Source: a virus. From it: 28,840 bases of DNA. This document shows positions 1-28,840 of this stretch, one piece after another. The DNA lies in IMG/VR virus record IMGVR_UViG_3300009551_000105. One strand, 5' to 3'. The notes beneath the pieces were generated by a model, which worked only from the letters and a program-made list of their open reading frames with translations, was not told the DNA's origin and ran no database searches. The stretch's first letter is position 1; each line of letters begins with the position of its first letter. Both the position numbers and the translations under genes were made by a program.

Positions 1-32
1 CCTGCATTATAACGATGCAGGGATATTTTTTT
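1..32 (+). terminator. Rho-independent terminator (hairpin cctgcat/atgcagg, 7-nt loop, then T-run gatattttttt)
   Basis: Seen directly: 7-bp inverted repeat at 1-7/15-21 followed by T7 run. Probably terminates a gene upstream of the window. Confidence 0.6.
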
Positions 33-84
33 AACTTATTTTTTCAAATATTTTTTATTATGAATAGTTAGTAGAAGAGATATA

Positions 85-513
85 ATGGAAAAAGTAGATT
101 TTAAATTTCACACCCAATCTAAACGCAATGATAAGCGTGGGAAAAATAATCTATTTTCAAAAAGGATCTATCAATTTTCAATTGATGGAAATTTAATTAA
201 TATATTTTATGGAACTGTTGAAGCTCAAGAAAAAACAGGAGTTCGTCGAGAATCTATCAGTCGTTGTTGTAACAATAAACTGAAAAGTTCAGGCGGATAT
301 TTGTGGTCATATAAAAATCTATGTCCTCCATTTCCTAGTAGAGAAGTACGTACAAGAAAAAATAAAATTATATTAATTGGTCCTAATCAAAATATTTACA
401 AAATAGGGAATTTAAAAAAGTTCTGCGAAGAACAAAAATTAAACTATAAGAGCTTTCATAAAGCTATTAATGGAAAAAACAAAGCCTACGGCATTTGGCA
501 AAGAAAGAAATAG
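85..513 (+). CDS. Standalone homing-endonuclease-like DNA-binding protein (Seg/I-TevI-type NUMOD-like HTH repeats, no catalytic domain); likely degenerate HEG remnant
   Basis: Two copies of the HEG C-terminal DNA-binding module: 'IYQFSIDGNLINIFYGTVEAQEKTGVRRESISRCCNNKLKSSGGYLWSY' and 'IYKIGNLKKFCEEQKLNYKSFHKAINGKNKAYGIW'. The same motif type occurs in the C-terminus of the GIY-YIG ORF at 10055-11035. No GIY-YIG or HNH motifs are present. ATG at 85 is preceded by GAAGAGA. Stop lies 3 nt before the sheath start. Confidence 0.6.
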   Translation: MEKVDFKFHTQSKRNDKRGKNNLFSKRIYQFSIDGNLINIFYGTVEAQEKTGVRRESISRCCNNKLKSSGGYLWSYKNLCPPFPSREVRTRKNKIILIGPNQNIYKIGNLKKFCEEQKLNYKSFHKAINGKNKAYGIWQRKK

Positions 514-516
514 AAA

Positions 517-3516
517 ATGGTCGATTTGAGATTTAAATCAGCAGGCGTTTCGGCAAGAGTAATAAACCTTACTGGACCAACAGCAATTCAACCAGTTGGA
601 ATTCCAGCAGGTGTTATTGGTACATCGGTAAAAGGTCCAGCATTCGTTCCGCAAACGGTTGCTACAACACAAGATTTTACTGCAATTTTCGGCGCCCCGG
701 CAGATGGTGCAGTGAATGGTCCATTGGCTATTAGTGAATGGCTTAAAAATAGACAATCTGCAACATTCTTTAAAGTTCTTGGTGCGGGTCAAGCAAAACA
801 AAGATTAACATCTGGAAACAATCAAGGAAAAGTAGCAAGCGCTGGCTTTGTTGTTGGTGATCAACAACCACAAGCTGGTGGTGCTCTTGGTAACAACACG
901 TATGCAAATGTAAGTCCAACTCTTGGAAGACTTTATTTTCTTAATACATTTATGTCTGAAGCAAATAGCTCTGGATTTTTAACAGATGCCGGACTTGCAA
1001 CAGCAGGCGTCCCAATTGTTAGAGGCGTTATTATGGCACCATCAGGCGTTGTAGTAACTCTTTCTTCCAGCGCAGTAACCTCTACGCCGCCAGCAGCAAA
1101 TGCAGTGGCTGGTGTTGGTACTGTTGGTTCAACTTTAGGAACCGTAAACATTGCTTCTGGTAGACAAGAATTCGTCTTGTTGCTCAATGGCCACAAAGGA
1201 ACAGATTCACAACATCCAAATGTAATAACTGCATCATTCGATCCAGATGCTCCAAATTATCTTGGAAATGCACTTAATACTGATCCGTTGAAACTTGAAC
1301 AAGCTGGACATTTGCTTTATGCGGACTATTCAGTTCACACTGCCTTGGCAGTTGTAACTGGTTGGGGTCTTTCAATAACAAGTTCATTAAGCACAACCAT
1401 TGCTGCTGGATTAGAGCCAACAGTATTCCTTACATCTGGTGCACTTGGCAGAAATACTGGTTCGACAACGGCTCCAAGTTATGAAAACTTTGAAGATCGC
1501 TACAGAACACCAAAATCAACTTGGATAGTATCGCAGAAATTTGGTGGATCACCAAAGAATTTGTTTAGAATCCATACACTTGATGATGGCGCATACGCTA
1601 ACAGCAAATTGAAATGGTCAATAGAAAACATTACACCATCTGTAAGTGATGTAAATCCATACGGAACGTTTGATATTCTCGTTCGTTCTTTTGATGATAA
1701 CGATAAAAAACGTGCAGTTATTGAAGCCTGGAGAGGTTTGAGCCTTAATCCAAGCTCTGACAAGTATATTGCTAGAGTTATAGGTGATACGCACACATAT
1801 TTCAATTTTGATGCTGCTGATGATTCGCAAAAAATCGTAAGCACTGGTGATTATCCAAATAATTCCATTGCAATAAGAGTTGAGATTGCAGATGCAGTAA
1901 GTTCTGGAGATATGGATCCAACTGCTCTTCCAATGGGTTTCCGTGGAGTCCCGCATTTGGTTACTTCCGGCTCCGCTCCTTTGGCAGCGTTGGGTGCATC
2001 GGTTGTATCTAGTTCATTCTCTACGACTGGCTCTGCGGATCCGGCATTCAAAGTTGTTCAAATGCCAATTCCATTTAGAACAAATCTTAATATCGGTGCA
2101 GTAACAAGTCAACGTGCAGATAAGAATTTGAATTGGGGTATTCAATTTGAACGTAAGATTAGTTCAACCGAATTGAATTCAACAACCCAACCTGAAAGAA
2201 GCATCCAGTTCTTTACAAAATACTTCCCTAACTTCCAAACAAGTTGGGCGAATGTAATAGTAAGTGCAAACGAAGGAACGCTTGATAGCACTGCAAATGG
2301 CATCTTGGATGCAGATAGATTCAACAATAATTTGTTCTCATTAGAGAATGTTAAAATTACACAAAACACAACAACTCTATTAGCTGATCTAACAACATTG
2401 GTTAGCTGGAGTTACGTTCGTGCGGGCAATATCGCAAATGCCGGAACTACAAGAGCATTGACCGTATCCGATCTTTCGGATGCGTCTGTACGTCAAGTAG
2501 CCAAGTTTAGCGGCATTGTACAAGGTGGTTTTGATGGTGTTCGTATATTCAACAATGACACGGCAACATTAACTAACTCGGCAATAGTCGAGGAAATGAA
2601 CAATGCTAACAGAGGAGTTTCTGATGGTCCAACTGTCAAAACTTATCAAAAGGCACTTGATATCATCACTGATGATACAGAAACTGATATTCAACTTTTG
2701 GCCATCCCGGGTATTAGACATAGCATCATAACCGACTCTGCTCTTCTAAAGACTGAAGACCGTTTTGATGCAATGTATTTGATGGATATCCAAGAATACG
2801 ACACAACGAATACTTTGGTTTCGTCTTCTGGACAAAACATCAGCGTTCGTTTCACAGCTAACCAACACAGTGATCGTGGAATTAATAGTTCTTTCGGTGC
2901 TGCATACTTCCCAGACGTAATAATCAATGATTCATTGAACAATACTGCTCGACAAGTACCACCGTCCGTTGCTGTCCTTGGCGCTTACGGATTGAATGAT
3001 GCCGTTGGATTCCCATGGTTTGCACCAGCAGGTTTTGCTCGTGGTGCTCTAAAGAGCACAGAACGCACGGTTCTTCCATTGAATCGTGATAATATGGATG
3101 CATTGCAAGATGTAAACATCAATCCACTTGTAAGCTTTGCAGGTTCCAGCGGTCCTGTTGTCTGGGGTCAGAAAACATTACTTGCAAGCGATTCAGCTCT
3201 AGAGCGTGTAAACGTTCGTAGATTGCTTATCTCATTGCGTCGTCAAGTTAGAGACGTGGCTAGAAGATTTATCTTTGAACCAGGCCGTGCAGAAACTCTT
3301 GCAAGATTCTCACAACTTGTAAACCCAATTCTTAAAAAGGTACAAGATCAGAAAGGTCTTGAAAAGTTCCTTGTAAGAATTGACACAACAACTACAACTC
3401 CTACGGATATCGAAAACAAAACAATTCGTGGTCAAATATTCTTGGTACCTACCAAGACCCTTGAATTCTTGTCTCTTGATTTCGTTGTCACAAACGGAAA
3501 TGTTAATATAACATAA
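517..3516 (+). CDS. Contractile tail sheath protein (T4 gp18-like)
   Basis: N-terminus 'VINLTGPTAIQPVGIPAGVIGTSVKGPAFVP..DFTAIFG' matches the sheath N-terminal signature. C-terminus 'INPLVSF..GPVVWGQKTL...RVNVRRLLISL...' matches T4 gp18 'INPV..GYVLYGDKT..RINVRRLFNML'. 999 aa; ATG with upstream GAAATAGAAAATG. Confidence 0.93.
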   Translation: MVDLRFKSAGVSARVINLTGPTAIQPVGIPAGVIGTSVKGPAFVPQTVATTQDFTAIFGAPADGAVNGPLAISEWLKNRQSATFFKVLGAGQAKQRLTSGNNQGKVASAGFVVGDQQPQAGGALGNNTYANVSPTLGRLYFLNTFMSEANSSGFLTDAGLATAGVPIVRGVIMAPSGVVVTLSSSAVTSTPPAANAVAGVGTVGSTLGTVNIASGRQEFVLLLNGHKGTDSQHPNVITASFDPDAPNYLGNALNTDPLKLEQAGHLLYADYSVHTALAVVTGWGLSITSSLSTTIAAGLEPTVFLTSGALGRNTGSTTAPSYENFEDRYRTPKSTWIVSQKFGGSPKNLFRIHTLDDGAYANSKLKWSIENITPSVSDVNPYGTFDILVRSFDDNDKKRAVIEAWRGLSLNPSSDKYIARVIGDTHTYFNFDAADDSQKIVSTGDYPNNSIAIRVEIADAVSSGDMDPTALPMGFRGVPHLVTSGSAPLAALGASVVSSSFSTTGSADPAFKVVQMPIPFRTNLNIGAVTSQRADKNLNWGIQFERKISSTELNSTTQPERSIQFFTKYFPNFQTSWANVIVSANEGTLDSTANGILDADRFNNNLFSLENVKITQNTTTLLADLTTLVSWSYVRAGNIANAGTTRALTVSDLSDASVRQVAKFSGIVQGGFDGVRIFNNDTATLTNSAIVEEMNNANRGVSDGPTVKTYQKALDIITDDTETDIQLLAIPGIRHSIITDSALLKTEDRFDAMYLMDIQEYDTTNTLVSSSGQNISVRFTANQHSDRGINSSFGAAYFPDVIINDSLNNTARQVPPSVAVLGAYGLNDAVGFPWFAPAGFARGALKSTERTVLPLNRDNMDALQDVNINPLVSFAGSSGPVVWGQKTLLASDSALERVNVRRLLISLRRQVRDVARRFIFEPGRAETLARFSQLVNPILKKVQDQKGLEKFLVRIDTTTTTPTDIENKTIRGQIFLVPTKTLEFLSLDFVVTNGNVNIT

Positions 3517-3540
3517 TTTATTAGCAGCTAAATAAAGATA

Positions 3541-3577
3541 AAACCGTCAACATTACAGTTCGACGGTTTTATTTTTG
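3541..3577 (+). terminator. Rho-independent terminator after sheath gene
   Basis: Hairpin aaaccgtc(aac)...(gtt)cgacggttt followed by tatttttg. Confidence 0.65.
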
Positions 3578-3626
3578 TTAAAAGTTAGCATATTTAGATT
3601 TTAGTAAAGGCTCAAGTTCATCCACA

Positions 3627-4427
3627 ATGACAAAATTGGACATTAAAGAATTACAAAAAATAATCCGTGAATCAATTTCTGAAGAAATCAAAAAAGAAGG
3701 TTGGGGCACTGTTCGCCGTAGTCGTGGCTGGGATCTTGACGACGATCATTATGAATCTGCTGAAGATTTTGCACCTGATGATGGTGACGTTAAAAAGGAT
3801 CGTGAAACTGGCGAACGTATGGTTTGGTCAGGCGATGAAGGTAAGTGGATTTACGAAGAAGATTGGCAACAAATGAATCTTGCCAAAAGAGCTAAAGAAG
3901 AAGCCGAAGAAGATTTAGATGAAACTGCTTCGATATCGTCTGTAGATGGAAAAAATACAACATTAATGCCAGAATCCCATAAGAGATTTTTGGGCGTAGT
4001 AAAAAATTCATTGAAAGTCAATGAACAAAAGAAAAAATCAGAGAAAAAGCCAATTAAAGAACATCGCAGCAAAAAGACAATGACTTTTGGTCAAATCCCG
4101 CCTGCTGAAGAATTGTTCAAATTAATGAATGGTGAAGAATTTCATTTAAACCTTCAAGGGGAAGGTTCGTTGGCTTTTGAGTATGCAGTTAGATTAAGTC
4201 AAGATCCTTTGGCTGGTTCTCTAGCTCCGGGAAAGGGTATGGAGTCCACATTGCAGGCTCTTGTAAACGCTCCAAGCCCTTCGGAAATACCAGATGAGGA
4301 ATACGAGACCGTACAAAAGATTTTAGACCACTGGTACTCACGTTACGGCGAAGACCATCCAATAGAAGAAGCTGCTTGGTCAATTGCGTCAGATATAATG
4401 GGAGTCTTGGGAATAGAGTGGATTTAA
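3627..4427 (+). CDS. Hypothetical protein with N-terminal amphipathic leader (MTKLDIKELQKIIRESISEEIKKEG); candidate prohead internal/packaged protein
   Basis: Intact 266-aa ORF with ATG start, in the head-gene neighbourhood. The leader resembles those of ORFs 4477, 18628 and 20039. No recognisable catalytic motifs. Confidence 0.5.
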   Translation: MTKLDIKELQKIIRESISEEIKKEGWGTVRRSRGWDLDDDHYESAEDFAPDDGDVKKDRETGERMVWSGDEGKWIYEEDWQQMNLAKRAKEEAEEDLDETASISSVDGKNTTLMPESHKRFLGVVKNSLKVNEQKKKSEKKPIKEHRSKKTMTFGQIPPAEELFKLMNGEEFHLNLQGEGSLAFEYAVRLSQDPLAGSLAPGKGMESTLQALVNAPSPSEIPDEEYETVQKILDHWYSRYGEDHPIEEAAWSIASDIMGVLGIEWI

Positions 4428-4476
4428 TCTGTCTCTACAATAGACAAAATAAAACAAAGCTAAAAGAATAAATAAA

Positions 4477-5043
4477 ATGAAACTAAACAGATTGCAACTA
4501 AAAAGTATTCTTAAAGAATGTGTCAAAGAATTAATAAACGAAGGCGCATTTAATGCTGTCATTAAAGAAAGCTTCAAAGGCCCTGTTGGAAATCAACAAA
4601 ACAATTCCGTGACAAATGAAGGAATATGGAATTCTAACGGAGTAAGACGACCGGCGGCAAATGATTTGCAATCGTTTAATAATAATGCTCCAAGTCAATA
4701 TCCACAACAACAACAACAGCAACAAAGTCAAACACCACAATACGATCATAATGTTGGACAAATGCATCCAAACGCTCGTTTGCAAGAGCTTGCACGAACA
4801 GTAGCACAGAATTCATCTGGCGGTAATCCAAAACACGCAAAAATGATGGAATCAATTTTTGCTGATACTGCTATGACAACATTGCAAAAACAACTTGGTG
4901 CAGGCGATGGCGGCGGCCAAGGAGTTTATGTTGGAGAAGAATATACACCAGAAGCAGAACACGCAGATGTGATGGAATTACAGGCATTAGGAGCAGCTTC
5001 TGGACATTGGGCCAATTTGGCATTCGGAAAATATAACAAATAA
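4477..5043 (+). CDS. Hypothetical protein with similar N-terminal leader (MKLNRLQLKSILKECVKELINEG) and poly-Gln tract
   Basis: 188-aa ORF. (CAA)n-encoded QQQQQQQ at about aa 77-84. Leader similarity to neighbouring ORFs. Confidence 0.5.
   Translation: MKLNRLQLKSILKECVKELINEGAFNAVIKESFKGPVGNQQNNSVTNEGIWNSNGVRRPAANDLQSFNNNAPSQYPQQQQQQQSQTPQYDHNVGQMHPNARLQELARTVAQNSSGGNPKHAKMMESIFADTAMTTLQKQLGAGDGGGQGVYVGEEYTPEAEHADVMELQALGAASGHWANLAFGKYNK
4705..4730 (+). repeat. (CAA)n/(CAG) trinucleotide microsatellite encoding poly-Q
   Basis: Seen directly: ccacaacaacaacaacagcaacaaag. Confidence 0.7.
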
Positions 5044-5128
5044 TAATATAAAATAGGGTTATAAGATAATACAAAAATTTGTGAATCTATATTTACATTA
5101 TATTTATATAACAAAGGTCTAATCCAAA

Positions 5129-5605
5129 ATGCCTAATCATCATCAGACAATAGTACAAGTTCCCCCAACTACGAGTGCCAATGGTTCAACAGATACAACT
5201 GCTTTAACTCTTGCATATCCTGGTTCTCCGATTTTTCACGGCGACCTTACAGATGAAACTGTCAAAAATTTATTTGAAGCAGTTACTCACGGTGATCAAT
5301 CAGATGGTGGACATACGTTTGGTAGTGTAAATATGGATTTCGCTGCCGCTCCAAATTTGGCAGAAGTTACAACTGGTGGTGGTGGATTGCCTGGCTCTCC
5401 ATATGCCCCAAACATTGCATCTCCGCCAGTTGGACAAAACCCAACTGATATTCCTGCATCTGGCGTCGAAGCAACAAATCGTGCAAGAGGTTCAGGTGGA
5501 GCGTTCGTAGGAAACGGTCTCGAATCACCAAGTGAAGGTTCCGCAAACGTTGGTCGACAACGTATTGGTTCATTAATGAATGGAACTTCGACTCCGAGAT
5601 CATAA
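5129..5605 (+). CDS. Hypothetical Gly/Pro/Ser/Thr-rich protein
   Basis: 158-aa ORF with ATG. Low-complexity composition. No similarity to T4 tail tube gp19 despite position and size. Confidence 0.4.
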   Translation: MPNHHQTIVQVPPTTSANGSTDTTALTLAYPGSPIFHGDLTDETVKNLFEAVTHGDQSDGGHTFGSVNMDFAAAPNLAEVTTGGGGLPGSPYAPNIASPPVGQNPTDIPASGVEATNRARGSGGAFVGNGLESPSEGSANVGRQRIGSLMNGTSTPRS

Positions 5606-5620
5606 TTAAGGAAATAGAAA

Positions 5621-7933
5621 ATGAGTGATCTTTATACAGAAGCACTGAAAAATGCTGAAAAATTACGTGAGATTGCGGAACAAGACGCAAAAAAGCGTAT
5701 AATTGAGGCACTTACTCCTTACATCAAAAAGGTTATTGCTAAAGAAGCTGCTGGTGAGGCAACTGATTTTTATTTTGAACAAGCAGAAGATCTTTCTCAA
5801 CTGCCTGATGAAGATGAAAATAATCCAGTAGCACCAGAAACAGCTACTCAAGGCGCTGCGCCTACTAGCGATCCAACGGCTATTGATCCTGCCACAACTG
5901 ATCCAACTCAAGATTTGAGCGCAGGACCACTTGGCGATCAATCAACAGAAGCTCCAATTGATGCAACTCCAGCACCTGTGACAGCAACGACTGGTCCAGA
6001 TGGAAAAATGAAAATTGGTTTTGATAATCTTACCGTAGATGCTACTTCTGATGAAGTAACAATTACTCCACACGCTGCACCTGCTGCTGAACCTGCTCCA
6101 ACTGCACCAGTTCAAGCCAAGGGCACAACACCAACAACAGGAACCGCTCCTGCACCAACTGCTGCTCCGGCACCAGTACCAGGCGCAGAACAAGCAGTTC
6201 CGCCAGAAGAAGAAGATGAAGATCTTCTAAAGCAACCAGTTGCTAATGAAGCAATTTCTTATTCTGACTATCAAAGAGTTTACAGCAATATTGCTGAAAA
6301 AATAGATCGTGCATTATTTACAGGAAATCTTTCAAATGTGGGTTCTGAAACCCTCAAACAAAGACTTTTTGGCCTTCTTGAAGCTGTAGATACGATGCGT
6401 GACCGTGGCGCCATTTCAAATAAATTAGCAAGAACACAAGAAAATAAACTAGAATTTTTGTTCTTAAAGCTGAAAGAGGCCAATGTGCATAATAGTTACT
6501 TCAAGAACAATAGTGAAAAAGGACCTGAAGACATGAAGACTCTTAAAGAATTTGCAGCACAGCTTTTCGAGGAAGATGAAAATCTTGCCAAAGATTCTGT
6601 TAGCACCGGCGAGACCGGCGTTAAAGTTGACAACGAAAAGACAGAACACGCACAGAAGGTTTCTGGCGTAAGTCCAAAACTTGGTAGCAAAAAAGATATC
6701 AAGGTTGCTGCTGAAGGTAAAGCATCAGAAGCAGATGCCATTTCTGGCTCTGTTGAAGATGATACCCAATGGGCAGATGGTGAACCTGTTGTTAAAGAAA
6801 ATAGCGCAAATGCTAACAAGGATGCAAATCCAGAAGTTAAAAAGGGCGCTGGCGGATTCGGCGATACGGATGAAGAACCAGTTGCAGAACCAATGACCGA
6901 AGAATTTGAAATTGACGAAGCAGAGCTTTCTGAAGCAGTTCGTTCGGTTCGTAAAGAAAGTCTCAAGCGTAAGCTTGCTGCTCTTCGTGAAGAAACGAAG
7001 AAAGACAAAAAGAGCCCGAAAGTTAAAGCTTCCGAGGATTACCCAAACCCAGGTCCAGAAGGCGGAGAAGATCCATCTCACGATCATCTAAAAGAAGGTC
7101 TTGAAGATATGATGGCTGGCGGAGACGCTGATGCAGATGCTGGCTTGGATGGCGCATCTGATGGCGCAGACGAAATGGGCGACATGGATTCAATTGCTGA
7201 CCTAGTTCTCTCAATCGATCTTCCACCAGAAGTCGAAGCAGAGCTTGCTAAGCTTGGTGTAGTTTCTGACGATCTTGATGTTGATGTAAAACTCAATGTC
7301 GGTGGCGAAGAACATGCAGATGCAGACGCAATGGGCGGCGACGATGAAATCGAAATTACCGATGATGGTGATGCAGATGACATTGGTGGTTCTGAAGAAA
7401 AAGACGAAATGCTTGCTGACGATGTTGACGAGTCTGCTGCAATGCCAATGGAAACAAAAATGGAAAATGCATCAGCTAAACACCTTGCACGCAAAGTTCA
7501 AATGCTTGAAAGCAAGCTAACACAAGCAAGCAAATTGCTTGAAGCAAAAGATGGTGAAATGAGTGAGTTGAAAGGCCAATTGTCTGAAACAAACTTGTTC
7601 ACTGCTAAAACAGTATACTACAGTAAGTTCCTTCAAAGAGCACTTACTGAAAAAGCTCTCTCCAAGAAAGTTCTACAACAAATTGTCGAGCACCTTGACA
7701 GAGCAAAGACGATTGCTGAATCGAAAGCAATCTTCACAAGCATCAAGCGCAAGCTTGATGAGCACGCATCTGCTTCCCTTAAATTGGGCGGTTCTTCCTC
7801 AAAGGTGGCCAAACCAGGAAGCGCAAGCCTTACTGAAAGCGTCTCAAGAGACGTCATTTCGGAAGGCATCGATCCTAACTCACAAACACCAATGCGCTGG
7901 CAAATACTTGCTGGTATCAAAAAAGGTGAATGA
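5621..7933 (+). CDS. Large highly acidic coiled-coil protein; putative prohead scaffold/core protein (gp22-like role)
   Basis: 770 aa, extremely D/E/A-rich, with helical N- and C-terminal segments (C-terminal 'LARKVQMLESKLTQASKLLEAKDGEMSELKGQL...'). It lies immediately upstream of the major capsid gene. Initiation region GAAATAGAAAATG is identical to the sheath gene's. The assignment is positional and compositional only. Confidence 0.45.
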   Translation: MSDLYTEALKNAEKLREIAEQDAKKRIIEALTPYIKKVIAKEAAGEATDFYFEQAEDLSQLPDEDENNPVAPETATQGAAPTSDPTAIDPATTDPTQDLSAGPLGDQSTEAPIDATPAPVTATTGPDGKMKIGFDNLTVDATSDEVTITPHAAPAAEPAPTAPVQAKGTTPTTGTAPAPTAAPAPVPGAEQAVPPEEEDEDLLKQPVANEAISYSDYQRVYSNIAEKIDRALFTGNLSNVGSETLKQRLFGLLEAVDTMRDRGAISNKLARTQENKLEFLFLKLKEANVHNSYFKNNSEKGPEDMKTLKEFAAQLFEEDENLAKDSVSTGETGVKVDNEKTEHAQKVSGVSPKLGSKKDIKVAAEGKASEADAISGSVEDDTQWADGEPVVKENSANANKDANPEVKKGAGGFGDTDEEPVAEPMTEEFEIDEAELSEAVRSVRKESLKRKLAALREETKKDKKSPKVKASEDYPNPGPEGGEDPSHDHLKEGLEDMMAGGDADADAGLDGASDGADEMGDMDSIADLVLSIDLPPEVEAELAKLGVVSDDLDVDVKLNVGGEEHADADAMGGDDEIEITDDGDADDIGGSEEKDEMLADDVDESAAMPMETKMENASAKHLARKVQMLESKLTQASKLLEAKDGEMSELKGQLSETNLFTAKTVYYSKFLQRALTEKALSKKVLQQIVEHLDRAKTIAESKAIFTSIKRKLDEHASASLKLGGSSSKVAKPGSASLTESVSRDVISEGIDPNSQTPMRWQILAGIKKGE

Positions 7934-7937
7934 AATT

Positions 7938-7996
7938 AGGAAAATAGCTTTAGATTGTTATATTTAGGAAAATAAGGAAGATTTTGAGGAAAATAA
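7938..7996 (+). promoter_or_regulatory. Three direct copies of AGGAAAATA (7938-7946, 7966-7974, 7988-7996) upstream of the major capsid gene; the third is the RBS
   Basis: Seen directly. Spacing 28 and 22 nt. Function unknown; candidate late-gene regulatory or ribosome-loading element. Confidence 0.3.
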
Positions 7997-7997
7997 A

Positions 7998-9920
7998 ATG
8001 AAGACATTTACACTTGCACAATTAGCAGAAGGTACGCACCGCCGTTCACTTGGCGCAGACGCACCACGTCTCGCTAAGAAATGGTCTGCAACTGGTCTTC
8101 TTGAAGGTCTTAAAGGCATGAACCGTGACAATATGTCTCGTCTTCTTGAGAACCAGGCTGCTGAGCTTCTCAAAGAAACGAATGCATTGTCCACTGGTGG
8201 CGCTGCCCTTACTTCAAGCGGTAAAATCGCAGGTTTTACTAACGTCGCATTCCCAATTGTGCGCCGTGTATTCGCAGGTTTAATTGCAAACGAAGTTGTA
8301 TCGGTTCAGCCAATGAGCCTTCCAACCGGATTGCTTTTCTATCTAGATTATACATACGGCTCATCCATTGGTGGCGATGCAGGTACAACTGCTAACCAAT
8401 TCGGAACAACGTCCGTAGTTAACCCATCAACCTACACCAGCCAAGACTCTGTGTACAACAACCCACGTGGTTCAGGTGTACGCTCAGGTTCTCTTGCAAC
8501 TGGCGGTCAATATGACTTGGTAGGTCATGGTTATTCAAAAGTTCACGTACAAAGCCGTTGGCTCTCTGGCTCCACTGACTCGGTCGGTGCATGGGTTTCA
8601 GGTTCCACATGGACGAGCGCAGCAACTGTAGCAGCTTCGGCTGACTTCACGGGCTTCAACGCACGTTATGCAATGTACGATTCAACTGTAGAAGTTGATC
8701 TTGGAAACAACGCACTTGATTACTGCTTCGCCTTCATCAGCGCATCAGAATTCTCGGGCAAGATCAATGGCGCAGACTTGAACAACATCAACCAAATCAG
8801 CTTGACTGGTTTCGGTGGTGTAACAAACTCCTCCATTGAATGGGGTGAGAAGTACCAAGGTGGTCGTGGCGTACTCAATCTCCGCAAGCTAACGCAACGT
8901 GGAAACTGGAACGCTACAGCAGGTCTCTTCACACCAGATCCACTTAACGGCTCACATCTTTTGTTTGTTGTACGTCTTGCTAACGCAGGTACGGCTCCAG
9001 CTCCAAACGGTGCAGTTGGTAACGCAGTAACAGCATCCGCAGCAATTGCAGACGCTCTCTCTGTAAACAGTGATGGTTCAACTCTTACGATCCCAAGCTT
9101 CGAATCTGACTTCGCCGTCGATTCCAGCCCACGTATCCCAGAAGTTGATATCCGTATCGAATCCACAAGCGTAACGGCTCAAACCCGTAAGCTACGTGCT
9201 CGTTGGTCACCAGAAATGGCTCAAGACCTTACGGCCTTCTACTCAATCGACGTAGAAGTTGAATTGACAAACATTCTCTCCGAGATGATCACGCTCGACA
9301 TCGACCGTGAAATCTTGAACGACTTGCTTACCCAAGCAGGTGCAGCAAACTTGTTCTGGTCACGTGCCCCTGGCAAGATCGTCAACAAGTTCACTGGAGC
9401 TGAAGCACTTCACACAAGCACGCTTGCACCAGGCCCAATGGCATTTGTAAACATCCAAGAATGGTATCAAACCCTTCTTGAGACGATTACGGACGTGGCT
9501 AACACCATTCACCGTAAGACGCTTCGTGGTTCAGGTAACTTCATTGTAACGTCACCAGACGTTTGCACAATCCTTGAGCATCTTGTAGCATACAAGCCAT
9601 CCTACCGTGTAGACGCAGATGGTCAAGTACGTGACAACATGGTCATCGGCGCAGAAGCAGTTGGTACGCTTAATAACCGTTACACCATCTACAAAGATCC
9701 ATACTTCCCAAGCAACAAGATCCTTGTTGGTTTGAAGGGTAACACCTTCCTTGAGAGTGGTTATATCTACGCTCCATACGTTCCTCTCATCTTGACTCCG
9801 GTCATCTATGCACAGGAAGACTTCACGCCACGTAAGGGTGTAATGACCCGCTACGGCAAGAAGATGGTTCGTAACGACTTCTACGGAACCGTTACAGTGT
9901 TGGATATGAGTACCATATAG
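7998..9920 (+). CDS. Major capsid protein, T4 gp23-like (HK97 fold with insertion domain)
   Basis: 'VRRVFAGLIANEVVSVQPMSLPTGLLFYLDY' matches T4 gp23 'VRRAIPNLIAFDICGVQPMNSPTGQVFAL'. 'ARWSPEMAQDLTAFYSIDVEVELTNILSEMITLDIDREILNDL' matches 'LKAAYSIELAQDLRAVHGMDADAELSGILATEIMLEINREVVDWI'. 'RGSGNFIVTSPDV' matches 'RGEGNFIIASRNV'. C-terminal 'YIYAPYVPLILTP...TRYG' matches gp23. N-terminal propeptide-like segment ends in 'ELLKE'. Confidence 0.95.
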   Translation: MKTFTLAQLAEGTHRRSLGADAPRLAKKWSATGLLEGLKGMNRDNMSRLLENQAAELLKETNALSTGGAALTSSGKIAGFTNVAFPIVRRVFAGLIANEVVSVQPMSLPTGLLFYLDYTYGSSIGGDAGTTANQFGTTSVVNPSTYTSQDSVYNNPRGSGVRSGSLATGGQYDLVGHGYSKVHVQSRWLSGSTDSVGAWVSGSTWTSAATVAASADFTGFNARYAMYDSTVEVDLGNNALDYCFAFISASEFSGKINGADLNNINQISLTGFGGVTNSSIEWGEKYQGGRGVLNLRKLTQRGNWNATAGLFTPDPLNGSHLLFVVRLANAGTAPAPNGAVGNAVTASAAIADALSVNSDGSTLTIPSFESDFAVDSSPRIPEVDIRIESTSVTAQTRKLRARWSPEMAQDLTAFYSIDVEVELTNILSEMITLDIDREILNDLLTQAGAANLFWSRAPGKIVNKFTGAEALHTSTLAPGPMAFVNIQEWYQTLLETITDVANTIHRKTLRGSGNFIVTSPDVCTILEHLVAYKPSYRVDADGQVRDNMVIGAEAVGTLNNRYTIYKDPYFPSNKILVGLKGNTFLESGYIYAPYVPLILTPVIYAQEDFTPRKGVMTRYGKKMVRNDFYGTVTVLDMSTI

Positions 9921-9935
9921 TCTAAATATTTAGAC
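9920..9935. repeat. Perfect 16-bp palindrome GTCTAAATATTTAGAC, abutting and sharing 1 nt with the capsid gene stop codon (TAG 9918-9920)
   Basis: Seen directly; the sequence is its own reverse complement. Confidence 0.8.
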
Positions 9936-9955
9936 TGAAATAGTTTAGGAATGAA

Positions 9956-9984
9956 GGCCAGATGCAAATCTGGCCTTTTTCTTT
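9956..9984 (+). terminator. Rho-independent terminator after capsid gene
   Basis: ggccaga-tgcaaa-tctggcc followed by tttttcttt. Confidence 0.8.
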
Positions 9985-10054
9985 ATCTTTTTTGACTTCT
10001 ATGGAATATTTGATTAGGGTATACAAAAGTCTTCTTATGTTTTATTCTTTAGAG

Positions 10055-11035
10055 ATGAAAAACTTTTTTAATGGTCAATCAAAATGTGGTGGCGTGTATA
10101 GAATATTTTGCACAAAATCTTTTAGATCTTATATTGGTTCAACTGCTGTTTTTACAAACAGATTTTCACAACATAAAAAAGATTTATTTAATAATTTGCA
10201 TCATTGCAAATTTCTTCAAAGAGAATGGAATAAATTTGAACCAGAAGATTTTGTGTTTGAAATATTGGAGACAATAGAAATACAAAATCCGAAAGAAGCA
10301 AAGGAAAAAAGACTTCAAACAGAACAAAAATATATTGATGAGATATTACAAAAGTTCAATAGAGACCAACTCTACAATGGTTATACAAATGTAAGAGACA
10401 TTCCTTATCTTACGAGACACGATGACTATAAAGAAAAAATGAGAGTAAAAATGGTCGAATATTATTCCAAGCCAGAAAATAGAGAAAAATCAAAACAACA
10501 AGCGCTCAAGCAGTGGTCTGAACATTCAGCTAAAATAACAGTTACAAATAAAGATACAAAAGAAACGGTTTTGATAAATGGTTCCATTAGGGACTTCTGT
10601 TTAGCTCGTAATCTCTCATATAAATCATTCCATCTTATGGTCCAAGGAAAAGTAAAGGTCTCTGATGGCTGGTTCCTTGGCACGGAAGAGCCAAAGTATC
10701 ATAATCGTAGAGGTGAGAAGAGAGGTCCAATGTCCAAAGAACAGAAAGAGACAAGAGCGGACGTCTCAAGGGAAGGTATAGTTATAGAAAATTTTATAAC
10801 AAAGGAAACTATTGTGCTTGGTAAAAATATTAAGGATAGCTGCTCTCCAGGGAAGCTAGACTATAAGGCTTTGAGAAGATTGTTGCTTGATGAAACTTCG
10901 TTTACACAAAACGGATGGTTTAAGAAATCATTAGAGACCAAGGTTAGAAACGAGATTAAAGGTTTTTGTGGAAAGTGTAATCTAGTGTTTGGAAGTAGCT
11001 CAGGAATGAGAAACCATAGGAGAAGATGTGAATGA
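10055..11035 (+). CDS. Free-standing GIY-YIG homing endonuclease (T4 Seg / I-TevI-like) with C-terminal NUMOD-like DNA-binding repeats and a Cys/His zinc-finger-like tail
   Basis: 'GVYRIFCTKSFRSYIGSTAVFTNRFSQHKKDLFNNLHHCKFLQREWNKF..FVFEILE' carries the GIY..YIG, R, H, N and E motifs of the GIY-YIG domain. C-terminal 'LINGSIRDFCLARNLSYKSFHLMVQGKVKVSDGWF' and 'IVLGKNIKDSCSPGKLDYKALRRLL' are HEG DNA-binding modules. 'CGKC...H...C' at the end. The upstream in-frame start at 9962 overlaps the terminator, so ATG 10055 is chosen. Confidence 0.88.
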   Translation: MKNFFNGQSKCGGVYRIFCTKSFRSYIGSTAVFTNRFSQHKKDLFNNLHHCKFLQREWNKFEPEDFVFEILETIEIQNPKEAKEKRLQTEQKYIDEILQKFNRDQLYNGYTNVRDIPYLTRHDDYKEKMRVKMVEYYSKPENREKSKQQALKQWSEHSAKITVTNKDTKETVLINGSIRDFCLARNLSYKSFHLMVQGKVKVSDGWFLGTEEPKYHNRRGEKRGPMSKEQKETRADVSREGIVIENFITKETIVLGKNIKDSCSPGKLDYKALRRLLLDETSFTQNGWFKKSLETKVRNEIKGFCGKCNLVFGSSSGMRNHRRRCE

Positions 11036-11688
11036 AATATGATATTGTTAATATTTTGAAATCAGGGTATCATATTGACTTGAAACTAAAAACTTTTTCA
11101 AATAATAGAAAAATAACCCTTGAAAGACTTTGGTGTGAGCTTACTAAAAAATTTTATCACATAAATGATACAATAAGATTAATATCAATTGATAATCAAA
11201 ATTTAACTTTTGTATATATTGATAAAACATCACCTGCCGGAATTGTTTCTTATTCGTTTGATTTGCGTCAAGGAATAATAGACGAAAGAATTAATTTATT
11301 ATTAAACGAATTATATGATGTTATAGATATAGTTCATCCATCGTGGGGGCTCGCAAAAACATATAAAAGCAAATTTTTATTGTCAGAAGAAGAAATAGAA
11401 AAAAAACTAAAAACAATAGGACTTGAACCGCAAAATTTAATTGAACCAAAAATTGGTAATTTAGTTAAATTAAGATTTAACATCGATACAAATGAACCGT
11501 TAATTTATAACGGTTCATTTTCTGGACTTCTCCCGATTCAGGAAGAATGGGATGATATATTTCTAATTTCAGACATTGTCAATGATATATGTGACCTGTT
11601 AAGTCAAACAAATCAAAATAGAGAAAAACCATTGCAAAATCCATTAAAAAAATGTTCAATTGAATATTTGTACAAAATAAATCCATGA
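11032..11688 (+). CDS. Hypothetical protein (218 aa), translationally coupled (ATGA overlaps) to the HEG upstream and to paralog A downstream
   Basis: ORF with ATG start. AT-rich. No recognisable motifs. Confidence 0.45.
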   Translation: MKYDIVNILKSGYHIDLKLKTFSNNRKITLERLWCELTKKFYHINDTIRLISIDNQNLTFVYIDKTSPAGIVSYSFDLRQGIIDERINLLLNELYDVIDIVHPSWGLAKTYKSKFLLSEEEIEKKLKTIGLEPQNLIEPKIGNLVKLRFNIDTNEPLIYNGSFSGLLPIQEEWDDIFLISDIVNDICDLLSQTNQNREKPLQNPLKKCSIEYLYKINP

Positions 11689-12062
11689 TCATTAAACCCT
11701 GTTCCAAGTTTTACAAGGTTGCTGACAGCAGAGGAGATATTTTTGTCCTGCATCATAATAAAAATGAGGCAGTTTGCTCTTATGAACGCCAATATTATTC
11801 CAATTTTAACAAAGGGATAGCGTTAATTCAGACAAAAAGAAGCATTGACAAGATTAATGAAAAATATGGAAACGATACAGTATTTCCGGCACAAGCAATT
11901 TCTGGAATTATTTATGTTTTTGAATATGAAAAAGTGTCAGCTAACGAAGCAACCACTGATTTGTGGCATGAAGTTTGGCATTGCATTGTTGGGGATAAAA
12001 TTGGTTGGATGCATGTTCCCCATTGGATGAAAAGAGAATATTTTTCGGAATTATCAAAGTAA
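11685..12062 (+). CDS. Paralog family member A (divergent); C-terminal 'WHCIVGDKIGWMHVPHWMKRE'
   Basis: Shares the C-terminal W.VIVGDK.GW..VP.W.K motif with 6 other ORFs. Confidence 0.55.
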   Translation: MIIKPCSKFYKVADSRGDIFVLHHNKNEAVCSYERQYYSNFNKGIALIQTKRSIDKINEKYGNDTVFPAQAISGIIYVFEYEKVSANEATTDLWHEVWHCIVGDKIGWMHVPHWMKREYFSELSK

Positions 12063-12101
12063 GAATAAAAACACATATTTTTAATCAGAGCTTTAGAACA
12101 A

Positions 12102-12467
12102 ATGAATAACTTCTACAAAATACCAAAAAATATTTTGATTGATCACCTGCTTCTTTTTGAAACAATAGAAGATTGCGAAATTATGGGATCAGAAATTCGA
12201 AGTCAAAATAATAGAATTGGTTTAATTCTATCCTGGGAAACCGAAGGAAATAGTGAAACTCGGTATAACCTTGACGTTGTCAAACAAATTTTAAGTAAAA
12301 ATGCAATATTTTCTGTAAAATCTACGGATATAATTTTTCAAATCAAAAAAGTACATGATTGTGGAAATTTTTTTGACTATTGGCACGTTATTGCTGACGA
12401 TAAAGTTGGATGGATTGTTTTACCAACCTGGCTTAAATTAGAAAGAGTCAAGGAAAATGTTTTATAG
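12102..12467 (+). CDS. Paralog family member B; 'NFYKIPK...LLLFETIEDCE' and 'YWHVIADDKVGWIVLPTWLKLE'
   Basis: Family motifs at both termini. Confidence 0.6.
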   Translation: MNNFYKIPKNILIDHLLLFETIEDCEIMGSEIRSQNNRIGLILSWETEGNSETRYNLDVVKQILSKNAIFSVKSTDIIFQIKKVHDCGNFFDYWHVIADDKVGWIVLPTWLKLERVKENVL

Positions 12468-12515
12468 AACCAAATAGATTATTCTTTTATTCTTTTGAAG
12501 TATTATTTTTAATCT

Positions 12516-12845
12516 ATGACTAAATTTTTTAGATTCAAAAATATTACAGGGCTCAATATAACGCTTCATATCTTTGAAACAATAGAAAAGGCAAAAATGT
12601 GTACTAAAATACACTTAGCTATGAAAAATGCTAAAAGTCTACAGAAACAAAATGCCTGTGAAGAAGAATGCAAAAAACTATATGTAAATAATATGTTGCT
12701 GTCTTCGGACGAAAGTGATATATTTTTTCTTATTTCAAAGGAAAAAGGAAAAAATGCGGACGTAGAATATCTTCAAGTTATTGTCGGAGAAAAATTTGGG
12801 TGGATAATTGTACCATATTGGTTTAAAACAGAGGAAATAAATTAA
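12516..12845 (+). CDS. Paralog family member C; 'KFFRFKN...LHIFETIEKAK', 'DIFFLISKE', 'LQVIVGEKFGWIIVPYWFKTEEIN'
   Basis: Family motifs. Confidence 0.6.
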   Translation: MTKFFRFKNITGLNITLHIFETIEKAKMCTKIHLAMKNAKSLQKQNACEEECKKLYVNNMLLSSDESDIFFLISKEKGKNADVEYLQVIVGEKFGWIIVPYWFKTEEIN

Positions 12846-12846
12846 G

Positions 12847-13152
12847 ATGTTTTATAGAGCTACAAAATATCCATATATTTTCATTTATGAAACAAAAGCT
12901 ATTGCAACTTCAGCCAGTAAAGACCTGGGTCCACGTTTTGGTGATGAACATGATAATGTTTTAAAAATTGCAGAACGATGGTCTCAAAAGTTGGGTTCGA
13001 AAGTTCTTTATTCCAATCCTGGTGATATGATCTTTTGTGTTTCAAAAGATGGTTTTGATGAATATTCAGAGATATGGAATGTGATTATTAACGATAAAAT
13101 TGGATGGATTTTGCTTTCTGGTTGGTGCAAGATAGGATTGGTTCAGGTTTAA
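12847..13152 (+). CDS. Paralog family member D; 'MFYRATKYPYIFIYETKAIA', 'WNVIINDKIGWILLSGWCK'
   Basis: Family motifs; 1-nt spacing to neighbours. Confidence 0.6.
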   Translation: MFYRATKYPYIFIYETKAIATSASKDLGPRFGDEHDNVLKIAERWSQKLGSKVLYSNPGDMIFCVSKDGFDEYSEIWNVIINDKIGWILLSGWCKIGLVQV

Positions 13153-13153
13153 A

Positions 13154-13486
13154 ATGTTTTATAGAACCAAAAAAGAACTTTATGTATTTCTTTATGAAAC
13201 AAAAGAAGATGCATTACACGCACAAGAAAATTGGTCTCATGCAGTAGCGGCTCAAACAGTTGTCTATTCGGAAGCCTGGGTTATTGAGGCGGCAAAATAT
13301 TGGTCACAAAAATTAAAAAAGAGAGTAACGTATTCAAAACCAAATGATATATTTTTTCTTATATCAGAAGAAGATGCAAAGAACAACAATAATCAGGATC
13401 TTAAAATCATGAATTTTATTGTTGGGGACAAGTACGGTTGGGTAGCAGCTCCTTCTTGGTTGAAGATGGAGGAAATAAATGAGTAA
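13154..13486 (+). CDS. Paralog family member E; 'MFYRTKKELYVFLYETKEDA', 'DIFFLISEED', 'NFIVGDKYGWVAAPSWLKMEEINE'
   Basis: Family motifs. Confidence 0.6.
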   Translation: MFYRTKKELYVFLYETKEDALHAQENWSHAVAAQTVVYSEAWVIEAAKYWSQKLKKRVTYSKPNDIFFLISEEDAKNNNNQDLKIMNFIVGDKYGWVAAPSWLKMEEINE

Positions 13487-13784
13487 TTTATATCGTGCCC
13501 CAAAAGATACTCCAATGCTTTTACTTTATGAGACCGTTGAAATGGCACATAAGGTTGCGTTACCAAATGGTCCGACGGAAGATGAAACATATTTTTTATC
13601 AAAATTTTGGTCAATAGACACTAAAACCAAAGTTCTATGTTCCAATCCATCCGACATATTTTTTCTTCTTGACAAAGAAATAGATGGAAAATGTGAATAT
13701 TGGAATGTTTTGGTAGGAGAGAAAATCTGGTGGCTATGCGTTCCTTTATGGACTAAAATGGAACAAGTTATTATTACAAAATAG
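13479..13784 (+). CDS. Paralog family member F; 'SNLYRAPKDTPMLLLYETVEMA', 'DIFFLLDKE', 'WNVLVGEKIWWLCVPLWTKMEQV'
   Basis: Family motifs; 8-nt overlap with E. Confidence 0.6.
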   Translation: MSNLYRAPKDTPMLLLYETVEMAHKVALPNGPTEDETYFLSKFWSIDTKTKVLCSNPSDIFFLLDKEIDGKCEYWNVLVGEKIWWLCVPLWTKMEQVIITK

Positions 13785-13885
13785 ACATTTAATTTATTTC
13801 AATTTATTCTTCTAATTGAAGTCTTTCCTGGCTTCAAGGGTAAAGTTAGTCAGCTTGACAACTCCCTAACACATTAGGAGAAAAT

Positions 13886-14458
13886 ATGAGTAGAGATAGT
13901 GAATTAATTATTGAATCCCGTTATATACACACGGGAAATAGCGGCGTGACCATTTCAGTTGAAAGAGACGTAAAGAGACCAACAAGAGCAATCTTGAAAG
14001 TACGCAATGGTTCTCACGGAGCGTTTTCAACAGAAATGGAAATTCGAGGTAATGATTATAATGGTATGTGCGCCAATCAATTACGTGATCTTGCCTTGAT
14101 CTTTTTAGAGGGTGCAAACACTTTAGACGAAATCAAAGAAGGAAAACCGGGAGATTTTCAATATTCGAATGAAAACTCGCCTTCCATTTTACCAGAAGAT
14201 GGCGTCGAAGAAGCTAGCAGGATTTCTAGAAAACTTCAAGACCATCTAGTTCAACAATATAAAGATAAAGGCGATACAAACGCTTATATGACAGTCCATG
14301 AACTTGTTCAAACGAGTTCAAAGGGTTGGTCAGGCGGTACGGATAAAAATGGAAAATTGAAACTCGATAAAGAAACTAGGGAAAATATGAAAAAACCTAG
14401 GATCGATAAGGTAACTTTGGTAATGGATCGATTAAAATATCTAGTAAATAAACTGTAA
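13886..14458 (+). CDS. Hypothetical protein (190 aa)
   Basis: ORF with strong SD (AGGAG, 5-nt spacer) and a terminator downstream. Confidence 0.5.
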   Translation: MSRDSELIIESRYIHTGNSGVTISVERDVKRPTRAILKVRNGSHGAFSTEMEIRGNDYNGMCANQLRDLALIFLEGANTLDEIKEGKPGDFQYSNENSPSILPEDGVEEASRISRKLQDHLVQQYKDKGDTNAYMTVHELVQTSSKGWSGGTDKNGKLKLDKETRENMKKPRIDKVTLVMDRLKYLVNKL

Positions 14459-14464
14459 GAAACA

Positions 14465-14494
14465 AGGACCATTTATTTGGTCCTTTTCTTTTTG
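14465..14494 (+). terminator. Rho-independent terminator
   Basis: aaggacca-tttat-tggtcctt followed by ttctttttg. Confidence 0.8.
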
Positions 14495-14513
14495 TCTTTA
14501 GTATTTAAAAGCA

Positions 14514-15236
14514 ATGATTTATTATCAATGGTCCAGAGGACACACGCAATTATTTTGGGATTTTGATCAAAATACTCGACAAAGTAAGTTAAATGATCTC
14601 TTTGTTAAATATTTTGGAGAAAGAAGCCACGGATTCTTTGTTGAAATAGGTGCAAATAACGGACTTGATTGCGGTGTCACAACTCCGTTGGCCGATTTAG
14701 GTTGGACGGGACATTTTATAGAACCCGATCCAGATATGGCTCGTGTGTGCCAAAATAACCATGCAAATAATCCAAATATATCAACGCACGTTCTAGCTAT
14801 CTCAAATGAAAATGGCGAAGGCACGCTTCACATGGCCGGAATGGGGTCTACCATTTCAGAGCAATATTTTCAAACCGCAAAAACCATTGGATGGAGTGGA
14901 TTGTCAGATAATTCGGGTAAAGTAACAGTTACCAAATCAACCTTGGAACATTTTTTACAGACTATCAATGCACCTTCAAACTATGATTTATTATCTATTG
15001 ATACAGAAGGTTCTGAATTGGATATTTTAGAAGCATTTTCTGGTCATTGGGACCAGTGGCGCCCAAAAATGATTGTCATTGAACTAACGGATGAACATCC
15101 TGATTTTAGAAATAGACCAGATTGGGTTGAACGTGAATTGAAAACACGTAAACTTATTTTAGATGCCGGTTATAAACTTGAGTTTAAAGATGAAATAAAT
15201 TCAGTCTATGTATATAATGAAATAAAATCATTATGA
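14514..15236 (+). CDS. FkbM-family SAM-dependent methyltransferase (Methyltransf_21-like)
   Basis: 'FVEIGANNGLDCG' matches the FkbM 'DIGANvG..S' motif. Overall pattern '..GW.G..IEP.P........N.......A.S...G...L........S.....L....DLL.ID.EGSELDIL.....W....P.MIVIE' fits the FkbM domain. Confidence 0.75.
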   Translation: MIYYQWSRGHTQLFWDFDQNTRQSKLNDLFVKYFGERSHGFFVEIGANNGLDCGVTTPLADLGWTGHFIEPDPDMARVCQNNHANNPNISTHVLAISNENGEGTLHMAGMGSTISEQYFQTAKTIGWSGLSDNSGKVTVTKSTLEHFLQTINAPSNYDLLSIDTEGSELDILEAFSGHWDQWRPKMIVIELTDEHPDFRNRPDWVERELKTRKLILDAGYKLEFKDEINSVYVYNEIKSL

Positions 15237-15742
15237 CAAGTAGAAAATCAACCAAAGAGAAAAGCAAAGAACGTCAAGATAATAGACTTGATGATAAAAT
15301 GCCTTATGAAAAGGTAAGATCAACTCATTCTCAAAAAACACATATAAATAACGAAACACCAAAAAGACTGTTCAGCAATTTTATTGATATGAAAGTATAT
15401 TTGGTAGACGGTTTATATGTAAGAAATCATCTCGATATTGACTTTGTTATGGGAGGAAATGGTGCGAGATATTCTTATGTGCCAGAAGGCGAAATTTGGA
15501 TTGAAGAAGTTTATGAAACAAAAAGAATAGATATGTCTGCTTGTGCACTACACGAGTTTTATGAGTGTTGGTTAATGAAGAACAAAAATATGTCTTATGA
15601 CGATGCTCACGATAGTGCAAGCAAAATAGAAAAATTGTTTAGAACTTGGGTTCAAAAATACGAAGACACTCTAACCTCTTTGCAGATGGTAAAGTCGGCA
15701 GAAATTTTGGTTAAAGCCAAAATTAATAAAAAAGAAAAATAA
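15233..15742 (+). CDS. Hypothetical protein (169 aa), ATGA-coupled to the methyltransferase gene
   Basis: ORF with ATG. Lys-rich N-terminus. No clear motif. Confidence 0.4.
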   Translation: MTSRKSTKEKSKERQDNRLDDKMPYEKVRSTHSQKTHINNETPKRLFSNFIDMKVYLVDGLYVRNHLDIDFVMGGNGARYSYVPEGEIWIEEVYETKRIDMSACALHEFYECWLMKNKNMSYDDAHDSASKIEKLFRTWVQKYEDTLTSLQMVKSAEILVKAKINKKEK

Positions 15743-16627
15743 TCAAGCTTTGAGAATTTTTGCGTAAGCTTTTGAAACATTCTCGCTAATGAATAGTGAG
15801 TTAAATTCAACAGCTTCTTCAACGCTATCAAGACCTTGTTCTTGTTCCAAGGGTTGTTCGTTTGTTTCTTCTGGTTGCTCAACTGGATATTGTCCATGGG
15901 CTTCCATATCTGGCTCAGCAGTTGCTTTCCAGATATACCAAGTAATAGCCTGAACTGCTTGCGGAGAAAGACCAACAAGATCGGCAACTTTTCTATAATC
16001 ATGAATCATAGCCGCACGTTCATTTTTATTTGGAGAAGCCATGTTTTTCAAAGGTTTCTTTTCGCCACGCCAAATGTTAATAGCGTGACCATCCAATACG
16101 ACATCGTGAGAAATTTTCTCTGGTTCAAGTAATGATTGGAAAAACACGGTCACTTTTGGACCTTTTACATAGCTTACATCACCAGTTTTGAGAATACTGT
16201 TAGCTTTAGCCACGTTTGCTTTGTAGGCAGGGACTTTTCTCCAAAACTTGAATTTTTTGTCGCCGTTTTTTCTTTTCCAGTTGTCCATTACTCTTTTTGC
16301 CGCCAAAAGATTTAATTTCCAGGATAAATTCGGACTTAAAACCGCTACTACAGCAGCGGCTACTGGTTTTGGAACATCATAAATTTTCGCGAGTTCATCA
16401 ATATGTCTTGTAGCGTGTTGATACCAAAATCCCCAATAGTCTATTTCTTCTTTTGTGGCTTTCTTTAGAATGGAAAGAATATTATGAAAACCTTCATTTT
16501 TGAATAAATTCAACTTTGAAACAGGGATTTTTCCTCTTTTTGGTTCGTCAACTATATGACTAATATCAGCTTCAGGGCCACTATCTTGTTCTAGAAGAAA
16601 GTTTAAAAATTTATCCAAATGTGACAT
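15743..16627 (-). CDS. Hypothetical protein (294 aa) on minus strand; stop codon abuts the stop of the convergent 15233-15742 gene
   Basis: Long intact ORF with ATG start. Trp/Lys-rich middle, acidic C-terminus. Confidence 0.5.
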   Translation of the reverse strand: MSHLDKFLNFLLEQDSGPEADISHIVDEPKRGKIPVSKLNLFKNEGFHNILSILKKATKEEIDYWGFWYQHATRHIDELAKIYDVPKPVAAAVVAVLSPNLSWKLNLLAAKRVMDNWKRKNGDKKFKFWRKVPAYKANVAKANSILKTGDVSYVKGPKVTVFFQSLLEPEKISHDVVLDGHAINIWRGEKKPLKNMASPNKNERAAMIHDYRKVADLVGLSPQAVQAITWYIWKATAEPDMEAHGQYPVEQPEETNEQPLEQEQGLDSVEEAVEFNSLFISENVSKAYAKILKA

Positions 16628-16636
16628 ATTGTTGTT

Positions 16637-16667
16637 GATAAGTAGTGGAAAAAATGGTTATTTGCTG
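16637..16667 (+). promoter_or_regulatory. Candidate sigma70-like promoter in a divergent intergenic region (TTGATA, 19-nt spacer, TATAAT preceded by TG)
   Basis: Seen directly: ttgata at 16637-16642 and tgtataat at 16660-16667. Could serve the 16721 operon. Confidence 0.3.
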
Positions 16668-16720
16668 TATAATTTTAATATACAGAGGACATTTAAGATC
16701 AAAGACTTATTGAAGATGAT

Positions 16721-17104
16721 ATGAAAATTTATCACGGAACTTCCAAATATAATTGGGAAAACAAATACGCAGACAATTCTACCTTGTTTCTAACATCCAA
16801 TCAAGAAGACGCAGCAAACTATGCTTACGAAGCTGCTGCTGATAATGAATATAGCAAATTGAGACCTTTGCCAATCATTGTTTCAATTGATATTGAAAAT
16901 CTTTTAGATAAAGATTTGGAATTCGATCCAGATGATAGCTGCGTACGATCAGTTAGCGATGGTGGACCAAAAGAACCATTGAATGTAAAATCTCTATCTT
17001 GGGAAGATTCTATAAGATATTGTGGTTCATTTTCCATATTTGGAAATATTGAAGCTCTAAAACCTCTTTTTAAGATAGAAAAAATTGGTATTAAAAAGTC
17101 TTGA
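16721..17104 (+). CDS. Hypothetical protein (127 aa) with N-terminal 'IYHGTS' motif
   Basis: ORF with ATG. The YHGT motif is reminiscent of H-Y-E class ADP-ribosyltransferases and Tpt1, but the assignment is weak. Confidence 0.4.
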   Translation: MKIYHGTSKYNWENKYADNSTLFLTSNQEDAANYAYEAAADNEYSKLRPLPIIVSIDIENLLDKDLEFDPDDSCVRSVSDGGPKEPLNVKSLSWEDSIRYCGSFSIFGNIEALKPLFKIEKIGIKKS

Positions 17105-17128
17105 TTTGGAAGACTAATTAAGTTGGCA

Positions 17129-17983
17129 ATGGACCATGCCAAGTTAGATGCCTTATTAGAATATCTTTTAGTTACCGAAATGCCAATTAGGCAATTTAAG
17201 AATGTCGGTAATTGGAATAAAAATTCATCTTTTGGAAATGTTGATAGAAAATTATTAACAAGTCCAAAGGCAGTGGAAAAAATTCATCGTCAGTGGCAGA
17301 AAACTCCATATGATTTTGAAATATTTTTAGTTAACGATCCAAGAGTAAACAAACCAGATTTCAGAGAAGTTGGAATGGTAAATTTGGATTATGTTAGAAC
17401 AAAAATGCGTCTAACTGAAGAAGAATTTCCAAGTCCTAGCTCTGACGCAATTACAATTATTTTCACCAACAATGTTGGCGATGAAAGATATATGGCTTCT
17501 GGGTGGATTTTGGCCCATAGACTTGGACACGCTTTCGCTCGTGGAAACAACGACGTTTCAAAAGAATGGGAAGAATTTACTGCCAACTTAAGAGAAGTTA
17601 TGGCTGATATGCTTGATCAGGTTTATGATTTGCAAGTCTATAAAAGAGACTTTTCAAGAGAAGCAGAAGACATACTCAAATTAGTTGCCCAACAAATAGG
17701 TACGATGAAAAGTGCCAGAGACAACAATTTGAGAAATTGGGGCGAATTTGCATATGAACTTTTTGCACAATATTTGATAACTGGTAAAATTAGATTCAAT
17801 CCTCTGCCAGATAGTTTGGTTACTAAAATTGAAGCTTTTGGTCGCAAGGCTACAAAAAGACCTTTCAGTCCAGAAAATCAAAATATGTACAATAATCATG
17901 ATTTGGAATATTATGCCCAAGGCATGGAAACTATGATAGAAAACGTACTTGATCGTGCGGTCGGTCGCATATTTGTAATGTAA
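17129..17983 (+). CDS. Hypothetical protein; N-terminal 'LDALLEYLLVTEMP' resembles the next ORF's 'LEGLLENLLVSEGPE'
   Basis: The ORF track start at 17123 is TTG; the first ATG is at 17129. Confidence 0.45.
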   Translation: MDHAKLDALLEYLLVTEMPIRQFKNVGNWNKNSSFGNVDRKLLTSPKAVEKIHRQWQKTPYDFEIFLVNDPRVNKPDFREVGMVNLDYVRTKMRLTEEEFPSPSSDAITIIFTNNVGDERYMASGWILAHRLGHAFARGNNDVSKEWEEFTANLREVMADMLDQVYDLQVYKRDFSREAEDILKLVAQQIGTMKSARDNNLRNWGEFAYELFAQYLITGKIRFNPLPDSLVTKIEAFGRKATKRPFSPENQNMYNNHDLEYYAQGMETMIENVLDRAVGRIFVM

Positions 17984-17993
17984 AGAGATTGCT

Positions 17994-18572
17994 ATGTTTG
18001 AAACTGTAAATGAAGATAGTGCTTTTACGCTCGAAGGATTGTTAGAAAATCTCCTAGTATCCGAAGGACCTGAAACTCAAGTCCCCGAAGGAACTTCCAT
18101 TGCTGTCAACGGGGATTACAGTCATCTTCGAATTGAAGTTAGAACAAATACTCCTGAAGGTTTTGAAGGATCGGAATATCAAGCAAACAATCTTGGATTT
18201 TTGGTTTTACACAGAGCCGAAGGAAGTGGACTTTGGGAAATAGATTCGGCCGGGTCATCTAAAAAATTTGGACCTTTGCTTTATGATATTGCTTTGGAAA
18301 TGGTTGTTCAGTATTTGGATGATGTTGGCGTTATCCCAGATAGGGAAAATTTATCATCTGAATCTTCAAATGTTTGGAAGTATTATTATTTCAATAGAAA
18401 AGATGTAATACACGAGCCTCTTCCAAAAAGATTGGTTAGCGACAAAATCAAAAAAGTTTTCAGAAAAGAGCCGTGGTTATCTTGCTATTATTTTAAAAAA
18501 AGAGCTTTGGTTATTTCAAAATTAAAAAGAGTTGGAAAAATTCATTCAGAAGATTATGATTTTTTTGAATGA
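17994..18572 (+). CDS. Hypothetical protein (192 aa)
   Basis: ORF with ATG; N-terminal motif shared with the previous ORF. Confidence 0.45.
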   Translation: MFETVNEDSAFTLEGLLENLLVSEGPETQVPEGTSIAVNGDYSHLRIEVRTNTPEGFEGSEYQANNLGFLVLHRAEGSGLWEIDSAGSSKKFGPLLYDIALEMVVQYLDDVGVIPDRENLSSESSNVWKYYYFNRKDVIHEPLPKRLVSDKIKKVFRKEPWLSCYYFKKRALVISKLKRVGKIHSEDYDFFE

Positions 18573-18627
18573 ATATTGATTTTTAGATCCTCTACTTACA
18601 TAAGATTACGAAAGAAGAACAAATCCG

Positions 18628-19299
18628 ATGACAATGAAAATCAAGAAGAGTGAATTGCAAAAAATGATCCGTGAAGCGATTCTTAAAAACGTTAAGAAAT
18701 ATCTTACCGAACAAGCTGCAACCGGATTGAAGCAAAGAATTGCTGCAAAATCAACTACTGCTGCCAAAGATCAGGTAAGCATTGACAAATTGATGATGGC
18801 ATTGGATGGTATGGAAAAAGGCGGCAAAAAAGCCGTATCTTTTGATGAACTTGTTGCGGTTGCAAAAAAGTCAATTGAAGTTTCAGCACCGCTTGGAAAA
18901 GGTTCGGCACAAGGTCTTGCTCAAAGAGCAACATCAAAAACTGGTGGCGCACCTGTGGTAGCTCCTCCAGCAAATCTTAATCAACCTCGTCAAGAAAGCA
19001 AAAAAAATTCTGGAAAAAAGTTAAAAGAACAGAATGATGATATTGCTGCAAAATTAGATACGATGAGCAATTTACCTGAAGCAGAAGAAGATGAAAAGGC
19101 AATGAAAGAAGCTGTTGGTCATCTTGAATCGTGCATTGTAAAAGTTAGAGAAGTTGCACATATGGCTGACGAAGAAGAAAGAGACGAAGCATCGGCTTTA
19201 TTCGAAACAATTAATAATCTAAAAGCAGAACTTGAAGTTTTGAAGCATCTTGCAGAAGAGCTTAAAATGGAACAATCAAGTGATGAATGGTCTGAATAA
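18628..19299 (+). CDS. Hypothetical protein with N-terminal leader (MTMKIKKSELQKMIREAILKNVKKYLTEQ) and acidic C-terminal helix
   Basis: Leader similar to ORF 3627. Upstream AAGAACAAATCC is shared with ORF 19318. Confidence 0.5.
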   Translation: MTMKIKKSELQKMIREAILKNVKKYLTEQAATGLKQRIAAKSTTAAKDQVSIDKLMMALDGMEKGGKKAVSFDELVAVAKKSIEVSAPLGKGSAQGLAQRATSKTGGAPVVAPPANLNQPRQESKKNSGKKLKEQNDDIAAKLDTMSNLPEAEEDEKAMKEAVGHLESCIVKVREVAHMADEEERDEASALFETINNLKAELEVLKHLAEELKMEQSSDEWSE

Positions 19300-19317
19300 T
19301 ATAAAAGAACAAATACA

Positions 19318-20025
19318 ATGTCAAATATATCAAGAGCTAGATTTCAAAAATTAGCAGGCATTCTCACCGAAGAATCGAAAGAGTCGTTGCAAGAAACCAT
19401 AATGGAAGGGGCTTCAAGACCTTTCGATATGGATGCAAAAGAAATGCTCATAAGATATTGTGCGTGGCTCCGAGCAATTCATATTTGGTTTCACGGAGCA
19501 CATCATACAACTCGTGGAGTTGGATTTTCGGGCGATCATACTGCTCTCTTTGAAAGAATTTACACAGCCGTCCAAGATGAAGTGGATGGAGCTATAGAAA
19601 AAGCAATTGGAATTACTGGCGACCAAGGTTTGGGATGCCCGAAGTTGATTACAAGAGAAGCTTTAACCCTAATCGATCGTTATGGTTCCCCTGCCGAAAT
19701 GGAATCAAAAAATATTGCAAAAGAAGGTCTTAAAATTGAGGAAGACTACATTGCTTTCGTAGAAAGAATGTTTAAAGCTTTTGAAGCAAAAGATATTATG
19801 ACGCTTGGATTAAACGATCAATTGGCAGCATCAGCAAATGCACACGAAACGTTTGTGTACCTTCTTTCTCAAAGAATTAGAAGCACAGAGGACACAGTAA
19901 TGCAAATGGACGATGTTGGGGAAACTTCAACTTTCCATCTTCCAGAATTACCAGCAAACCTGGGTACCGTACCAATGGCACCAGTTAAAGTTCCTAATGC
20001 TGGCGGCAATCCATTTGGAATGTAA
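19318..20025 (+). CDS. Hypothetical protein with leader 'SRARFQKLAGILTEESKESLQE' (paralogous to N-terminus of 21291-21830)
   Basis: ORF with ATG; shared LAG(I/L)L(T/K)E motif. Confidence 0.5.
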   Translation: MSNISRARFQKLAGILTEESKESLQETIMEGASRPFDMDAKEMLIRYCAWLRAIHIWFHGAHHTTRGVGFSGDHTALFERIYTAVQDEVDGAIEKAIGITGDQGLGCPKLITREALTLIDRYGSPAEMESKNIAKEGLKIEEDYIAFVERMFKAFEAKDIMTLGLNDQLAASANAHETFVYLLSQRIRSTEDTVMQMDDVGETSTFHLPELPANLGTVPMAPVKVPNAGGNPFGM

Positions 20026-20038
20026 AACAAGGAAGTAA

Positions 20039-20872
20039 ATGTCCAAAAAAGCTCTTTTAGAGACAATTGAAATTCTTGTAAAAGAAGAAATAGAAAGTCT
20101 CTCTTTAAAAGAGAAGATTAGAAGTTCTACATTTAATTGGAAAGAGTTCAAGGCCCTGCCAGATATTTTTAAAATGAAAGAATATTTGGATGCAACCTTG
20201 GTTTCTTTAAGCGAAACACGTCAAAAAACCGGAAGAGAAGGATCGGCTAGAAAAGTATATCTTCTTTCAAGTGGTAAAGTAATAAAACTTGCTAAAAACA
20301 ATGCTGGCTTGGCTCAAAATGAAGCCGAGGCTTCGGCATCAAAAACACCGGATATAAAGCCGGCAATAGCTAAAGTATTTGATAGCGATCCAAAGTTTTT
20401 TTGGCTTGTTTCCGAATTGGTTAAACCATTAGAAAAAAGCAATATGTATCGAGTTGGACAATTTTTTGGTGGTGATATTTTTCCAACTACTGATTCATTT
20501 GAACAATTTGCTTGGTATGTTTGGGAAAACAAAGGCGATGTTGATAGGTCTTTGATAAAATTTGAACATCAACAAGCTCCTTGGCTATCAAAATATAATC
20601 CAAACATTGGAAAAGATATCAAAAATCCAAAAGTAATAGCAAAACTAAATGAATTTTTCAAATCATTACTCGAGTTTTGTCAAAAAACTGGTTCAAGATA
20701 TGAAGATATCGCTTCAATTTCTTCTTTTGGTATTTCGGCAGAGGGAAATCTTGTAGTTTTGGATTATGGCTTTACGAAAGAAGTTGGACAAAAATATTAT
20801 GATTGGAGAACCCAATCAGATATTGAAGCCGGTGCAAAACAAGGTTATAAAGCAAATCTCAATGCAAAGTAA
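20039..20872 (+). CDS. Atypical protein-kinase-like (RIO/Bud32/Kdo-like) protein with N-terminal leader
   Basis: 'GREGSARKVY' resembles a kinase Gly-loop (cf. RIO 'GKEANVY'). 'KVIKLAK' resembles the VAIK lysine motif. 'GKDIKNPKVI' resembles a catalytic loop (cf. DLKPENIL). 'VVLDYGFTKE' resembles a DFG motif. Confidence 0.45.
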   Translation: MSKKALLETIEILVKEEIESLSLKEKIRSSTFNWKEFKALPDIFKMKEYLDATLVSLSETRQKTGREGSARKVYLLSSGKVIKLAKNNAGLAQNEAEASASKTPDIKPAIAKVFDSDPKFFWLVSELVKPLEKSNMYRVGQFFGGDIFPTTDSFEQFAWYVWENKGDVDRSLIKFEHQQAPWLSKYNPNIGKDIKNPKVIAKLNEFFKSLLEFCQKTGSRYEDIASISSFGISAEGNLVVLDYGFTKEVGQKYYDWRTQSDIEAGAKQGYKANLNAK

Positions 20873-21224
20873 GACGAATTTCCCCATCTTCATCTTTTTG
20901 TAAATCTTTTGACCAACCTTCTGTTATTTCGATAATGAATTTGCAACCAGAAGGAATTGGGTATTCTTCTTTATTATTTGATTTCATTGGAATGGTACAA
21001 ATCAATTTTCCTTCTTTGTCAAAACCAAGAAGTTCTAAATTGAATTTTACATTTCTCATATGAAATAATCTTTCCGGTAAATCATCCGTGAAGAGAAATA
21101 ACAAACCTTCAGAACTTGTAGGTCCAGTTGGATGATGTTGATAACCAAGGGCACGTTCCTTGTCTGTCCGTAAAACTTTTACAGAGCACTCTTTGTTTGC
21201 TATTGTACAGTTCCAGAATGACAT
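20859..21224 (-). CDS. DUF192 (COG1430/UPF0127) family protein
   Basis: 'RTDKERALGYQHHP....EGLLFLF......RLFHMRNVKFNLELLGFDKEGKLICT' plus 'CKFIIEITEGWSKD' fits the DUF192 consensus (..T.eeR.rGLM.R......GMLFvF......FWMkNT.iPLDiiFiD.dG.iv ... yVLE.naGw). Overlaps the convergent kinase-like gene by 14 bp. Confidence 0.6.
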   Translation of the reverse strand: MSFWNCTIANKECSVKVLRTDKERALGYQHHPTGPTSSEGLLFLFTDDLPERLFHMRNVKFNLELLGFDKEGKLICTIPMKSNNKEEYPIPSGCKFIIEITEGWSKDLQKDEDGEIRLTLH

Positions 21225-21290
21225 ATGAGACGTTTATAAATCCTCTATGGATAAATAGACATTTGCAAAATGTAAAAGCCTATAGAGCTT

Positions 21291-21830
21291 TTATTCAACT
21301 TGTGAGTTGATTTCTTTTTTAAGAGCTTCAATAGCTTGCCCAAGACGCTTCAAAAGCATTTCTGCTTTTTTCACACCTTCGACCGATGCTTTTACTTCTC
21401 CCAATTCAAATCCAATATCGTTGATTATAGTTGCGTTGAAACCATCATCTTCGAAGCCAGGTGGCAATCTTTCACCAAATTGCTCTTCATCTTCGTTTCT
21501 TTCGGTTTCTAATTGTTGCGCCGCACGCAAATCTTCTTCATCTTCTCTGGATGGCCAAAGAGATTCGGGCGATTCGTCACCAAATTTTTGTTCAGTAATT
21601 TCTCCGCCTTTTGCTGCCGCAATCATTTTTGGAATATCGAAATTATATTTTTTGGCAAAAGCTCGCACTCCAGGTGCAACTTCATCTGGATGAAAACTTA
21701 CGCCCATAGCGTAATCGGCCAACCATTCATCTACGGTGTTATATTTGTAGTGGCGTTCGTCACCAACTTCAATTTGTTCTTTTAACAGGCCAGCCAATTG
21801 TTTTAGACGATTTGAATTTAAGAATGACAT
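21291..21830 (-). CDS. Hypothetical acidic protein; N-terminus 'MSFLNSNRLKQLAGLLKEQIE' paralogous to ORF 19318 leader
   Basis: The ORF track start at 21878 is TTG and overlaps the upstream gene; the first ATG is at 21830. Confidence 0.45.
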   Translation of the reverse strand: MSFLNSNRLKQLAGLLKEQIEVGDERHYKYNTVDEWLADYAMGVSFHPDEVAPGVRAFAKKYNFDIPKMIAAAKGGEITEQKFGDESPESLWPSREDEEDLRAAQQLETERNEDEEQFGERLPPGFEDDGFNATIINDIGFELGEVKASVEGVKKAEMLLKRLGQAIEALKKEINSQVE

Positions 21831-21855
21831 TGTCCATAAATATAGACCATTCCAA

Positions 21856-22263
21856 TCAAATGTTTTTTCTATTTCCAATTGTCATATGAAAACAGTGTTT
21901 TAAGTCTGGCGGACAATTATATTTTGCCCAAATTGGTAGCCCTAATTCGGAACGAATATTTTCTAAATCTTTACTGTAGCAATTCAGCCAATAGTATGTT
22001 TCGTCATTATAAACCACTGGTTCATATTGAAAATCGATCACTTTACCTTCGTAAAGCTCCCACTTTGTTAAATCTAATGGTTTTTCTTTACGGACTACTG
22101 TAATATGAGGAGCATAGCGTTGCTGATTACATTTGTACCACTTTGGTAAAAGTCCCTTGTAATAAGCAGAAATTTGTGGGTCAACCTCGACATTTACCTT
22201 ATAGTAAGTGTCTGGATCTACGACCGAATATCGTAAAATGCCCTGTGAGCTTATGAGCTGCAT
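21856..22263 (-). CDS. 2H-phosphoesterase-superfamily protein (two H-x-T-x motifs); candidate Acb1-like cyclic-oligonucleotide phosphodiesterase
   Basis: 'APHITVV' and 'HCFHMTIG' are separated by about 73 residues in a ~135-aa protein, as in LigT and Acb1 folds. Start uncertain (TTG at 22278 or ATG at 22263). Confidence 0.45.
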   Translation of the reverse strand: MQLISSQGILRYSVVDPDTYYKVNVEVDPQISAYYKGLLPKWYKCNQQRYAPHITVVRKEKPLDLTKWELYEGKVIDFQYEPVVYNDETYYWLNCYSKDLENIRSELGLPIWAKYNCPPDLKHCFHMTIGNRKNI

Positions 22264-22318
22264 AACGTATAATACCAAATTGGTATAAATTAATAAACCA
22301 TTATGTAAAGTTCATAGG

Positions 22319-22738
22319 ATGAAAAACGAATTTTATTTTTTTATTGACTTATATACTTTTTTATTCGAAAATAAAAACGATGCTATTGAATATAAAACAA
22401 CAGAAAACGATATGGTCTTCTATGATTTAGAAGAGGCAGAGTTTTGGAGTCGTCTGACCGATTATAAAATTTCTATAATAGATGAATTTATTTTATTTCT
22501 TGTATTAGAAAAAGAAGTAGTAACTTCTTCATATGAAATTTGGAAAGTTATTGGTTTGGAAAAAGTTGGTTGGATTGTTGTTGACGAAGAGGTTAAACCT
22601 TATCTAAAATTATTAACAGAGAAAAATAAAGAAAAATTTGTTAATGATAAAGAATACGCAGAATATGAAAAAACTGCTGAATATGCGGAAGCATATAAAG
22701 AGTATGTCGAAAAAAACGAAAAGAACTTTTTGTCGTAA
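22319..22738 (+). CDS. Paralog family member G (remote copy); 'YEIWKVIGLEKVGWIVVDEEVKPY' plus EYA-repeat C-terminal extension
   Basis: Shares the W.VIG.EK.GWIVV motif with the tandem array at 11685-13784. Confidence 0.5.
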   Translation: MKNEFYFFIDLYTFLFENKNDAIEYKTTENDMVFYDLEEAEFWSRLTDYKISIIDEFILFLVLEKEVVTSSYEIWKVIGLEKVGWIVVDEEVKPYLKLLTEKNKEKFVNDKEYAEYEKTAEYAEAYKEYVEKNEKNFLS

Positions 22739-22836
22739 AATGACCACACTGAATATTTTATAATAAATTTGGTTTATCTGATTTTGTCAATGCAATAAAG
22801 TAAATGAATAGAAGATTTCTAACGGAGAAATAAAAA

Positions 22837-28840: not shown

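Follow-up and report, generated by a model that had tools for sequence, protein, structure and literature searches.

A sheath-to-capsid gene order in a small subclade of uncultured, huge T4-like phages

The capsid gene of the phage studied here lies shortly after a tail sheath gene, an order that is probably best explained by the movement of one block of capsid and head-core genes into a variable gap between the second of two sheath genes and the tail tube gene. The window, by which the whole stretch of 28,840 bp is meant, is the longest contig on record carrying its proteins, and no record was found for the genes at its edges. In it, the sheath gene is followed by a terminator, three small open reading frames of 266, 188 and 158 aa (o266, o188 and o158), a 770-aa acidic protein (o770) and a major capsid protein (MCP) of the gp23 type, at exactly the positions given in the earlier note (Table 1). 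The T4 order against which that note set them, 18-19-20-67-68-21-22-23, matches NC_000866. Compared with T4, the sheath gene of the window is not succeeded by tube and portal, and no protease gene lies upstream of the scaffold candidate. The terminator after the sheath gene was recovered as a real hairpin with a T-run when its folding was compared with that of shuffled sequences; a simple hairpin scan had missed it because of a bulge. No tRNA genes were found in the window, and none of 50,697 phage genomes matched the region in a megablast search. The T4 late promoter TATAAATA was not enriched, with 2 matches against 1.6 expected and neither of them preceding a structural gene in the proper orientation. 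The Bacteroidota -7 motif TAnnTTTG was likewise at chance level in the window, so that the two motifs give no clue to promoter or host.

Table 1. Features of the window, with positions counted from its first nucleotide.
Feature	Position	Strand	Remarks
Terminator-like hairpin with T-run	1-31	+	8-bp stem; presumably the terminator of sheath A, which lies off the contig
NUMOD1/HNH-type homing-endonuclease-like ORF	85-513	+	NUMOD1 1.5e-5 (Pfam); HNH endonuclease 1e-7 (PHROG)
Tail sheath, paralogue B	517-3516	+	999 aa; PHROG 23 at 2.3e-48
Intrinsic-terminator-like hairpin after the sheath gene	3531-3579	+	dG -22.6 kcal/mol, z -7.7; 0/200 shuffles as good
o266	3627-4427	+	Acidic, subclade-specific accessory protein; candidate packaged internal head protein
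CTS-like motif of o266	3627-3698	+	MTKLDIKELQKIIRESISEEIKKE; N-terminal
o188	4477-5043	+	Conserved prohead-core-type protein with N-terminal CTS-like motif
CTS-like motif of o188	4477-4545	+	MKLNRLQLKSILKECVKELINE, then G; ends I-N-E
o158	5129-5605	+	Conserved Gly/Pro/Ser-rich head-module protein without CTS motif
o770	5621-7933	+	Giant acidic protein; probable gp22-type scaffold
MCP	7998-9920	+	gp23 family, 640 aa; Pfam Gp23 5.4e-79
Putative MCP propeptide, aa 1-60	7998-8177	+	Ends ...LLKE, then T
Enlarged MCP insertion, aa 123-350	8364-9047	+	
Strong terminator-like hairpin after the capsid gene	9953-9978	+	11-bp stem, T-rich tail
GIY-YIG homing endonuclease	9962-11035	+	Pfam GIY-YIG 4e-7; PHROG 314 at 2e-14
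o223	18628-19299	+	Third motif carrier in the window, beyond 517-9920; motif at 18634-18711; CTS HMM 1e-8
Tube site of close relatives	20859-22278	-	Holds o121m, o195m and o140m; no tube

The phage belongs to a deep, uncultured T4-like group, of which at least 598 MCP relatives were found in IMG/VR and whose contigs reach 461 kb. The 461-kb contig (IMGVR_UViG_3300005974_000004) is circular, since one gene is split across its ends. The MCP of the window is 29% identical to T4 gp23 over 275 aa, its residues 69-122 aligning with gp23 80-133 and 351-620 with 218-478, and it differs from gp23 in its larger insertion. Among cultured phages, one of the best MCP matches, at about 32%, is cyanophage S-SM1 (Kyanoviridae), whose gp17-gp23 cluster is fully colinear with that of T4; it possesses one sheath and a scaffold of 339 aa, and lacks the small-protein families described here. 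The closest deposited record is the uncultured 484-kb phage LR756508.1, at 45-48% MCP identity and with two sheath matches; homologues of o158 and o770 were not detectable in it by tblastn, and a literature search on LR756508 found nothing. The likeness to T4 extends to homologous sheath and capsid proteins, in relatives also to homologous tube, portal and protease, to an acidic protein rich in [LI]xE directly before the MCP, and to an N-terminal propeptide region of the MCP. It extends as well to a GIY-YIG endonuclease gene after the capsid gene, which many relatives carry at the same place and to which segD corresponds after gene 23 of T4. The true start of this reading frame in the window probably lies near 10055, past the hairpin.

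The absence of tube, portal and protease, which the earlier note had claimed for positions 517-9920, was observed not only there but in every frame of the 28.8-kb contig. Hidden Markov models of the tube, protease, portal and p292 families of the lineage gave nothing when the whole window, translated in six frames, was searched with them (best E 0.04-1.9), while control models of the same construction, built from a larger locus set, detected T4 gp19 at 2e-35, gp21 at 2e-41 and gp18 at 2e-103. For o266, o188, o158 and o770, Pfam and PHROGs yielded zero matches, and comparison of their families with the tube, protease and portal families by hhalign gave probabilities of at most 3.5%. The four intervening proteins are thus not tube, portal or protease by any of these searches, and are best read, as had been proposed, as proteins of the prohead core, scaffold included. 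That o158 or o266 is instead a highly diverged tube protein or prohead protease, making the order T4-like after all, was the reading on which the earlier note's claim was to stand or fall. Size by itself fits it, o158 having 158 aa against 163 aa in T4 gp19 and o266 being roughly as large as a protease. Against it, hhalign probabilities for this pairing were 0.2% or less, the window matched none of the lineage models whose counterparts detect gp19 and gp21, and in relatives the true protease stands side by side with homologues of o188 and o158, the true tube being found elsewhere. AlphaFold modelled o158 and o266 with low confidence (pLDDT 58-67), mostly as coil or helix and with neither a beta-sandwich nor a protease fold. 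That of o158 (pLDDT 67, pTM 0.35) is mostly coil and had no Foldseek match in the PDB; that of o266 places a helix at residues 6-24, over its N-terminal motif, disorder at 96-156 and a helical domain at the C-terminus. A tube or protease identity of these two proteins is exceedingly improbable and is refuted within the reach of sequence and predicted-fold methods. A weak tblastn match of 15 aa between o266 and p292 (E 0.059) was also considered and dropped, as hhalign did not support it (2%).

The usual gene order of the lineage is clearly T4-like. At the related locus L005, the homologues of o188, o158 and o770 and the MCP are preceded by portal (Portal_T4 9e-63) and protease (Peptidase_S77 2e-26), and the corresponding order portal-p292-protease-(o188, o158)-scaffold-MCP is shared by almost every one of some 70 further loci. 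The tail module of relatives runs neck-p220-gp15-like-sheath A-sheath B-tube-gp48/54-like baseplate protein-tape measure, its tube being recognised by PHROG 4542 at 1e-27; in most of the lineage a variable gene can occupy the gap between sheath B and tube. The earlier note had read the order of the window as the mark of a deeply diverged T4-like lineage with rearranged modules. The depth of divergence (MCP 29-32% to T4 and cyanophage gp23) and the rearrangement relative to T4 both stand; divergence as the cause of the order does not, because T4-like adjacencies persist across hundreds of relatives.

The placement of the o188-to-MCP block between the second tandem sheath paralogue and the tube is confined to a small subclade, comprising the window and at least six independent contigs. 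Six contigs show the order of the window (L003, L004, L083, L084, L085 and L101), with sheath identities of 69-73%, and in those where it was measured (L003, L004, L084 and L085) the MCP is at least 85% identical to that of the window. The 461-kb genome has the same order from sheath A to MCP, with the MCP 88% and the sheath 71% identical. The tube gene follows the MCP at a distance of 6.6-7.9 kb in two members, L004 and the 461-kb genome; it is retained at 6.6 kb in the latter and is missing from the window. In close relatives the tube gene directly follows a homologue of o121m (L313:14738-15229; L004:19782-20273). The corresponding site of the window is devoid of it, and o140m is inverted there relative to relatives; the loss of the tube gene from its syntenic site implies that a further rearrangement has occurred in this contig. 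In the 206-kb (UViG_3300025364_000003) and 461-kb contigs, a walk of 10 kb upstream from the neck gene met neither portal nor protease; for the 6.6 kb closest to that gene, the prediction that a portal-p292-protease group now abuts the neck module was not borne out. The portal was not found in subclade genomes by a peptide-pattern scan, whose reach is set by the patterns, nor was the protease found among the matches listed by a scan with the protease alignment.

A chimeric metagenome assembly would also join sheath and capsid genes, and the window, a metagenomic contig of 28.8 kb whose structural genes have a GC content of 40-49% that drops to 29-34% downstream, might raise that suspicion. Its junctions are shared, though, by at least six independent IMG/VR contigs from other samples, the circular 461-kb genome among them, and an identical contig of 15.8 kb is present in ENA. 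Since the junction recurs in independent, diverged contigs, an assembly artefact is discounted, and the chimeric reading is very unlikely. The direction of change rests on parsimony, which is the one point that could be turned in favour of the opposite history, where the order of the window is ancestral and portal-protease-scaffold-MCP arose later in the other members. Such a history is highly unlikely: in T4, S-SM1, LR756508.1 and the distant relatives with small MCPs the protease precedes scaffold and MCP, and most of them have the sheath beside the tube (T4 and S-SM1 do; in LR756508.1 some 33 kb separate the MCP from the sheath downstream of it), whereas the order of the window occurs only among its closest relatives. 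The juxtaposition of sheath and capsid genes thus appears to be a derived rearrangement of the small subclade, and a single block that moved while all else stayed in place would be a simple model for it.

The sheath gene of the window represents the second of two tandem copies. Its product aligns with T4 gp18 over the C-terminal 290 aa and shares 32% identity with the sheath A proteins found in relatives, in all of which the sheath A gene lies directly upstream of sheath B. In L083-L085 and L004 the two genes are some 50-130 nt apart, and the homing-endonuclease-like reading frame at the 5' end of the window has apparently been inserted into this gap. Two tandem sheaths of about 1000 aa in the lineage contrast with the one sheath of 659 aa in T4. 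Paired sheaths have been described in the group of Pseudomonas phage PaBG and Lu11, in which two duplicated paralogues, 38% identical, are both present in the virion (PMC7412058). These phages are unrelated to the present lineage, the sheaths matching at just 29% and over the C-terminal region; their capsid is of the HK97 type rather than the gp23 type, and their sheath genes are not adjacent.

The assignment of o770 as a probable gp22-type scaffold is based on position, charge and [LI]xE enrichment, not on similarity of sequence. The protein has a pI of 4.47 and a net charge of -71, and carries 20 [LI]xE sites against 9.8+-2.7 in shuffled versions, compared with 16 against 5.7+-2.0 for T4 gp22; S-SM1 gp22 displays the same bias in charge and [LI]xE. 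When o770, o188 and o158 were compared with gp22, gp67 and gp68 of T4 and S-SM1, hhalign probabilities were below 1% and HMM E-values were at least 0.0026 in a database of 16 sequences; profiles of these three families and of p292 likewise found nothing significant among the same proteins and SSM1_130. No match to o770 or o158 was found in 50,697 phage records. An alternative, unlikely yet deserving of weight, is that o770, large and acidic, serves as an internal or ejection protein or as a component of the inner body, and that another protein provides the scaffold. At 770 aa it is some two to three times longer than known gp22 proteins (269 aa in T4, up to 339 aa), it contains a long low-complexity segment rich in Ala, Pro and Thr, and it lacks gp22 sequence similarity. 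What argues for the scaffold is that o770 lies directly upstream of the MCP in all 77 loci, that its HMM also matches proteins of 310-370 aa at the gp22 position in distant, smaller relatives, and that the gene block contains no other scaffold candidate, in addition to its gp22-like charge and [LI]xE enrichment.

Of the small proteins, o188 and o158 are conserved and o266 is restricted. Homologues of o188 are present in 54 related loci, in each upstream of o158, scaffold and MCP, and in the rest of the lineage they follow the protease gene directly or with one or two small reading frames between. The o158 family, characterised by the conserved motifs FPGSP, NDGGHTFG and GGGGLPGSPYAPNIASP, occurs in 57 related loci and has 157 database proteins (clusters), none of them named. 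By comparison, o266 (pI 4.79) is represented by only 4 protein clusters among 5.8 billion sequences. It shares with o188 an N-terminal helix of 23 aa ending in [LI]xE, attached to unrelated bodies, for which a single HMM gives 6e-6 at residues 1-24 of o266 and 3e-10 for o188; o223 bears it as well, on a body without homologue in related loci. Among 10,000 reading frames the motif has 120 matches, of which 75 belong to the o188 family and 45 to other proteins. It is N-terminal in 103 of them (5% expected), [LI]xE lies within 30 aa in all 120 against a background of 39%, and Gly comes next in 62. No similarity was found between the bodies of motif-bearing proteins (hhalign <1%). The genes that encode them frequently form tandem groups, with as many as four in L004, and stand beside protease, scaffold and sheath genes.

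The motif resembles the capsid-targeting sequence (CTS) of T4, and by that analogy a role in targeting and cleavage may be suggested. The internal proteins of T4 are diverse and have nothing in common except a CTS, which is cleaved off by gp21 (PMC3012670, PMC7411985, PMC5694885). As in IPI, IPII, IPIII and Alt, a short N-terminal sequence is carried here by otherwise unrelated, variable proteins (PMC3012670, PMC7411985). The motif also ends in a match to the gp21-type [LI]xE, and its genes lie in or beside the head module. It differs in being about 23 aa long rather than about 10, and the carrier genes of the lineage, in distinction from those of IP and Alt, cluster in the sheath-tube and protease-scaffold gaps. 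The CTS of T4 reads MKTYQEFIAE, and by eye the two sequences are unlike. That dissimilarity, together with tandem motif genes of the kind duplication would give, speaks for a different origin, in which the motif is a duplication remnant, an oligomerisation element or a regulatory element and the small proteins are not packaged. This is a credible minority view, and several observations weigh against it: the strict N-terminal placement, the constant [LI]xE and frequent Gly after it, the proximity to protease, scaffold and sheath genes, the lack of any residual similarity between the bodies, and the [LI]xE enrichment that the capsid protein and the scaffold candidate likewise possess. If the motif is a targeting signal, the amphipathic helix of o266, o188 and o223 would dock these proteins onto the scaffold core, and a gp21-type protease would then remove the helix, break down o770 and cleave the propeptide from the capsid protein at about LKE60.

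Taken as a whole, the favoured explanation, which we consider likely, combines the movement of the capsid block into the sheath B-tube gap with head-core roles for the intervening proteins. Positions 3627-9920 would represent the prohead-core and capsid block of an uncultured, huge T4-like phage, made up of the cargo-type o266, the core protein o188, the Gly/Pro-rich o158, the gp22-like scaffold o770 and the gp23-type capsid protein. In the subclade, the o188-MCP block occupies, together with 6-8 kb of accessory genes, the variable gap that separates sheath B from the tube, with the result that capsid genes follow the sheath and that the sheath-tube and protease-scaffold adjacencies are both broken. 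Portal, protease and tube would be supplied from elsewhere in a genome that is probably several hundred kb in size. A further proposal is possible, and we make it tentatively: the 23-aa helix may be a lineage-wide capsid-targeting tag, and the sheath B-tube and protease-scaffold gaps may both be hot spots for tag-bearing cargo of fast turnover, which might include ejected anti-defence proteins, with o266 and o223 as examples. The capsid block could then have been brought into the sheath-tube gap by recombination between the tag-coding starts of genes at the two hot spots.

As a gene arrangement, the order described here adds a modest new variation to one already known, and by itself it is only a moderate curiosity. 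What it shows is that the conserved late-gene order of T4 can be broken inside one lineage while the genes involved are not lost, and that the break is pinned to two variable gaps. In addition, four protein families that had no name so far receive a working annotation; they belong to a large, uncultured group of huge phages. If the tag is true, genes bearing it could be listed by sequence alone, which would provide a catalogue of candidate packaged or ejected proteins in phages not yet grown, and possibly a tag for protein loading.

The gene order described in the earlier note, in which the sheath gene is followed by a hairpin, three small ORFs, a 770-aa protein and the capsid gene, is correct according to the ORF map, Pfam and PHROGs, and the T4 order used there for comparison agrees with the T4 record. 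Sheath and capsid protein clearly belong to the corresponding T4 families. The four intervening ORFs, o266, o188, o158 and o770 (numbers give length in aa), have no match in Pfam or PHROGs. The window is the entire contig and, at 28,840 bp, the longest contig that carries exact copies of its proteins. HMMs constructed from the lineage's own genes for tube, protease, portal and p292, a conserved 290-aa protein, were run against stop-to-stop six-frame translations of the window, and nothing was found in any of the six frames (best E 0.04-1.9). Regarding sensitivity, T4 gp19, gp21 and gp18 are recognised at 2e-35, 2e-41 and 2e-103, respectively, by HMMs constructed likewise from a larger locus set. 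When the four ORF families were compared profile to profile with those of tube, protease and portal, the probability never exceeded 3.5%. In the AlphaFold model of o158 (57-sequence alignment, pLDDT 67, pTM 0.35), coil predominates, with some short helices, and a Foldseek search of the PDB gave no match; the o266 model (pLDDT 58) starts with a helix, continues through a long disordered middle and closes with a helical C-terminal domain. Neither model has the look of a tube beta-sandwich or of a protease of the gp21/herpesvirus type. The possibility raised in the earlier note, that o158 or o266 is a divergent tube or protease gene, is ruled out, as far as sequence and predicted folds can tell, by the missing HMM match, the low profile probability and these models. 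Tube, portal and protease genes are genuinely absent from the window.

Features of the window discussed in the text
Feature	Position	Strand	Evidence or properties
Terminator-like hairpin	1-21	+	
NUMOD1/HNH-type homing-endonuclease-like ORF	85-513	+	
Tail sheath, 999 aa	517-3516	+	PHROG 23, 2.3e-48
Strong hairpin followed by T-run	3531-3579	+	dG -22.6 kcal/mol, z -7.7
o266, small ORF	3627-4427	+	
o188, small ORF	4477-5043	+	
o158, small ORF	5129-5605	+	
o770, 770 aa	5621-7933	+	pI 4.47, net charge -71
gp23-family capsid protein, 640 aa	7998-9920	+	Pfam Gp23 5.4e-79
Second strong hairpin	9953-9978	+	
GIY-YIG homing endonuclease	9962-11035	+	
o223, third motif protein	18628-19299	+	8.7 kb downstream of capsid gene
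o277	20039-20872	+	PHROG 4301, 1.6e-18
Major vault protein (MVP) homologue, full-length, 892 aa	22837-25515	+	MVP_shoulder 3.9e-26, Vault_3 4.7e-7 (Pfam)
o412	26071-27309	+	PHROG 1645 'virion structural protein', 7.8e-63

Relatives in IMG/VR number at least 598 for the capsid protein and at least 55 for the sheath. The closest deposited record to the capsid protein is the uncultured phage LR756508.1 (484 kb, 45-48% identical); cultured T4-like phages and cyanophages show 29-34% capsid identity over the conserved core, and o770 and o158 have no match in any deposited phage. In IMGVR_UViG_3300005974_000004 (loci L219 and L232; 460,987 bp), from the same subclade as the window, the lineage gene p220 is split across the contig ends, so that this ~461-kb contig is a closed circular (or terminally redundant) assembly and the lineage is one of huge phages. 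The usual order of its head genes is portal (Pfam Portal_T4, 9e-63), p292, protease (Peptidase_S77, 2e-26), homologues of o188, o158 and o770, and the major capsid protein (MCP), kept in nearly all of ~70 further protease-centred loci, including distant relatives with scaffolds of 310-370 aa. The tail genes usually run from neck, p220 and a gp15-like gene through sheath A, sheath B and, often, a variable gene to tube (PHROG 4542 at 1e-27, Pfam gp19 at 3e-6), baseplate (a gp48/54-like protein, Pfam T4_baseplate 3e-18) and tape measure. Both the sheath-tube and the protease-scaffold-capsid adjacencies of T4 are retained across the lineage at large, which differs from T4 in having the tail module downstream of the capsid gene. 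Sheaths A and B are tandem paralogues of ~1000 aa each, 32% identical and kept in every member examined (L083-L137), for example at L084:6885-9944 and 10001-13030. The window sheath is paralogue B; its partner, paralogue A, would be encoded shortly before the contig begins. LR756508.1 likewise has two sheath matches; the only precedent found for two sheaths is the unrelated PaBG/Lu11 jumbo-phage group (PMC7412058).

The order sheath A, sheath B, variable small genes, o188, o158, o770, MCP was found only in the window and in L003, L004, L083, L084, L085 and L101, with an identity to the window of 85-89% for the MCP (measured in L003, L004, L084 and L085) and 69-73% for the sheath (all six). Since these six contigs come from different samples, an assembly chimera is very unlikely. 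T4, cyanophage S-SM1, LR756508.1 and distant relatives all have the protease upstream of scaffold and capsid, which makes the window order the derived one. The tube gene of L004 and that of the circular 461-kb genome follow the capsid gene at a distance of 6.6-7.9 kb, each immediately behind a homologue of the window ORF o121m. Read most simply, the o188-to-MCP block, together with accessory genes, now occupies the gap between sheath B and tube, which in other members varies from <100 nt to >4 kb. At the syntenic site of the window (20859-22278, after o121m), two minus-strand genes and no tube are observed; one of the two, o140m, is inverted relative to the relatives, indicating an additional local change. 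Portal and protease were not located in any subclade genome among the matches listed, and the 6.6 kb that precede the neck gene contain neither.

Within the o188-to-MCP block, o188 and o158 are genuine conserved genes, present in 54 and 57 related loci, respectively. The o158 family comprises 157 clusters in the global protein set, all without a name; the protein has no N-terminal tag, contains a great deal of Gly, Pro and Ser and possesses strongly conserved motifs, and its position permits the guess of a role in the prohead core or inner capsid. o770 always immediately precedes the capsid gene (77 loci) and resembles gp22 scaffolds in charge. The tripeptide [LI]xE, the cleavage specificity of T4 gp21, occurs 20 times in o770 against 9.8+-2.7 in shuffles, compared with 16 against 5.7+-2.0 in T4 gp22 and 13 against 5.2+-1.9 in S-SM1 gp22. 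No sequence similarity between o770 and gp22 was detectable; by position and composition, not homology, o770 is probably the scaffold.

A near-identical 23-aa motif, roughly MK[LIV]xKxQLKxxIKExxxxxLxE, begins o266, o188 and o223; the body of o223 has no homologue in any related locus. The motif HMM gave 120 matches in 308 loci, 103 of them at ORF N-termini (5% expected by random placement), carried by the o188 family in 75 cases and by other proteins in 45. [LI]xE is present within 30 residues in all 120 (background 39%), and Gly follows the last [LI]xE in 62. The bodies of these proteins are not mutually related (hhalign <1%), and a helix covers the motif in the o266 model. Genes with the motif are concentrated in two places, immediately behind sheath B and in the interval from protease to scaffold, with up to four in tandem. 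The same pattern, a short N-terminal sequence on otherwise unrelated proteins, characterises the T4 internal proteins, which are diverse and have in common only the capsid-targeting sequence (CTS); the CTS attaches to the scaffold core and is cut off by gp21 (PMC3012670, PMC7411985, PMC5694885). By analogy, we infer that o266 and o188 would be directed to the prohead core and that a gp21-type protease, with its gene located elsewhere, would trim them.

The capsid protein, too, retains an N-terminal region, with LLKE as its last residues (up to residue 60); shortly beyond it begins the part that can be aligned with T4 gp23 from residue 80 onward. T4 gp23 is cleaved at residue 65. At the position of the T4 insertion domain, aa 123-350 (8364-9047) span ~229 residues against ~85 in gp23, an insertion larger by ~145 aa. 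The MCP gene of some relatives is immediately followed by two short ORFs (L005:12027-13513; 266 and 217 aa) that are 28-41% identical to the C-terminal part of the MCP and may represent either a split copy or a vertex paralogue of the gp24 type; no counterpart exists in the window. The sheath and capsid genes are flanked by homing-endonuclease genes, NUMOD1/HNH-like before the sheath and GIY-YIG after the capsid, the latter directly after the MCP in many relatives and in the same position as T4 segD after gene 23. Because the GIY-YIG ORF as annotated begins within the capsid terminator hairpin, translation probably starts near 10055 instead. GC content falls from 47-49% in the capsid gene (8001-10000) to 29-33% in the downstream run of small ORFs (11032-13784; bins 10001-13000), several of which resemble one another as paralogues with N-termini of the type MFYR..K..Y.F.YET. 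A-rich stretches (AAAATAAAATG) precede structural-gene start codons, as at 4465-4479, 5610-5623 and 7985-8000, with no clear Shine-Dalgarno sequence, which could hint at a host not using Shine-Dalgarno, such as Bacteroidota; the Bacteroidota promoter motif TAnnTTTG is not enriched in the window. Elsewhere, the vault homologue matches MVP in total length, and its aa 510-802 align to MVP residues 467-772 (PDB, E 1e-16); it has no counterpart in loci L003-L082 and so appears to be an accessory gene of the window phage only. In the tail module of relatives, a homologue of o277 is flanked by p220 and the gp15-like gene, with up to three copies in L084.

By analogy, the region would work like the T4 gene 21-23 head module together with the CTS-bearing internal proteins; it differs from the T4 cluster in lacking a tube gene beside the sheath, portal and protease genes beside the scaffold, and the T4 late promoter. 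A reshuffled gene order would by itself be no surprise between distant T4-like phages. What is new is the precise mapping of the break to two variable gaps inside one lineage, together with working annotations for four unnamed families and a candidate capsid-targeting tag that is lineage-specific.

What the first reader, a model, noticed from the sequence alone, without database searches (positions are those of the whole stretch)
11685..13784. Tandem array of six paralogous small genes (seventh copy at 22319-22738) with conserved termini and variable cores
Six consecutive ~100-125-aa ORFs sit 1-40 nt apart or overlapping. They share N-terminal (F)YR..K....(F/L)LYET.E.A, central DIFFLIS.E and C-terminal (Y)W.VIVGDK.GW(I/V).VP.W.K.EEI motifs, while their middles have diverged strongly. 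A seventh member lies at 22319-22738. The block is much more AT-rich than the structural genes. Tandem paralog expansions with conserved ends and variable cores in phage accessory regions are typical of arms-race loci such as anti-defence factors, host-takeover factors or superinfection exclusion. I cannot place this family in any family I recognise.
Basis: seen in the sequence. Interest (0 to 1): 0.8.

Follow-up and report, generated by a model that had tools for sequence, protein, structure and literature searches.

The report
Tandem family of small phage proteins
A T4-like phage from a metagenome carries seven copies (six in a row) of an unnamed ~110-residue protein with a predicted SH3-like barrel core and two highly variable segments; two close relatives carry ten to twelve copies at the same locus, so this is a high-turnover accessory family, probably host-directed, whose function is still unknown.

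The parts
9953..9978 (+). Intrinsic-terminator-like hairpin plus T-run directly after the major capsid gene. It marks the upstream edge of the block that holds the array.
   Evidence: DNA synteny with L004 ends at 9908.
9962..11035 (+). GIY-YIG homing endonuclease ORF, first cargo of the island. The true start is probably the ATG at 10055, because the listed start lies inside the terminator hairpin.
   Evidence: PF01541 at 4e-7 and phrog_314 at 2e-14; sequence. The L004 locus has no such ORF at this position.
11032..11688 (+). 218-aa ORF of unknown function. Its ATGA overlaps both the endonuclease stop and the W1 start. It is island cargo, not a family member.
   Evidence: No Pfam or PHROG hit. 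No profile hit. No homolog in any fetched locus.
11685..12062 (+). W1, family member (125 aa), the most divergent of the tandem copies.
   Evidence: Leave-one-out E 3e-7. Non-window profile E 9e-9.
12102..12467 (+). W2, family member (121 aa), with a long low-confidence insert between the two helices.
   Evidence: AF2 model pLDDT 81.8, same topology, residues 39-47 below pLDDT 50.
12457..12515 (+). Relic of the 5' end of a lost family copy in the W2-W3 spacer. It reads ATG TTT TAT AGA ACC AAA TAG (MFYRTK*). Window 12454-12474, which holds this start, is 21/21 nt identical to the start region of W5 (13151-13171), and similarity runs on for a further stretch, to about 55 nt in all.
   Evidence: Repeat family D5; alignment A4.
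12516..12845 (+). W3, family member (109 aa).
12847..13152 (+). W4, family member (101 aa).
13154..13486 (+). W5, family member (110 aa) and the modelled reference. Predicted elements: strands 2-5 and 12-14, helices 17-31 and 40-54, strands 58-60, 66-76, 82-90, 93-100 and 105-108.
13479..13784 (+). W6, family member (101 aa). It overlaps W5 by 8 nt. Synteny with L004 resumes at 13805.
13886..14458 (+). 190-aa backbone gene flanking the array downstream. It is conserved in L004 (56% aa) and present in L141. Function unknown.
14464..14485 (+). Bidirectional terminator-like hairpin closing the co-oriented block.
22319..22738 (+). W7, solitary divergent member (139 aa) with an acidic KE-rich C-terminal tail. 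It is an insertion relative to L141, between a 2H-phosphoesterase-like gene and the vault-protein-like gene.
   Evidence: Non-window profile E 6e-12. pI 4.47. By my reading of the gene table and the DNA matches, the spacer is 558 nt here against 150 nt in L141.

Best explanation
The array is a lineage-specific, tandemly expanded family of small soluble single-domain proteins (about 100-125 aa). Each copy has a conserved predicted scaffold: two N-terminal strands, a helical hairpin and an SH3-like five-stranded barrel. The barrel carries the near-invariant G-W turn of the W.VI.GEK.GWI motif. Two segments differ strongly between paralogs in sequence and length: the distal half of the helical hairpin and the tip of the beta4-beta5 hairpin. 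The copies sit in insertion islands of T4-like and other large phages. They evolve by birth and death, through duplication or acquisition, whole-gene deletion and divergence. I infer that each copy is a stoichiometric binder or inhibitor of a different host (or competitor) protein. On this reading the array is a repertoire for host takeover or counter-defence, expressed with the neighbouring island genes as one co-oriented block between two terminators. What is shown: paralogy, coding constraint, predicted fold, location of variability, copy-number variation and turnover. What is inferred: binding, and the host-directed role.
Against: There is no direct evidence of binding or of any target. 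No known anti-defence, defence or immunity family matches. dN/dS is below 1 everywhere, so there is no signature of positive selection; dS is near saturation, so the test is weak. The host is unknown. Expression time is unknown, and the promoter scans were uninformative. The array lies beside late structural genes in this window. SH3-like barrels also bind nucleic acids and peptidoglycan.
Confidence: 0.4

Rival explanations
1. The copies are immunity-like neutralisers. Each would block one toxin or effector (host abortive-infection toxins, or toxins of competing phages or bacteria), as tandem immunity-gene arrays do in polymorphic toxin systems. This is a narrower form of the binder idea with a defined target class.
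For: The pattern of tandem arrays of about 100-aa divergent paralogs with varying copy number matches the immunity-gene arrays treated in the polymorphic-toxin and SUKH papers that the search returned (PMC3482391, PMC3113570). I read only their titles and abstracts, so the array description rests on my own knowledge. Orthologs are conserved while paralogs are divergent.
Against: No toxin gene was recognised next to any array examined. No hit to any Pfam family, which would include any immunity families Pfam holds. The strict-motif scan of 185,579 species genomes found no bacterial copy, whereas immunity families are normally abundant in bacteria.
Confidence: 0.15
2. The copies are small nucleic-acid-binding regulators that modulate phage or host gene expression, using the SH3-like, Sm, KOW or Tudor type of barrel as an RNA chaperone or as an RNA-polymerase or ribosome-associated factor.
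Against: The family has no common basic charge; 65% of members are acidic and the median pI is 6.2. hhalign probability to T4 GoF and MotB.1 is below 1%. A need for 6-12 divergent copies is hard to explain for a general chaperone.
Confidence: 0.15
3. The copies are virion-associated or assembly proteins (decoration, internal or ejected proteins), encoded with the structural genes and packaged into the particle.
For: In the window, L004 and L141 the array follows the major capsid gene directly, on the same strand as the late genes. T4 internal proteins are a precedent for a variable gene set linked to the head (my own knowledge).
Against: A strong terminator separates the capsid gene from the block. 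Relatives with capsid proteins up to 89% identical have no copy within 10 kb of the capsid gene. In other phages, members lie among replication, nucleotide-metabolism and auxiliary genes. There is no conserved N-terminal cleavage or targeting peptide beyond the fold's own first strand.
Confidence: 0.1
4. The copies are largely dispensable duplicates that persist through recombination between their conserved ends. On this reading they have little or no selected host-directed function.
For: Conserved 5' and 3' ends give DNA repeats at the gene junctions that could drive unequal recombination (D1-D5). Copy number is unstable. The block is AT-rich.
Against: All copies have intact ORFs. dN/dS is 0.14-0.44 between orthologs, and the variable segments are also constrained. 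The family persists across phage backgrounds with GC from 29% to 42%.
Confidence: 0.1

Closest known systems
Bacterial SH3 (SH3b) domains of endolysins and NlpC/P60 hydrolases (e.g. phiSM101 endolysin 4krt, lysostaphin SH3b, InlB GW modules)
   Different: No sequence-profile match to any SH3 or GW Pfam family even at E<=1. Here the domain is a stand-alone protein of about 110 aa with no catalytic partner and no TM-like segment; I saw no signal peptide but ran no predictor. It has an approximately 40-residue helical hairpin inserted after the second strand. Foldseek finds no full-length match in PDB or BFVD.
[quoted passage not shown]
   Same: These are several small, non-essential, sequence-divergent paralogs per T4-type genome, built on a five-stranded SH3-topology barrel, with function unresolved.
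   Different: hhalign probability is below 1% to GoF and MotB.1. tblastn of a member and of the family consensus against 50,697 phage genomes finds nothing. The T4 genes are conserved across Tevenvirinae, whereas the family here is patchy and its copy number is unstable.
Hyperplastic regions of T4-like phages
   Same: In both cases variable accessory genes are clustered between conserved core blocks (abstracts of PMC4122927 and PMC2839356). Here the island lies between the capsid gene and a backbone gene, with exact synteny breakpoints.
   Different: To my knowledge (I read only the abstracts listed), described hyperplastic regions hold mostly unrelated ORFans. Here one island is filled by 6-12 paralogs of a single family. 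I found no promoter-stem-loop shuffling cassette.
Tandem immunity-gene arrays of polymorphic toxin systems, and the SUKH superfamily (PMC3482391, PMC3113570)
   Same: Both are arrays of small divergent paralogs with varying copy number, interpreted as binder repertoires against diversified partners.
   Different: There is no sequence match, no adjacent toxin and no bacterial members. The fold differs, from my own knowledge of SUKH.

Membership tests
SH3b / bacterial SH3 superfamily (Pfam clan SH3: SH3_3, SH3_4, SH3_5, GW) | Significant match to a family profile HMM | tested here: not met
   hmmscan of the 7 window proteins at E<=1, and of 73 members at E<=0.01, found no SH3 or GW family.
SH3b / bacterial SH3 superfamily (Pfam clan SH3: SH3_3, SH3_4, SH3_5, GW) | SH3-like five-stranded barrel fold | tested here: met
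SH3b / bacterial SH3 superfamily (Pfam clan SH3: SH3_3, SH3_4, SH3_5, GW) | Cell-wall (peptidoglycan or teichoic acid) binding, usually fused to a lytic enzyme or secreted | not testable with these tools
   No fusion partner and no hydrophobic stretch typical of a TM segment. Binding itself cannot be computed.
T4 LSm-like family (GoF / MotB.1 / Frd.2) | Detectable sequence or profile relationship to GoF or MotB.1 | tested here: not met
   hhalign probability 0.08% and 0.26%. Frd.2 was not tested.
T4 LSm-like family (GoF / MotB.1 / Frd.2) | N-terminal bent five-stranded barrel followed by a variable C-terminal domain | tested here: not met
   Here the barrel is C-terminal and is interrupted by a helical hairpin after strand 2. 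Only W7 has a separate C-terminal tail.
Dynein light chain LC8 | Profile match and the LC8 beta-alpha-alpha-beta4 swapped-dimer fold | tested here: not met
Known anti-phage defence or counter-defence families (PADLOC models; PHROGs annotated families) | Significant profile match | tested here: not met
   PADLOC gave one member at E 0.0035 to 'E2' and nothing else. PHROGs gave four single-member hits at E>0.002.
Polymorphic-toxin immunity arrays | Adjacent toxin gene or cassette, and presence in bacterial genomes | tested here: not met
   No toxin domain was recorded in the neighbourhoods. The motif scan of GTDB species genomes gave 0 relatives. That scan covers only copies carrying I[IV]GEKIGW.

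The most novel reading that the evidence does not exclude
The family is a new class of phage counter-defence or host-takeover protein. On this reading it is a genomically encoded repertoire of scaffolded mini-binders: an invariant SH3-like core presenting two paralog-specific variable segments. Each copy would neutralise a different host immunity or housekeeping protein, and the repertoire would be reshuffled by gene gain and loss between closely related phages.
Probability: 0.25. Interest if true: 0.7.

Novelty: new member of a known kind. Interest (0 to 1): 0.5.

Why it matters
If the binder-repertoire reading is right, the family would give a compact, well-folded scaffold of about 100 aa with natural variable segments. 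It would also be a fresh source of inhibitors of bacterial proteins, from phages of uncultured soil or sediment hosts. Even without a function, it is a clear example of birth-and-death evolution of one protein family inside a phage insertion island. The syntenic locus holds 6, 12 and 10 copies in three relatives and preserves a relic of a deletion. The family has about 130 representatives at 50% identity and lacks any database name, so it is worth a family definition.

Tried and rejected
1. Named-family assignment. Pfam, PHROGs, NCBIfam and PADLOC scans of the 7 copies and of 73 relatives gave nothing meaningful.
2. Isolate phages and plasmids. tblastn with W5 and with the family consensus found no match; the low-complexity filter may have masked part of the consensus.
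3. LC8 dynein light chain. A marginal profile similarity was rejected because the fold search does not support it.
4. Foldseek against PDB and BFVD found no significant match. The afdb50 library was unavailable.
5. T4 GoF and MotB.1 kinship was rejected by hhalign.
6. The 218-aa upstream ORF is not a degenerate member; it gets no profile hit.
7. Promoter motifs. Sigma-70-like sites are fewer than in shuffles. The Bacteroidetes -7 box is not enriched. ATATTTRK is about 2-fold enriched and lies upstream of the tube and capsid genes, but it does not settle how the array is expressed.
8. A degenerate DNA scan of IMG/VR for GEKIGWI gave 48 chance hits and no members. The search for related loci with the 73-sequence alignment failed for lack of a conserved stretch.
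9. Positive selection. dN/dS is below 1 in the core (0.26) and in the variable segments (0.33), with saturated dS.
10. A conserved partner gene. The downstream 190-aa gene occurs only in the two closest relatives, and nothing else co-occurs.
11. Population SNPs. The second sample shows only three synonymous differences.
12. No tRNA or Rfam family is present in the window.

Full report
**Observation**

The window carries six co-oriented ORFs at 11685-12062, 12102-12467, 12516-12845, 12847-13152, 13154-13486 and 13479-13784. Their lengths are 125, 121, 109, 101, 110 and 101 aa. The gaps between them are 39, 48, 1 and 1 nt, followed by an 8-nt overlap. A further ORF lies at 22319-22738 (139 aa).

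The relationship is statistically secure.
- 18 of 21 pairs give BLASTP hits.
- Leave-one-out profiles recover each omitted tandem copy at E 3e-7 to 2e-18, and the seventh copy at 1.8e-3, for a nominal database of 1e6.
- A profile built from 96 relatives found outside the window hits exactly these seven ORFs among all six-frame ORFs of the window, at E 2e-25 to 9e-9.
- No further copy is present in the window, and the adjacent 218-aa ORF is unrelated.
- GC is 0.29-0.32 over the array, against 0.42-0.50 over the portal and capsid genes.

**Genome context**

The window belongs to a T4-like myovirus. It encodes a 999-aa tail sheath and a 640-aa gp23-type major capsid protein. No near-identical DNA exists among isolate phages. 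The closest capsid proteins are 45-48% identical over about 60% of the query. They come from an uncultured 484-kb phage record, Flavobacterium phage immuto and a Microcystis phage.

A strong terminator hairpin (9953-9978) follows the capsid gene. After it, all on the + strand, come:
- a GIY-YIG homing endonuclease;
- a 218-aa ORF of unknown function;
- the six family copies;
- a 190-aa gene;
- a second terminator at 14464-14485.

No tRNA or Rfam element is present.

**The family**

None of the seven proteins, and none of 73 relatives, matches Pfam, PHROGs, NCBIfam or PADLOC. tblastn against 50,697 phage genomes and 72,556 plasmids finds nothing.

An exhaustive HMMER search of 1.84 billion representatives with the seven-sequence profile found 130 proteins at E<=1e-3, 20 of them at E<=1e-10. 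All are 65-159 aa long.

Sources checked are Logan, JGI and ENA metagenome assemblies, plus one contig of an NCBI assembly (GCA_040960215.1). None carries a name other than 'hypothetical protein'. A motif-anchored scan of one genome per 185,579 bacterial and archaeal species found no relative. The same kind of scan found none in IMG/VR.

**Fold**

AlphaFold2 with the 73-sequence alignment gives a confident model of W5 (pLDDT 90.4, pTM 0.82). Its elements in order are strands 2-5 and 12-14, helices 17-31 and 40-54, then strands 58-60, 66-76, 82-90, 93-100 and 105-108. W2 gives the same topology (pLDDT 81.8), with a disordered insert between the helices.

So the barrel is of a known type. The full architecture, with its helical-hairpin insertion, has no detected counterpart. 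Marginal profile hits to dynein light chain LC8 (E 0.06-0.2) are not backed by the fold search, and I discard them.

**Where the variation lies**

Column entropies mapped on the model give the following picture.
- Conserved positions: the first strand (F2, Y3); strand 2 and the helix cap (L/I-Y-E-T-K-E-x-A); the end of helix 2 (W-S..L); P63; I67-F68; and the beta5-beta6 hairpin W86-x-V-I-I-G-E-K-I-G-W-I, in which G95 and W96 are near-invariant.
- Variable positions: 21-49 (distal helical hairpin, with most indels after residue 34) and 73-84 (beta4-beta5 tip, also with indels).

Family pI ranges from 4.8 to 9.1 with a median of 6.2. No TM-like segments occur.

**Comparative genomics**

- **L004.** This 73.7-kb contig from JGI 3300037810 has a capsid protein 93% and a sheath 84% identical to the window's. 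Gene order is the same. DNA synteny (about 77% identity) stops at window 9908 and resumes at 13805. In that gap L004 has 11 tandem family copies, three other ORFs and a twelfth copy. It has no endonuclease and no 218-aa ORF there.
- **L141.** This third relative has 8+2 copies at the same locus.
- **Divergence between copies.** No two copies exceed 42% identity, within or between the window, L004 and L001. Window and L004 arrays share no DNA similarity except one 49-nt stretch at window 12777-12825, at the site of repeat family D1 that encodes the VI.GEK.GWI motif.
- **Orthologs.** L141 and L004 share eight recognisable orthologous copies (44-76% aa identity) interspersed with non-shared ones.
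- **More distant relatives.** Eighty IMG/VR relatives have capsid proteins 53-90% identical. 48 of them have at least 4 kb downstream of the capsid gene. None has a family member. In L008 the site holds unrelated cargo.
- **Other backgrounds.** Adjacent copies are the usual arrangement. L001 has 11-14 copies in 20 kb. L088 has 8 copies filling a 2.5-kb contig. L148 has 9 copies at the end of a 99-kb contig with GC 42%. L091, L142, L144, L147, L150, L151 and L152 have 3-4 copies each. L140 and L090 have single or paired copies among auxiliary genes: an aminoacyl-tRNA synthetase, ClpP, Macro, NUDIX, Thg1, Pol X and an RNA ligase.

**Selection and turnover**

Orthologous copies between L141 and L004 have dN/dS 0.14-0.44. 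Flanking genes have 0.05-0.18. dS is about 0.5-1.9, so these estimates are rough. Pooled over the eight pairs, core codons give 0.26 and variable-segment codons 0.33, with 67% and 51% aa identity respectively.

So the genes are functional and less constrained than their neighbours. The segments that differ wildly between paralogs are nevertheless conserved between orthologs. This fits paralog-specific function better than drift, and it gives no evidence of ongoing positive selection.

The W2-W3 spacer holds a relic: ATGTTTTATAGAACCAAA followed by TAG. Window 12454-12474, which spans this start, is 21/21 nt identical to the start region of W5 and alignable further. This is a footprint of a deleted copy. 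W7 is an insertion relative to L141. The conserved gene ends form short DNA repeats at the junctions (D1-D5). These could mediate unequal recombination; that is an inference.

**Interpretation**

Shown:
- a new, unnamed protein family, seen so far only in metagenome assemblies;
- a predicted SH3-like barrel with a helical-hairpin insertion;
- strong paralog divergence confined to two segments;
- residence in insertion islands;
- rapid gain and loss of copies.

Inferred (confidence about 0.4): the copies are stoichiometric binders of different host or competitor proteins, forming a repertoire for takeover or counter-defence.

Rivals are immunity-like toxin neutralisers (0.15), nucleic-acid-binding regulators of the LSm/KOW/Tudor kind (0.15), virion-associated proteins (0.1) and weakly selected duplicates (0.1).

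The T4 GoF/MotB.1/Frd.2 LSm-like family is the nearest conceptual precedent (PMC12152347). It is not related by profile comparison. The setting matches the hyperplastic regions of T4-like phages (PMC4122927 and PMC2839356).

**Verdict**

The finding is a new member of a known kind of feature, namely lineage-specific accessory gene expansions in phage plastic regions. Interest is moderate (0.5). It would rise to about 0.7 if a host-directed binder repertoire were demonstrated.

Noticed in passing
window 22837-25515 (+): An 892-aa ORF matches the major vault protein shoulder domain (PF11978, 3.9e-26) and a vault repeat (PF17795). An 886-aa counterpart sits at the same position in L141. A 2023 bioRxiv preprint (10.1101/2023.11.10.566534) reports viral MVPs from gut phages. 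This one is in a T4-like phage recovered from JGI metagenome samples.
   Followed up: partly
window 7998-9920 (+): The major capsid protein is 640 aa, but the best gp23 Pfam stretch covers only residues 358-631, so roughly the N-terminal half lies outside that stretch. At least 598 relatives of this long capsid protein exist in IMG/VR.
   Followed up: partly
window 9962-11035 (+); also L011 11951-12688 and L018 12161-13093: A GIY-YIG homing endonuclease sits directly downstream of the capsid gene, here and in some relatives. L004 has none there, and its match to this protein lies about 10 kb downstream, at 19196-19516. The listed start overlaps the capsid terminator hairpin, so the ATG at 10055 is the likelier start.
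   Followed up: partly
window 21856-22278 (-): A 140-aa ORF with two H.T motifs matches the 2H phosphoesterase domain 2H-SAK (PF22547, E 4e-5, below the gathering score). It lies head-to-head with W7. From my own knowledge, phage 2H enzymes include cyclic-nucleotide-degrading anti-CBASS proteins. This was not tested.
   Followed up: no
window 3590, 7960 and 9922-9933: ATATTTAG occurs upstream of the tube and capsid genes and within a palindrome (GTCTAAATATTTAGAC) just after the capsid stop. ATATTTRK occurs 16 times against 8.2 expected. It may be a late-promoter or regulatory motif.
   Followed up: partly
window 14514-15236 (+) compared with L004 17648-18280 and L141 7144-7776: The window has an FkbM-type methyltransferase (PF05050, 3.5e-23) and a 169-aa ORF between the 190-aa gene and the conserved DUF7178 gene. 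L004 and L141 lack these. They carry a Methyltransf_24-type gene on the other side of DUF7178. This is another small plastic spot.
   Followed up: no
L001 (JGI 3300037810, 128-kb contig), 338-4185 and 5446-8381: Long runs of 84-126-aa genes lie around the detected family members. Several score only weakly (E 1e-3 to 1e-6) with the family profile. The true family, or a superfamily, may therefore be larger than the 130 representatives counted.
   Followed up: partly
L140 (Logan SRR22868754, 108.6-kb contig): A large phage contig carries one family member among an aminoacyl-tRNA synthetase, ClpP, a Macro domain, an IF1-like protein, a SpoU methylase and Thg1. This is an unusually rich set of translation and RNA-repair genes.
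   Followed up: no

Follow-up and report, generated by a model that had tools for sequence, protein, structure and literature searches.

Organisation of the locus

The analysed contig is 28,840 bp long and constitutes the entire window. It carries a distant T4-type head module, and its source phage is T4-like and probably huge. The gene for the major capsid protein of the gp23 family (7998..9920, + strand; 640 aa; Pfam Gp23, 5.4e-79) is directly preceded by that for a 770-aa scaffold protein (5621..7933, +), which gave 100 blast matches to the ORF preceding the capsid gene in relatives. Upstream of the scaffold gene, the head module encodes a 266-aa protein (3627..4427, +), whose mature part found no match in a family search, and a putative prohead core protein of 188 aa (4477..5043, +). 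Members of the latter family lie between the protease and scaffold genes in about 40 related loci and share the junction ILAE|G (the bar denotes the predicted cut), to which NFLIE|GEE of T4 gp67 bears a loose likeness. Proteins are named below by the first coordinate of their ORF.

At their N-termini, nine proteins of the window have leaders, which fall into three types (A, B and C); each leader ends in hydrophobic-x-Glu, so that each tag appears to end at the protease consensus site. Type A leaders (ELQKIIRE-like) are present on 3627 (MTKLDIKELQKIIRE15|S, with a second candidate site at ISE19|E), on 4477 (MKLNRLQLKSILKE14|CVKE18|LINE22|G) and on 18628, a 223-aa Ala/Lys/Glu-rich protein (18628..19299, +; MTMKIKKSELQKMIRE16|A, second site LTE28|Q). 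Type B leaders (RxxKLAGILxE) begin 19318, a putative ferritin/Dps-like protein of 235 aa (19318..20025, +; MSNISRARFQKLAGILTE18|E), and 21291, an acidic protein of 179 aa (21291..21830, −; MSFLNSNRLKQLAGLLKE18|Q), which is encoded on the minus strand among leaderless genes and whose likely start is the ATG at 21830 (MSFLNSNRLKQLAGLLKE). Type C leaders (LDxLLExLLVxE) were found on 17129 (17129..17983, +; 284 aa; MDHAKLDALLEYLLVTE17|MPI), on 17994 (17994..18572, +; 192 aa; leader ending in FTLEGLLENLLVSE24|G) and on an additional carrier, the DUF7178 protein 15743 (15743..16627, −; 294 aa; MSHLDKFLNFLLE13|Q, MSHLDKFLNFLLE|Q). In the last of these, the leader precedes the Pfam domain (from residue 46 onwards), and homologues retain the leader (LDRLLSYLLSEQ, FSKLLEFLFEQ, LDQLLESLLNEQ). 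The amphipathic leader of 20039, a protein-kinase-like protein of 277 aa (20039..20872, +; MSKKALLETIEILVKE16|E), is C-like. Support for type C comes only from similarity within the window and from conservation among orthologues.

Inside or beside the block 16721-22278, four proteins have no leader, viz. 16721, a 127-aa YHGTS-domain protein (16721..17104, +; phrog_13493), a DUF192 protein (20859..21224, −; Pfam PF02643, 6e-9), a 2H phosphoesterase-like protein (21856..22263, −; Pfam 2H-SAK, 4e-5, below the curated cut-off; phrog_12204, 4e-15) and 22319. The first-pass annotation had suggested that the block encodes a set of packaged proteins; the block is not cargo throughout, 16721, 20859 and 21856 being leaderless. 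By itself, 16721 is not predicted cargo. Domains similar to it are fused elsewhere to 20039-like and 17129-like domains, and the YHGT protein of one related locus (L167) ends in a type C-like motif. A T4-type late promoter pattern was looked for, and none was seen.

Families of the tagged accessory proteins

The 17129 protein belongs to a large uncharacterised family (273 homologues) with invariant residues H130, R131, H134, E206 and E210. E17, at the leader junction, was invariant in an alignment of 49 sequences. The leader ahead of E17 varies in type (A or C) and in length (10-60 aa), and a few members begin at the junction. In the AF2 model of 17129 (pLDDT 94) the leader forms a helix (residues 3-14) and the domain begins at residue 20; its fold found no match in the PDB.

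The ferritin/Dps-like 19318 matched PHROG 3636 (3.3e-5) and PHROG 858 (1.7e-3), and its homologues are named 'DNA-binding ferritin-like protein' by JGI; its best PDB sequence match, bacterioferritin 3kwo, was weak (E 0.47). Among 38 homologues, about 22 have the leader followed by a variable linker, and about 15 consist of the leaderless core only. As counted from homologue sequences, LAG(I/L)(L/I/V)xE is present in 19 of the 21 tagged ferritin-like proteins. The peptide WPSREDEE is common to 21291 and the N-terminal extension of one ferritin-like homologue (P0023).

For 20039, described in the first-pass annotation as kinase-like, the family alignment showed GxGSSR71, K83, E97, D223 and D242-Y-G to be invariant or nearly so, and E16 at the junction to be at least 90% conserved. 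The top Foldseek matches in the PDB were all of kinase fold (PRPK/Bud32, PknB, APH(2'') and MTR kinase; prob 0.9-0.98, E ~3e-3), with a TM score of only about 0.3 and a model pLDDT of 73. The motif residues were thus confirmed, and a kinase-like fold is predicted with moderate support. The first-pass annotation had suggested a check for disorder or a helix boundary behind the leader. Both AF2 models (17129 and 20039) show the leader as a helix of its own, with the predicted cut in or near a less ordered stretch ahead of the domain.

Similarity, position and modularity of the leaders

All peptides quoted in the first-pass annotation were found at the N-termini of the named ORFs. Its pairings required revision. 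17129 pairs with 17994 (8/12 identical) and 19318 with 21291 (RFQKLAGILTE / RLKQLAGLLKE); the leader of 18628 pairs best with that of 3627 (ELQKMIREAI / ELQKIIRESI; 8/10 identical), and that of 20039 is nearer to the 17129 type than to 18628. When the first 30 residues of each of the 34 proteins in the window were shuffled with their composition preserved, 8/10 identity was reached in 0/300 trials and 8/12 in 4/300.

An HMM of type A, built without any window sequence, gave as its top three matches in the six-frame translated window the N-termini of 4477 (E 8e-7), 18628 (1e-3) and 3627 (0.2). In the same translation, the top two matches of a type B HMM, trained only on scaffold C-termini of relatives, were the N-termini of 19318 and 21291, in that order. 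Short-motif HMMs gave modest E-values (0.019 and 0.15 for type B). A junction-anchored HMM made from leaders of the 17129 family was uninformative and found nothing.

Among the ORFs of related loci (1462 in all), type A gave 82 matches; 79 of these started within the first 15 residues, as against a chance expectation of 5.8%, and two further matches followed a miscalled start. Across about 85 related phage loci, leaders were located almost exclusively at residues 1-13. A degenerate type A regular expression was 36-fold denser at N-termini; in the locus of the huge phage LR756508 it matched 19 of 59 ORFs and nothing elsewhere in those proteins. Type B matches in ORFs of related loci were placed differently (8 N-terminal, 44 C-terminal and 1 internal). 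The likeness between leaders, on which the first-pass annotation was built, therefore goes beyond a Lys/Glu/Leu bias and is conserved in position, as the shuffles and the N-terminal placement of type A show.

The mature parts of the tagged proteins of related loci fall into 31 unrelated clusters, and in related huge phages at least 11-19 tagged ORFs occur in a single stretch of 20-40 kb. Since leaderless homologues exist, the leader is a modular add-on. Identical residues of the B and C leaders mostly use different synonymous codons (codon identity at identical amino acids 2/6, 1/6 and 3/8), which places the conservation at the protein level. Between the leaders of 3627 and 18628, 26 of 30 nucleotides are identical.

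Motif B at the scaffold C-terminus

The most informative fact, missed by the first-pass annotation, is that the scaffold itself ends in motif B. In the window scaffold, the peptide RWQILAGIKKGE (residues 759-770, nt 7895-7930) is a type B motif, with candidate cut sites upstream of it at LTE739|S and ISE748|G. Across the clade, scaffold proteins end in this conserved motif, with a cut site ahead of it (LNE|G...RWAKLAGIVK). The motif was kept in 68 distinct tails, including those of the cultured phages immuto, Mel-JY01 and RM378, and is present in LR756508 as well. A phi-x-E lies at most 16 residues upstream of the tag in 59 of the 68 scaffold-type C-termini, and exactly 5 residues upstream in 46; the residue after the site is small (G/S/A). 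Some accessory proteins carry motif B at their own C-terminus.

Capsid maturation site and prohead protease

In the capsid protein, residues 1-60 are predicted to be a propeptide, with cleavage after L58-K59-E60|T61. The first-pass annotation had likened its ELLKE to the cleavage site of gp23, and the MAFFT alignment agreed: LLKE60|T aligned exactly with FLTE65|A of T4 gp23, and this column is hydrophobic-hydrophobic-x-E in 16/16 family members shown. Cleavage at LLKE60|T is accordingly what the alignment would predict. Single hydrophobic-x-Glu sites weigh little alone, because the tripeptide is common.

Of 80 related loci, 45 encode a gp21-like protease, at a distance of about 4 kb upstream of the capsid gene. 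It is present in immuto, Mel-JY01 and LR756508, and in relatives with 75% capsid protein identity. A search of all 28,840 bp of the contig found no gp21-like (S77) protease, and the 10 kb preceding the capsid gene in the two closest relatives (L002 and L003) likewise contained none.

Function of the leaders

Because unrelated proteins share tags and a T4-type cut site stands at each tag end, the tagged proteins are most likely loaded into the head and then trimmed. We consider it probable, with good confidence, that the leaders are removable prohead-loading tags, best read as a new form of the capsid targeting known from T4. The core of the earlier proposal, capsid-targeting propeptides removed by a gp21-type protease after I/L/V-x-E, was supported by every test run. 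As a whole the proposal is partly supported: the protease is not on this contig, the block is not cargo throughout, and the presence of the proteins in virions, their cleavage and their injection are inferred.

We propose that the short cargo peptide, N-terminal here and sometimes C-terminal in relatives, would tether cargo during assembly, either to the scaffold core or to the gp23-type shell on its inner face. Motif B (R-W/F/L-x-K-L-A-G-I) is the scaffold's own terminal peptide, so cargo bearing it would dock at the site of the scaffold tail. Motifs A and C, as amphipathic helices, probably co-assemble with the core in the manner of the T4 capsid-targeting sequence. Once the shell is closed, a prohead protease of the gp21 family would cleave after hydrophobic-x-Glu, directly behind an N-terminal tag (LAGILTE|E, LLVTE|MPI) or a few residues ahead of a C-terminal one (LNE|GxExxRWAKLAGIVK). 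Cutting would release scaffold fragments, which would exit from the head, and folded cargo (the ferritin/Dps-like and kinase-like proteins, the 17129 family, DUF7178 and others) would remain trapped with the DNA. Trapped cargo may be ejected with the DNA and reach the host at infection. A literature search found no virion proteome for any phage of this clade.

The leaders are short and rich in K, E, L and I, some motif matches have weak E-values, and the junction-anchored HMM of the 17129 family found nothing, all as expected if they were generic Lys/Glu/Leu-rich amphipathic helices with no common function, alike through composition and helical periodicity. This explanation is largely refuted and is highly improbable, since composition-preserving shuffles did not reproduce the identities, matches were almost exclusively N-terminal, the junction between leader and domain has an invariant Glu, and motif B, containing Gly and Trp, recurs at scaffold C-termini. 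Shared nucleic-acid features at the 5' gene ends (boundaries of recombination cassettes, translation-initiation regions or RNA elements), with peptide likeness as a by-product, are barely credible as the cause. Shuffling of accessory genes is known in T4-like phages, and the nucleotide identity between the 3627 and 18628 leaders would fit a leader segment exchanged recently; yet types B and C mostly use different codons for identical amino acids, the same peptide is found at the 3' ends of scaffold genes, and it is kept among phages with as little as 45-60% identity between their capsid proteins.

It is also unlikely, though less so, that the tags are assembly or docking peptides which do not serve cargo retained in the head, in which case neither cleavage nor virion retention need follow; they might act in transient recruitment to the scaffold core, portal or protease, in oligomerisation, or in targeting to another compartment built by the phage, such as a shell of the neighbouring major-vault-protein (MVP) homologue. 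The small tagged proteins between protease and scaffold (the 4477 family and an 81-aa family) do resemble core components rather than cargo, and gp67 and gp68 are core components that T4 degrades. An MVP homologue adjoins the block, but it is itself untagged and is not found in the 80 tag-rich related loci. Moreover, the tags are consistently flanked by the same type of site as the capsid maturation site, and folded enzymes of 20-30 kDa would not get out of the closed shell after the cut, judging from T4 internal proteins and Alt (PMC9958956).

Comparison with known systems

In T4, unrelated internal proteins are loaded by a capsid-targeting sequence of 10-20 residues, which gp21 removes, and Alt undergoes cleavage at both ends (PMC9026906, PMC9958956, PMC5694885, PMC12373910). 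As in IPI-III and Alt, a short N-terminal peptide common to otherwise unrelated proteins occurs here together with a gp23-type shell, the peptide ends in a hydrophobic-x-Glu site like that at which the capsid protein is matured, and the putative cargo genes are variable accessory genes. That both termini of Alt can be propeptides (PMC9026906, PMC9958956, PMC12373910) parallels the tags at either end. Unlike T4 with its one tag type, at least three types are present here; one of them forms the C-terminus of the scaffold itself and occurs at the N- or the C-terminus of putative cargo, and the scale, known here from sequence alone, is much larger. Apart from the loose gp67 likeness noted above, no resemblance to the termini of T4 gp67, gp68 and gp22 was seen in the T4 sequences compared, the gp22 tail (VYAKVASRF) being without motif B.

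The giant phages phiKZ, 201phi2-1 and SPN3US load many proteins into the head, with propeptides cut by a gp21-related protease at x-x-Glu, and paralogues share N-terminal residues (PMC5694885, PMC7411985, PMC10052503). The phage studied here would resemble them as a large phage with many head-loaded proteins bearing propeptides. Their propeptides are mostly longer than 100 residues and have the motif S/A/G-x-E, whereas the present tags have 15-25 residues and L/I/V-x-E; no gp22-like scaffold has been identified in phiKZ-like giants, whereas here a long scaffold bears one of the tags.

The scaffolding protein of P22 has a coat-binding tail at its C-terminus, and in herpesviruses pre-VP22a and UL26 share a C-terminal tail, which attaches to the major capsid protein and is removed by cleavage at the M-site. 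The scaffold tails described above are similar in that a conserved peptide stands at the extreme C-terminus with a protease site just upstream, and a second protein bears the same tail, here putatively for procapsid loading and with putative capsid binding. Unlike those tails, to which it has no sequence relation, the present one is reused on many unrelated proteins and also N-terminally.

A bolder proposal, to which we give slightly less than an even chance, is that RWxKLAGI is a portable shell-docking module: the scaffold would grip the gp23-type shell with it, and a large clade of uncultured phages, including huge phages of 460-500 kb, would have transferred it, beside a protease site, to the N- or C-termini of dozens of unrelated enzymes. 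If so, the module would be a natural cleavable counterpart of the cargo-loading peptides of encapsulins, ferritin-like cargo included; the packaged, possibly injected, proteome of phages of this clade could then be deduced from sequence alone, and foreign proteins could be loaded by means of the tag. In encapsulins, a short terminal peptide sends enzymes into an HK97-fold shell, with ferritin-like proteins as typical cargo (PMC8346489, PMC7925596). The likeness is one of analogy only, as the motifs are unrelated and the present tags appear to be cleaved. The system itself is not an encapsulin: scaffold, sheath and virion structural genes surround its shell gene, which belongs to a true phage head in a DNA-packaging context, and its tags are accompanied by cut sites.

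Gene content and origin of the window

The window (28,840 bp) is an entire metagenomic contig, and its source is a distant T4-like myophage. Its genes include those for a tail sheath protein (517-3516; PHROG 23, 2e-48), an acidic 770-aa protein at the scaffold position (5621-7933) and a gp23-family major capsid protein (MCP; 7998-9920; Pfam Gp23, 5.4e-79), with the small ORFs 3627, 4477 and 5129 (named by first coordinate) between the sheath gene and the scaffold-position gene. The capsid gene is followed, in order, by a GIY-YIG endonuclease, a run of small paralogues, a methyltransferase, a DUF7178 gene (-), the block 16721-22278, a major vault protein (MVP) homologue and more virion proteins. 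Among deposited phages, the nearest capsid proteins are those of LR756508 (uncultured, 484 kb), the Flavobacterium immuto phages, Microcystis phage Mel-JY01 and Rhodothermus phage RM378. Since the 461-kb metagenomic relative L167 (JGI Ga0081520_100001, 460,987 bp) carries an MCP 88% identical to that of the window and the same order of scaffold, capsid, GIY-YIG, DUF7178 (-), ferritin-like and DUF192 (-) genes, the window is probably a piece of a huge (~460 kb) phage genome. At the nucleotide level the block matched none of 50,697 phage records, and the T4-type late promoter signal TATAAATA occurred twice, neither time upstream of the block.

Homing-endonuclease-like genes lie on both sides of the head genes (85-513 and 9962-11035, +), encoding a NUMOD1-domain protein 5' of the sheath gene and the GIY-YIG protein directly 3' of the capsid gene; in T4, segD holds the equivalent position after gene 23. 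The small paralogues, 6 or 7 in tandem and ~100-140 aa each (11685-13784, +), with an extra copy past the block (22319-22738, +), carry an N-terminal strand with (F/L)(L/I)(Y/F)ET and, at the C-terminus, the motif G(D/E)K(I/Y/F)GW(I/V)..P.W.K, and matched no family.

Shared leaders in the window and its relatives

The first-pass annotation had proposed that proteins of the block share N-terminal leaders, and the peptides it quoted were all present at the named ORFs. They fall into three types. Type A (ELQKIIRE-like) is carried by 3627 (MTKLDIKELQKIIRE), 18628 (MTMKIKKSELQKMIRE) and 4477 (MKLNRLQLKSILKE), type B (RxxKLAGILxE) by 19318 (RARFQKLAGILTE) and 21291 (-) (NRLKQLAGLLKE; start at the ATG at 21830), and type C (LDxLLExLLVxE) by 17129 (LDALLEYLLVTE) and 17994 (LEGLLENLLVSE). 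A third type C carrier, the DUF7178 protein (15743-16627, -; LDKFLNFLLE), had been overlooked, and the leader of 20039, LLETIEILVKE, is type C-like. No leader was present on 16721, 20859 (-), 21856 (-) or 22319, four ORFs in or beside the proposed range.

The likeness exceeds what a Lys/Glu/Leu bias alone would give. When all N-terminal 30-mers were shuffled 300 times with their composition preserved, an identity of 8/10 was never reached and 8/12 was reached in 4 of the shuffles. When a type A HMM from which the window sequences had been left out was run on the six-frame translated window, its top three matches were the N-termini of 4477 (8e-7), 18628 (1e-3) and 3627 (0.2). The B and C pairs encode the same residues by mostly different synonymous codons, and therefore the constraint is on the peptide. 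The leaders of 3627 and 18628 are identical at 26/30 nucleotides and could stem from a more recent copying event.

We scanned IMG/VR with the window capsid protein and obtained 80 related loci (capsid identity 53-90%), which, with four deposited phages, gave 1462 ORFs as called in this analysis. The type A HMM had 82 hits among these, 79 of which start within residues 1-15 (chance expectation 5.8%) and 2 more after a miscalled start. The tagged proteins form 31 clusters with unrelated mature parts, and a degenerate type A pattern is 36x denser at N-termini than elsewhere. In the 40 kb around the capsid gene of LR756508, 19/59 ORFs begin with the type A pattern and none has it internally; in L167, A, B or C tags are present on at least 11 ORFs lying no more than 20 kb downstream of the MCP gene. 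Cultured examples come from Flavobacterium phage vB_FspM_immuto, where immuto35A_187 begins MKKQILSEQFRRMQKLAGIITE/S (slash, predicted cut after Glu) and immuto35A_190 begins MKKSQLRQIIKE. Searches of the literature returned no description of the tag motifs, which does not prove absence (the motif strings gave only noise), and no virion proteome of an immuto-like phage.

Motif B is the scaffold C-terminus

Motif B is also the extreme C-terminus of the scaffold protein, conserved throughout the clade. The usual scaffold ends in LNE/GYEAERWAKLAGIVK and that of the window in ISE/GIDPNSQTPMRWQILAGIKKGE, while the cultured relatives end in RWQKLAGIIK (immuto), RMKKLAGIVK (Mel-JY01) and RIKRLAGL (RM378), and LR756508 in a weaker form; the motif was not evident in gp22 of T4 or of cyanophage P-HM2. 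An HMM built solely from 40 distinct scaffold C-termini of relatives was run against the whole window; its first- and second-ranked matches were 19318 (E 0.019) and 21291 (0.15), each at the N-terminus, and the scaffold tail of the window itself came fourth. Motif B likewise ends non-scaffold proteins in relatives (L035_12014, L002_16748), and L041_7954 combines an N-terminal type A leader with a C-terminal motif B. That motif B is the scaffold's own C-terminal peptide suggests that cargo competes for or shares the docking site of the scaffold, which bears on how a T4-type core contacts the shell.

The sole internal motif B was seen at residues 185-194, mid-way in a 341-aa ORF of a relative (L040 16849-17874), as IIHRWGKLAGILTE/KVDPP with the cut site after it; two cargo genes may have fused here, or the ORF may be organised like a polyprotein.

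Predicted cut sites at the tag junctions and the prohead protease

T4-type prohead proteases cut at hydrophobic-x-Glu, and in T4 a Glu-to-Asp change at P1 stops cleavage while loading still occurs. One such site is LIE-9 in gp21, the T4 protease itself (PMC9026906). The proposed capsid site agreed with that of T4: FLTE/A of T4 gp23 aligns exactly with LLKE60/T of the window, in a column kept in all aligned family members; the aligned site of the immuto capsid protein is VSE. N-terminal B tags are directly followed by (I/L/V)-x-E, which fits 19/21 tagged ferritin-like homologues by our count from the sequences. At the C-terminus, 59 of 68 distinct scaffold-type tails have a hydrophobic-x-Glu within 16 residues upstream of the tag, exactly 5 residues upstream in 46/68, with Gly/Ser/Ala after the Glu. 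The 17129 family (273 homologues) has the junction hydrophobic-x-E17/(M/A/T)(P/A)I, its Glu invariant in a 49-sequence alignment, after a type A or C leader of ~10 to 60 residues; a few members start at the junction. An ungapped HMM of these leaders anchored on the junction Glu gave no detections, the leaders being too heterogeneous. In the 20039 family, E16 is conserved in at least 90%. In AF2 models the leader is a separate helix in both 17129 (residues 3-14, with the domain beginning at residue 20; pLDDT 94) and 20039 (residues 3-26, then a low-confidence stretch).

With the annotated immuto protease as query, a gp21-like protease was found ~4 kb upstream of the capsid gene in 45/80 related loci, in the order protease, 4477-like, 5129-like, scaffold, capsid, and these include relatives with 75% identical capsid proteins. 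It was absent from the window contig, not found within reach in L002 or L003, and not found in L024; in protease-profile scans of viral and metagenome contigs, this lineage, including the 461-kb relative, was absent among the matches listed. We therefore infer the protease of this phage from its relatives. In L004-L008 and L088-L091 (~75% capsid identity) the gene directly before the 4477-like one encodes the protease; in the corresponding region of the window (517-5605), and in its two closest relatives L002 and L003, the tail sheath gene and a variable tagged ORF (3627) occupy its place, which points to a rearranged head module in this lineage. The clade proteases (L004-L081, e.g. L040 5503-6114) share an N-terminal MIKE/S site, comparable to LIE-9 of T4 gp21, and a conserved C-terminal helix (SDRIDRILNDIL) that may serve to target the protease itself or be removed by auto-processing.

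A model for cargo packaging and its alternatives

The scaffold-tail logic of P22 and herpesviruses is established. In our model, the tags would tether cargo to the core or shell during assembly, with motif B docking where the scaffold tail does; once the shell closes, the protease would sever all anchors, scaffold fragments would exit, and folded cargo would be kept with the DNA, with ejection possible. The opening part of this model draws on the sequence evidence above; binding, cleavage, retention and ejection are proposed by analogy with T4 (PMC9026906, PMC9958956, PMC12373910), phiKZ-like phages (PMC5694885) and the P22/herpesvirus systems. Compositional chance as the source of the likeness is ruled out by the shuffles, the N-terminal bias of the hits and the conserved scaffold-tail sites, and a nucleic-acid feature is contradicted by the codon usage of identical residues. 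The idea that the tags address the neighbouring MVP homologue is weak and was also set aside, because tags abound in relatives without a vault gene. That the tags serve transient assembly only, or another compartment, is improbable for the set as a whole, although a transient role is likely for small core-like proteins such as the 4477 family.

The packaging model follows the same principle as the T4 capsid-targeting sequence. Unlike T4, however, the clade has several unrelated tag types, one of them identical to the scaffold C-terminal peptide; a tag can be N- or C-terminal, and the cut site is then on the corresponding side; the tags are used very heavily across a large, uncultured, aquatic clade that includes huge phages; and ferritin-like and kinase-like proteins are among the candidate cargo. 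To our knowledge, detailed understanding of how a phage chooses its head-packed proteins is limited to T4, with partial insight for phiKZ-like phages. Packaged, potentially injected proteins are often anti-defence or host-takeover factors, and a recognisable tag with its cut site would allow them to be predicted from metagenomic sequence.

Candidate cargo and neighbouring genes

The earlier description of 20039 as kinase-like was moderately borne out. Its family has a kinase signature (GxGSSR, Lys83, Glu97, Asp223, Asp242-Tyr-Gly), and the top matches of its model in a PDB fold search were all kinase folds (PRPK/Bud32, PknB, APH(2''), MTR kinase; probability 0.9-0.98, TM only ~0.3). ORF 19318 is ferritin/Dps-like (PHROG 3636 and 858; JGI names of homologues); among its 38 homologues, ~22 have a B leader and a variable linker of 10-110 residues and ~15 consist of the core alone. 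ORF 17129 is a member of a widespread 280-aa family in which His130, Arg131, His134, Glu206 and Glu210 are invariant, and a fold search of the PDB with its model found no match. Pfam, PHROG and PDB sequence searches assigned no function to 3627, 4477, 17129, 17994, 18628 or 21291, and 18628, 3627, 17994 and 21291 had no recognisable domain. If delivered to the host, the ferritin/Dps-like, small kinase-like and 17129-family cargo would point to unexplored early-infection biology.

The 127-aa product of 16721-17104 (+; MKIYHGTS..LFLTS..AANYAYE) resembles a domain elsewhere fused to a 20039-like kinase domain (L011 4922-6730) or to a 17129-like domain (P0091), a hint of joint action by 16721, 17129 and 20039. 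Its H-G-T / Y / E pattern recalls ADP-ribosyltransferases, and in L167 (8750-9994) a similar domain has a C-terminal type C-like motif, LDKLLHYLEG.

The 892-aa homologue of the eukaryotic MVP (22837-25515, +; Pfam MVP_shoulder 3.9e-26, Vault_3 4.7e-7) is untagged, and none of the 80 related loci contains it. Preprints have reported MVP homologues in viruses and bacteria (bioRxiv 2023.11.10.566534; 872010). Among deposited phages, it matched only three uncultured huge phages, LR756500 (462 kb) and LR756501 and LR756503 (735 kb), at 37-38% identity over 95%.

Follow-up and report, generated by a model that had tools for sequence, protein, structure and literature searches.

An atypical protein-kinase-like protein from a large myovirus and its unannotated phage family

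The gene and its surroundings

The window, which is the whole 28,840-nt stretch of DNA that was analysed, is a fragment of a large myovirus and encodes a tail sheath protein, a Gp23-type major capsid protein and a further virion structural protein (Table 1). Reading of the ORFs in the window sequence identified a 277-codon gene with an ATG start and a Shine-Dalgarno core, and since this begins only 13 nt after the end of the upstream ORF (19318-20025), the two are probably co-transcribed. The product of this upstream ORF, also on the plus strand, weakly matches a Dps/ferritin-like 'DNA binding protein' PHROG (E=3e-5), a 'starvation-inducible regulator' PHROG (E=2e-3) and Pfam DUF5856 (E=0.11). 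At its 3' end the gene runs into a convergent minus-strand gene (20859..21224) that encodes a DUF192 protein (Pfam E=6e-9), and the length given for this overlap in an earlier, sequence-only reading of the DNA is exact. Both the size of the product and the overlap recur identically in independent public gene calls from two other contigs. Within the kinase-like 3' end, just downstream of the DUF192 stop codon, we also observed a minus-strand terminator-like hairpin (20800-20818) formed of an 8-bp stem followed by a T-run, and the convergent DUF192 transcript could end here, inside the kinase-like coding sequence; taken as a whole, scanning the gene's surroundings for promoters and terminators was uninformative. 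There was no second paralog of the gene within the 28,840-nt window.

Table 1. Coordinates of the features described in the window, with conservation taken from the family alignment.
Feature	Position	Strand	Details
Tail sheath protein	517-3516		999 aa
Gp23-type major capsid protein	7998-9920	+	640 aa
Shine-Dalgarno core AGGA	20030-20033	+	5 nt before the ATG, read from the sequence
Kinase-like protein gene	20039..20872	+	277 aa, PHROG 4301 member
N-terminal extension, residues 1-57	20039..20209	+	from secondary structure, conservation and occupancy
Gly-rich loop and beta2, GREGSARKVY, residues 65-74	20231..20260	+	G68 and R71 99% conserved
beta3 strand, KVIKLAK, residues 80-86	20276..20296	+	K83 (codon 20285-20287) 100% conserved
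alphaC, N-terminal part, GLAQNEAE	20306..20329	+	G90, Q93, N94 and E97 ~100% conserved
Variable helical insert, hinge to alphaE	20465..20644	+	holds GKDIKNPKVI (20609-20638), unconserved
Catalytic loop, YEDIASISSFG	20699..20731	+	D223 (codon 20705-20707) 98%, G231 99% conserved; aligns on HGDLTTSN of TP53RK/Bud32
DFG-equivalent, VVLDYGFTKE, residues 239-248	20753..20782	+	D242 (codon 20762-20764) and G244 ~100% conserved; aligns on LIDFGLS of Bud32/TP53RK
3'-end overlap with convergent DUF192 gene	20859..20872	both	14 bp
Virion structural protein	26071-27309

Several further observations concern other ORFs of the window. An HNH-endonuclease-like ORF (85-513, plus strand) lies directly before the sheath gene, and a GIY-YIG homing endonuclease gene (9962-11035, plus strand) directly follows the capsid gene, with GIY-YIG genes also recurring beside the kinase-like gene in related loci. 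The Gp23 domain of the capsid protein occupies residues 358-631 only, and the N-terminal extension of ~350 aa that precedes it may represent a scaffold or decoration domain joined to it by fusion. Located 2 kb from the kinase-like gene, an 892-aa protein (22837-25515, plus strand) strongly matches the major vault protein of eukaryotes (MVP; Pfam MVP_shoulder E=3.9e-26, Vault_3 E=4.7e-7), and there is a single earlier report of MVPs encoded by phages, a preprint (bioRxiv 10.1101/2023.11.10.566534). The 140-aa product of a minus-strand ORF (21856-22278) matches PHROG 12204 (E=3.8e-15) and, below threshold, Pfam 2H-SAK (E=4e-5, 24.3 bits where the cutoff is 27), a 2H phosphoesterase domain from RNA-repair proteins of the 'Swiss Army Knife' type, and some relatives likewise have a 2H domain joined to their kinase-like domain. 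A Band_7 gene is found directly upstream of the family gene in another phage, and the Band_7/SPFH fold resembles the MVP shoulder. Finally, the unannotated ORFs 17994-18572 (plus strand, three genes upstream of the kinase-like gene) and 27306-27719 (minus strand) encode domains which other proteins combine with the kinase-like domain, with matches to P0213 (739-806), P0265 (303-373) and the N-terminus of P0048, and the product of 17994-18572 appears GNAT-like by eye, with no HMM match.

Family size and conserved residues

When the kinase-like protein was scanned directly against Pfam, NCBIfam and PADLOC there was no usable match, and the sole family model to recognise it was PHROG 4301, which is listed as 'unknown function' (E=1.6e-18, residues 32-259). 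Likewise, a Pfam scan of 105 aligned family members at E<=5 returned no recurrent kinase-clan family. Using a word-indexed search we identified 13 homologs, the nearest being 56% identical (E=1e-97), and a profile built from these retrieved >857 relatives. When 1.84 billion cluster representatives were searched exhaustively with an HMM, 4005 proteins passed E<=1e-3, of which 1305 also passed E<=1e-30. The family thus comprises no fewer than 4005 clusters at 50% identity, and the nearest homolog, the twelve others found directly and the thousands found by profile together indicate that the gene is under selection. A typical family member is a stand-alone protein of about 210-230 aa; many others are multidomain, with lengths of as much as 2130 aa, and in some of these the domain occurs two to four times.

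The family is almost entirely phage-borne, and is carried mainly by large uncultured myoviruses and jumbo phages. In IMG/VR it is encoded at 299 loci, many of which lie on contigs 200-370 kb long, and it occurs at 30 or more loci in 185,579 species-representative genomes, mostly MAGs, where the count of 30 comes from a one-pattern scan and is a lower bound. Kinases had been described as uncommon in T4-like phages in the sequence-only reading, but the present protein is not a rarity in such phages, as the size of the family and its many large myovirus and jumbo-phage contigs show. A tblastn search with the window protein gave 0 matches in 50,697 GenBank phages, and a more central family member used as query found four cultured phages, namely the Xanthomonas jumbo phages XacN1 and Xoo-sp13 and two Alishewanella phages. 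XacN1 ORF170 (BBA65318.1) and the Alishewanella phage protein WGH49852.1 are close to the family consensus, and XacN1, Xoo-sp13 and Slickus01 are cultured carriers. Family members in GenBank phages are always labelled hypothetical. For some members of ~220 aa (P0041, P0043, P0044, P0047, P0104 and P0121) the JGI/IMG name is 'mRNA-degrading endonuclease RelE of RelBE toxin-antitoxin system', and as neither the fold nor the motifs support RelE, this is probably a propagated mis-annotation. The window protein is an ordinary member, and it is the family that is the object of interest.

Conservation was determined across 308 domain copies aligned to the family HMM. At >=98% were G68, R71, K83, A85, G90, Q93, N94, E97, D223, G231, D242 and G244, and at >=94% were W122, F136 and Y254 (96% for Y254). 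The beta3 Lys (K83) and the alphaC Glu (E97), a trait of protein-kinase-like (PKL) proteins, are both present in 100% of the 308 copies, and from their positions E97 is the expected salt-bridge partner of K83. The Gly-rich loop carries the family signature G-S-S-R, beta5 reads W-x-E-M-E-L-A across the family, and the middle position of DYG is Y in 79% and F in 15% of copies. D223 and D242 are separated by 19 residues, which lies in the 18-20 range that is a further PKL trait, and the corresponding Asp-Asp spacing in PKA is 18.

All four peptide strings that had been put forward as kinase motifs in the sequence-only reading are present in the protein, and three of these, the Gly loop, the beta3 Lys and the DFG-like string, are true family motifs, because G68, R71, K83 and D242-x-G244 are 99-100% conserved. 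The fourth, GKDIKNPKVI (residues 191-200), had been assigned as the catalytic loop but is unconserved, with D193 being Asp in just 16% of copies and N196-K202 forming an insertion that is absent from >90%. The segment between E126 and D223 spans 97 residues in the window protein against a family median of 73 (range 59-144), and its extra helices between the hinge and alphaE are an obvious candidate for substrate recognition. At the N-terminus, residues 1-30, of which 6 are acidic and 6 basic, make up a charged helix of amphipathic character (helix predicted at 3-27), and residues 31-57 are part of the conserved domain, as a three-helix segment containing F32, F37, K38, L40, Y49 and L54. The leader sequence that had been proposed for this region is not borne out, as there is no Sec-type signal. 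L-x-E motifs resembling the sites cut by T4-type prohead proteases occur, as a pattern only. The C-terminal tail (residues 256-277) is unconserved and has low model confidence.

Predicted fold and comparison with known kinases

The structure model of the kinase-like protein, which is of moderate confidence, places strands at residues 71-75 and 80-85, a helix at 88-101 and strands at 113-116 and 122-126, followed by several helices, a long helix at 197-217, a loop, strands at 230-233 and 238-240, and D242. This is the order of elements in the kinase core, and the predicted five-strand antiparallel N-lobe with alphaC, followed by a helical region bearing the catalytic loop, is again a PKL trait. 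The conserved residues occupy the corresponding structural slots, with K83 in the second strand before a helix (beta3), E97 on that helix (alphaC), D223 after the long helix (catalytic loop) and D242-Y-G after two short strands (DFG). The fold search was led by APH(2'')-IVa (8.1), Rio2 (6.8), APH(2'')-IIIa (6.7) and the RNA kinase Ark1 (6.5), with further hits to WbdD (6.2), PknB (5.9), HopBF1 (5.9) and Bud32 (5.6). Using Foldseek against BFVD, the top matches were uncharacterised proteins of large phages (RaK2, CBB, Presley and RP12 'protein kinase domain-containing'), with T7-like gp0.7 kinases lower down (E 1e-3 to 2e-2, TM 0.3-0.4).

A search of the PDB with the single sequence gave nothing but a spurious transketolase match to 'YGFTKE'. 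When a diverse family profile (A4) was searched against the PDB, just four sequences were returned at E<=10, and all were kinases in the correct register. The first was the N-lobe of SteC (E=0.012), in which the K83 position falls on K256 and the Gly loop on GSGSYGTVY; SteC K256 is an experimentally validated catalytic lysine (PMC13395416). The others were three TP53RK/Bud32 entries (E about 2), in which alphaE-HGDLTTSN-LIDFGLS is aligned over ...GDLxRLSSYG...LIDYGLT. These E-values (0.012 to 2) are not significant singly, and there is no Pfam or NCBIfam kinase match; fold, motif order and alignment register all concur, and a PKL assignment is made on this agreement. The kinase-like fold proposed from the sequence is therefore supported, through the fold search, the conserved Lys/Glu/Asp/Asp and the weak, register-correct kinase matches, and the window gene can be described as encoding an atypical protein-kinase-like protein of a phage with a T4-type capsid. 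The same moderate confidence of the model would be the opening for an artefactual fold match, with the protein belonging to the related ATP-grasp/SAICAR-synthetase-like ligases, which we regard as highly improbable; the ligase assignment was set aside on comparison of the fold-search results. We also examined E. coli YrbL, a minimal PKL protein, and neither hhalign of the family profile against YrbL nor phmmer of YrbL against all collected relatives revealed a relationship, while two YrbL-PhoP_reg hits and one AceK_kinase hit were obtained by Pfam among the multidomain relatives.

The PKL domain of this family is short. The conserved domain stops a median of 12 residues past DYG, and this places the activation segment and alphaF-alphaI among the missing elements. 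In addition, a conserved His before D223 is absent (87% of copies have Gly at position 222), and position 228, the kinase Asn site, is Ser in the window protein and S in 61%, N in 19% and D in 5% of the family. With the C-lobe stopping after DYG and both Asn and His absent, this is a minimal kinase and not one of RIO/Bud32 type. The lack of these two residues, the invariant R71 in the Gly loop and Q93-N94 in alphaC, all foreign to classical kinases, and the flanking of the gene region by virion genes could alternatively point to a kinase fold with other chemistry (AMPylation as in SelO, glutamylation as in SidJ or NMP transfer as in NiRAN), or to a non-catalytic nucleotide-binding pseudokinase or structural protein. 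We judge this to be very unlikely. K/E/D/D are ~98-100% conserved in the 308 copies and also in tandem paralogs, which is unusual for pseudokinases, position 228 is usually polar or acidic (D/E/N/S) and could still aid metal binding, and there is no sign of virion association.

Comparison with described kinases indicates where this minimal PKL family stands. T7K (T7 gp0.7) and JSS1_004 are phage kinases that phosphorylate host defence proteins and so inactivate them, acting on many systems at once (PMC13645617), and in common with the present family they are phage-encoded, of PKL fold and non-canonical at the DFG position. T7K has DPV at this site and a C-terminal shut-off/DNA-binding domain (PMC13645617), whereas the PHROG 4301 family has DYG and ends soon after. 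Likewise, the T7K family is small, with ~220 reported proteins, and largely limited to T7-like phages (PMC13645617), in contrast to the 4005 or more clusters (50% identity) of the PHROG 4301 family. With hhalign of the family profile against T7 gp0.7 giving a probability of 0.3%, we rejected a placement within T7K. SteC, OspG/NleH and HopBF1 are type III secretion effectors directed against eukaryotic proteins, unlike the phage family, and the likeness to SteC is sub-significant and confined to the N-lobe, with SteC retaining alphaF/alphaG past its DFG-like motif where the PHROG 4301 family does not. RIO/Bud32 (TP53RK) proteins retain both the HGDLxxxN motif with its His and Asn and the post-DFG helices, and the PHROG 4301 family has neither; the match to RIO/Bud32/ArkI (E about 2) is not significant, and those proteins serve housekeeping in cells, unlike the accessory genes of phages. 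The HxDxxxxN motif and the large helical substrate-binding C-lobe of APH/choline kinases are also absent.

A truncated Ser/Thr/Tyr-type kinase was described by Iyer et al. in 2017, which has lost its C-terminal subdomain and kept the ATP-binding and phosphotransfer residues, occurs in phage and prophage polyvalent proteins beside ART, GNAT and Pol-beta NTase as well as stand-alone, and was proposed to modify the host in a manner akin to the T7 kinase (PMC5512222). In common with it, the PHROG 4301 family has a lost C-terminal subdomain, kept active-site residues and an occurrence in polyvalent proteins (ART-PolyVal, GNAT, NTase, 2H and SAM lyase). However, the signature of the Iyer kinase (a Glu ahead of strand 2, a Gln within the final N-lobe strand, and an insert that separates a conserved His and Asp), as judged by its text description, is absent from the 308-copy alignment, and its reported distribution in Verrucomicrobia-Chlamydia and Bacteroidetes prophages differs from that of the present family, found mainly in large uncultured myoviruses and jumbo phages. 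The PHROG 4301 family is matched by no Pfam model, any polyvalent-kinase model such as Kinase-PolyVal included. As the signatures of T7K, RIO/Bud32, APH and the Iyer kinase are all absent, we regard this as a separate PKL family that has so far gone undescribed, and which may be distantly related, as a sister, to the Iyer polyvalent kinase.

Deployment in phage genomes and proposed function

Using Pfam on 79 multidomain relatives we detected ART-PolyVal (10), GNAT (5), poly(A) polymerase/CCA-adding (4) and 2H phosphoesterase (4+2) domains, with other nucleotidyltransferases (3), NUDIX (2), SAM lyase (2), ParB_N (1) and HD (1) as rarer fusion partners. Examples include two family domains followed by GNAT, 2H and a CCA-adding enzyme (P0258), a family domain with SAM lyase and PolyA_pol (P0265), a family domain with an Acb1-like 2H domain (P0201) and ART-PolyVal with a family domain (P0183). 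These multidomain relatives are 'polyvalent proteins' of Iyer et al., which are proposed to enter early in infection and mix unrelated conflict activities (PMC5512222). The window protein itself, unlike these relatives, is stand-alone, and the injection suggested for it in the sequence-only reading is unsupported, the sole indirect hint being the presence of the domain in relatives as a module of polyvalent proteins.

Fusion to 2H and CCA-adding modules, the good fold hit to Ark1 and the weak 2H-SAK gene at 21856-22278 would be consistent with an RNA (tRNA) kinase in phage RNA repair or modification, like the archaeal PKL-fold ArkI or a polynucleotide 5'-kinase. We consider this improbable, because polyvalent proteins combine unrelated activities, so that fusion implies no shared pathway (PMC5512222), the Rnl1 and PolyA_pol neighbourhoods stem from a few related phages, most loci have no RNA-repair neighbours, and the 2H match in the window is under the Pfam gathering score.

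Phage loci often contain tandem arrays of 2-4 family paralogs, and loci with arrays, or with two copies in a single protein, include L051/L052 (860-4143), L020/L024/L025, L037, L041, L071, L007 (7347-9170) and L067 (7325-10066). Nearly all array paralogs keep the catalytic residues, the exceptions being one copy in L067 that has no R71, Q93, N94 or E97 and one copy in L007 with D223E. Clustering of neighbours at 68 non-redundant loci and Pfam analysis of 146 immediate neighbours revealed no conserved operon partner, and the recurrent neighbours (5'-3' exonuclease, DnaB, dUTPase, RecA and the sheath gene) reflect lineage synteny only. In one lineage a replication module surrounds the family gene, which in L001 is on the opposite strand to the module, and in another the sheath gene is 1.3 kb downstream of it (14 loci). 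The fusions, the tandem arrays and the absence of a conserved operon partner together indicate the behaviour of a mobile accessory or effector gene.

Taken with the conserved catalytic set, we infer that the family probably constitutes a catalytically competent, minimal PKL member that serves as a phage-specific accessory or effector module for host takeover or counter-defence. The N-lobe would provide a complete ATP-binding set, formed of the G-S-S-R glycine loop, K83 and E97, with the C-lobe reduced to alphaD/alphaE-type helices, the D223 catalytic loop and the metal-binding D242 of DYG. ATP-Mg would be held between the lobes, gripped by K83/E97 and D242, and D223 would act as the catalytic base in transfer of the gamma-phosphate to a substrate hydroxyl, a phosphoryl transfer being preferred here to another nucleotide-dependent reaction. 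The variable helical insert (residues about 131-202) would bind the substrate, and host (or phage) macromolecules may be modified in this way for takeover or counter-defence, by analogy with T7 gp0.7. The nature of the substrate can be proposed only tentatively, by the same analogy; a protein substrate and a takeover or anti-defence role are favoured because of the precedents of the T7 kinase and JSS1_004. APH being the top fold hit, and the fusion of some relatives to nucleotide-directed modules, are in turn consistent with a small-molecule or nucleotide kinase (APH/choline-kinase-like), which would phosphorylate a metabolite or an immune signalling nucleotide and so blunt host defence. This is unlikely in our estimation; the immune signalling target would be a cyclic oligonucleotide, an ADPR-derived signal or a NAD-related compound.

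A broader and more speculative proposal, which we put forward as possible and somewhat doubtful, is that PHROG 4301 and its relatives form a second, far larger phage-specific kinase superfamily. Its members would be activation-loop-free, constitutively active counter-defence effectors, diversified by tandem duplication and shuffled into polyvalent proteins, and may act on non-protein targets (immune signalling nucleotides or tRNA) through an unusual active site (R71, Q93, N94 and no Asn) with non-classical chemistry.

Within the window, the kinase-like gene marks the segment from 17 to 22.7 kb as an accessory or effector island in a structural-gene region. More generally, the PHROG 4301 family is at least an order of magnitude larger than the T7K family and is spread through large myoviruses and jumbo phages, and it has been without annotation, carrying the name 'hypothetical' in GenBank, having no model in Pfam, NCBIfam or PADLOC, and at times being wrongly labelled RelE. 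It retains a fully conserved catalytic set in a minimal scaffold, and if active this would represent a widespread route of host manipulation and a compact kinase scaffold without an activation loop. In that case, reading the PHROG 4301 family in this way would also provide a useful annotation for thousands of phage ORFs.

Follow-up and report, generated by a model that had tools for sequence, protein, structure and literature searches.

A small stand-alone 2H phosphoesterase gene in a huge-phage fragment encodes a member of a phage-borne 2H family outside Acb1

Examination of a 28,840-nucleotide stretch of viral DNA (IMG/VR record IMGVR_UViG_3300009551_000105, hereafter the window) revealed a genuine small 2H phosphoesterase gene in a fragment of a huge phage. 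Judged by its sequence, the encoded protein lies outside the Acb1 family and belongs to a separate 2H family that is large, phage-borne and uncharacterised, is found in jumbo and huge phages, and is peripheral to the Pfam family 2H-SAK. From the conservation of its motifs, the protein is probably a catalytically active enzyme. We consider the chances evenly balanced that it is an RNA or tRNA 2',3'-cyclic phosphodiesterase for end healing, acting in trans with the CCA-adding, ligase or cREC enzymes of the phage. The roles of individual residues, the substrate, and the physiological role given below are those that we infer for the protein.

The window itself is a fragment of a T4-related huge phage. 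A major capsid protein of the gp23 type is encoded at 7998-9920 (Pfam, 5.4e-79) and a structural protein of the virion at 26071-27309, and homing-endonuclease-like ORFs are also present. The capsid protein was closest to those of the uncultured huge phage LR756508 and of Flavobacterium and Microcystis phages. A blastn search of the window region against phage genomes gave no match, and no tRNA genes were found in the window. The 2H gene and its two catalytic motifs are placed as follows.

21856..22263, minus strand: coding sequence of a 135-aa stand-alone 2H phosphoesterase of a 2H-SAK-like family, PHROG 12204

22090..22107, minus strand: proximal catalytic motif H53-I-T-V-V-R58 (HxTxxR), read from the DNA, the alignment, and model strand E53-60

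21871..21888, minus strand: distal catalytic motif H126-M-T-I-G-N131 (HxTxxN), read from the DNA, the alignment, and model strand E125-131

The reading frame opens with an ATG, giving the N-terminus MQLISSQG. A start at the in-frame TTG at 22278 would make the protein five residues longer; the homologues begin at the ATG. H53 and H126 are separated by 73 residues and are conserved in the homologues, which bears out the initial annotation in its description of an HITV and an HMTI motif about 73 residues apart in a protein of about 135 aa. The window has 57 stop-to-stop ORFs of 100 aa or more over its six reading frames, and among them the 2H ORF alone carries two H-hydrophobic-[ST]-hydrophobic motifs.

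Alignment of the protein with 48 homologues revealed nine invariant residues: H53, R58, Y90, W92, R104, L107, G108, P119, and N131. Nearly invariant were H126 and T128, each conserved in at least 90% of the 48 homologues, together with several aromatic residues; the conserved aromatics of the family are Y12, Y35, Y50, W68, Y80, Y90, and W92. Residue conservation in this alignment defines the consensus motifs of the family as H-[IV]-[ST]-V-V-R and F-H-x-T-[IL]-G-N.

The 48 homologues were obtained by a word-indexed search, share 39-73% identity with the protein, and are all unnamed or annotated as "hypothetical". Nearly all are 114-160 aa in length, with one of 200 aa, and the contigs that encode several of them are 70-503 kb long. 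When 1.84 billion representatives of clusters at 50% identity were searched exhaustively with an HMM, 1105 were returned at E<=1e-3, 680 at E<=1e-10, and 160 at E<=1e-30. Each of the best 150 of these 1105 representatives stands alone, with a length of 88-198 aa (at least 114 aa in all but two); fusion to HAD, kinase, or other repair domains was found in none of these 150. Weaker relatives, with 26-42% identity and all annotated as hypothetical, were detected by tblastn in the cultured jumbo phages RaK2, K64-1, BF, GAP32, CBB, Atu_ph07, RsoM2USA, Bacillus phage G, and a Vibrio phage. The cultured-phage homologues keep both His motifs as well as R104 and G108, and a 12-residue loop is absent from them. 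PHROG 12204, a family of unknown function, matches the protein at 3.7e-15.

A model of the protein was obtained with AlphaFold2 and the family alignment (pLDDT 95.9, pTM 0.88). It has a duplicated beta-beta-alpha-beta unit with an HxT motif on the last strand of each copy, that is, the internally duplicated alpha+beta fold of solved 2H enzymes by which the superfamily is recognised. About 100 residues of the model superpose on solved 2H enzymes. The values from the comparison were 6.0 for both CNPase and the Deinococcus CPDase, 5.8 for Acb1 from phage FBB1 and for MHV ns2, 5.7 for the Acb1-type PDE-9 of phage BCSR5, 5.6 for the PH0099 LigT, 5.5 for the penguinpox cGAMP PDE, 5.4 for YjcG, 5.0 for E. 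coli ThpR, 4.6-5.1 for Usb1 (three entries), 4.5 for the plant CPDase, 4.4-4.5 for AKAP18 (two entries), 4.3 for Atu0111, and 4.2 for rotavirus VP3. The prediction of a 2H fold is thus supported, in agreement with the fold assigned initially.

Foldseek with the model found no significant match in the PDB and two in BFVD, both to uncharacterised viral proteins, while the weak tail of the BFVD matches was a mix of proteins labelled CPDase, LigT, SAK, and Acb1. Searches of PDB sequences with the single sequence and with a profile found no 2H relative and only chance matches. By the model, the family is roughly equally far from all solved 2H families, with no special affinity to Acb1.

The initial annotation had gone further and named the protein a candidate Acb1-type nuclease. 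The protein had no match to the Pfam Acb1 family (PF23474) at E<=1, and neither did any of the 48 homologues at E<=0.01, whereas T4 57B, employed as the positive control, matched at 2.6e-60. Alignment of the family profile by hhalign gave a probability of 3.6% with T4 57B and of 10%, over 27 columns, with an alignment of 19 Acb1 sequences. Both alignments pair opposite lobes and reflect only the repeated helix-loop-HxT unit. The extended motifs also differ: those of the window family are HxTxxR58 and HxTxxN131, whereas Acb1 has HxTxxY in both lobes, and the tyrosines Y49 and Y118 are nearly invariant in the Acb1 alignment.

Acb1 (T4/FBB1, gene 57B, PF23474, PDB 7T26/7T27) has a C-terminal lid formed by residues 145-152, including W147; E141 contacts the adenine, and Y12, W74, and F107 are stacking residues (PMC9117128). 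PDE-9, which is related to Acb1, has an N-terminal lid (Doherty et al. 2025, preprint), and these lids drive activity in both Acb1 (PMC9117128) and PDE-9 (Doherty et al. 2025). The window protein ends nine residues past H126, and its N-terminus is modelled as an ordered strand from residue 4 (pLDDT 95), from which it follows that a terminal lid is lacking at either end; W147 and E141 are without equivalents. What the two proteins have in common is that each is a small stand-alone phage 2H protein, and the genomic associations of Acb1 are unlike those of the window family. The lack of a Pfam match, the hhalign probability of 10%, the missing lid, and the different extended motifs led us to reject membership in the Acb1 family, and with the affinity to RNA-repair proteins and the gene neighbourhoods of relatives described below the designation as an Acb1-type nuclease is not supported.

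It is unlikely, in our judgement, that the protein is instead a functional analogue of Acb1 from outside the Acb1 family, an immune-evasion phosphodiesterase acting on cyclic or linear messengers of CBASS, type III CRISPR, or 2'-5' linked kinds. Such a role would be in keeping with the small, stand-alone build shared with Acb1, with the many conserved aromatics of the family, which could stack on bases, and with the way that the gene shifts between genomic contexts, as an accessory counter-defence gene would. Of the divergent phage 2H proteins, 75 were found by structure search by Doherty et al. (2025), and several of their structural groups degraded CBASS or CRISPR messengers. Two groups, however, cleaved none of 18 messengers, so that the fold alone is no predictor of messenger cleavage. 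Moreover, Table S1 of that study contains no cultured-phage accession carrying the window family, leaving the cultured-phage homologues absent from the list of 75. The entry for Atu_ph07, AUZ94815.1, is another 115-aa mini-2H protein, unrelated in sequence to the window family; Atu_ph07 thus has at least two distinct 2H proteins. The features that exclude the protein from the Acb1 family, the missing lids among them, count against an Acb1-like function as well, and so do its nearest sequence family, an RNA-repair 2H domain, and its recurrent neighbours, which are RNA-repair genes.

The best and essentially sole family-level sequence match of the protein was to Pfam 2H-SAK (PF22547), the 2H domain of the "Swiss Army Knife" RNA-repair proteins. 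The match scored 24.5 bits (E=3.5e-5) against a curated cut-off of 27 and was collinear over residues 42-133, spanning both HxT motifs. The family was also matched by 32 of the 48 homologues at E<0.01 (best 3.7e-7), and a precomputed assignment to PF22547 exists for three homologues (P0031, P0041, and P0047). The 2H-SAK domain occurs in a multidomain setting with HAD phosphatase and kinase, whereas the best 150 of the 1105 representatives of the window family stand alone.

The only other weak matches were to LigT/ThpR models. PF13563 (LigT superfamily) matched one lobe only at E=0.009, TIGR02258 (ThpR) scored 12.5 bits against a cut-off of 65.7, and a scan of NCBIfam with the protein matched no family. 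E. coli ThpR, an RNA 2',3'-cyclic phosphodiesterase, has the motif HxTxxF followed by HxTxxR, and the Arg is essential (PMC4201822). The invariant R58 of the window family, at +5 of the HxT, forms a parallel extended motif HxTxxR, but this motif is proximal in the window protein and distal in E. coli ThpR/LigT (PDB 4QAK). Both Pfam and NCBIfam align the HxTxxR motif of the window protein to the distal lobe of LigT/ThpR. The window protein is also about 40-50 residues shorter than ThpR and has fewer helices. Membership in ThpR/LigT was rejected on the TIGR02258 score and on the absence of the motif order HxTxxF/HxTxxR.

Downstream of the 2H gene on the same strand lie two further genes and a possible terminator, and upstream is a divergent intergenic region.

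21291..21830, minus strand: acidic protein of 179 aa, function unknown, the most likely ORF here (38 D+E vs 22 K+R)

20859..21224, minus strand: DUF192 protein of 121 aa (Pfam DUF192, 6.1e-9)

20800..20818, minus strand: terminator-like hairpin with T-run, 41 nt past the DUF192 stop, from a consensus scan only

22264..22318, no strand: AT-rich divergent intergenic region of 55 nt between the 2H gene and ORF 22319-22738 on the plus strand

The three genes are co-oriented with gaps of 25 and 66 nt, and the hairpin possibly marks the end of a three-gene minus-strand unit; the terminator scan returned 3 sites vs 1.2 expected in the scanned region. The acidic protein had no match in scans of Pfam and PHROG, and its N-terminal sequence, MSFLNSNRLKQLAGLL, is similar to the one in ORF 19318. 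An operon with the DUF192 and acidic proteins had been proposed for the 2H gene, and the arrangement in the window is as described. It is not conserved, however, in the closest relatives with genomic context, the loci L049 (63% identity) and L034/L036 (53%). No acidic protein was seen beside the 2H gene in these relatives, and the DUF192 homologue near the 2H gene of L034/L036 is on the opposite strand. We therefore set the operon aside as a functional clue.

Also noted initially was a sequence motif in the AT-rich divergent region. The region and the motif, TATAAATT at 22284-22291, are indeed present, but the motif is on the plus strand and so points at ORF 22319, away from the 2H gene. The window has 4 copies of TATAAATT vs 3.4 expected by chance, and 2 copies of the canonical T4 late motif, TATAAATA, vs 1.6 expected. 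The consensus scan reported no sigma-70-like site for the minus strand within 22264..22318. With both motifs at chance frequency and the cited copy on the other strand, a T4 late promoter for the 2H gene was rejected.

In the window, L049, and L034/L036, the 2H gene is surrounded by structural genes, by genes of unknown function, and by a gene for a vault-like protein, which adjoins the 2H gene in the window and in L049. No RNA-repair gene is near the 2H gene in any of these loci, which counts against a role in RNA repair. This setting among structural genes, including those for the gp23-type capsid and virion proteins in the window, the adjoining vault-like gene, and the strong divergence of the fold from solved 2H enzymes would all suit a 2H protein with another or a non-hydrolytic role, such as 2'-5' RNA ligation or transesterification, the binding of nucleotides or RNA with no turnover, or a place in the virion. 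We hold such a role to be highly improbable. Proximity to structural genes does not persist from locus to locus, and the near-perfect conservation of the catalytic His, Thr/Ser, and Arg residues throughout a very large family argues for catalysis.

The genomic company of the family was surveyed at loci collected by exact-protein look-up (9 loci), from cultured phages (4), and from IMG/VR (35), the last found with a sub-alignment of 10 family sequences. ORFs were called at these loci, neighbours within 4 kb were clustered, and two genes on each side were scanned against Pfam. The resulting census covered 140 immediate-neighbour proteins from 36 non-redundant loci, and this neighbourhood evidence is drawn from homologues at 42-51% identity. 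The commonest neighbour family was the CCA-adding enzyme (PolyA_pol_RNAbd 5, PolyA_pol 4), followed by cREC, the cyclic-phosphate processing receiver domain (3), and TROVE/Ro60 (2). Lysozyme, GNAT, LAGLIDADG, and AP2 were found twice each, and RNA_ligase, PTH2, NUDIX, and PhoH once each.

In L007/L014 and L028, a CCA-adding enzyme is encoded directly upstream of the 2H gene, the two genes overlapping or lying no more than 10 nt apart. The gene order is CCA-cREC-2H in L021, L030, and L038 and cREC-2H in L045-L047. Directly upstream of the 2H gene is an Rnl2-like RNA ligase in L031, a TROVE protein in RsoM2USA, and PTH2 in L004; in L002, an Rnl2-like RNA ligase is found 3 kb upstream. K64-1 and BF, whose homologues have 26-29% identity, have a common block of genes for 2H, lysozyme, tRNA nucleotidyltransferase, nudix, glutaredoxin, and macro proteins, and just upstream of this block BF encodes an RNA ligase and a Ro-like 508-aa RNA-binding protein.

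An RNA-repair-type neighbour was present in about 11 of the 36 loci, a minority, and several of these share ancestry; common synteny places L007, L019, L021, L028, L030, and L039 in one lineage. The CCA link itself recurs in two lineages that are far apart and differ in gene order, and the cREC, Ro60, RNA ligase, and PTH2 neighbours were contributed by independent lineages. In E. coli Cca, an HD domain provides both 2',3'-cyclic phosphodiesterase and phosphatase activity. None of the five CCA-adding enzymes examined, three encoded next to the 2H gene and two at a distance of 1.6-2.4 kb, had an HD phosphohydrolase domain at E<=1. With CCA-adding enzymes that lack this domain, a separate enzyme for the cyclic-phosphate step would make sense.

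Since relatives of the 2H gene adjoin tRNA- and RNA-repair genes, RNA end healing is a likelier job for the protein than that of Acb1. In such a role, the enzyme would be metal-independent, with H53 and H126 as the general acid/base pair, and R58 of the HxTxxR motif, as in E. coli ThpR, would stabilise the transition state. It would open the 2',3'-cyclic phosphate left by metal-independent host RNases on the 3' ends of tRNA or other RNA. A phosphatase would next take off the resulting phosphate, and a CCA-adding enzyme or an ATP-dependent RNA ligase, encoded elsewhere in the phage genome, would then complete the repair. Several observations count against end healing. The 2H-SAK score of 24.5 bits is below the cut-off of 27, fusion to HAD or kinase domains is absent from the best 150 of the 1105 representatives, the Arg-bearing motif is proximal in the family and distal in ThpR, and many divergent phage 2H enzymes cleave immune nucleotides (Doherty et al. 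2025).

A role in RNA repair has already been predicted for 2H enzymes of jumbo phages, as stated in the parts of Iyer et al. 2021 (PMC7824862) and 2022 (PMC9503650) that deal with them. In the 2021 paper, phage 2H enzymes are proposed to resolve 2',3'-cyclic phosphates in two settings, as signals and ahead of ATP-grasp RNA ligases. The 2022 paper describes 2H, cREC, and Nudix genes around a sirtuin gene in phages such as BF and mentions SAK-like HAD phosphatases. By phage group and description, these enzymes appear comparable to the window family: homologues of the window protein are carried by the same groups (RaK2/K64-1/BF-like phages, Atu_ph07, and phage G), the role predicted in those passages, RNA repair or processing of ADPr>p, is the same, and the associations given there with cREC, Nudix, RNA ligase, and CCA-adding enzyme match those found here. 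The direct gene order CCA-cREC-2H is not among the arrangements described in those parts of the two papers.

Another candidate role is that of a cyclic phosphodiesterase for soluble NAD-derived metabolites (ADPr>p), the product of which would be processed by macro and Nudix enzymes. In both K64-1 and BF the homologue has genes for a macro domain (Appr-1''-p processing) and for Nudix within 3-6 kb, in Atu_ph07 it has a macro-related gene about 5 kb away, and in L008 it has a SIR2 gene at 1.5 kb. In addition, the relevant section of Iyer et al. 2022 (PMC9503650) assigns this role to the 2H enzyme of the sirtuin-2H-Nudix-cREC neighbourhoods in jumbo phages such as BF. These distances, however, amount to several genes, and macro and SIR2 were outside the top immediate neighbours in the census. 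From the published description, the 2H gene of the BF sirtuin neighbourhood is a candidate member of the window family, and the window holds nothing related to NAD. We regard a role in NAD metabolism as rather improbable.

Two more specific proposals, which we advance tentatively and as one possibility, are that the family supplies the cyclic-phosphate opener of a tRNA 3'-end (CCA) repair cassette made up of a CCA-adding enzyme without an HD domain, cREC, and 2H, or that it is a lid-less degrader of a messenger outside the known panels. If the former is true, the cassette would let huge phages undo the action of host nucleases that clip tRNA acceptor ends. Should the linkage of CCA, cREC, and 2H genes represent a real pathway, it would be a phage route of tRNA 3'-end repair and would provide a testable partner for the predicted cREC enzyme. 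If, on the other hand, the target of the enzyme is an immune messenger, the family would represent a variant of novel specificity that works without a lid.

For annotation, the above results indicate that the label of an Acb1-like anti-CBASS protein, now often given on two HxT motifs alone, does not follow from the fold. We suggest that the protein be annotated as a 2H phosphoesterase (2H-SAK-like), putative 2',3'-cyclic phosphodiesterase, instead of Acb1. The family to which it belongs comprises at least 1,100 clusters at 50% identity, and its genomic company points to RNA/tRNA end healing.

Genes for the 2H family recur in a set order in contigs of related huge phages: a CCA-adding enzyme is followed by a cREC (cyclic-phosphate processing receiver domain) and then by the 2H family member. 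The full order was found at three loci with 2H homologues (L021, L030, and L038), while cREC-2H was present at L045-L047 and CCA-2H at L007, L014, and L028. No HD domain was detected in the CCA-adding enzymes of this recurrent order. The arrangement suggests a candidate cassette for repair of tRNA 3' ends, and we found no description of it in the passages of the literature that we consulted.

The two lobes of the 2H protein encoded in the window were aligned crosswise by sequence tools.

21856-22263 (-), 2H protein; lobes with crossed alignment at residues 24-65 and 97-130

The first lobe, bearing HITVVR, was consistently paired with the distal lobes of LigT, ThpR, and Acb1, and the second lobe with the proximal lobe of Acb1. 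This pattern suggests either that the lobes are swapped or permuted in relation to these proteins, or just that the fold is internally duplicated.

Agrobacterium phage Atu_ph07 encodes a second 2H protein, unrelated to the window family.

L052 (Atu_ph07 locus) 2144-2491 (-), mini-2H protein AUZ94815.1, 115 aa, with HHVT and YHVT motifs

AUZ94815.1, which is among the proteins tabulated in Doherty et al. 2025, weakly matched the fungal tRNA-ligase CPD domain. Since the same phage also carries gp658, its homologue of the window family, jumbo phages can harbour several distinct 2H enzymes.

Further annotated ORFs of the window were as follows.

85-513 (+), NUMOD1 domain protein, homing endonuclease-like
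7998-9920 (+), gp23-type major capsid protein, 640 aa (Pfam Gp23)
9962-11035 (+), GIY-YIG protein, homing endonuclease-like, directly 3' of the capsid gene
14514-15236 (+), FkbM-type methyltransferase (3.5e-23)
15743-16627 (-), DUF7178 protein (2.6e-34)
22837-25515 (+), major vault protein-like, 892 aa (Pfam MVP_shoulder 3.9e-26, Vault_3 4.7e-7)

In several related loci (L006, L009, and L017), the 2H homologues are flanked by LAGLIDADG, HNH, and AP2 ORFs. The capsid protein matched Gp23 in two stretches, with residues 358-631 corresponding to profile positions 111-356, and tblastn likewise returned two pieces that together covered only ~60% of the protein; these matches imply a predicted ~230-aa insertion without a recognised domain. 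The capsid gene has a GC content of 47-49%, versus 29-35% in flanking DNA. In the region separating the capsid gene from the 2H island, the methyltransferase and DUF7178 genes are surrounded by small ORFs that otherwise could not be annotated.

Two otherwise unrelated ORFs, 19318-20025 (+) and 21291-21830 (-), have an N-terminal motif in common (MSNISRARFQKLAGIL and MSFLNSNRLKQLAGLL, respectively), which may serve both as a leader or targeting peptide. The former ORF gave weak DUF5856 and Dps-like matches. In the cultured jumbo phage K64-1, a DUF5856 protein is encoded 5 kb from the 2H homologue.

The 892-aa product resembles the eukaryotic major vault protein. It matched only three records in the phage collection, all of uncultured huge phage (LR756500, 462 kb; LR756501/LR756503, 735 kb); these matches span 95% of the protein and show 37-38% identity. 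An 895-aa homologue is encoded at L049, two genes away from the 2H homologue. A vault-shell-like protein is an unusual feature of huge phages.
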